Assembly: GCF_000039765.1 (NCBI RefSeq)
Contig: NC_004460.2
Coordinates: forward strand, 1,260,001-1,292,000
Source of the DNA: Vibrio vulnificus CMCP6
GTDB lineage: Bacteria; Pseudomonadota; Gammaproteobacteria; Enterobacterales; Vibrionaceae
Direction: 5' to 3'
DNA length: 32,000 nucleotides
The stretch's first letter is position 1. Each line of letters starts with the position of its first letter. The notes beneath the pieces were generated by a model, which saw nothing but the letters and a program-made list of their open reading frames with translations, was not told the origin of the DNA and did no database searches. Position numbers and translations under genes: made by a program. This document shows, piece after piece, positions 1 to 32,000 of the stretch.

Positions 1-675
1 ATCAAACTTCTGCTTCATGGGCCAAGCATCCAGTAAGTTAAGCTGACGAAAAGCGACATGTTGCTTGAGACATTCTTTCGCTTTGATGTTGCCTGCTTGT
101 GCCCCTTTGCCGCGCAAAAAATTGCCTTTGAGATAGCGCGTTGGAATACACTCCAGAGCGCTCTCTTCATAGATACCTTGCTGCGCACGTTGCAAAACGT
201 TGGTATCCAAATCCGTTGCCAGTAGTTGGCAATCCACCCCAGCCTGCCATAAACCACTTTGCTGAATGCTGGCCAGGTAGCTGTAAGGCTCCTCGCCAGT
301 GGAGCACCCGGCAGACCAAATTCTGACTTGCTTTTTGCGTTGATCGCGCCAATAAGGAAACAACTGGCTTTCGAGAAACTCTACGTGGTGGATCTCGCGG
401 AAAAAATGCGTTTTGTTGGTGGTGAGCGCATTGATAAACGCCATGCGATCGTCTTGATTATTCTCAATGCACTCACGATAGTCGGCAAAACGCTTTAACC
501 CTTTTTCCCGCAGCTTGCGACTCAAGCGGCCATAGACCATGGCCCGCTTGTGGTCAGACAAAAAGATCCCAACGTGTTTGTGAATAAACCACTGCACGTA
601 TTTGAAATCTTGATCGGTCAGCTCAAACTCTTGCGCAGGTTCAAGCGTGACTTCACTGCTTAGAACTCTTCCCAT
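1..675 (-). CDS. cheR: Chemotaxis protein methyltransferase CheR (partial; 3' end runs off the left edge of the window)
   Basis: It is absent from the ORF track because it is truncated. My minus-strand translation from the ATG at 673-675 reads [38 protein letters not shown]...[21 protein letters not shown].... This contains the CheR AdoMet-binding [14 protein letters not shown] motif. The gene overlaps the upstream receptor gene by 16 nt. Confidence 0.85.
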
Positions 676-3083
676 TCGTCGCTTTCCTCCGTTCTAAAAC
701 CGGAATTGGCTACTTTTGGCTTTTTCATTTCACTTATATTGCCGCGTGTGGGCATCGCAGTCACTTTCGCGGCCGATGGCGCGGCACTGGGTGAAGTCTC
801 TAACGTGGTAATGCTGCTGTCGGTGCTAAAGAAGCTCATGAGATTGAGCAGCTCTTTGCCTTCCGCTTTGAGCGATTGGCTTGCCGCAGAGGTCTCTTCC
901 ACCAGTGAGGCGTTTTGCTGCGTCATCTCATCCATGGTCGCGACCGCACGGTTAATTTCATCAATACCTGTCGACTGTTCGATGCTCGACTGGGCAATTT
1001 GACTGATGAGGCCCGTGACTTTTTCTACCGCAGCGACGATGTCGTTGAGCGTTGCCCCCGATTCATCCACCAAGCGCGATCCTTCGTCCACTTTCTCGAC
1101 GCTGTCTTTGATCAGCCCTTTGATCTCTTTTGCTGCCGCAGCACTGCGCTGTGCCAGATTGCGCACTTCACCTGCAACCACGGCAAAACCGCGCCCTTGC
1201 TCGCCCGCACGCGCCGCTTCCACCGCGGCATTGAGCGCCAATAGATTGGTTTGGAAGGCGATTTCATCAATCACGCCAATGATGTCGGAAATCTTCTTAC
1301 TGGCAGTGTTGATTTCAGCCATTGCCGCCACCGCTTGGCCCACCACATCGCCGCCTTTGCGCGCTTTTTTCGCGGCATCTTCAGAGAGCTCATTGGCACC
1401 TTTGGCGTTGTCGGCGTTTTGTCGCACCGTTGCGGTCATCTGCTCCATACTGGCTGCGGTTTCTTCTAAGTTTGACGCTTGCGCTTCTACACGTTGGCTA
1501 AGGTCATTATTGCCATCGGCAATTTCTGTTGAGGCGGTGGCAACGCGCGCCGAAGAGACGGTAATTTTGTCGACCATGTTACGAATATTGAGAATCGAGG
1601 TGTTGACCGCTTCGGCCAAACGACCAAACTCGCCTTGGTGGGTGTCGCTCATCTTCGTTTTCAAATCGCCGTTGGCCACTTTACTCATCACTTGAATGCA
1701 CTGATCAAGCGGTTCGACCAATGTATCGAGCAGGCTATTAATGCCGTCTCCCAACTCTTTCATAAAGCCGCTGTAAACCGAGGTATCAATGCGCTCTTTG
1801 AGCTGCCCCGCAATCGCTTTTTGAATCAAGCTTTCCACTTGACGCTGACCATCTCGTTGCTCAGTGATGTCAATCCATTGCAGCGCAGGCCCCATGTAGT
1901 TGCCGCTGCCATCTCGCATCGCAATACAAGTGAGATTGAACTCGAGCGAGCCGACTTTGATATCAGAGCTAAATGGCAAGCGATCCGGATTCGAGATGAT
2001 CGCCTGTTGGTGAGCGGGATTTTTATGGAACACATCAATGCTTTTGCCGACCAAATTACGAGAATCAAACCCCGGTAAGGATTTCTGCAGTTCCGACTCT
2101 CGGCTGCGCAGTAAGTTTTCCAACGCAGGATTGAGGTAGCGAATGATGCCGTTTTTATCGGCCATCATCAGGTTGGTGGTCATCCCTGCAACGGCGGAGG
2201 CAAGTCGCCCAACTTCTTCTTCGTTGATGCGCTGCTCCGTCACATCGCGCCATTCCAAACTGTTGCCTATGTATTCGCCTTTGGCGTTTTTCACCGCCGC
2301 AACGTTGAGCTCAATGCGAATGTCGCCCACCGCAATGTCGGTGCGATAAGGGAGGTTATTTGGGTCGCTCAGCAGTTTGCGTTGATGAGCAGGATTACGG
2401 TGGAACTCGTCAATACAGCGCCCCATTAACCACTCTTTGCTGGCGGTAAAACCAGACCAAACGCCCCGAAAGGCCGTTTCATGGCGGCGGAACAAGGTGA
2501 GGGTTTCTTCATTGAGATAAGTGATGAGGAAATCGCGATCGATCATCACCATCGCCGTTTGTGCTTGATCTATCGCCGCCTGCAAGCGGGCGATGCTGTC
2601 TTCTTTGCGGCGCTCTTCCGTGACGTCTTGCCATTCTAAGGTGTTGCCAACGTAGTTTCCCGCCGCGTCCAACATCGCTCCCACATTCAACTCTAAGCGT
2701 ACGTCATCAATGGCAATCACCGTGCTGTAAGGTAAGTTCGCAGGGGTAGAAAGCAGTTGCCTTTGATGCGCGGGGTTGCGGTGAAACATGTCGATGCATG
2801 CGCCCATCAAAAACTCTTTATTGGCGCTAAAACTTGGCCAGAACTTACGAAATAACCCTTCATGCTGCTTAAATAAGGTCATCGATTGTTCGTTGATGTA
2901 GGTGATTTTGAAATCTCGATCCACCATCATCAATGCGGTTTTCGCTGTGTTCAGCGCCGAGAGTAACTGCTCTTTACTCAACTCTTCTTGCTCTTCAACC
3001 TCGTTTAACAACGTATCTCTAGGGTGAGATGTTTGCGGACGAAAGCTGTTGTGCGTTTCCTTGTTACGATTCCAAAATGCCAT
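660..3083 (-). CDS. Soluble (no TM segment) methyl-accepting chemotaxis protein with three tandem PAS repeats, a HAMP-like linker, an MCP signalling domain and a C-terminal EWEEF pentapeptide; Aer2/McpB-like
   Basis: The ORF track gives 660..3095 with a GTG start. The ATG at 3083 (MAFWNRNKE...) has a GAGG Shine-Dalgarno 6 nt upstream and is the more likely start. Three repeats each carry FH(R/K)NPAHQ and (E/Q)W.D(V/I)TE. The signalling-domain core is [41 protein letters not shown]. No hydrophobic segments are present. Confidence 0.9.
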
Positions 3084-3091
3084 ACCTGACC

Positions 3092-3553
3092 TCACATTAG
3101 CGCTTCTTCTATTGTCGTTCTGGTCAGCTCAGCCACATCAAATAGAGCTTCCAGATTAATAATGATCAAATGGCCATTGCTGGTTGCAGCGAGCCCTTTG
3201 ATATAACGTTGTTCCATTTTCATGGTTTGCGGTGGCGGTTTGATTTCCCCTTCGTCTAGGGCATACACCTCCGCCACCGCGTCAACAATGATCCCCAGCG
3301 GGTTGTGTTGCACATCATTGAGCACCACCACCACGGTGGTATTGCTGATGTGTGACGGAGGAAGATGAAAGCGCACACGCAGATCCGCAACTGGCACATA
3401 TTCCCCTCGAATTTCCAACACGCCGACTAAATAGGCAGGCGCATTGGGCACTTTTCGTACGTCGCTCCAGCCTCGCACTTCTCGAACATCAAGAATGGGC
3501 ACGCCGTATTCATCGTCATCCACCACAAAACTCAGATACTCTTGCAGCTCCAT
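3092..3553 (-). CDS. cheW: Chemotaxis coupling protein CheW
   Basis: CheW-like sequence ([21 protein letters not shown]..., [15 protein letters not shown]). The track start GTG 3559 has no usable RBS spacing. The ATG at 3553 has AGGAGG 7 nt upstream and overlaps the upstream stop as TAATG. The 3' end overlaps the receptor gene. Confidence 0.88.
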
Positions 3554-4059
3554 TAGCACGCCTCCTGAAATGATTCGATATCCATCAGCTCGGCGGTATC
3601 GAGTAAAGTCATCACCTCATCACCGACATTCACCAACCCAAGCATGAATGCAGAGACGGGGGTATCACCGATCGAGGTATAAAAATCATGAGATTTGAGA
3701 CTGACGACATCCGAGACCGCATCCACCACAATCCCCATTAACCGCTCGTGATCTGGCGCTTGATGGCGCAGCACAATCACAACAGTTGTGGGTAGGTAGT
3801 GACACTCCCCCACGCAAAAGCGTTGACGTAAATCCATCACAGGCACAATCATGCCACGCAAATTGATCACCCCTTTGACGAACACCGGAGAACGGGGGAT
3901 TGGTGTCGGTCGCTCCCAAACACGAATCTCCTCTACATCACCAATAACAATGCCATAGAGCTCATTGGCCAGCGTAAAACTGAGGTATTCGACTTTGTCT
4001 GCCGAGCTTTGTTCATCCATCGTTTGTGACTCAAGGACTAAGGTTTGCTCTGATTCCAT
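3553..4059 (-). CDS. cheW: Chemotaxis coupling protein CheW (second paralog)
   Basis: CheW-like sequence (YLSFTLANELYGIVIGDVEEIR..., VINLRGMIVPVMDLRQRF). It lies directly downstream of cheA. Confidence 0.88.
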   Translation of the reverse strand: MESEQTLVLESQTMDEQSSADKVEYLSFTLANELYGIVIGDVEEIRVWERPTPIPRSPVFVKGVINLRGMIVPVMDLRQRFCVGECHYLPTTVVIVLRHQAPDHERLMGIVVDAVSDVVSLKSHDFYTSIGDTPVSAFMLGLVNVGDEVMTLLDTAELMDIESFQEAC

Positions 4060-4068
4060 GTTTGCCCC

Positions 4069-6183
4069 CTACGCGGCGATGCCGGAATTGCCGCTTTCTG
4101 CACGGCGTTTGAGGAAGTTGGTGATGAGCCCCTGCACATCCAAAATCAGTGACACTGAACCGTCCCCCAAAATGGTCGCCCCGGAAATGCCGGACACTTT
4201 TTGGTAGTTGGACTCTAAGCTCTTGATCACCACTTGCTGTTGGTCGAGCAGCTCGTCAATCAATAAACCGACACGCGTGCCAGCCGCTTCAACCACGCAG
4301 AGAATTTTGCTGCGAAACTCACGGCTGTGACCCATGGCAAACTCTTGCTGCAAACGCAAGATAGGAATGTTTTCTTCTCGCAGACGGTAAAGCTCTACCC
4401 CACCGGCGGCGTGTTTGATGTGGCGAGGGTCAATTTGAATGGATTCGATGATGGTGAGCAGTGGGATCACATACACCTCTCCGGCGACTTTGACGAGCTG
4501 ACCATCCAGTATCGCCAGCGTGAGTGGCAAGCTAATGGTAAAGGTGCTGCCTTGCCCTTGTTGGGAATCGACCTCAATGTGGCCGCCGAGTTCTTCAATA
4601 TTGCGCTTCACCACATCCATGCCGACGCCGCGGCCAGAGATGTCAGAAACCTGATCGGCAGTGGAGAAGCCAGGGGCAAATATCAGATTGACGATCTGTT
4701 TGTCTGACATTTCCTCGCGACGAGAATCCGCAGGCAGTACTTTTTTCTCAATGGCTTTTTGCCAAATACGGTCGCAATGGATGCCAGCGCCGTCGTCCTT
4801 CACTTCGATGATGATCGAGCCGCCCTGATGGAACGCATTTAACGTGAGAGTGCCAAATGATGCCTTCCCTTGTTGTTGGCGCACATCCGGCATTTCAATC
4901 CCGTGGTCGATGCCGTTTCTCACCAGATGCACGAGCGGATCCACAATGCGCTCCAGCACGGTTTTATCGAGTTCAGTGTGTTCTCCATGGATTTGCAGAT
5001 CCACTTCTTTGCCTAAGCGGCCACACAAATCACGCACCAAACGGGGGAAGCGGCTAAAGGCAAAACTCATCGGTAACATGCGAATGTTCAGCACATGCTC
5101 CTGTAAGTCTTTGCTGTTTTGCAGCAGTTGATCCAGACCCGCTTTGAGTTTCTCGAGTTTGTCGATGGAGAAATCATTGCCGATCTCAGCCAGCATGGAT
5201 TGAGTGATCACCAACTCACCCACCAAGTTAATTAAGTTATCGACTTTGTCGATGTCGACTCGAATGGAGGTCACTGCCGAGTCATTTTTGTTGCTGCGCG
5301 TGGCAGGTTTGGCCGTGGGCGTCGCTTGAGCGCTCTCACTGACCACTTCCACAGGGGCAATTATTGTCGGTTTTTCCTCTGTTCCCGCCGCCTCTGCGGT
5401 TTGCGCAGGCGGCGCGAGTGAAGCGATGTCCAGATCGCATTCGTCTTCTACCCATTCGAAAATTTCTTCGATCTGCGCTTTGTCGACCGAGCTCGACAAC
5501 GTAATCGTCCAGTGGGTGTAGCAAAGTTCAGGATCGAGCGCTTGGATGTCGGGTAACTGACTCGCATCACAGCGCAGTTGCGCCTGCTCATCGAGCTCTT
5601 TTAACTCACGCAAAATACGTAGGGGATCGTTACCGCTATAAAAAATCGTCGGATGAGGACGAAAGACCACTTGCCACACGCCAGCATCATCTGCCGGTGC
5701 GTTTTCTTCTTCGCTAAGTGGCGGCGCTGCGGACTCGCTAGTGGATACCAAATCATTGGGTTCATTGGATGAAGATGCCACGCTTTCGCCATCGTCACTC
5801 TCTAGCAACTGGGCAAGTTCATCACTGACGTGTTGTAAACGGCCCGTTTCCACGGGTTCACCCGCTTCATGGCCTTCCAGCAATAAACGAATGCCATCGC
5901 AGCTTCTCAGTAACACATCGACGCTCTCTCGGCTCATCACTAACTCGCCGTTGCGCACTTTGTCGAGGTAAGCTTCGACCGTATGGGTAAATTCGCTGAT
6001 ATCCAGCAGGTTGAAGGTTGCCGCACCGCCTTTAATAGAATGCGCTGCGCGAAAAATCGTATCAATGAGATCTTTTTCAACCTGAGTGGGGTCGAGATTG
6101 AGGAGGATATCTTCCAAAACCTCCAAATTTTCTCGGCACTCTTCGTAGAACATTCTACGCAGTTGTTCCATATCCAAAGCCAT
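4069..6183 (-). CDS. cheA: Chemotaxis histidine kinase CheA
   Basis: Hpt domain with phospho-His box (FRAAHSIKGGAATF), followed by dimerisation and HATPase regions (DPLVHLVRNGIDHGIE, DDGAGI, GRGVGMDVV). There is a C-terminal CheW-like domain. Confidence 0.95.
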   Translation of the reverse strand: MALDMEQLRRMFYEECRENLEVLEDILLNLDPTQVEKDLIDTIFRAAHSIKGGAATFNLLDISEFTHTVEAYLDKVRNGELVMSRESVDVLLRSCDGIRLLLEGHEAGEPVETGRLQHVSDELAQLLESDDGESVASSSNEPNDLVSTSESAAPPLSEEENAPADDAGVWQVVFRPHPTIFYSGNDPLRILRELKELDEQAQLRCDASQLPDIQALDPELCYTHWTITLSSSVDKAQIEEIFEWVEDECDLDIASLAPPAQTAEAAGTEEKPTIIAPVEVVSESAQATPTAKPATRSNKNDSAVTSIRVDIDKVDNLINLVGELVITQSMLAEIGNDFSIDKLEKLKAGLDQLLQNSKDLQEHVLNIRMLPMSFAFSRFPRLVRDLCGRLGKEVDLQIHGEHTELDKTVLERIVDPLVHLVRNGIDHGIEMPDVRQQQGKASFGTLTLNAFHQGGSIIIEVKDDGAGIHCDRIWQKAIEKKVLPADSRREEMSDKQIVNLIFAPGFSTADQVSDISGRGVGMDVVKRNIEELGGHIEVDSQQGQGSTFTISLPLTLAILDGQLVKVAGEVYVIPLLTIIESIQIDPRHIKHAAGGVELYRLREENIPILRLQQEFAMGHSREFRSKILCVVEAAGTRVGLLIDELLDQQQVVIKSLESNYQKVSGISGATILGDGSVSLILDVQGLITNFLKRRAESGNSGIAA

Positions 6184-6217
6184 CTGACGCTCCTTAGTCC
6201 GACATTGCTGTGCGTGG

Positions 6218-6577
6218 TTAAAGCACGCGTTTTAGTGTTTTGAGCAACGTATCGGGATTAAAAGGCTTCACTAACCAACCTGTCGCCCCTGCGGATTTGC
6301 CTTCCATCTTTTTTTCCGGGCTGGTTTCGGTGGTTAACATCAGAATGGGAATAAATTTGTATTGCGGTATCGCCCGCATGGCGCGTACTAATTCAAAGCC
6401 GCCCATGTTGGGCATGTTAACGTCGGAAATCACCACATCAAACTTGGTGGTTTTGGATTTCTGTAATGCGTCACTGCCATCATTGGCGGTTTCAACATCG
6501 TATCCAGCATCTTTTAATGTGTGACTGACCATTTGACGAATAGAGACAGAATCGTCCACTGCGAGAATCTTAACCAT
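6218..6577 (-). CDS. cheY: Chemotaxis response regulator CheY
   Basis: 119-aa single REC domain (ILAVDDSVSIRQM, DVVISDVNMPNMGG, LVKPF). It sits immediately upstream of cheA. Confidence 0.92.
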   Translation of the reverse strand: MVKILAVDDSVSIRQMVSHTLKDAGYDVETANDGSDALQKSKTTKFDVVISDVNMPNMGGFELVRAMRAIPQYKFIPILMLTTETSPEKKMEGKSAGATGWLVKPFNPDTLLKTLKRVL

Positions 6578-6608
6578 CTCAGCCCCCTAGATTTCAAACT
6601 GACACCAA

Positions 6609-6863
6609 TTAATTAAGCTCATAACCCAGCAGTTCGATGCCTTCGGCAAGAACATCGGAGAACGCTGTGAGCTCGAGTGTTGAACCTGTTTGTTTGACGC
6701 TACGGATAAAGGAAACCAGCGCTTGGATACCGGAGGCATCCACTTTTCTCACTTCGCTTCCTATCAACTGAAGAGGTTGGTCTGATTCAAGCCATTGCAA
6801 ATATTGAGAGCGGCATTCTTGTACCGAAGAAATATCCAAACACTCAGCCAGCCAACATTCCAT
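6609..6863 (-). CDS. Small STAS-domain (anti-sigma-antagonist-like) protein, first gene of the che operon
   Basis: 84 aa with a STAS-like pattern (LQLIGSEVRKVDASGIQALVSFIRSVKQTGSTLELTAFSDVL). AAGGA RBS lies 7 nt upstream of the ATG. Confidence 0.6.
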   Translation of the reverse strand: MECWLAECLDISSVQECRSQYLQWLESDQPLQLIGSEVRKVDASGIQALVSFIRSVKQTGSTLELTAFSDVLAEGIELLGYELN

Positions 6864-7068
6864 GGATTTATCCTTATTGTCTTTCTTATAAACACAGGTG
6901 CATATTTTCAGTCTAGAAAGGATTTATTAATACGCAAATTCAGTAAGGATTCTTTTTTCAACTTGCTTTAAGCAAAGGGGCAAGAAATTCGCTTTTCTTT
7001 CGAAAAAACAAAATGCTAGATAGACAGAAATGATGATAGATGAAATCTCTGGTGGCTTCGTGTGCGGA

Positions 7069-7081
7069 TTTACAGTGTAAA
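7069..7081. promoter_or_regulatory. parS2 centromere site (ParB2 binding palindrome)
   Basis: TTTACAGTGTAAA, a perfect palindrome matching the chromosome-2 parS2 consensus NTTTACANTGTAAAN. Intergenic. Confidence 0.85.
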
Positions 7082-7167
7082 TGTACTTGAGTCACTGTGG
7101 GTTGTTACTTAGACGTAACAAGGAAGTGGCTTTTCAACGTGTCGACATGAGAACGATGAAAAGCCAG

Positions 7168-7180
7168 TTTACAGTGTAAA
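7168..7180. promoter_or_regulatory. parS2 centromere site
   Basis: TTTACAGTGTAAA, an exact second copy 99 bp from the first. Confidence 0.85.
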
Positions 7181-7197
7181 TTTGTTGAGCGAGACCA

Positions 7198-9231
7198 TTA
7201 ATGCTCGTGACACAGGGCAGCAACGTGCTGGCGTAAAAGCAGCTCGACTTGTTTACGCCCTGGTAATCCCGCCATTTGTGCGCACTCAGACCAAGTATGA
7301 TTTTGCAGCACTTTGCGAATCAACAGTTGGTCCACTTGGCTGGCTTCCAACATCAACACCCAGCGTTTTAACCAAGGCAGCACACTTTCAAAACTGTTGC
7401 CGCCCAACGCATAGTGTCGAATCAACGAAAGAGCCTCTGGAGGCAATGCACTCGCTCCTAACGCTGGCAGCAGTGCGCGAACCACCTCAGGTTCGAGATC
7501 ATTCAATGCCGAACTCAGCCATTCCGGCAAAGTCTGCTCAAACATGCATTCGGCTTTTTCGACCCAATGTTCAGCACGGGATGTCAGCGGTTTGACCATC
7601 ATCACCGCGTGACAACCGCTAGCGGCATCTCGACTAAAGCCGACACGCACAGGGCGATATTGGCTATGCAGCCAAAACCGCACTAGGGACTCTGTTGCGC
7701 CAAAACTGGTGGAAAGAAAATCGACTTGCGGATCTAATTGCTGTTCAAGTTGCGCCAACATAGCCTGCCCTACCCCGAGCGATTGATACTGTGGATGAAC
7801 GGCAATACGCATGACTCGAAGCGAGCGTTGCTGCGCAGCGGCTTTTAATCCCAGATGGTTAGCCAGTGAGATCGCGATTAAATGACCTGAAGGACGACGC
7901 TGCCCCAACTGCACTTGCGTAATCAAAGCGCTTTCTAGCCCCCCTTCCTCAACGGTGAGTAAGCAGCCCAGTACGTCACTGTTGCACTCTGCCAGCCAAA
8001 GTTGACAGCTGGGATCGGACAGTAACTGCATCAAGTCGTTTGGTGAAGTTTGATAATGGGCGTTGACCAGCAACGCAAAACAGGCACGCAAACGTGCTGG
8101 CTGCGCCAACAGTTCGCTTTTGTCCACCAAACGTAAAGCAAGGTTTTCCAGCACCACATTCTCTGGGGTCGGCAGTTCGGCATTAAGTAAAAAGGTGTCG
8201 TTGAGCCACAACTCAAGAGGGTCGTCTGGCAACCAACGAATTGGCGTATTGAGATGAAGATGTTTCATGCCAGGTCGCTGGCTCTGCAACCAAGGTAAAA
8301 ACTTGGCCGTAAACCCTCGGCCACATCCTTCGTAGCCATGAATGGTCGATGACAACACTAAACGGTGATAGTGTTCCACCATCCGTTTTAGCAACGGCAA
8401 TGGAATGGCTGCCGCTTCATCAATCAACAAGAGATCGCATTTCGGTAAGCGCTGTAGCAAATCATCGGGGGCGACGAATTCCAGAACTGCATTCTCACTC
8501 TCTAGCTTGCTTTTGCTCTGTTGCCACACCACGCCATCTAATTGGCTCTGTGCATGGTGGAAAACGGGTTCAACTGCAGCGGAAGTGGGCGCGGTGAGCA
8601 AAATACGCATTTTGCGTGTTTTCATCAGTTGGCCACTGGCAATGCCAAGTGCACTGCTTTTGCCTCGGCCTCGGTCAGCGGTTAACAACAATGGGCGCTT
8701 ACGATGGCCCGTCACAACATGATGAACATGCTCAACAGCTTGTTGCTGCTGCGCAAAACGCGCTGTTGCGTTTGTGGGTAATGGCGGCAAAACGGGCTGA
8801 TGAGTGATGCCATCGCAGCCCATTTGAATCAACTGTTCAAACTGGCCAGTGAGCCACTGATCCCACGGCGTATTGGCCGCCTGCTCAGAGACCAGCAACA
8901 GCAGCATACCACCACCACATAGTGCTCCGCAGGCTGCACTAAAGCTGTTCGCGTCAAACTGCTTACGACAATCGACCACCAACAACTGGCACTCTTGCCC
9001 CAGCAGACGTTGACCTTGCTTCACTGACACACATTGGGTTACGTCATCGGCACTGGCGATGCCCTCCCCCATGACGAAGATTGAGCGAGGTGATTGCTCA
9101 GATAGCAAACCTTGCACCAGCGCGGTTTGCCAGTTGCCAGGCCCTTTAAGCACCACCCCAACTCGCCAGCCTGTTTGCTCAGCGTGCTGCTGAATATGGA
9201 TCAAAGATTCAATTTGCGCGTTCATCTTCAC
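7198..9231 (-). CDS. tmcA: tRNA(Met) cytidine acetyltransferase TmcA
   Basis: 677 aa. Helicase-type P-loop (LLTADRGRGKSSALG) followed by a GNAT acetyltransferase region (RIAVHPQYQSLGVGQAML). Size and architecture resemble E. coli TmcA/YpfI. The start is either GTG 9231 or ATG 9225. Confidence 0.85.
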   Translation of the reverse strand: MKMNAQIESLIHIQQHAEQTGWRVGVVLKGPGNWQTALVQGLLSEQSPRSIFVMGEGIASADDVTQCVSVKQGQRLLGQECQLLVVDCRKQFDANSFSAACGALCGGGMLLLLVSEQAANTPWDQWLTGQFEQLIQMGCDGITHQPVLPPLPTNATARFAQQQQAVEHVHHVVTGHRKRPLLLTADRGRGKSSALGIASGQLMKTRKMRILLTAPTSAAVEPVFHHAQSQLDGVVWQQSKSKLESENAVLEFVAPDDLLQRLPKCDLLLIDEAAAIPLPLLKRMVEHYHRLVLSSTIHGYEGCGRGFTAKFLPWLQSQRPGMKHLHLNTPIRWLPDDPLELWLNDTFLLNAELPTPENVVLENLALRLVDKSELLAQPARLRACFALLVNAHYQTSPNDLMQLLSDPSCQLWLAECNSDVLGCLLTVEEGGLESALITQVQLGQRRPSGHLIAISLANHLGLKAAAQQRSLRVMRIAVHPQYQSLGVGQAMLAQLEQQLDPQVDFLSTSFGATESLVRFWLHSQYRPVRVGFSRDAASGCHAVMMVKPLTSRAEHWVEKAECMFEQTLPEWLSSALNDLEPEVVRALLPALGASALPPEALSLIRHYALGGNSFESVLPWLKRWVLMLEASQVDQLLIRKVLQNHTWSECAQMAGLPGRKQVELLLRQHVAALCHEH

Positions 9232-9270
9232 TACCGAAAACCAAAGTCGCGTTATGGTAGCACAAGATCA

Positions 9271-9295
9271 AAAAAAGCCGCATTCGCGGCTTTTT
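9271..9295. terminator. Bidirectional rho-independent terminator downstream of parB2
   Basis: AAAAAA-GCCGC-ATTC-GCGGC-TTTTT. The hairpin is flanked by an A-run and a T-run. Confidence 0.7.
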
Positions 9296-9323
9296 CATCT
9301 TACTTTCTAACGTACTAAAGGCG

Positions 9324-10298
9324 TTAGCCTAGCTTGCTTTCAAGGAACTGCAGAATCTCTTGCATGGTTTTGTCATCCACTTTTTTCAAGTTTAGTGACA
9401 AGTTGCTGCCTTTGCGGCTGTAGCTTGCGCGATCTTTCACTAGTTCAACTTTCTCAGCTTTAGCCTTTGCTTTCACTGGGCTCAGTTCCGCAATCCACGC
9501 TTCGATGTTTTCCGTCACTTCTTTGGTTAAACGAGCCACACCTTGCGCTTGGCTGCGTTGCCAAACAAAGCCTTCGTTTGTGCGGCATTTATTAAGCAGC
9601 GCTTTTTGCTGCGGTTCTGCCAACGAATTATATTGCTTGTGCAGCTTGACGATGGTTGGACGGCCAAGGTCACTCACATTTGGATACGCTTGCAGTAACT
9701 CAAGTGGTAATGAAGCCGCTTTTAATGCGCCACTGACGAGGGCTTCACTGCACTGGAACATTTTCGCCAGCGCTTTTTGGTCTTCCGCGTCGCCTTTTTC
9801 CAGTTTGGCCAACATCTCTTTGCCTTTTTCATACAAAGACAAAGGCTTGTGGGCATTCGCCACATCAGAGAGGAACTTCGCATGTTCCGTGCTGATGTTA
9901 TCCGCCACATAGACTAAGAAATCTTTGCCCGCCAAAATACAAGACATACGACGGCGACTACCGTCCAGTACTTCGATTTTGCCATCCGCCGTACGACGAC
10001 CCACGGCTGGATATTGCTGGCCACGATCACGTAGTGTGGCCAAAACATCTGACAGTGCGTGCTCGGTTAAGAAAGATTGTTCACGCGCATTTTCTGCAAA
10101 AACGGAGGTTTGTGTTGCCACTTGATCGGCGGCAATACGGATCAGCTCGAAGGTCACCGTTTCTTCACCCGCGACCGCCAATTCAATCACTTGTGCTTGT
10201 TCTTTTGCTGCTGTTTGCGCTTCTTGCGGTGTTGCCACGCGGCGTTTGTTCGCTTTGCCAAACAGTTTTGCATTGAGATCGGAAGTTTTAATCGCCAT
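9324..10298 (-). CDS. parB: Chromosome-2 partition protein ParB2
   Basis: 324 aa with a plasmid-type ParB box (VLDGSRRRMSCILAG). It lies directly downstream of parA2 and next to the RctB-type origin and parS2 sites. Confidence 0.92.
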   Translation of the reverse strand: MAIKTSDLNAKLFGKANKRRVATPQEAQTAAKEQAQVIELAVAGEETVTFELIRIAADQVATQTSVFAENAREQSFLTEHALSDVLATLRDRGQQYPAVGRRTADGKIEVLDGSRRRMSCILAGKDFLVYVADNISTEHAKFLSDVANAHKPLSLYEKGKEMLAKLEKGDAEDQKALAKMFQCSEALVSGALKAASLPLELLQAYPNVSDLGRPTIVKLHKQYNSLAEPQQKALLNKCRTNEGFVWQRSQAQGVARLTKEVTENIEAWIAELSPVKAKAKAEKVELVKDRASYSRKGSNLSLNLKKVDDKTMQEILQFLESKLG

Positions 10299-10305
10299 AA
10301 CTTAA

Positions 10306-11523
10306 TTACCCTTGATTCAATGAAGACCAGTAAGAATGCAGCACACGCTCTAGTTCCAATGCGCTCTTTTGTACTGCGTCTTGCGCCGTTGCTAAGGTCT
10401 TCTTGCCTCCTTCAAAATCACTTGTCGTGAGGTCAAATACCGTGCTGTACGTGTCGGCACAAGTTTCGAAGGCGCGGCTACGTGGAATGGTGGCCATCAT
10501 AACTTGATCACCAAGCAGATAGTTCATCTCTGTCAGCACAGAGACTTGCTTCTTGTTGTCATCTTCAAACATGGTTGGCATCAGACGCACAAACTCTAAC
10601 CCTTTCCAATCCTCTGGGAACATTTCGTACACCGTCGGTAGATGCTGGAAGAAGTTAACCGTTGATGCCCAGTCTAAACGCTTAGCCGCACATGGAATCA
10701 GCAGTGCATTGGAGGCGTACATCGCATTCCACACCAGTGGATCGACGTGAGGACCAGTATCAATCATGATGATGTCGAAGTCATCGGCAATCTTGTCAAT
10801 CAGCTTTTCTTTCAGCAGACGTACAATGTCTAGCGATTGATTTTGCGACAAATATTGCCACGCTTCAGCATTGAACATCGCATCTTCAGGGAATGCAGAA
10901 ATGGTCTTCAAGTTTGGATATTGCGTTGGTAGCAACACATTCTTGTGAAGAAACGAACGATCCACGTCGACGTTTTCCGGCACATTATCCAACATGATAT
11001 CGACCGCCGAGTAAATATTGTCGTGCTCAGCAATGCTAATTTGTGGATTGAGGAACAGACGCAGCGACCCTTGAGGATCCAAGTCAATCAAACAGATACG
11101 GTAGCGCTTGTCTAAGTTCAGTGCCAAGCAAGCGGCTAAATGCACCGCCGTCATGGATTTACCCGTACCACCCTTTTGGTTCTGTACGTTGATGATCCAA
11201 GGTTTGCCATTGCCACCATTTTTACGCTGGTGGAACTTAGGTACTCCCGCAGCGTCCATCAGCATGTGCGCTTCTTCAAGAGTGATCGAATAGTGATTCG
11301 CGTTATTCTTGGTAAACTGGTGACCTTCCGCTTCCATTTTACCGATGGCATCGTCCAACTTACGTCGGGTTAATCCAGAACGCGTTTCCATCAATGCTTT
11401 TGACATCGGCGGAAAATAATCATCACTGCGCTCTTCTAGCACTATCTCAATACGGTCGGCTTGCACCTGTTGGGTTGATTCAGCCAACTGCATGAGATTT
11501 TCGATCGTTTTTTCTCTTTTCAT
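10306..11523 (-). CDS. parA: Chromosome-2 partition ATPase ParA2 (type Ia, with N-terminal extension)
   Basis: 405 aa with a deviant Walker A (NQKGGTGKSMTAVHLAA) and LIDLDPQGS. The roughly 100-aa N-terminal extension is typical of P1 ParA / SopA-type ATPases. Confidence 0.92.
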   Translation of the reverse strand: MKREKTIENLMQLAESTQQVQADRIEIVLEERSDDYFPPMSKALMETRSGLTRRKLDDAIGKMEAEGHQFTKNNANHYSITLEEAHMLMDAAGVPKFHQRKNGGNGKPWIINVQNQKGGTGKSMTAVHLAACLALNLDKRYRICLIDLDPQGSLRLFLNPQISIAEHDNIYSAVDIMLDNVPENVDVDRSFLHKNVLLPTQYPNLKTISAFPEDAMFNAEAWQYLSQNQSLDIVRLLKEKLIDKIADDFDIIMIDTGPHVDPLVWNAMYASNALLIPCAAKRLDWASTVNFFQHLPTVYEMFPEDWKGLEFVRLMPTMFEDDNKKQVSVLTEMNYLLGDQVMMATIPRSRAFETCADTYSTVFDLTTSDFEGGKKTLATAQDAVQKSALELERVLHSYWSSLNQG

Positions 11524-11752
11524 TGTCTATTCCTTTAAGAAATATCTTTCACCCGATTGTACAGCACTTTTAACTTATGACAACAAAAAGGTGAACGGTC
11601 ATTTTGAAGAATAATCACATAAAAATGAATTCATCGCGTCATAATGATGTAAAAATCAGCAAAGACTGACTAATTGAGAAAATTCTTATTTAAAATCTAG
11701 CAAGCAGTAAGCAACAAAAGATCAAAGATTTAAAATGTTACGACGTCACATA

Positions 11753-11765
11753 TTTACAATGTAAA
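11753..11765. promoter_or_regulatory. parS2 centromere site inside the origin control region
   Basis: TTTACAATGTAAA palindrome, 11 bp from the left 39-mer-class site. Confidence 0.85.
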
Positions 11766-11776
11766 GTCATAATAAC

Positions 11777-11815
11777 TCGGAACGATTGACATTGGTCACT
11801 AAACTACGGTCAATG
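11777..11815 (+). promoter_or_regulatory. 39-mer-class RctB regulatory site (left copy)
   Basis: TCGGAACGATTGACATTGGTCACTAAACTACGGTCAATG aligns with 12253-12292. The shared ends are TCGGAA and TCACTAAnnTACGGTCAA, and the 13-nt centre is variable and AT-rich. 26 of 37 aligned positions are identical. Exact boundaries are uncertain. Confidence 0.65.
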
Positions 11816-12044
11816 TAAGATGAATTTTAACAGTGCGTATCAAAACGTTATGCCACTAGGTAAATACGAGGTCCATTTGTTCGTTCAAGCAACATTGTGA
11901 CTCGGTGGGTTATTTTAAGCTTCGATATTTTTGTACAAAATACGTTCAAAAAAGCCTCAATCCTATTCTATAAAAAGAACGAATTAATCCGTTGGAGTAC
12001 AAAAGAGGCCAATGTTCAGCTACTCCATAGATACCGACATCTCT

Positions 12045-12057
12045 TGATCATGCTTTC
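12045..12057 (+). repeat. RctB iteron (12-mer class, contains GATC)
   Basis: TGATCATGCTTTC, an exact copy of the consensus. Confidence 0.85.
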
Positions 12058-12252
12058 GATGATGGCGTAAGAACATGGAAAATGTTCATTTTATGTCTCT
12101 GGAAGAATGATCAAGTGATGCTTTAATCATTCTTCCTGATAATGAGCCGTTATCGAAACGATGATCATGGGAATTCATACTGTAAAATAGGCCTTCCGAT
12201 GATGGCGTTAATGATCCTTATAATACGGAAAGATGATCAAGTAGCGATGGAT

Positions 12253-12292
12253 TCGGAAGCATGAAAAAATATCACTAAGTTACGGTCAAATG
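12253..12292 (+). promoter_or_regulatory. 39-mer-class RctB regulatory site (right copy)
   Basis: TCGGAAGCATGAAAAAATATCACTAAGTTACGGTCAAATG. It also contains GGAAGCATGA, which is an inverted partial iteron. Confidence 0.65.
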
Positions 12293-12381
12293 CAGATAGA
12301 ACGGGAGATCAAGCTCGTTTGGCTCAATTCATCATCTAGTGAGATTGGCTTTCAGATTAGAATATTGACCTTGATATGCCG

Positions 12382-12394
12382 TGATCATGCTTTC
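12382..12394 (+). repeat. RctB iteron
   Basis: TGATCATGCTTTC, exact. Confidence 0.85.
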
Positions 12395-12510
12395 GTATTT
12401 TCTCAATGAAATAGCGATGAAAGACAAGAAGATAGATTTGCTGATTGTTTAGCCAAACTCAGCGAGAATTGCGGAAAAAACATTCGCATCCTGACAAACA
12501 AGCTTTATGA

Positions 12511-12523
12511 TGATCATGCTTCC
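12511..12523 (+). repeat. RctB iteron
   Basis: TGATCATGCTTCC. Confidence 0.85.
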
Positions 12524-12577
12524 GTCTGTTCATTATTACGAATGACAACGTGAAAACAGCAAAGTTATTCTCACCGC

Positions 12578-12586
12578 TGTGGATAA
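12578..12586 (-). promoter_or_regulatory. DnaA box (perfect consensus)
   Basis: TGTGGATAA is the reverse complement of TTATCCACA. It lies 16 bp left of the iteron array. A weaker box, TTATCCTCT, is at 12881-12889. Confidence 0.85.
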
Positions 12587-12601
12587 GTTGTTTACTCATC
12601 A

Positions 12602-12728
12602 TGATCATGCTTTCCTTCTTACGTTGATCACGCTTGCGCATTCATGATGATCATCTTTACGTCTCGGTTTGATCATGTTTTCGCAGTCTATATGATCATG
12701 CTTTCTGGATTATTATGATCATGCTTCC
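12602..12728 (+). repeat. Minimal-origin iteron array: six phased RctB iterons
   Basis: The six copies are 12602 TGATCATGCTTTC, 12625 TGATCACGCTTGC, 12648 TGATCATCTTTAC, 12670 TGATCATGTTTTC, 12693 TGATCATGCTTTC and 12716 TGATCATGCTTCC. Spacings are 23, 23, 22, 23 and 23 bp. All are in the same orientation and each carries a Dam GATC. Confidence 0.92.
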
Positions 12729-12902
12729 TAGATGGTAAAAATAAACCTTTTGTTTTACAGTAAGTTACTAGCAATTCCGCCGCTAGATCAATAGATCATA
12801 TAATCAATTAAGATCAGATTAATCAAAAAGATCAGTTATTTAAAAACAAGCTTTTTTCTTTATTTATGATCTATTTTTCTTTATCCTCTTGGAACTATAG
12901 CG
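12729..12902. other. AT-rich, GATC-dense DNA-unwinding region of the origin
   Basis: Strongly AT-rich. AGATCA occurs four times (12785, 12793, 12811, 12829), with a further GATC at 12868. Including the rctB promoter, 12729-12932 holds 7 GATC against about 0.8 expected. Confidence 0.75.
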
Positions 12903-12931
12903 CTTTTACGGTCAATGTGATCTGGATCTAG
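12903..12931 (+). promoter_or_regulatory. Truncated 39-mer-class (29-mer-like) site over the rctB promoter / 5' UTR
   Basis: CTTTTACGGTCAATGTGATCTGGATCTAG shares TACGGTCAATGT exactly with the left 39-mer-class site but lacks the TCGGAA/TCACTAA half. It ends 1 bp before the rctB ATG and contains two GATC. Confidence 0.6.
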
Positions 12932-12932
12932 A

Positions 12933-14903
12933 ATGACAACGGAAGAAAAAATACTGATCAAGGCTCCAAGAAGCCACAAAGATGGTCACCTATTTGAAGT
13001 CAATGAATCTTCAGCAGATTGGGTGGAGCAATATCAGCACTTCAAAGGGGTAACAAAAAGTATTCTTGAATTGCTAAACCTCATTTCATTAAGAGGCTTT
13101 AGCAGCAAAGATGGTTTGGTTTCCACCACAGAACTGGTTGAAGCAACCGATGGACACTTAACCCGAGCAGCGATTCAGCAACGACTGAGAGCAGCGGTCA
13201 GTATTGGTTTGTTCACTCAAACTCCGGTACGTTTTGAAGAAGGGCTCGCTGGGAAAACCATGCTGCATCACTTCGTCAATCCAAATAAATTGATTTCCGT
13301 TTTGGGCGCTACCAGCCTTGTCACTGAGAAAGTCAAACAGACCGAAAAAGAGAAGCGCTCTAAGGCACTGGCTCAAACCCAAGTGAATAAGCGACTACTG
13401 AATGAACATGGCTTGAATACCCCGCCTGGCATGAAGGATGAAGCGGATCAATTCGTGGTTTCTCCGACCAATTGGGCCGGTATTATTGATCAAGCTTTAG
13501 CACCACCAAGAACACGCAAGAATTACCAAAAATCGATGGTGTCGATTTCCGGTACACGCGCAGTGATCGAGACACGATCATCGAAAAACATCATGACGGT
13601 GGACGATCTCATGACGTTGTTTGCGCTGTTTACCTTGACGGTTCAGTACCATGATCATCACAAAGAAGAATATCAAATGGATGCGGCGCACATTCCAAAC
13701 AAAACGCCGTTGTACATCACCGATATTCTGTCTCTACGTGGCAAAAAAGACAGTGGTCCGGCACGTGATTCCATTCGCGACAGCATCGATCGCATCGAGT
13801 TTACCGATTTCCAACTGCACGAGCTTACTGGCCGTTGGTTAAGTGAAAACATGCCTGAAGGGTTCAAGAGTGATCGTTTCCGCTTCCTAGCACGCACCAT
13901 TACCGCTTCGGAAGAGGCCCCTACAGAGGGCAGTGATGGCGAGATCCGTATCAAACCTAACCTCTACATCTTGGTATGGGAGCCATCGTTTTACGAAGAA
14001 CTGCTCACTCGCGACTATTTCTTCCTGTTTCCGCCTGAGATCTTGAAACAGCATACCTTGGTGTTTCAACTCTATTCCTATTTCCGGACGCGTATGGCAC
14101 GCCGTCATACCGACAGCATGTTGCTAAGCGAACTTAACCAAAAATTGGCGCGAAACATTGAATGGCGTCGTTTTTCGATGGATCTGATCCGCGAATTGCG
14201 CCGACTGTCAGAAGGGAAGGGGACAGAGGATCTTTTCGTGGTCAATTTGTGGGGCTACCACCTAACGGTGGAAACGATCCAAGAACAAGACAAAGTGATC
14301 GATTACCAAGTCGATATCAAATGTGATGTCGAAGAGGTGCTGCGTTACTCGCGCGCGCGCACCACCAATGCGGGTAAACGCAATATGGCGCCAACTTTGC
14401 CAAACCCTCTGCGTAATGAAATGGTCAGCAAACAGAAGCTCGATGAGCTTTCAGGCATTATTGATGGTGAGTTTGAACCGATTCAGCGCAAAGAACGCTC
14501 TCCAAAAGGCAATTTGGGCCGCCGAGTGAAGCTACGTAAGCACTTAGTTGAGATCAATGCTGACGAAATCACCATTACCCTAACCAAATACACCTCCCCA
14601 GAGGCGCTAGAACGCAGTATAACGGCGTTATCGGCAATGACAGGGCATCCATATGCTTCGATTAAAGAAGAGTGCCAGGAGCTGCTAGAGAAGCTGGATT
14701 TCATTCGAGTCGATGAAAGCATCTTGCCCTACGAAACTTTGAGTAAAGTGGTTGAGCTTTACAACGGTCAAACCGAAAACAAACATTTGTCCATCGAACG
14801 TTTGATCGCGGGCTTAGCAGTACGTCGTAAAGTGTGTCGCCAAGTCTTTGAGGGGCATTTGGATGAGACGGTTTTCCGCGCGCTAGACGAAGTCGCTGTC
14901 TAA
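12933..14903 (+). CDS. rctB: Chromosome-2 replication initiator RctB
   Basis: 656 aa, directly abutting the iteron / AT-rich origin and divergent from parAB2. Size and position match RctB of Vibrio chromosome 2. The N-terminus is MTTEEKILIKAPRSHKDGHLFEV.... Confidence 0.92.
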   Translation: MTTEEKILIKAPRSHKDGHLFEVNESSADWVEQYQHFKGVTKSILELLNLISLRGFSSKDGLVSTTELVEATDGHLTRAAIQQRLRAAVSIGLFTQTPVRFEEGLAGKTMLHHFVNPNKLISVLGATSLVTEKVKQTEKEKRSKALAQTQVNKRLLNEHGLNTPPGMKDEADQFVVSPTNWAGIIDQALAPPRTRKNYQKSMVSISGTRAVIETRSSKNIMTVDDLMTLFALFTLTVQYHDHHKEEYQMDAAHIPNKTPLYITDILSLRGKKDSGPARDSIRDSIDRIEFTDFQLHELTGRWLSENMPEGFKSDRFRFLARTITASEEAPTEGSDGEIRIKPNLYILVWEPSFYEELLTRDYFFLFPPEILKQHTLVFQLYSYFRTRMARRHTDSMLLSELNQKLARNIEWRRFSMDLIRELRRLSEGKGTEDLFVVNLWGYHLTVETIQEQDKVIDYQVDIKCDVEEVLRYSRARTTNAGKRNMAPTLPNPLRNEMVSKQKLDELSGIIDGEFEPIQRKERSPKGNLGRRVKLRKHLVEINADEITITLTKYTSPEALERSITALSAMTGHPYASIKEECQELLEKLDFIRVDESILPYETLSKVVELYNGQTENKHLSIERLIAGLAVRRKVCRQVFEGHLDETVFRALDEVAV

Positions 14904-14915
14904 CAGTCAACACCT

Positions 14916-14928
14916 TGATCATGCTTTC
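14916..14928 (+). repeat. RctB iteron 13 bp downstream of the rctB stop
   Basis: TGATCATGCTTTC, exact, in the same orientation as the origin array. Confidence 0.8.
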
Positions 14929-14961
14929 AGGCTTGAGAAGACTCAGGCCTGATTGGTTTTT
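14929..14961 (+). terminator. Probable rctB rho-independent terminator
   Basis: AGGCTTGAG-AAGA-CTCAGGCCT forms a 9-bp stem with one G-U pair. It is followed by GATTGGTTTTTG. Confidence 0.5.
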
Positions 14962-15162
14962 GCTGAACGGATTGATTCACGTAACGAATTATTGCTAATT
15001 GCAACAAATTGTATATTGATGGAAAACAGACCGAACGTTAACAATTTGCTGACATTGCCCCCAGCCTACGCCGCTAATATCAACCACGAATAGACAACCT
15101 TTTGTCCTTTCTGATGATTAATAGATTGGCTCATATTGTTACATTCATTCTGAATAGATTTC

Positions 15163-15191
15163 GCGAGTTCTGTTGAACTCGCTTTTTTTTT
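15163..15191 (+). terminator. Strong rho-independent terminator with no annotated gene upstream
   Basis: GCGAGTTC-TGTT-GAACTCGC followed by nine T. On the minus strand the hairpin is not followed by a U-run. Confidence 0.8.
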
Positions 15192-15228
15192 GCCTGCTGA
15201 ATGCGCGTCTCGATCTCGCGCTATACCT

Positions 15229-15241
15229 TGATCATCTTTCC
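15229..15241 (+). repeat. RctB iteron-like site
   Basis: TGATCATCTTTCC, which resembles the third iteron of the origin array. Confidence 0.65.
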
Positions 15242-15255
15242 GTCGCTATGGGCGA

Positions 15256-15723
15256 CTAGTGCCAAATCACTTGATCATGCTTTCGAGGTTCATTCCACGC
15301 TAACGCTTCCATCAATTTGACATGCCCTTCAATCAGACAATGTGCTCTAGTGAGCCAGTTTTGTTGATCTTCTTGCTGATTACAAAACTCTAAGCTCAGT
15401 ACCGCCATATGCTGCAAGCGCTTCATGCACCAATCGCGAATGGCCATATCGGTATTATGATCGCACGCTACGCGCTCGAGTTGACTTGACGTGTAGTTGA
15501 GAAACTCGAACGCGCACTCAGGATTGAGATAGCGGTGCTGCTGAAACAGTCTTAGGCATCCATCTAGCCAACACGCTATCGCCTTGCTTTGATCGTCGCT
15601 GAGCTCAGGCCCAAATACCGAGTCTGGCGCAGAGAAGATGATCGTTTTCAGCGTATCACCTTGATCATGCTTTCGATCTTGGTACCAAGTCGAAATGTTG
15701 TTTAGCCAGATAGAAAGATCCAT
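15256..15723 (-). CDS. Hypothetical protein (155 aa), translationally coupled to the upstream ABC ATPase gene
   Basis: An intact ORF whose ATG overlaps the upstream stop (TAATG). I recognise no motif in it. Iteron sequences lie at both ends of the ORF. Confidence 0.55.
   Translation of the reverse strand: MDLSIWLNNISTWYQDRKHDQGDTLKTIIFSAPDSVFGPELSDDQSKAIACWLDGCLRLFQQHRYLNPECAFEFLNYTSSQLERVACDHNTDMAIRDWCMKRLQHMAVLSLEFCNQQEDQQNWLTRAHCLIEGHVKLMEALAWNEPRKHDQVIWH
15272..15284 (+). repeat. RctB iteron embedded in the 3' end of the 155-aa ORF
   Basis: TGATCATGCTTTC, exact. On the minus strand it encodes ...PRKHDQVIWH*. Confidence 0.8.
15639..15674 (+). repeat. Iteron pair inside the 5' end of the 155-aa ORF (11-mer-like plus exact 12-mer-class copy, 23 bp phasing)
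   Basis: 15639 TGATCGTTTTC is one base shorter than the TGATCATGTTTTC form. 15662 TGATCATGCTTTC is exact and encodes ...DRKHDQGD.... Confidence 0.7.
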
Positions 15724-16691
15724 TACGCCGCCTTAGTCCATTGTTTTACAAAATGATTTGGCCCAACTTGCTCACATTCATCCACCACAATGCTGCTTTG
15801 CTGGCGAATCACGTCGGCATCTAATGAATAGTCTGGTTCACTTTTCACCAGATCGCCAAATGGTAAGTCTGGATCAGGCACGGCGGAGATCAGCAACTTG
15901 GTGTAAGGGTGTTGCGGATTGCTCAAAATGGCGCGGGTGTCACCCCATTCGACAATCTGCCCTTTGTACATGACCGCGGTCTCTTCTGCGATGTAGTGCG
16001 CGGTAGCGAGATCGTGCGTGATGTATAGAAAGCCAATGCCAAGCTCTTTTTTCATCCGCTGCATAAGGTTCAATACCCCCAAGCGGATGGACACGTCTAA
16101 CATGGATGTGGGTTCATCCGCTAAAATGATTTGCGAACCCACCGCTAGCGCTCGGGCTAAATTGACACGTTGTCGTTGGCCGCCGCTCAATTGGTGGGGA
16201 AACTTGGTTAACGTCTCTTCGCTGAGCTCCACCAGCGCCAATAACTCGGCCAATTTGGCCGGTACTTCTGCGTCTGAGAATACTTGACCATGAATTTTCA
16301 GAGGGCGAGTCAAATGATGCTCAATGGTGTGTGTTGGATTGAGGGAGCCAAATGGGTCTTGAAAGACCATTTGTACCTTGCCGCGGTAATCCAATATCTC
16401 TTTGCGAGATTTAAGTTCTGAGATGTCTTTGCCCTGAAATAGAATCTTTCCTTCAGTTGGCGGGTAGACCTTTGTGATCAAACGGGCACAGGTGCTTTTC
16501 CCACATCCTGATTCTCCCACCAAGGCCAAAGTTTTGCCTGCATATAGGTTGAAACTGACGCCATGCAGCGCGCGAAACGATTCTTGGCGTGCGAAGCCTC
16601 CGCCGACAGTAAATTCTTTAACGACATTTCTAAGTTCGATGACGGGGTTGTCATGATTACGCTCCTTGCTCGACGGTGCTATGCACATCAT
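15723..16691 (-). CDS. ABC transporter ATP-binding protein, oligopeptide/dipeptide (OppF/DppF) type
   Basis: Walker A GESGCGKST, signature LSGGQRQRVNLARAL, Walker B ILADEPTSMLD. The track start (16811) would overlap the upstream gene by 155 nt. The internal ATG at 16691/16688 (MMCIAPSSKERNHDNPVIELRN...) is more plausible, but the start remains uncertain. Confidence 0.85.
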   Translation of the reverse strand: MMCIAPSSKERNHDNPVIELRNVVKEFTVGGGFARQESFRALHGVSFNLYAGKTLALVGESGCGKSTCARLITKVYPPTEGKILFQGKDISELKSRKEILDYRGKVQMVFQDPFGSLNPTHTIEHHLTRPLKIHGQVFSDAEVPAKLAELLALVELSEETLTKFPHQLSGGQRQRVNLARALAVGSQIILADEPTSMLDVSIRLGVLNLMQRMKKELGIGFLYITHDLATAHYIAEETAVMYKGQIVEWGDTRAILSNPQHPYTKLLISAVPDPDLPFGDLVKSEPDYSLDADVIRQQSSIVVDECEQVGPNHFVKQWTKAA

Positions 16692-17502
16692 GAATATTGG
16701 GAAAAGAGGACCAAAGTTTCTGAGTGTAGGGGTGTTGTGGGTGGTTGCGGATCTGGTAGGAAAGATCGACCTCAACGATCTCGCCATGACGCATGATGGC
16801 AATGCGATCACACAGTTGACTCATCAGGGCAAGATCATGAGTGATAAAGAGCACTGAAAAACCAAACTCTTCGCGTAACTGATAGATTTGTTGGAGGATC
16901 TCGCGTTGCACCACCACATCGAGCGCCGTGGTGGGCTCATCCATGATGATCAATTTCGGATTGAGAGACAGTGCAATCGCGATCACCAAACGCTGGCGCA
17001 TCCCGCCACTAAACTGGTGTGGGTATTCACTTAAACGGTGACGGGGAATATTGACCAGATCGAGCAGCTTTTCTGCTCGATCTTTGGCCTGCGCATCGGA
17101 AAAACCGCTGTGGTGGCGAAGGACATCGGCAAATTGCTCCTCAATGGTCAGCACGGGATTAAGCGAATTCATCGCACTTTGAAACACCATGGCAATTTCA
17201 CTCCAACGCAATACGCTCAGAGCTTGGTTGGACAATGCCAGTAAATTGCGACCTTCAAACTGAATTTCCCCCCCAGAAATAAATGCGGGCGGTTTGTGAA
17301 GGCGATTGATTGCAAAGGCAATGGTACTTTTTCCGCAGCCCGATTCGCCTGCGAGGCCAAAAATCTCCCCTCGACCAATATCGAAGCTTACGGACTTGAC
17401 CGCGTTGAAATCGCCGTTGTCGGTGATGTAATCGACACACAAGTTTCTAACCTGCAACACGGGATCTGGATGGAACGCTTTGTCAGCGTGAAACACACTC
17501 AT
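16657..17502 (-). CDS. ABC transporter ATP-binding protein, oligopeptide/dipeptide (OppD/DppD) type
   Basis: Walker A GESGCGKST, signature FSGGMRQRLVIAIAL, Walker B IIMDEPTTALD. Confidence 0.88.
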   Translation of the reverse strand: MSVFHADKAFHPDPVLQVRNLCVDYITDNGDFNAVKSVSFDIGRGEIFGLAGESGCGKSTIAFAINRLHKPPAFISGGEIQFEGRNLLALSNQALSVLRWSEIAMVFQSAMNSLNPVLTIEEQFADVLRHHSGFSDAQAKDRAEKLLDLVNIPRHRLSEYPHQFSGGMRQRLVIAIALSLNPKLIIMDEPTTALDVVVQREILQQIYQLREEFGFSVLFITHDLALMSQLCDRIAIMRHGEIVEVDLSYQIRNHPQHPYTQKLWSSFPNIHDVHSTVEQGA

Positions 17503-17523
17503 AGAGACACCTTACATTAATAT

Positions 17524-17542
17524 AATGATAATTATTATCATT
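17524..17542. promoter_or_regulatory. Fur box overlapping the promoter of the ABC-ATPase operon
   Basis: AATGATAATTATTATCATT is a perfect 19-bp palindrome. It contains an exact TGATAAT-N-ATTATCA (7-1-7 Fur consensus). It lies 22 bp upstream of the start codon at 17502. Confidence 0.85.
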
Positions 17543-17851
17543 TATCAGGTGTTATGCGTTTGCAAAAGAAGGAGGCAAGAATTTGTTGAAGTGGCTCGAA
17601 AGATTGTGGTGATTGATGGGGAAAAGCCATGCGCTCAGCCAAGAAAATGAGAGCTTGATCAGCTTATTTTTGCAGGGGCAATTTCTTGAATGTACTTTGT
17701 CGATTTCGATTAAGCAAAAAGTTAATGACGGATTTATAATTTAGTTGGTAGAAGAGTGGAAATGGTCACATTTCCTCACTGTTTTGCTTAATTCACGAAA
17801 TCGGGTTTGCTATAGATCGGGTGTCGAAAACATGGTGCGTTCGGAGGAGAT

Positions 17852-18049
17852 ATGTCCATTAATTCAATCAACCATGACGAGATGGCAGATATGGCTCACA
17901 AATGGGAAGTTTCTGAAGAAGAAGTTGTCCTAAGGCCAGAAAAGCAAGTGAAATCAGCAGAGGCGAGACGCCGAATTGAAGCGCTAAGAGAGATCCGCGA
18001 AAGTGGTCTGAGCATTGAAGAAGCCAAGGAACTAGGATTGCTTCACTAA
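17852..18049 (+). CDS. Small hypothetical protein (65 aa)
   Basis: GGAGGAG RBS 4 nt upstream of the ATG. The sequence is charged and helical (EARRRIEALREIRESGLSIEEAKELGLLH). A clean terminator follows. Confidence 0.6.
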   Translation: MSINSINHDEMADMAHKWEVSEEEVVLRPEKQVKSAEARRRIEALREIRESGLSIEEAKELGLLH

Positions 18050-18082
18050 GTCTTGCTAACGATATGATTTTATAAACCTTGA

Positions 18083-18112
18083 GGGTAGCATCATGCTACC
18101 CTTTGTGTTTTT
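18083..18112 (+). terminator. Rho-independent terminator
   Basis: GGGTAGCA-TCA-TGCTACCC followed by TTTGTGTTTTT. Confidence 0.8.
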
Positions 18113-18242
18113 AACTCGGCCATCAAAGCGCTGCCAACCCCGTTCGCTGTTTGACAATCCTCCTGCTCGTTACTAAACACTATATCAATAAGATGTGCAT
18201 TTTGTTTCTTATTCTTTGTGTTATGACGTCAGGAGCAACATC

Positions 18243-19298
18243 ATGGAGCAACCGATTTATTTCTATGAGCCAGATGAAAATCATGGCTTTCTCGCCAACT
18301 TCTATCCATGCTCGATCACCGTTTCTGGGACGTGCTGGCCGAGCAGTGAACATTACTACCAAGCACAAAAATTCGACGATGTCCGGCTACAGGAAAAAGT
18401 GTTGAGGGCAGAAGATGCTGCACAAGCTTTTCGGCTTTCACGCGAATATCAGCAGTGGCAAAGGCATGACTGGTATGACATTCGAGTAGAAGTGATGAGA
18501 TTCATTGTGCGCGAGAAATTTTTGCAAAACACGCCCCTAGCGCATCAACTGCTTGCGACGGGAGATACTGAACTGAAAGAACATTCGCATAAGGATGCCT
18601 TTTGGGGGGATGGGGGCGATGGGCATGGACGCAATGAGCTCGGGCGTATTTTGATGATGGTTCGAGAGGAGTTGCAAGAGCACGCGCCATACAATCTGGT
18701 GCAGTTTATTGACAGTGCGAAGTTGCCTACCCAGTGGGGGACATTTCAAATGTATGGTTTCATTGAAAAAGCCACCGGGAAAGAGCATTTGGCGCTCGTG
18801 TATGGGGATATTGAACAACAGGCAGCGCCTTTGATTCGTCTGCACTCTGAGTGTTTAACAGGCGATGCGCTGTTTAGTGCCCGCTGTGATTGCGGTTTTC
18901 AGCTCGCCAAAGCCTTGCAAAACATCGTGGCAGAAGGGGCGGGCGTGTTGCTCTATTTGCGGCAGGAAGGGCGGGGGATAGGCCTTATCAATAAAATTCG
19001 CGCTTATCACTTACAAGATGACGGGGCCGACACGGTGGAAGCTAACGAGCAACTTGGCTTTGGCGCCGATATGCGCGATTACGCGTTTTGTCGCGGCATT
19101 CTCAGTTTTCTCGGCATTGAACGTGTGAGGCTGATGACCAACAACCCACGCAAGGTGAAGGCACTGCAATTGGCCAATATTGAGGTGACGGAGCGCGTGC
19201 CGCTGCAAGAAGGCAATAATCCGCACAATCATCAGTATTTAAGAACCAAAGCCGATAAGCTAGGCCACATGTTTGATCGCAACTTCGTTAAACCTTAG
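18243..19298 (+). CDS. ribA: Bifunctional NADAR (YbiA/COG3236-like N-glycosidase) - GTP cyclohydrolase II (RibA) fusion
   Basis: The N-terminal domain is [31 protein letters not shown]...AFWGDGGDG (NADAR/YbiA pattern). The C-terminal domain is [38 protein letters not shown] (RibA). The start is set at ATG 18243 ([10 protein letters not shown]) because of an AGGAG RBS; the track start 18195 is rejected. Confidence 0.88.
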
Positions 19299-19326
19299 TG
19301 TGCTCGACAACGAATAAGCAAAGTAA

Positions 19327-19344
19327 AAGGGCCGTGAGGCCCTT
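19327..19344. terminator. Hairpin between convergent genes (possible bidirectional terminator)
   Basis: AAGGGCC-GTGA-GGCCCTT. It has no strong T-run and overlaps the stop of the 251-aa gene. Confidence 0.35.
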
Positions 19345-20098
19345 AAATGTATTTGTTGACGATGCGTTGCAACTCGCCACTTTGTTTAATTTCTTTCAGT
19401 CGTTGGTTGATAAAGCGTTGTAGCGTTGCATCCATGTTTGGTGAGAAAGCGAGGTAAATTTGATAGTCAGGGATGATTTTCTCGAAAGGCTGCAAAGCAA
19501 ATTGTTCGGGATCTAACTTCAATTGCTGGATGTTGTAGTTCACCCTTGACGCCATTTCGACAAAAGCGGTATCACCTGGCGTGCGGCTAACCACGCGAAA
19601 CGCCGCTTGGTAATCTTTTACCCGAATTTCCTTCACTACCCCATCTTGAATGTATGGAGAGAGTTGGGGGTAATCAAACCCCATCAGCAGCACCACCCCT
19701 TTGTTTTTCAGATCGGAAATGTCATTGAAAGCGATGGGTTTCTTTCGGCTACTAACCAGCGTGTGTTTTACAGTGTAAATAGCTTCCTCAGAGAGATTCT
19801 CCGCCTGCACTTTCCCCCAGCCAGGGCTGCCATAAGTAATCCAATTTGGCTCTCCACCGTTTTCTAAAATGGAGATCATACGATTGAACGGATAGGTATG
19901 AAAACGAAGCGTATGTTCACTGTTGGAAAAGATAGCACGGACGATGTCGGTGACGATGCCTTGCTGATCGTGCCCATCTTGTTCGATTTGAAATGGCCTT
20001 GCCTGATTCGCAATCACGTAGTAGTTGACCTCTTGCGCTAACGCAAAAGAAGAAAAGATCAGCATGGATGTGCAAATCCATCTATTGAGCCGTTTCAT
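19343..20098 (-). CDS. Periplasmic solute-binding protein (family 3 / amino-acid-ABC-type fold), orphan
   Basis: Signal peptide MKRLNRWICTSMLIFSSFALAQE. Length and pattern fit PBP type 2 proteins. No transporter genes are adjacent. Confidence 0.65.
   Translation of the reverse strand: MKRLNRWICTSMLIFSSFALAQEVNYYVIANQARPFQIEQDGHDQQGIVTDIVRAIFSNSEHTLRFHTYPFNRMISILENGGEPNWITYGSPGWGKVQAENLSEEAIYTVKHTLVSSRKKPIAFNDISDLKNKGVVLLMGFDYPQLSPYIQDGVVKEIRVKDYQAAFRVVSRTPGDTAFVEMASRVNYNIQQLKLDPEQFALQPFEKIIPDYQIYLAFSPNMDATLQRFINQRLKEIKQSGELQRIVNKYI
19767..19779. promoter_or_regulatory. parS2 centromere site inside a coding sequence
   Basis: TTTACAGTGTAAA, exact. On the minus strand it encodes ...IYTVKHT... 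of the binding protein. Confidence 0.8.
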
Positions 20099-20173
20099 AC
20101 GCCCTCCGTTTTACTAATGAAAAGTCGTGACTATATTTATACTAGAACAAGTCATTTAAGGTGCTAGTTTCAT

Positions 20174-22114
20174 ATGAGAAAAAGTATGAACGGCAAGCGT
20201 CAGATAGGCATCGACAAGCAACTGATGATTGCGGTCATTTTGTTGAGCTTAGCTTTCACCTTGGTCAGTACTGGCTTCAATGTGTACTGGGATTACAAGC
20301 AAGAGCTAAAAAAACGACAAGCCGAGCTCAATTGGGTCGAGCAAAGTTATTTGCAAAGCCTAACAGAGAGCCTGTGGGTGGAAGATCGTCAGCACCTAGA
20401 ATCGCAAGTACAAGGCATGATGACCTTGCCTTTTATTGACGCGATCGACATTGCTAACGAGAACGAAGTCATTGTCAAAACGGGCGATGTTGGCCACTCA
20501 AAACGCGTGCTTGAGCGACGTTGGCCCATGGAATATCAGTTGGCAGACAATCATTATTTGTTGGCGAATTTGACGGTGCGCTCCAATCTCGATGAAGTCT
20601 ACCAAGGGCTTTGGCGTAAGTTTGCATTGCTGCTCGTTGGGGAATCGATCAAAACCTTCCTGCTGATGGTCGGGGTGATTTACATTGCTTTGTCGCTTAT
20701 CGTTAAACCCATCAGCCTGTTGTCTCGAGCGGTGAGCGATTTTAAAGACGGTGAGACACCGAGCCGGCTTCGTTTGCCAGCTCGAGCGTTTGACGATGAA
20801 ATCTCGCTACTGGCGGAGAAATACAACAGCAGTGTTGAGCGATTGCGTAGCAATTATGCGGAGTTAAAAAGCGCCAAAGAGCAAGCGGAAGTGGCGAATG
20901 TGAAAAAAAGCGAATTTTTGGCCACCATGAGCCACGAAATCCGCACCCCGATGAACGGCATCATTGGCGTGGCTTCACTTTTAAAAGAGATGGAGCTTTC
21001 CAGTGAGCAGAAACAGTATGTAGAGATGATCAATCACTCTTCAGAATCTTTGCTCGACATCATCAACGACATTCTTGATTTCTCAAAAATTGAAGCAGGG
21101 AAAATGGCTATCTCCCTCGAGCCATTTTGCCTTAGTGATCTCGTCGAGCAAATGTGCGCCATTTATACCCTCAAGGCGCATGCGAAAAATCTGCAATTTG
21201 TTGTTGAGCTGGCCGAGGATGTGCCGCATACCATGAGTGGCGACAGCAAACACCTCAAACAAGTGCTAAATAACCTGTTGGGTAATGCGGTGAAGTTCAC
21301 CGAACGCGGCTATGTCAAACTGGTGGTCGCAAAAGAGTTGGACGCGCAGCACATACCCCATATTCGCTTTCAGGTGTTTGACTCCGGCATTGGCATTGCG
21401 AAAGAGAAGCAAGAGTTGGTGTTTGAACGCTTTCAACAAGCCGATGGCAGCACCACCAGAAAATACGGCGGTACTGGCTTGGGGTTGGCCATTTGTCGTC
21501 GCCTAGTGAGTTTAATGGGGGGAGAATTAGAGCTCAAAAGCGAAGTTGGGCTAGGCAGTTGTTTTGAATTCAGTGTTCCTTGTGTTGATGGGGAAGGCGT
21601 TTTTGCCAAAGATCGCAAAGATAATGTGCGCCATTTGCAAGAGTTGGGGGTGACCGAGGTGGACTCAGAACCCTCCTCTGCTCATCAATCCAGCCAAGTC
21701 GCAGCGCTGCCAAGAGCCTTGCTGGTGGAAGATACTTTCATCAATCAAAAAGTCGCTAAGTTGATGCTAGAGAAAATCGGCTTGGCGGTGGACATCGCAG
21801 AAGATGGTGAGCAAGCCCTTGTGCTCTGCCAGCAGCAGCAATACGGCATCATTTTCATGGATTGCCAAATGCCGGTATTGGATGGCTTTGAAACCACGGA
21901 GATTTTGCGTGCCAGCGATGGCTGGACCCGAGATGTGCCGATCATCGCGTTAACCGCCAATGTAGTGGTGGAGGATAAACAGCGTTGTTTTGACGTCGGT
22001 ATGAACGATTTTCTTGCCAAGCCGGTGACTCAGCAACGAATGAGTGACATGGTCAAACGCTATCTGCCTTTTGATGATTCCTCCACAGGCTCGCATCGTC
22101 ATCAGCAGCCATGA
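20174..22114 (+). CDS. Hybrid sensor histidine kinase / response regulator
   Basis: Two TM segments flank a roughly 125-aa periplasmic region. H-box [14 protein letters not shown]-box [26 protein letters not shown]-terminal REC domain ([21 protein letters not shown]). No Hpt domain. Confidence 0.9.
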
Positions 22115-22273
22115 TTCCTTTGGCTAAATTTCTATTCTGCCCACTCGGCTTTTTATGCTATATTGCGCCGCTATACTCAAATAACCTCGTGATGTGCTTG
22201 ATAGAGCACGAGACCATTGCTGTGCAATGAGGCGAGGTGGTCATGTTTTAATGTTCACTGTTCGAGGATATGC

Positions 22274-22483
22274 ATGTCGTTCAATCTTTCACTGTTACCG
22301 CCGGATGAAAAAAATCGAATTGAGCTGGATAAGCAAGCTTCCTTTTTGGTTTGGCAATTGAAAGAAGCGAAATGCGGCCCTGATGCAATCATGACGCAGG
22401 CCGAGAAGTTGTCCGATCCGAGCGAAAAAGCGTTTTTTGAGCAATCGATCGAGAAATACAAACGAGTGATGGGGGTGGCATAA
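22274..22483 (+). CDS. Small hypothetical protein (69 aa)
   Basis: The ATG at 22274 has a GAGGA RBS 5 nt upstream, and a terminator follows. I recognise no motif. Confidence 0.45.
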   Translation: MSFNLSLLPPDEKNRIELDKQASFLVWQLKEAKCGPDAIMTQAEKLSDPSEKAFFEQSIEKYKRVMGVA

Positions 22484-22539
22484 CTCGATTTGTGCCCAGT
22501 TTCCTTAATTTAAGTGACCGGTGCCCCATTCCTCAGCGG

Positions 22540-22567
22540 AGCGAAAATTGAATTGGTTTCGCTTTTT
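22540..22567 (+). terminator. Rho-independent terminator
   Basis: AGCGAAA-ATTGAATTGG-TTTCGCT followed by TTTTG. Confidence 0.6.
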
Positions 22568-22613
22568 GCTAAAATCCTTCGCGTTAAAAATGTAAATGTA
22601 GAGAGACATCCCG

Positions 22614-23330
22614 ATGGGAAGAAGTTTTGAAGTGCGCAAAGCCTCTATGGCGAAAACTGCAGGCGCAAAAATTAAAGTTTATTCCAAATACGGTAAAGAA
22701 ATTTACGTGTGTGCGAAAAACGGTGGTATTGACCCAGACATGAACTTGTCACTGCGTCACCTGATCACGAAAGCGAAAAAAGATCAGGTTCCATCACACG
22801 TTATTGAAAAAGCACTCGACAAAGCAAGTGGCGGTGGCGGTGAAGATTACCAACCAGCTCGCTACGAAGGTTTTGGCCCAGGTGGCATTAGCGTGATCGT
22901 TGACTGTCTAACAGACAATGGCAACCGTACTTTCCAAGACGTTCGTCAGTGCTTTGTGAAGACAGGTGCAAAAATCGGTACTCCTGGTGTGGTTGCACAC
23001 ATGTTCGATCACCAAGCGGTATTCCAGTTCAAAGGTGACGACGAAGAGTCATTCCTAGAAGCGCTGATGATGGCGGATTGCGATGTGACTGACATCGAGC
23101 TTGAAGATGGTGTGATCACTATCTACGCGCCAAACACTGAGTTCTTCAAAGTAAAAACGGCGCTAAACACCGAGTTCCCAGATTTGGTTATCGATGTTGA
23201 AGAGATCACTTTCGTTCCACAGAACTACAGCCCTGTGCCGGAAGAAGACGCAGAAAAATTCCAGAAGTTCCTAGATATGCTGGATGACTGTGATGATGTT
23301 CAGCAGGTTTACCACAACGCTGAAATGTAA
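22614..23330 (+). CDS. YebC/PmpR-family transcriptional regulator (YeeN-like paralog)
   Basis: 238 aa. The N-terminus [31 protein letters not shown] and overall length match the YebC/YeeN family. Confidence 0.85.
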
Positions 23331-23335
23331 GATGT

Positions 23336-23367
23336 AAAAACCGAGCTCAAGTAGCTCGGTTTTTTTA
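23336..23367. terminator. Bidirectional rho-independent terminator
   Basis: AAAAA-ACCGAGCT-CAAGT-AGCTCGGT-TTTTTT. It lies between convergent genes. Confidence 0.85.
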
Positions 23368-23610
23368 TGCGCTGATTTGTGGGCTCGTCACTTTACTTGC
23401 CAGCCATGCGGCCATTTTTCTGACCTGTGGTAATACGGTGAGATTCAGTAGCAAGGCGCAAGGCCAAGCGATGGTGAAGCTTTGTAGCCAAATTGGCGGC
23501 CAGTCAGCGCTAAATCCCATCTTATAGCCAGAAATAAGCCCCGACATCACCGTGGCCATCGTCAGTGAAGATAAAATAGCGGTGAGCCAAAATTGCAGAT
23601 CTTTTTTCAT
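23365..23610 (-). CDS. Small membrane protein (DUF2798-like)
   Basis: 81 aa with two hydrophobic helices (FWLTAILSSLTMATVMSGLISG; FTIAWPCALLLNLTVLP). Divergent from a LysR gene. Confidence 0.6.
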   Translation of the reverse strand: MKKDLQFWLTAILSSLTMATVMSGLISGYKMGFSADWPPIWLQSFTIAWPCALLLNLTVLPQVRKMAAWLASKVTSPQISA

Positions 23611-23657
23611 TGAGTCGTCTCTCTTTATTGCTGTCTCTGTTCGCCTCTAATGTATAC

Positions 23658-23684
23658 TTGCCTATATTTGGAAAAAATAGGCAA
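23658..23684. promoter_or_regulatory. LysR-type operator (T-N11-A interrupted dyad)
   Basis: TTGCCTAT-N11-ATAGGCAA, with perfect 8-bp arms, in the divergent promoter region. Confidence 0.6.
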
Positions 23685-23694
23685 ATTGAGAACT

Positions 23695-24594
23695 GTGAAT
23701 TCCATATTCGGAAATATCGATGACTTGTATCTCTTCTGCTGCGTGGTGGAAGAAGGCTCACTGTTGGCGGCGTCACGTAAGCTGGCTTTGCCTGTTTCGA
23801 CCATGTCTCGCCGTTTATCCGCATTAGAGGAGCGCTTAGGGCTGCGATTATTGGAAAAGCGTGGTCGAGAGCTACTGCCTACTCAAACGGGGCGAGAAGC
23901 CTTTGCACAGCTGAGTAGTGGTATGGAACAGATTGAGCTCGGTTTGCTGCATTTACGCCATCACTCTGAGCGGGTCGACGGCAAAGTGAAAGTGGTGATG
24001 CCACATCGAATTTATGGTGACTTTGTGGGGCCGGTCATTGAGCAGTACATGCGCGACCACCCCAAAGTGAAACTGGATCTGATCTTGAGCCAAGAATACG
24101 CCACGCCAGAAACCGATCGGGATCTGGTGATCACGTTCGACATTCGAGGAATGGACGAGATGATCGCCCGACCTTTCTTTCATGCTCGTCACGCCTTTTT
24201 TGTTAGCCAAGCGTATTTGGCGCGAGTGGGAAGCATCACCACTCCTGAAGAGATGGCGACATTTGATTGGATATCGATGACGCGTGATACGCAAATTCCG
24301 GTATACCAAGGCGAGCAATTGATCACCATGATCGATACTCAGCCTCGTTTGGTGGTCAACGATATCAATGCGTTGATCCGCGCGGTAGAGCAAGGGTTTG
24401 GAGTGGCCTCATTGCCTTTAAGGCATGTTGACCCGAGTCGTGGGTTGATCCGAGTCCTGCCTGAATATCACCGTGGGACGCGTCAAGCGTATCTGGTTTA
24501 TCGCCAACGTGCCTATCAGCCAAAAGCGTTAACCTTGCTGATTGAAGCGCTGTTAGAGAAAGTACAACAAGCCGAGTTCCGAGCGCGCCCCTAG
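23695..24594 (+). CDS. LysR-family transcriptional regulator
   Basis: HTH region LYLFCCVVEEGSLLAASRKLALPVSTMSRRLSALEERLG, followed by a LysR substrate-binding domain. The start is uncertain. The track ATG 23650 would place the dyad operator inside the CDS. GTG 23695 gives the usual short leader before the HTH. Confidence 0.85.
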   Translation: MNSIFGNIDDLYLFCCVVEEGSLLAASRKLALPVSTMSRRLSALEERLGLRLLEKRGRELLPTQTGREAFAQLSSGMEQIELGLLHLRHHSERVDGKVKVVMPHRIYGDFVGPVIEQYMRDHPKVKLDLILSQEYATPETDRDLVITFDIRGMDEMIARPFFHARHAFFVSQAYLARVGSITTPEEMATFDWISMTRDTQIPVYQGEQLITMIDTQPRLVVNDINALIRAVEQGFGVASLPLRHVDPSRGLIRVLPEYHRGTRQAYLVYRQRAYQPKALTLLIEALLEKVQQAEFRARP

Positions 24595-24644
24595 CGCATC
24601 TGCCCCTTCTTTCACCTTAACGCGCACTTCATCGCGCGCTCAAT

Positions 24645-24695
24645 CCGTTTATCTCAAATAGCGACCCTTTATCCCGCTATTTTTCCGTTGGTCGC
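24645..24695 (+). repeat. Three direct repeats with 20-bp phasing upstream of the seven-gene operon
   Basis: 24645 CCGTTTATCTC, 24665 CCCTTTATCCC, 24685 CCGTTGGTCGC. Confidence 0.4.
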
Positions 24696-24765
24696 AAACC
24701 CCTGTGAAGGGGCCTTGGTGCTTTTATTCTGTCATCGTCAATCAAAGCACAAGGATATCGCGACG

Positions 24766-25419
24766 ATGTTAGTGAAAAAGAAAACCATCACCACCTGCCT
24801 AATGATGACCAGTCTCTTCTTCGCGCCTATGGTCATGGCTAATCCAGATCAAGCGTTGATCAATCAATACAACCTAGCGGTGGAAGGGGAAACTGCGCTG
24901 GTGGATCACGTGTATGGTCAGTTGAACGCCTTGATCGAGCGAGAAGGTGCCAAGCCGCTCTCTCTGGTGTACCTCGGCAGCACGCAAACTTTGCAAGGGC
25001 GAGATGCCTTCTTGCCATGGAACAAAATGAAATTGACTGAGCAGGGGCTTGCGACCATCAGTAAAGGGCTAGGCATGCTCGACACCTTACCGCCCTCACT
25101 GAATGAGCAGCAGCGCATTCAAGGGCTGCCAGAGGGCTACCTTGCTCGTGCGATGGCTGCCGCCACGTTTACCTCTCTGCCCGATATGTTCAATCATTTC
25201 GAGCGCGGCTATGAACTCTATTTAGAGTTGTTAGCAGAACCGGATTTTCAAGCGCAGCCCTTTGCCGCCACCTCGTGGGTCTATCGCTATGCCATTCAAG
25301 CGGCCTTGCGCGCACAAGATGTGCCGCAAGCTAAAACTTGGTTAGACATGATGGAAAACCAAGATCGCGACAACCTTGATACCCGCTCCGCATCGGCACA
25401 AATCGACGTGCAAGGTTAA
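24766..25419 (+). CDS. Secreted protein of unknown function (first gene of the operon)
   Basis: The start is set at ATG 24766 (MLVKKKTITTCLMMTSLFFAPMVMA/NPDQ signal peptide) with an AAGGA RBS. The track TTG start at 24688 is rejected. Confidence 0.6.
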   Translation: MLVKKKTITTCLMMTSLFFAPMVMANPDQALINQYNLAVEGETALVDHVYGQLNALIEREGAKPLSLVYLGSTQTLQGRDAFLPWNKMKLTEQGLATISKGLGMLDTLPPSLNEQQRIQGLPEGYLARAMAAATFTSLPDMFNHFERGYELYLELLAEPDFQAQPFAATSWVYRYAIQAALRAQDVPQAKTWLDMMENQDRDNLDTRSASAQIDVQG

Positions 25420-25429
25420 TGGAGGCACT

Positions 25430-26125
25430 ATGATTCAGTTTTCTAATCTGCAGCGCCATTACCAGTTAGGGCTATTGGAAGTCCCTGCACTGCAATCGGT
25501 TAGCGGTGCGATTGAACAAGGTGAAATGGTGGCACTTTGTGGCCCTTCAGGCTCAGGAAAAAGCACGCTGCTCAACATCTTAGGGTTATTGGATATGCAG
25601 TATACCGGGCAAGTGACGCTGCATGGCGATGATTACCCTCGTTCGGCCAATCAAGCGGCAAAACTTCGACGCGAAAAGCTCGGTTTTATCTTCCAAAAGT
25701 TCAATCTTGTGCCAGTGATGACGGCGCTAGAGAACGTGGCGTACCCGTTATACCTCAATGGTGTCGATAAGGCCAAACAGCGTCAGTTAGCGGCTGAAAT
25801 GCTCGAACGTGTTGGCTTAGGGGAGAGTTTACATGCCTTGCCGGATCAGCTTTCTGGTGGTCAACAGCAACGGGTGGCCATTGCACGGGCGTTGGTCCAT
25901 CGGCCTACCTTAGTGATCGCCGATGAGCCGACGGCCAGCCTAGATAGCGTCACGGCCAACTTGGTTATCGACATCATGAAACAACTCGGCCATGAACGGG
26001 CCACCACGTTTGTTGTGGCTACCCACGATGGGCGAATGGCATCACGTTGCGATCGCACTATTGAACTATTAGATGGCCGCTTGCGTCAGCATCACGAGCA
26101 GGAGGTGATCTCATGGGCCAGTTAG
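25430..26125 (+). CDS. ABC transporter ATP-binding protein, MacB/LolD type
   Basis: The start at ATG 25430 (MIQFSNLQRHY) has a GGAGG RBS. Walker A GPSGSGKST, signature LSGGQQQRVAIARAL, Walker B LVIADEPTASLD. Confidence 0.9.
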   Translation: MIQFSNLQRHYQLGLLEVPALQSVSGAIEQGEMVALCGPSGSGKSTLLNILGLLDMQYTGQVTLHGDDYPRSANQAAKLRREKLGFIFQKFNLVPVMTALENVAYPLYLNGVDKAKQRQLAAEMLERVGLGESLHALPDQLSGGQQQRVAIARALVHRPTLVIADEPTASLDSVTANLVIDIMKQLGHERATTFVVATHDGRMASRCDRTIELLDGRLRQHHEQEVISWAS

Positions 26126-27378
26126 TTGCACGTCTGTTTCCTGATTCGCTGCGCTTGGCGTGGCTTAACCTAAAGCGCAATGGTCGCCGCAGCTTGTTGT
26201 CTGTTCTGATCATTGCCATTGCGGTATTCGCGTTGACCAGTGCGGGTGGGTTTGGTTTGTACACCTACGACAGCCTCAAAGAGTCAACGGCGAGAGACAC
26301 TGGCCACATTACCATCAGTACGCCGGGCTTTTTTGCTAAAGAAGAAGAGATGCCTCTGAGCAATGGCTTAAGCCAGCCTGATGACCTTATTGCCAGTGTC
26401 ATAGGCCTCAATGAGGTGCGTGGTGTGCAGCCGAGAATAGAATTCAATGGTCTCATTTCCAACGGCAGTAAGTCGGCGATTTTTGTCGGCATTGGTGTAA
26501 ATGATCGTGAATTTGATATGAAAGGGCCTTTTCTTGATGTTCGAGAAGGTAAGACGTTATCCAACCCACGAGGACAACGCTACGATCCGGCGGAACCGGA
26601 AGTGATGTTGGCGATGGATCTGGCGCGAAATCTCAATGTGACGGTGGGGGATTGGATTACCCTGTTGGCCACCACCACGGACGGAGCCCTCAATGCATAC
26701 GACTTCAAGGTGCGTGGCCTCTACGCAACGGGGGTGCCTGAGTTGGATAAGCGCCAGCTTTACATCCACATTGACAGTGCGCAATCGCTGCTGGCAACAG
26801 ACAAAGTGAGTGTGATTTCTGTGTTCCTGTTTGAGACCGAAAAAACCGCCGCCGTGCAGCAGCACTTGTCGGCTTTGCTGAGTCAGTTCTCTCAAGAGCT
26901 GAAATTGACGCCTTGGCAAGAGCGGGCCTTCTTCTATCAGAAAGTGAAAGATCTTTATGACCGTATTTTCGGCATCATGGGGGCGGTGATGGGGCTGGTG
27001 GTGTTCGTGGCACTGTTTAATACCATGACCATGTCGGTCACTGAGCGAACCCGCGAAATTGGTACCTTATCGGCACTGGGCAGTTACCCGCGCGACATCA
27101 TCATTGGCTTCTTACGTGAAGCGGGGCTATTGGCTTTGCTGGGGAGCCTTGTTGGTGCGCTAGCCAGTGGTGCTATCTCACTGCTTTTAATGGTGGTGGA
27201 TGTACAAATGCCACCGCCACCAGGCAGAACCGATGGTTACCCACTGATGGTTTATTTCTCATTTGAACTGGTAGCCATCGCGGCGGTTGGTGTGGTGTGT
27301 ATCTGCCTTCTGGCTGCCTATCTTTCTGCCCGCAAAGGGGTAAACAAACCGATTACGGAGGCGCTAACCTATGTATAA
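26113..27378 (+). CDS. ABC transporter permease, FtsX/MacB/LolC type with a large periplasmic domain
   Basis: 421 aa. TM1 (LLSVLIIAIAVFALTSAGGFGL) is followed by a roughly 200-aa loop and then three C-terminal TMs in an FtsX-like arrangement. The gene overlaps the ATPase gene by 13 nt. GGAGG RBS. Confidence 0.85.
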   Translation: MGQLVARLFPDSLRLAWLNLKRNGRRSLLSVLIIAIAVFALTSAGGFGLYTYDSLKESTARDTGHITISTPGFFAKEEEMPLSNGLSQPDDLIASVIGLNEVRGVQPRIEFNGLISNGSKSAIFVGIGVNDREFDMKGPFLDVREGKTLSNPRGQRYDPAEPEVMLAMDLARNLNVTVGDWITLLATTTDGALNAYDFKVRGLYATGVPELDKRQLYIHIDSAQSLLATDKVSVISVFLFETEKTAAVQQHLSALLSQFSQELKLTPWQERAFFYQKVKDLYDRIFGIMGAVMGLVVFVALFNTMTMSVTERTREIGTLSALGSYPRDIIIGFLREAGLLALLGSLVGALASGAISLLLMVVDVQMPPPPGRTDGYPLMVYFSFELVAIAAVGVVCICLLAAYLSARKGVNKPITEALTYV

Positions 27379-28141
27379 CGCAATAAAAGCTGGCTTATGG
27401 ATGGCGCTGCTTTGCGCCTCAAACTGGGCGTCGGCTCAACCGAGCGATGAACAAGTGATGAGTATGATCAAGCAAGCGGACGATTACCGACTCAAAGAAA
27501 CGTCTGCGCGCGTGGTCTCATTGGTGAGCCTGTATGAGAACGATCAGTTGGACAAAACTCGTGAGTACCATGTTTACACACGGCCAAATCGCGAATCTCT
27601 GGTGATTTTTAAATCGGCCGTGGAGGCGGGGCAAAAGATGTTGATGCTGCAAGATAACTACTGGTTACAAATGCCAAAAAGCCGTCGACCGATTCGCATC
27701 ACGCCAATGCAGAAACTGCTGGGGGAAGCATCGGTAGGGGACATTTCAACCCTCACTTGGAGCGAGGATTACCAAGCCACATGGAGAGCGGAGGAAATCG
27801 TGTCCTCGTTGTCAGGGCAAGCAACGTCAACACAGCATTTACAGCTGACGGCCAAAACCTCAGGGGCCAGTTATCAAACCATCGATCTGTGGTTGACCGT
27901 GCCTGAGCACTTTCCGCTCAAGGCGGATCTTTATCTGCGCTCTGGCAAGTTGGCAAAGCAAGCTTGGTTTACACGTGGCGAGCGCAACGGGGAGCCGAGC
28001 GTGACGGAAATGACGTTGCTCGATCATATTCAGCCAGCGAAGAAAACCGTCATTGAGTACCAAGATGTTCAGCCGTGGCAGCTTGAGGATAAGTTTTACA
28101 ATCCCAGCTATCTCTCTAAGGCCGATTCGGTGCAATTCTAG
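27371..28141 (+). CDS. Periplasmic LolA-like (outer-membrane lipoprotein-sorting-like) protein
   Basis: Signal peptide MYNAIKAGLWMALLCASNWASA/QP. Size and context fit the LolA-like family that accompanies FtsX-type ABC systems. The assignment rests on pattern memory and context, not on a strict motif. It overlaps the permease gene by 8 nt. Confidence 0.6.
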   Translation: MYNAIKAGLWMALLCASNWASAQPSDEQVMSMIKQADDYRLKETSARVVSLVSLYENDQLDKTREYHVYTRPNRESLVIFKSAVEAGQKMLMLQDNYWLQMPKSRRPIRITPMQKLLGEASVGDISTLTWSEDYQATWRAEEIVSSLSGQATSTQHLQLTAKTSGASYQTIDLWLTVPEHFPLKADLYLRSGKLAKQAWFTRGERNGEPSVTEMTLLDHIQPAKKTVIEYQDVQPWQLEDKFYNPSYLSKADSVQF

Positions 28142-28160
28142 CTAACTAAGGAGCAAATCA

Positions 28161-29495
28161 ATGGCGGTTTGTGTGCACCATCGACCAGCTCGTCTGTCGT
28201 CTGCTAAACGGGCAAGCAGCTTACTGCTTGGCACTTTGCCTTGGTGGACGATGGCTGGGGAATTGAGCAGTGAGTGGGATTGGGCGCTCAGTTACGAAGC
28301 GGCGCAATCTCGCCAATCCGTATTCACCACCACACAATATGCGCATCGCAGTGAACTCAACGCGATGTTGGATTTACAACTGGCGTATCACACTCAGCAG
28401 GGGCAATGGACCTCTTCGTTCGCCCTCTACAGTGATGGGCTTTATCTCAACAATGGCGAGCGATCGGTTTGGTGGGAGAGCCGTGATAGCCAGTGGGTGG
28501 TACGTGAGTTGGCTTGGTTAGGTGAATGGCAAGTCGGGGATTGGCTGCTGGATGTGAGCGTTGGCAAATTACGTTTGGATTGGGGGGTAGGCTATGGTTA
28601 TCGCCCGCTGGATCTGTTTCGACCTTATCGACAAAATCCAGTGACCTTGGTGGCCGAAGAAGGCACTGGCGTCGTCTCGTTTTCTCACTATGACTTAGCG
28701 GGAGAGTGGACGCTGCTGTTCACCGATTCCAGTTGGAGTCAGATGGAGCAAAGCGCGCTGGATGAAGCCGCGCAGCAGCGAGGCGCAGGAATCCGGCGTT
28801 ACTGGCTGGATGACGATCATGAATGGCAGTGGATCGCCTATTACGACGATGTACGCCAAGGGCTAATCGGCGGCAGTGTGAGGACGGTCTTCAACGAGGC
28901 GTTATCGCTGCATAGCTCAGCATTGTGGCAACATCAAAGCGTCGGCTATCAACTTCCGGATTCTCTGTTTGCCCCTGTGGCGGTAGAGGAGCAGGGAGAG
29001 GCATGGCAAGCGTTAGTCGGCGTGAACTGGGCCAGCGAAAGTGGTCACTCCTTGTTAGCGGAATATTGGTATGACAGCCGTGCGTGGTCAAAGCGCCAGT
29101 GGCAACAGGCGATGGATCGCGCGCGCCTGTTAACGCAGCAGCCCAATACCGAACCTCTGGCCGCCAGTTATGCACAAGGTTTTGAGCATGCGAATTTAGT
29201 TCAACACAACCTGATGCTGCATTGGAGTTGGGACAGCAACGCCTGGATGATGTGGCACGGTGTCTCCGCTCCGCAATGGTTAGCGGATGTTACGCCAACT
29301 CTCGATATCTTATTTTCGCCGGAAGATGGCGGTGTCATCCTAACTCAGTGGATTCGCTACCAATGGATTGATACTGGCCAGCAGAGTGTGGAATTGGAAT
29401 TTGCCGCACGCTTTTTAACGGGGGATAGCCAATCAGCGTATGCGCAAATTGAGGATAAGCATATGATGGTCTTGAATCTAAAAGGGAGGTTTTAG
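28161..29495 (+). CDS. Predicted outer-membrane beta-barrel protein
   Basis: AAGGAG RBS. The N-terminal region is basic then hydrophobic (KRASSLLLGTLPWWTMA). The protein is rich in aromatics, Gly and alternating residues. It ends with a C-terminal aromatic residue (LNLKGRF), typical of OMP beta-signals. Confidence 0.55.
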   Translation: MAVCVHHRPARLSSAKRASSLLLGTLPWWTMAGELSSEWDWALSYEAAQSRQSVFTTTQYAHRSELNAMLDLQLAYHTQQGQWTSSFALYSDGLYLNNGERSVWWESRDSQWVVRELAWLGEWQVGDWLLDVSVGKLRLDWGVGYGYRPLDLFRPYRQNPVTLVAEEGTGVVSFSHYDLAGEWTLLFTDSSWSQMEQSALDEAAQQRGAGIRRYWLDDDHEWQWIAYYDDVRQGLIGGSVRTVFNEALSLHSSALWQHQSVGYQLPDSLFAPVAVEEQGEAWQALVGVNWASESGHSLLAEYWYDSRAWSKRQWQQAMDRARLLTQQPNTEPLAASYAQGFEHANLVQHNLMLHWSWDSNAWMMWHGVSAPQWLADVTPTLDILFSPEDGGVILTQWIRYQWIDTGQQSVELEFAARFLTGDSQSAYAQIEDKHMMVLNLKGRF

Positions 29496-30599
29496 ATGTT
29501 TTTTTCTCGGGTAGCAAAAAATCGTGCCGCGCAGGAAGCGTTGTCATCCAATCACTTAGCGAGCAACGACGCGCAAGCCCTTGAGGGCGGATGGTTACGC
29601 TCGTTTGCCGTGACGTCTGTCTTCTGCTTGTTTGTGTCAGTGCTGACCTTATCTGTTTGGGGCGGCGCTTACTATATCCATTTGATCATTAGCTTTGGTT
29701 TCGGTTATTCGGCGTTGTTCTTCTCTTGGCTGATCGAAAAGCTCTTCCCTATGATGCCAAGAAACGCGGAAATCCTTCTCTCCCTAACGGCATGTTTGCT
29801 GTTTGGTATTCTCAACGCGCGTTTTTGGGTGGGGGATTACTTTGGCATCACTGATATGGTTCCGGTGGGGCTGATGGGACTGTTGTTTAGCGGGATGTGT
29901 TATTTCTATTTTCACTCCAAAGAGCAACAAATGTTGGCTGCTCACGAGTTAGAAGTGATGAAACGTGAGAAAGCCGAGCAAGAGCGCGCCCTGTTAATGA
30001 GTCAACTCAAACAACTGCAAAGCCAAATAGAGCCGCACTTTCTGTTTAATACTCTGGCCAACATCAGTGCGCTCATGAGCTGTGATGTGGAGAAAGCCCA
30101 GCAGATGCTGACGCGTTTAACCGATTTATTGCGCTCAACGCTGAAGAGTTCGCGTGAAGAGAGAACGTTACTCGCCAGTGAACTGGAGATTCTCGATGCC
30201 TATCTCGCGATTCAAAAAATTCGTTTGGGTGAGCGGTTGGAGTATCACATTCATTGCCCAGAGGCGCTGAAAGGGTGTGTGATTCCACCGATGTTGATCC
30301 AACCTTTGGTGGAAAATGCCATTACGCATGGGATTGAACCCAAAGTGCAAGGGGGCAAAGTTGAGGTCCGAGTAATGAAAAATGAACTCGGCCTTGAGCT
30401 GCGCGTCGTGGATACTGGGGTGGGCTTTGGGCAAGCCTCTCGCTCGGGATCGGGGGTAGGGCTTAACAACATTAAACAACGTTTGGCGACCTTGTTTGGT
30501 GAATTAGGCACGCTAACTCTATTGGAAGGTCGCCACGGTGGGGTTTGTGCTGTTATACAAATGCCGCCGCAACAAGAGAAACAGGAAGCGAAAGCGTGA
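29496..30599 (+). CDS. LytS/YehU-type sensor histidine kinase (membrane-embedded sensor, no periplasmic domain)
   Basis: About four TM helices with only short loops, then a His_kinase-type region ([17 protein letters not shown]) and an HATPase region ([29 protein letters not shown]). The start codon directly follows the upstream stop. Confidence 0.88.
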
Positions 30600-31366
30600 T
30601 GACTTCAATGACGGCGTTGATTGCCGATGATGAACCCCTACTGAGACACCACCTCAATCGGATGTTGGCGGATGTTTGGCCTGAGCTCGAGGTGGTGGCG
30701 TTGGTGGGGGATGGGCAGCAAGCCCTCACTTCGATTGAACAACTTCAGCCCGATATCGTGTTTTTGGATATCCGCATGCCAGAGCTTGATGGTATCGCTG
30801 TGGCAAAACAGCTCAATCGTGGTGAGTATCGTCCAACCATCGTTTTTGTGACCGCTTATGATGAATATGCGGTGAAAGCCTTTGAGCAACAAGCGATCGA
30901 TTACTTAATGAAGCCACTGAGCGAAGCGCGTCTTATCGATACTTGCCAACGCATCAAAGCACGTCAACAGCCCACGGTATCGCCACCGGATGTGGGGGCG
31001 TTGTTGAGTCAACTTCAGGCGTTGTCTAAACCGGCGCAACCTCAATATCTACAGTGGATTCGCGCGGCATTAGGAGACGATATTCATCTTATCTCGGTGA
31101 ATGATGTACTCTATTTTAAAGCGGAAGAAAAGTACGTCACCGTGCACACCCTTGCCAAAAAAGAGTTCCTGATTCGCATGTCGTTAAAGGAGCTTTTGGC
31201 CCAACTTGACCCCGAACGGTTTTGGCAAATACACCGAGCGTCGGTCGTTAATGTGGCAGCGATAGAGAAAGTGCAGAAGGATTTTACGGGGCGAATGTCG
31301 GTGACGGTCGGGGAGCAAAAGCTGCCAGTCAGCCGCGGCTCTCAGCATCTGTTCAAAGGCATGTAG
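30599..31366 (+). CDS. LytTR-family response regulator
   Basis: The start at ATG 30599 ([15 protein letters not shown]) overlaps the kinase stop (TGATG). REC domain ([16 protein letters not shown]) plus a LytTR DNA-binding domain ([23 protein letters not shown]). Confidence 0.9.
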
Positions 31367-31487
31367 CGGAAAATGTCTTGCCAAGAGGGCGGCGAGATAA
31401 CGGCGAGAGATCGAAGGCGTCAGCGCTTTATCGCAGCGTAAGCGATGGGGAAAACGGCTACCTGCAGAGGGCCAGCAAGACGAAATG

Positions 31488-31500
31488 TTTACAGTGTAAA
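31488..31500. promoter_or_regulatory. parS2 centromere site
   Basis: TTTACAGTGTAAA, exact, intergenic. Confidence 0.85.
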
Positions 31501-31519
31501 TTGCGTAAACAAAAGAGAA

Positions 31520-31536
31520 GGGCAGCGTCGCTGCCC
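31520..31536. terminator. Hairpin terminator between convergent genes
   Basis: GGGCAGC-GTC-GCTGCCC. T-rich tracts follow on both strands (TTGTCGTTGCTGTTTT on plus, TTCTCTTTTGTTT on minus). Confidence 0.6.
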
Positions 31537-31571
31537 TTGTCGTTGCTGTTTTGTTGCGTTTGCAACGGATG

Positions 31572-32000
31572 TTAGACGGTGAAGCGTCCGACGAGATCAG
31601 AAAGTTGGTGCGCTTTCTTATTCAAGCTTTGGCTACCCATGCGGTTTTGGTTAGCTAAGTCCGCTGATTGGCTACTTTGATCTGAAATCACCACGATTCG
31701 TTCTGAAATTTCCTGACCAACAATACTTTGCTCCTCGGTTGCGGTTGCAATCAAAGAGTTCATATCCATGATGGTGCCAATCGAGTCGATGATTTTCAGC
31801 AAAGCAGCGGCGGCGGCATTGGCTTCTTCTACCGTGCTTTCACCACGGGCTTGGCTGGCATCCATCGCTTTCACTGCAGCATCCGATGCGGCTTTCAACT
31901 GGTTGATCATCTGATGAATTTCACCCGTACTGTCTTGTGTGCGGCTGGCGAGTTTGCGAACTTCGTCTGCCACCACCGCAAAACCGCGGCCTTGTTCGCC
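31572..32000 (-). CDS. Methyl-accepting chemotaxis protein (partial; 5' part lies beyond the right edge)
   Basis: The minus-strand translation continues to the window edge: [28 protein letters not shown]..., which is the conserved MCP signalling hairpin. The internal Met at 31976 is not the start. Confidence 0.88.

Follow-up and report, generated by a model that had tools for sequence, protein, structure and literature searches.

Seven genes on chromosome 2 of Vibrio vulnificus make up a conserved cassette that most likely takes a greasy molecule out of the inner membrane and brings it to the surface of the cell. On balance, and by a modest degree of confidence, we take it for an export route across the envelope that regulates itself and serves a molecule partitioning into membranes, either lipid-like or amphiphilic; the domains, signal peptides and structural models place each component in its expected compartment, which supports such a route. 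New here are the spread of the core across Proteobacteria, a barrel family lacking a Pfam model, and phased boxes of the AlgR type. The initial annotation knew of no experimental characterization of this gene set, which agrees with our literature search; a 2026 computational paper covers an analogous cluster of Borrelia.

The cassette occupies positions 24766–31366 of the window, the whole stretch of 32,000 nucleotides that was analyzed, and corresponds to about VV2_1187–1193. Its seven plus-strand ORFs (Table 1) are joined, from p1 to the regulator in order, at +10, −13, −8, +19, 0 and −4 nt, matching the gaps of −13 to +19 nt and the four overlaps or abutments described earlier. Eighty loci were fetched, and the 77 free of contig-end cuts were counted; the seven genes keep their order in all 77 (Vibrio, Photobacterium, Aliivibrio and Ferrimonas). 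The neighbors flanking the cassette differ between species among the loci compared, and a conserved order within variable flanks argues for an arrangement beyond chance. The full set was found in V. mimicus, and a Plesiomonas plasmid carries a six-gene version without p1. The tight same-strand packing and this synteny bear out the operon claimed in the initial annotation, and the genes are found together well outside the lineage. Beyond the operon, a GC-rich hairpin is predicted on the minus strand by a terminator scan, and in the sequence a T-rich tract follows it on the plus strand too; it is probably a bidirectional terminator.

Table 1. Features of the cassette and its surroundings (positions in the window).
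Feature	Position	Strand	Remarks
Putative LytTR (AlgR-type) operator	24645..24693	+	three direct repeats, exact 20-bp phasing
Operator box 1, CCGTTTATC	24645-24653	+	-121 from p1 ATG
Operator box 2, CCCTTTATC	24665-24673	+	one mismatch; -101 from p1 ATG
Operator box 3, CCGTTGGTC	24685-24693	+	-81 from p1 ATG
p1	24766..25419	+	217 aa; secreted, all-helical as modeled (TPR/Sel1-like)
ABC ATPase, MacB/LolD/DevA type	25430..26125	+	231 aa; PF00005
Type VII (MacB/LolC-like) permease	26113..27378	+	421 aa; MacB_PCD + FtsX
LolA-like carrier, TP_0789-like family PF17131	27371..28141	+	256 aa; type I signal peptide
p5, predicted 18-stranded outer-membrane beta-barrel	28161..29495	+	444 aa; AlphaFold2 model
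AlgZ/LytS-type histidine kinase	29496..30599	+	367 aa; PF06580 + HATPase_c
REC-LytTR response regulator	30596..31366	+	256 aa; Response_reg + LytTR; UniProt name VV2_1193
GC-rich hairpin, AAGGGCAGCG-T-CGCTGCCCTT	31518..31538	.	between operon and convergent MCP gene

The ATPase belongs to ABC_tran (PF00005, E 2e-34 in the Pfam domain search), and its top NCBIfam matches are LolD, DevA, MacB and YbbA, each under its cut-off; against the LolD equivalog it scores 218.9 bits (cut-off 307.75). The permease, with MacB_PCD and FtsX domains in Pfam, reaches 86.6 bits against the LolCE equivalog (cut-off 362) and matches YtrF, LolC, 5XU1 and MacB by sequence in the PDB. Four TM helices are predicted. 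By hydropathy TM1 spans residues 28–46 and the following hydrophobic segment starts at 285, leaving about 240 residues in the periplasm. The earlier reading, a type VII permease whose periplasmic domain is large, therefore stands, the domain being slightly longer than the 200 residues first estimated. It is presumed to be a homodimer, because the cassette has one permease gene. No other protein of the cassette is as well conserved as the permease, its periplasmic domain included, in keeping with a substrate that is itself conserved. The Hook by which LolC docks LolA is shorter here and its sequence is not conserved, which leaves docking of the carrier putative. A Pfam search of all seven proteins turned up neither an HlyD/MFP nor a TolC-like domain, in keeping with the earlier statement that a membrane-fusion adaptor is lacking.

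The soluble LolA-like protein proposed for the 256-aa product proved to be a member of PF17131 (E 1e-35, 123.6 bits versus a cut-off of 30), and it matches 3BUU (NE2245, LolA superfamily) over almost its entire length (E 1e-21). As read from the sequence, it has a type I signal peptide (...NWASA|QP) and no lipobox. The LolA-type fold is a binder of acyl chains.

The 444-aa protein p5, formerly taken for an outer-membrane protein, is modeled by AlphaFold2 as an 18-strand barrel (pLDDT 88, pTM 0.82) of AlgE/OprD/Wzi-like fold; the terminal Phe is confirmed (...KGRF), and its orthologues have clear type I signal peptides. Foldseek matches the model to AlgE (best), OccAB1, chitoporin and Wzi at E about 1e-9, with TM-scores of about 0.5 that would reflect a generic likeness among 18-strand barrels. 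A signature loop, GKLRLDWGVGYGYRPLD, covers residues 134–152. The family numbers 260 representatives at 50% identity, is covered by no Pfam model, and yields weak matches to Wzi from 4 of 39 distant members. Judged from the model, p5 would be a new kind of outer-membrane barrel. The proteins nearest to it in fold (AlgE, Wzi, OprD and chitoporin) serve polysaccharides or hydrophilic solutes rather than lipids, and this counts against a lipid-like cargo.

The first protein, p1, begins with a signal-peptide-like N-terminus of type I (...APMVMA|NPDQ, read from the sequence; no lipobox) and has no Pfam or NCBIfam match in domain searches. Its AlphaFold2 model contains ten helices (pLDDT 90) and resembles TPR proteins weakly in Foldseek (TM 0.5–0.57, E 1e-2 or worse), so that the TPR assignment is a weak one. 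Homologues of p1 are next to the ABC genes on an E. coli IncK plasmid and at a further locus (L091); none was found in Plesiomonas or in the majority of distant versions of the cassette, which makes its role accessory at most. The protein had been described as cargo or an accessory factor: it does appear to be secreted, and the model makes a TPR-like periplasmic adaptor or scaffold more likely than a cargo.

The kinase combines His_kinase (PF06580) with HATPase_c, with an H box EPHFLFNTL and intact N and G boxes. Its N-terminal part (residues 33–137) shows four hydrophobic peaks whose connecting loops do not exceed 12 residues, in agreement with the four TM helices and lack of a periplasmic domain read previously, and also with the four-TM architecture reported for AlgZ (PMC4064291). 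Conservation of the TM region is moderate (0.57). The best NCBIfam matches of the regulator, BtsR and LytR, are both under cut-off. By sequence the pair is AlgZ/AlgR-like specifically, with a conserved putative operator of AlgR type 5′ of the operon. The box motif, CC(G/A)TT(C/T)(G/A)TC, equals the AlgR consensus CCGTTCGTC, for which the variants CCGTTTGTC and CCGTTGTTC are also known (PMC4064291). Single boxes score at chance level within the window, and the putative operator therefore rests on phylogenetic conservation. In 1.37 Mb of loci, 72 of 75 core-motif pairs spaced by 20 bp lie upstream of p1, and two more do so where the start is mis-set (74/75). The boxes form two to four tandem direct repeats with 20-bp phasing, and they are present in Ferrimonas and Plesiomonas as well, travelling with the cassette. 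This near confinement to the region upstream of p1, together with the match to the AlgR consensus, implies autoregulation, with the regulator as the probable ligand of the boxes. A search of the 172-bp upstream region gave no sigma-70 consensus promoter.

Outside these genera, a core of ATPase, permease, LolA-like protein and barrel was found among Alpha-, Beta- and Gammaproteobacteria as well as in metagenomes. The order ATPase–permease–PF17131–barrel was seen in 4 of 6 distant metagenomic contexts, and also in Burkholderia, Aliiroseovarius, an E. coli IncK plasmid, an E. coli O157 island and Haematospirillum, where genes annotated as "hypothetical" follow the transporter genes and are recognized by the barrel profile (E 4e-22 to 1e-6). 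Distant cores often lie within FAS/PKS-like clusters containing ketosynthases, ACP, AMP-ligase, desaturases, crotonase, malonyltransferase and PPTase. MacB/FtsX transporters are known as exporters associated with biosynthetic gene clusters (PMC7849407). The association with fatty-acid and polyketide genes points to a lipid-like cargo, as far as gene context can tell; the Vibrio cassette itself contains no biosynthetic genes. LytTR-type regulators accompany the barrel or the transporter in three distant contexts (L091, L097 and L098), and in other lineages the core has either no two-component system or one of the OmpR/HAMP kind.

We infer the direction of transport, the hand-over steps, the protein contacts, the binding of the regulator and the nature of the cargo as follows. 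The four-TM kinase would sense a cue in the membrane and phosphorylate the LytTR regulator, which would occupy the three phased CC(G/A)TT..TC boxes at −121, −101 and −81 from the p1 start and thereby activate one translationally coupled transcript of seven genes. Since the operon ends with the kinase and regulator genes, the circuit would be positively autoregulated. The homodimeric permease and the ATPase dimer would extract the cargo from the outer leaflet of the inner membrane by mechanotransmission and pass it on to the TP_0789/LolA-like protein, the periplasmic carrier, for delivery to p5. The barrel may insert it into the outer membrane or let it through, while p1, a predicted periplasmic alpha-solenoid, would act as a docking adaptor.

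Alternatively, the cassette may clear the membrane of an amphipathic toxin of exogenous origin, such as bile, a fatty acid, an antimicrobial peptide or a lipid, in the manner of Bce modules, with the permease itself sensing flux and signaling to the kinase through direct contact. This analogy draws on the strict synteny of the two-component genes with the transporter in all Vibrionaceae, Ferrimonas and Plesiomonas loci, on the kinase without periplasmic domain, on the autoregulated putative operator, and on the lack of biosynthetic genes in the Vibrio cassette, which suits an exogenous substrate. We nevertheless regard it as unlikely: the permease has 4 TM helices against 10 in BceB, the kinase and regulator are from families other than BceS and BceR, the core elsewhere does without this two-component system, and the TM region of the kinase is conserved moderately only. 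An alternative Lol pathway dedicated to one or a few particular lipoproteins bound for the outer membrane, in which p5 replaces LolB as the insertase, is a poorer prospect still. The same idea was put forward for Borrelia BBJ23-29 (PMC13078400), the carrier is in the LolA superfamily, and LolC/E and LolD are the nearest named families; yet the equivalog scores given above fall far short, no lipoprotein gene is within the cassette, p1 and the carrier have type I signal peptides instead of a lipobox, and it is in fatty-acid/polyketide clusters, rather than next to lipoprotein genes, that relatives of the core are found.

Transport could also run inward, the barrel admitting a hydrophobic nutrient, the LolA-like protein shuttling it, and the ABC transporter importing or flipping it into the inner membrane under a substrate-induced two-component system. 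The likeness of p5 to substrate-specific channels (OprD/Occ, chitoporin) and a FadL homologue and lipase gene near the V. mimicus cassette would suit this. However, flanking genes differ between species, the biosynthetic-cluster association favors export, and type VII ABC transporters of the MacB superfamily are extractors or exporters working by mechanotransmission; to our knowledge none is an importer, and uptake seems very improbable. Hardly any weight is given to secretion of a capsule-type polysaccharide as by AlgK-AlgE under AlgZR-like control. The best Foldseek match of p5 is AlgE, Wzi was matched too, p1 is TPR-like as AlgK is, and the boxes equal the AlgR consensus (PMC4064291), but the generic TM-scores of p5 and an acyl-chain-binding carrier fold speak against it, and no glycosyltransferase, polymerase, copolymerase or Wza/Wzc-like gene occurs in or beside the cassette in the 80 loci.

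Returning to export of a lipid-like molecule, the nearest published analogue is BBJ23-BBJ29 on lp38 of Borrelia burgdorferi, described computationally only (Nixon et al., Biosci Rep 2026, PMC13078400). Both have secreted TPR (or TPR-like) proteins, an ATPase, a homodimeric MacB-like permease, a LolA-like protein and an outer-membrane beta-barrel. Homology was detected only for the ATPase (31% identity) and the permease (22%, E 3e-21): BBJ28 is not recognized by PF17131, BBJ25 is Omp85-like and has no match to p5 profiles, and BBJ23 and BBJ24 have none to the p1 profile. The Borrelia cluster also differs in gene order and lacks a two-component system.

LolCDE-LolA-LolB of E. coli likewise joins a type VII extractor having a separate LolD-like ATPase to a soluble LolA-superfamily carrier and a dedicated outer-membrane acceptor, without a membrane-fusion adaptor. 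The cassette differs in its one permease gene (LolC/LolE are a pair) without a conserved Hook, in a carrier of PF17131 (TP_0789-like) rather than LolA proper, in a predicted 18-strand barrel where LolB is a lipoprotein, and in being inducible, by its gene content, through its own two-component system. Lol membership was rejected on the scores far under the LolD and LolCE cut-offs, the single permease gene and the missing LolB. The Lol-like logic with a dedicated hydrophobic cargo suggested at first gains indirect support from the FAS/PKS context of distant cores.

AlgZ(FimS)/AlgR of Pseudomonas aeruginosa shares the four-TM PF06580 kinase, the REC-LytTR regulator and the AlgR box with its variants; in the cassette the boxes are tandem, 20-bp phased and just 5′ of the regulator's own operon, and the target genes have no connection with alginate or pili. 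BceRS-BceAB of Firmicutes also couples an FtsX-type ABC transporter genetically to a two-component system whose kinase has no extracellular sensor domain, apart from the differences in helices and families noted above; its host is Gram-positive, hence it has no carrier or barrel. MacAB-TolC and DevBCA-HgdD have in common with the cassette the MacB_PCD and FtsX permease, the MacB/DevA-like ATPase and, by analogy, perhaps the export of amphiphilic molecules, DevBCA being a glycolipid exporter. Unlike them, the cassette has neither an HlyD-type adaptor nor a TolC-like trimeric duct, and would span the periplasm by a soluble LolA-like protein and a monomer-type barrel.

The cassette is a real, conserved and uncharacterised module. 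Its seven plus-strand open reading frames, separated in order by +10, -13, -8, +19, 0 and -4 nt, encode a secreted 217-aa protein (p1), an ATPase, a permease, a LolA-like carrier, a 444-aa protein (p5), a sensor kinase and its regulator. In Pfam, the ATPase matches ABC_tran; the permease (421 aa) matches MacB_PCD (PF12704, E 4e-15) and FtsX (PF02687, E 3e-18); the carrier (256 aa) matches PF17131 (LolA_like, now TP_0789-like; E 1e-35); the kinase (367 aa) matches His_kinase (PF06580) and HATPase_c; and the regulator (256 aa) matches Response_reg and LytTR. Neither p1 nor p5 has any Pfam match, and p5 has no NCBIfam match. By hydropathy, the permease has four transmembrane helices, the first at residues 28–46 and the others after residue 285; the periplasmic domain between them spans about 240 aa. 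Four hydrophobic peaks, joined by loops of at most 12 residues, lie within residues 33–137 of the kinase. Reading of the sequences reveals that the kinase has kept its H box (EPHFLFNTL), N box (ENAITHG) and G boxes, and the regulator its acidic pocket. No HlyD-family adaptor or TolC-type domain was found by Pfam in the seven proteins, or in annotated relatives. The tightly packed, overlapping or abutting genes, the type VII permease with a large periplasmic domain, the four-helix kinase and the missing membrane-fusion adaptor, all described in the initial annotation, are thereby borne out.

The window belongs to chromosome 2 of V. vulnificus. The consecutive GenBank entries AAO08086–AAO08088 are identical to the permease, the LolA-like protein and p5, and the regulator is VV2_1193 in UniProt. 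Because the accessions are consecutive, we infer that the cassette corresponds approximately to VV2_1187–VV2_1193. The orthologue of the LolA-like protein in V. fischeri ES114 is VF_A0735. In the literature searched, no published mention of VV2_1189–1193 or VF_A0732–0738 was found, and searches for PF17131, TP0789 and 'lipoprotein-sorting protein' returned nothing relevant. An Rfam scan of the window gave no match, and terminator-like sites inside the cassette occur only at chance level. The hairpin 3′ of the operon is a probable terminator shared by the operon and the convergent MCP gene.

Positions of the cassette, its putative control elements and other features of the window
Feature	Position	Strand	Remarks
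Chemotaxis cluster	660-6183	-	PAS-containing MCP (811 aa), two CheW genes, CheA (Hpt, H-kinase_dim, HATPase_c, CheW)
Chromosome-2 replication origin region	9324-14903		about 10 kb from the cassette
parB2-like gene	9324-10298	-	
parA2	10306-11523	-	ParA HTH and AAA_31
Low-GC stretch	~11.5-12.9 kb		36-40% GC
Single AlgR-like box ATGACCGTTCACCTTTTT	11585-11602	-	62-79 nt upstream of the parA2 start
rctB	12933-14903	+	RctB_central, E 7e-221
NADAR domain fused to GTP cyclohydrolase II	18195-19298	+	upstream of the cassette
CHASE5-HisKA-HATPase-REC hybrid kinase	20174-22114	+	upstream of the cassette
Putative box CCGTTTATC	24645		upstream of p1; sequence reading
Putative box CCCTTTATC	24665		upstream of p1; sequence reading
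Putative box CCGTTGGTC	24685		upstream of p1; sequence reading
Candidate -10 element TATTCT	24726-24731		read by eye
Seven-gene cassette	24766-31366	+	
GC-rich hairpin	31518-31538		3′ of the operon, convergent MCP gene beyond

A scan of one genome per species yielded 125 relatives of p5, and the best 80 loci, from Vibrio, Photobacterium, Aliivibrio and Ferrimonas, were analysed. When all seven proteins were searched by tblastn, the seven genes were found in identical order in every one of the 77 loci uncut by a contig end. V. natriegens, V. fischeri, V. harveyi, V. parahaemolyticus and V. vulnificus all carry the cassette. The permease is the most conserved component across orthologues (0.81; 0.79 for its periplasmic domain) and the kinase the least (0.57). 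The genes yebC and lysR stand upstream in only some of these loci, and the LysR gene was rejected as part of the unit since it adjoins in only a subset. A six-gene version is carried on the 302-kb plasmid p1 of Plesiomonas shigelloides (NZ_CP062197.1, 4901–10933), where the gene for p1 is missing and a ACCGTTCGTCGC box is kept upstream of the ATPase gene, the first of the six. This plasmid version suggests that the cassette moves horizontally and that p1 is dispensable. The full seven-gene set was also found on a contig of V. mimicus, a member of the cholerae clade (L099, 1–16651), where an aldo-keto reductase and a giant RTX-type adhesin border the cassette and the upstream genes encode an M4 protease, a Lipase_bact_N protein and a FadL homologue. 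This layout, we presume, resembles the VCA0849–VCA0865 region of V. cholerae, so that VCA0850 may be the orthologous regulator. A VCA0850 deletion strain appears in Table S1 of Cheng et al. 2015, whose main text does not contain the locus.

The region upstream of the operon is conserved as well. The three boxes in the 172 bp 5′ of p1 are spaced exactly 20 bp apart, and in most loci two to four copies of CC(G/A)TT(C/T)(G/A)(T/C)C recur upstream of p1 at 20-bp phasing; three phased boxes were found in Ferrimonas. Adjacent copies are exactly 20 bp apart in 67 of 82 cases, and the nearest box precedes the p1 start codon by 76–92 nt in nearly all loci. When both strands of the 80 loci and the window (1.37 Mb) were searched, 75 phased pairs were obtained, 72 of which lie 60–170 nt upstream of p1; two of the other three precede p1 as well, but in loci with a mis-assigned p1 start. 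The core of the boxes coincides with the consensus for AlgR binding, CCGTTCGTC, and with known variants of it; AlgZ, like the kinase here, has four transmembrane helices, which lie in its first 150 aa (PMC4064291). In the window, single boxes reach PWM scores of 14.4 and 12.7, within the range of shuffles (13.7 +/- 2.1), and the operator therefore rests on position and phasing across species. We infer that the LytTR regulator of the cassette would bind these boxes and activate the operon, resulting in positive autoregulation. A promoter scan detected no sigma-70 consensus promoter in the 172-bp region. The single box upstream of parA2 scores 14.2 by PWM, which is chance level for the window, and has no phased partner.

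Three further expectations, namely that p5 is an outer-membrane barrel, that the carrier has a LolA-like fold and that the genes co-occur outside this lineage, agree with structure prediction, profile matches, and distant metagenome contigs and plasmid records that retain the core order. The AlphaFold2 model of p5 (pLDDT 88.2, pTM 0.82) is a closed antiparallel barrel with 18 long strands by DSSP, as a predicted fold only, and a helical hairpin is inserted at residues 311–342. The best PDB matches in Foldseek include AlgE (E 6e-10) and OccAB1 (E 1e-9), with TM scores of 0.50–0.57, and also chitoporins, OprD-family channels and Wzi, at TM about 0.5. At the sequence level, p5 was assigned to none of Alginate_exp, OprD and Caps_assemb_Wzi by Pfam or NCBIfam, and Wzi is matched weakly by only four of 39 distant family members (best E 7e-5). 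The protein ends in KGRF, its orthologues begin with textbook type I signal peptides, and its sharpest conservation falls in the loop GKLRLDWGVGYGYRPLD (residues 134–152). On the predicted structure, p5 represents a new family of outer-membrane barrels for which Pfam has no model. An exhaustive profile search collected 260 representatives of this family at 50% identity, 153 of them at E 1e-10 or better, and none of the 260 belongs to a Pfam family.

In the carrier, PF17131 scores 123.6 bits against a gathering threshold of 30 and is covered from profile position 3 to 183 of 184; an alignment with the crystal structure of 'LolA superfamily protein NE2245' (3BUU, E 1e-21) also spans almost the whole protein. 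By these sequence matches, the carrier is assigned to the LolA superfamily and not to LolA proper. The model of p1 (AlphaFold2, pLDDT 90.3) consists of ten helices in hairpin repeats. Its likeness to TPR proteins in Foldseek is weak (TM 0.50–0.57, E 1e-2 or worse) and TPR assignment has no support at the sequence level, so that p1 is labelled 'TPR-like' with reservation. The possibility that p1 is the cargo was rejected, on account of its absence from Plesiomonas and most distant versions and of its folded solenoid model.

Outside the Vibrionaceae, the order ABC_tran, MacB_PCD/FtsX, PF17131 and barrel occurs in four of the six distant members with readable contigs, and DUF2141 often accompanies it; in the remaining two the order is barrel, His_kinase, LytTR. 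One further distant context has a LytTR-only protein upstream. The DUF2141 (PF09912) gene lies beside the four-gene core in three distant contexts (L085, L089 and L097), on either side, and its product may take the place of p1 as an accessory part in the periplasm. A homologue search with the distant-barrel profile returned seven proteins. On a metagenome contig (L091, 942–10262), a rearranged relative has, in this order, genes for the barrel, His_kinase, LytTR, two S8 peptidases, a p1-like protein (E 1.5e-36), the ATPase and the permease; immediately 5′ of the barrel gene is an AlgR-like box.

More examples came from tblastn of the LolA-like protein against plasmids. The distant-barrel profile recognises the 'hypothetical' gene 3′ of the LolA-like gene in five records, namely Burkholderia sp. 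FXe9 (E 4e-22), an E. coli IncK2/Z plasmid (5e-19), Aliiroseovarius (9e-12), Haematospirillum (a split gene) and an E. coli O157 island adjoining ycdU (1e-6). The IncK plasmid also carries a p1 homologue (E 4e-9) directly 5′ of the ATPase gene, and the order p1, ATPase, permease, carrier, barrel is therefore regarded as ancient. The distant cores keep company with genes of lipid or polyketide-type biosynthesis. Its neighbours are an acyl-AMP ligase, ACP, KAS III, two desaturases and a PLP decarboxylase in Burkholderia; ketosynthases, an anthrone-oxygenase-like protein and an OmpR/HAMP two-component system in Aliiroseovarius; a ketosynthase, a crotonase, a PfkB kinase and acetyltransferases on the E. 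coli plasmid; and two ketosynthases and a malonyltransferase in E. coli O157. In Paraburkholderia, where the barrel gene was not confirmed by profile, they are a P450, a PPTase and a lipase. The island in E. coli O157:H7 EDL933 (NZ_CP124742.1, 557–12082), with ATPase, permease, LolA-like protein and barrel-family protein, thus brings this transporter core into a lipid cluster, as yet uncharacterised, of a major pathogen. Among the exporters linked to biosynthetic gene clusters in Gram-negative bacteria, MacB/FtsX transporters form a recognised class (PMC7849407). With these contexts as the best available evidence, the family probably exports an amphiphilic or lipid-like small molecule. Since the Vibrio cassette itself lacks biosynthetic genes, its cargo would be made elsewhere or be of outside origin.

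The working model that we modestly favour, taken as a whole, is an inducible trans-envelope export relay in six steps. The kinase would be activated by a membrane-borne cue and the regulator would switch the operon on. By mechanotransmission, as is established for MacB and LolCDE, two ATPase and two permease subunits would then draw the cargo from the inner membrane. The cargo would cross the periplasm on the soluble PF17131 carrier and be received by the barrel, with p1 helping the docking. A wider proposal, put forward tentatively and only with its four parts taken jointly, holds that this is a fourth trans-envelope route for lipids or hydrophobic metabolites beside Lol, Lpt/Mla-type bridges and tripartite pumps; that it leads from a type VII ABC extractor through a TP_0789-family soluble carrier to a previously unrecognised family of 18-strand barrels, with GKxRxDWGVGYGxRPLD as the lumen or gate loop; that proteobacterial fatty-acid and polyketide clusters send their products across periplasm and outer membrane in this way; and that the Vibrionaceae may have captured a stand-alone, substrate-inducible module whose AlgZ-like kinase reads cargo or transporter load in the membrane.

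Alternatively, permease activity could be reported to the kinase by a sensory complex, the Bce-like flux sensing suggested in the initial annotation. Only the synteny of the two-component genes with the transporter speaks specifically for this analogy; the permease has four transmembrane helices against ten in the BceB type, and a PF06580 kinase and LytTR regulator stand in place of the BceS-type and OmpR-type proteins; direct flux sensing of this kind seems improbable. Other readings change the cargo or its direction, and each is less likely than the export relay. That the cassette is a dedicated lipoprotein route is distinctly unlikely, and that it serves for uptake is more doubtful still. 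Export of an alginate-like polysaccharide is the least credible and was rejected, as glycan synthesis genes are absent.

Only for a few cargo classes, namely lipoproteins, LPS and phospholipids, is it known how hydrophobic lipids and natural products pass the aqueous periplasm and then the outer membrane. The cassette offers a compact, conserved and genetically tractable parts list for another route, and a reporter based on the operator of its built-in sensor can serve in screens for the inducer, probably the cargo itself. Since the same core stands in uncharacterised lipid clusters on the E. coli IncK plasmid and the O157 island, working out one such system would give an annotation to hundreds of genes now labelled 'hypothetical' and might bring to light new antibiotics or surface lipids. 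In V. vulnificus, a lethal pathogen, an inducible envelope-remodelling or detoxification system could bear on host survival.

Among known systems, the cassette would work much like LolCDE-LolA-LolB but falls outside it by permease and ATPase scores, carrier family and the missing LolB. The nearest NCBIfam models for the ATPase and permease (LolD, DevA, MacB, YbbA and LolC/E) all score far under their equivalog cut-offs, with 86.6 bits against 362 for lolCE and 218.9 against 307.75 for LolD. A single permease gene replaces the LolC/LolE pair; in a phmmer alignment to 7ARH the permease is about 6 residues shorter across LolC 165–182, the Hook that docks LolA, and the sequence there is not conserved. 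A carrier with the LolA fold is shared at the superfamily level, whereas in place of a LolB-type lipoprotein acceptor no second LolA/LolB-like gene is present and the downstream gene product is the modelled barrel. The MacB_PCD and FtsX permease is likewise shared with MacAB-TolC, but the adaptor and duct that define that pump are absent. With AlgZ/AlgR-type systems the cassette shares a PF06580 kinase with a multi-helix N-terminus and a REC-LytTR regulator; the BceB-type permease, BceS-type kinase and OmpR-type regulator of Bce-type modules are all absent. The nearest published description is the Borrelia BBJ23-29 cluster, which is purely computational (PMC13078400). Its parts list and architecture are the same, while only the ATPase (E 7e-39) and permease (E 3e-21) are homologous: the p1 and p5 profiles and PF17131 gave no match to BBJ23, 24, 25 and 28, and tblastn with the LolA-like protein did not reach Borrelia plasmids. 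Because only the ABC parts were positive in the profile tests, homology of the whole module is rejected and the analogy kept. The cassette is best filed with the type VII ABC and Lol-like systems, as a variant in which the barrel family is new and the regulation offers a clear handle.
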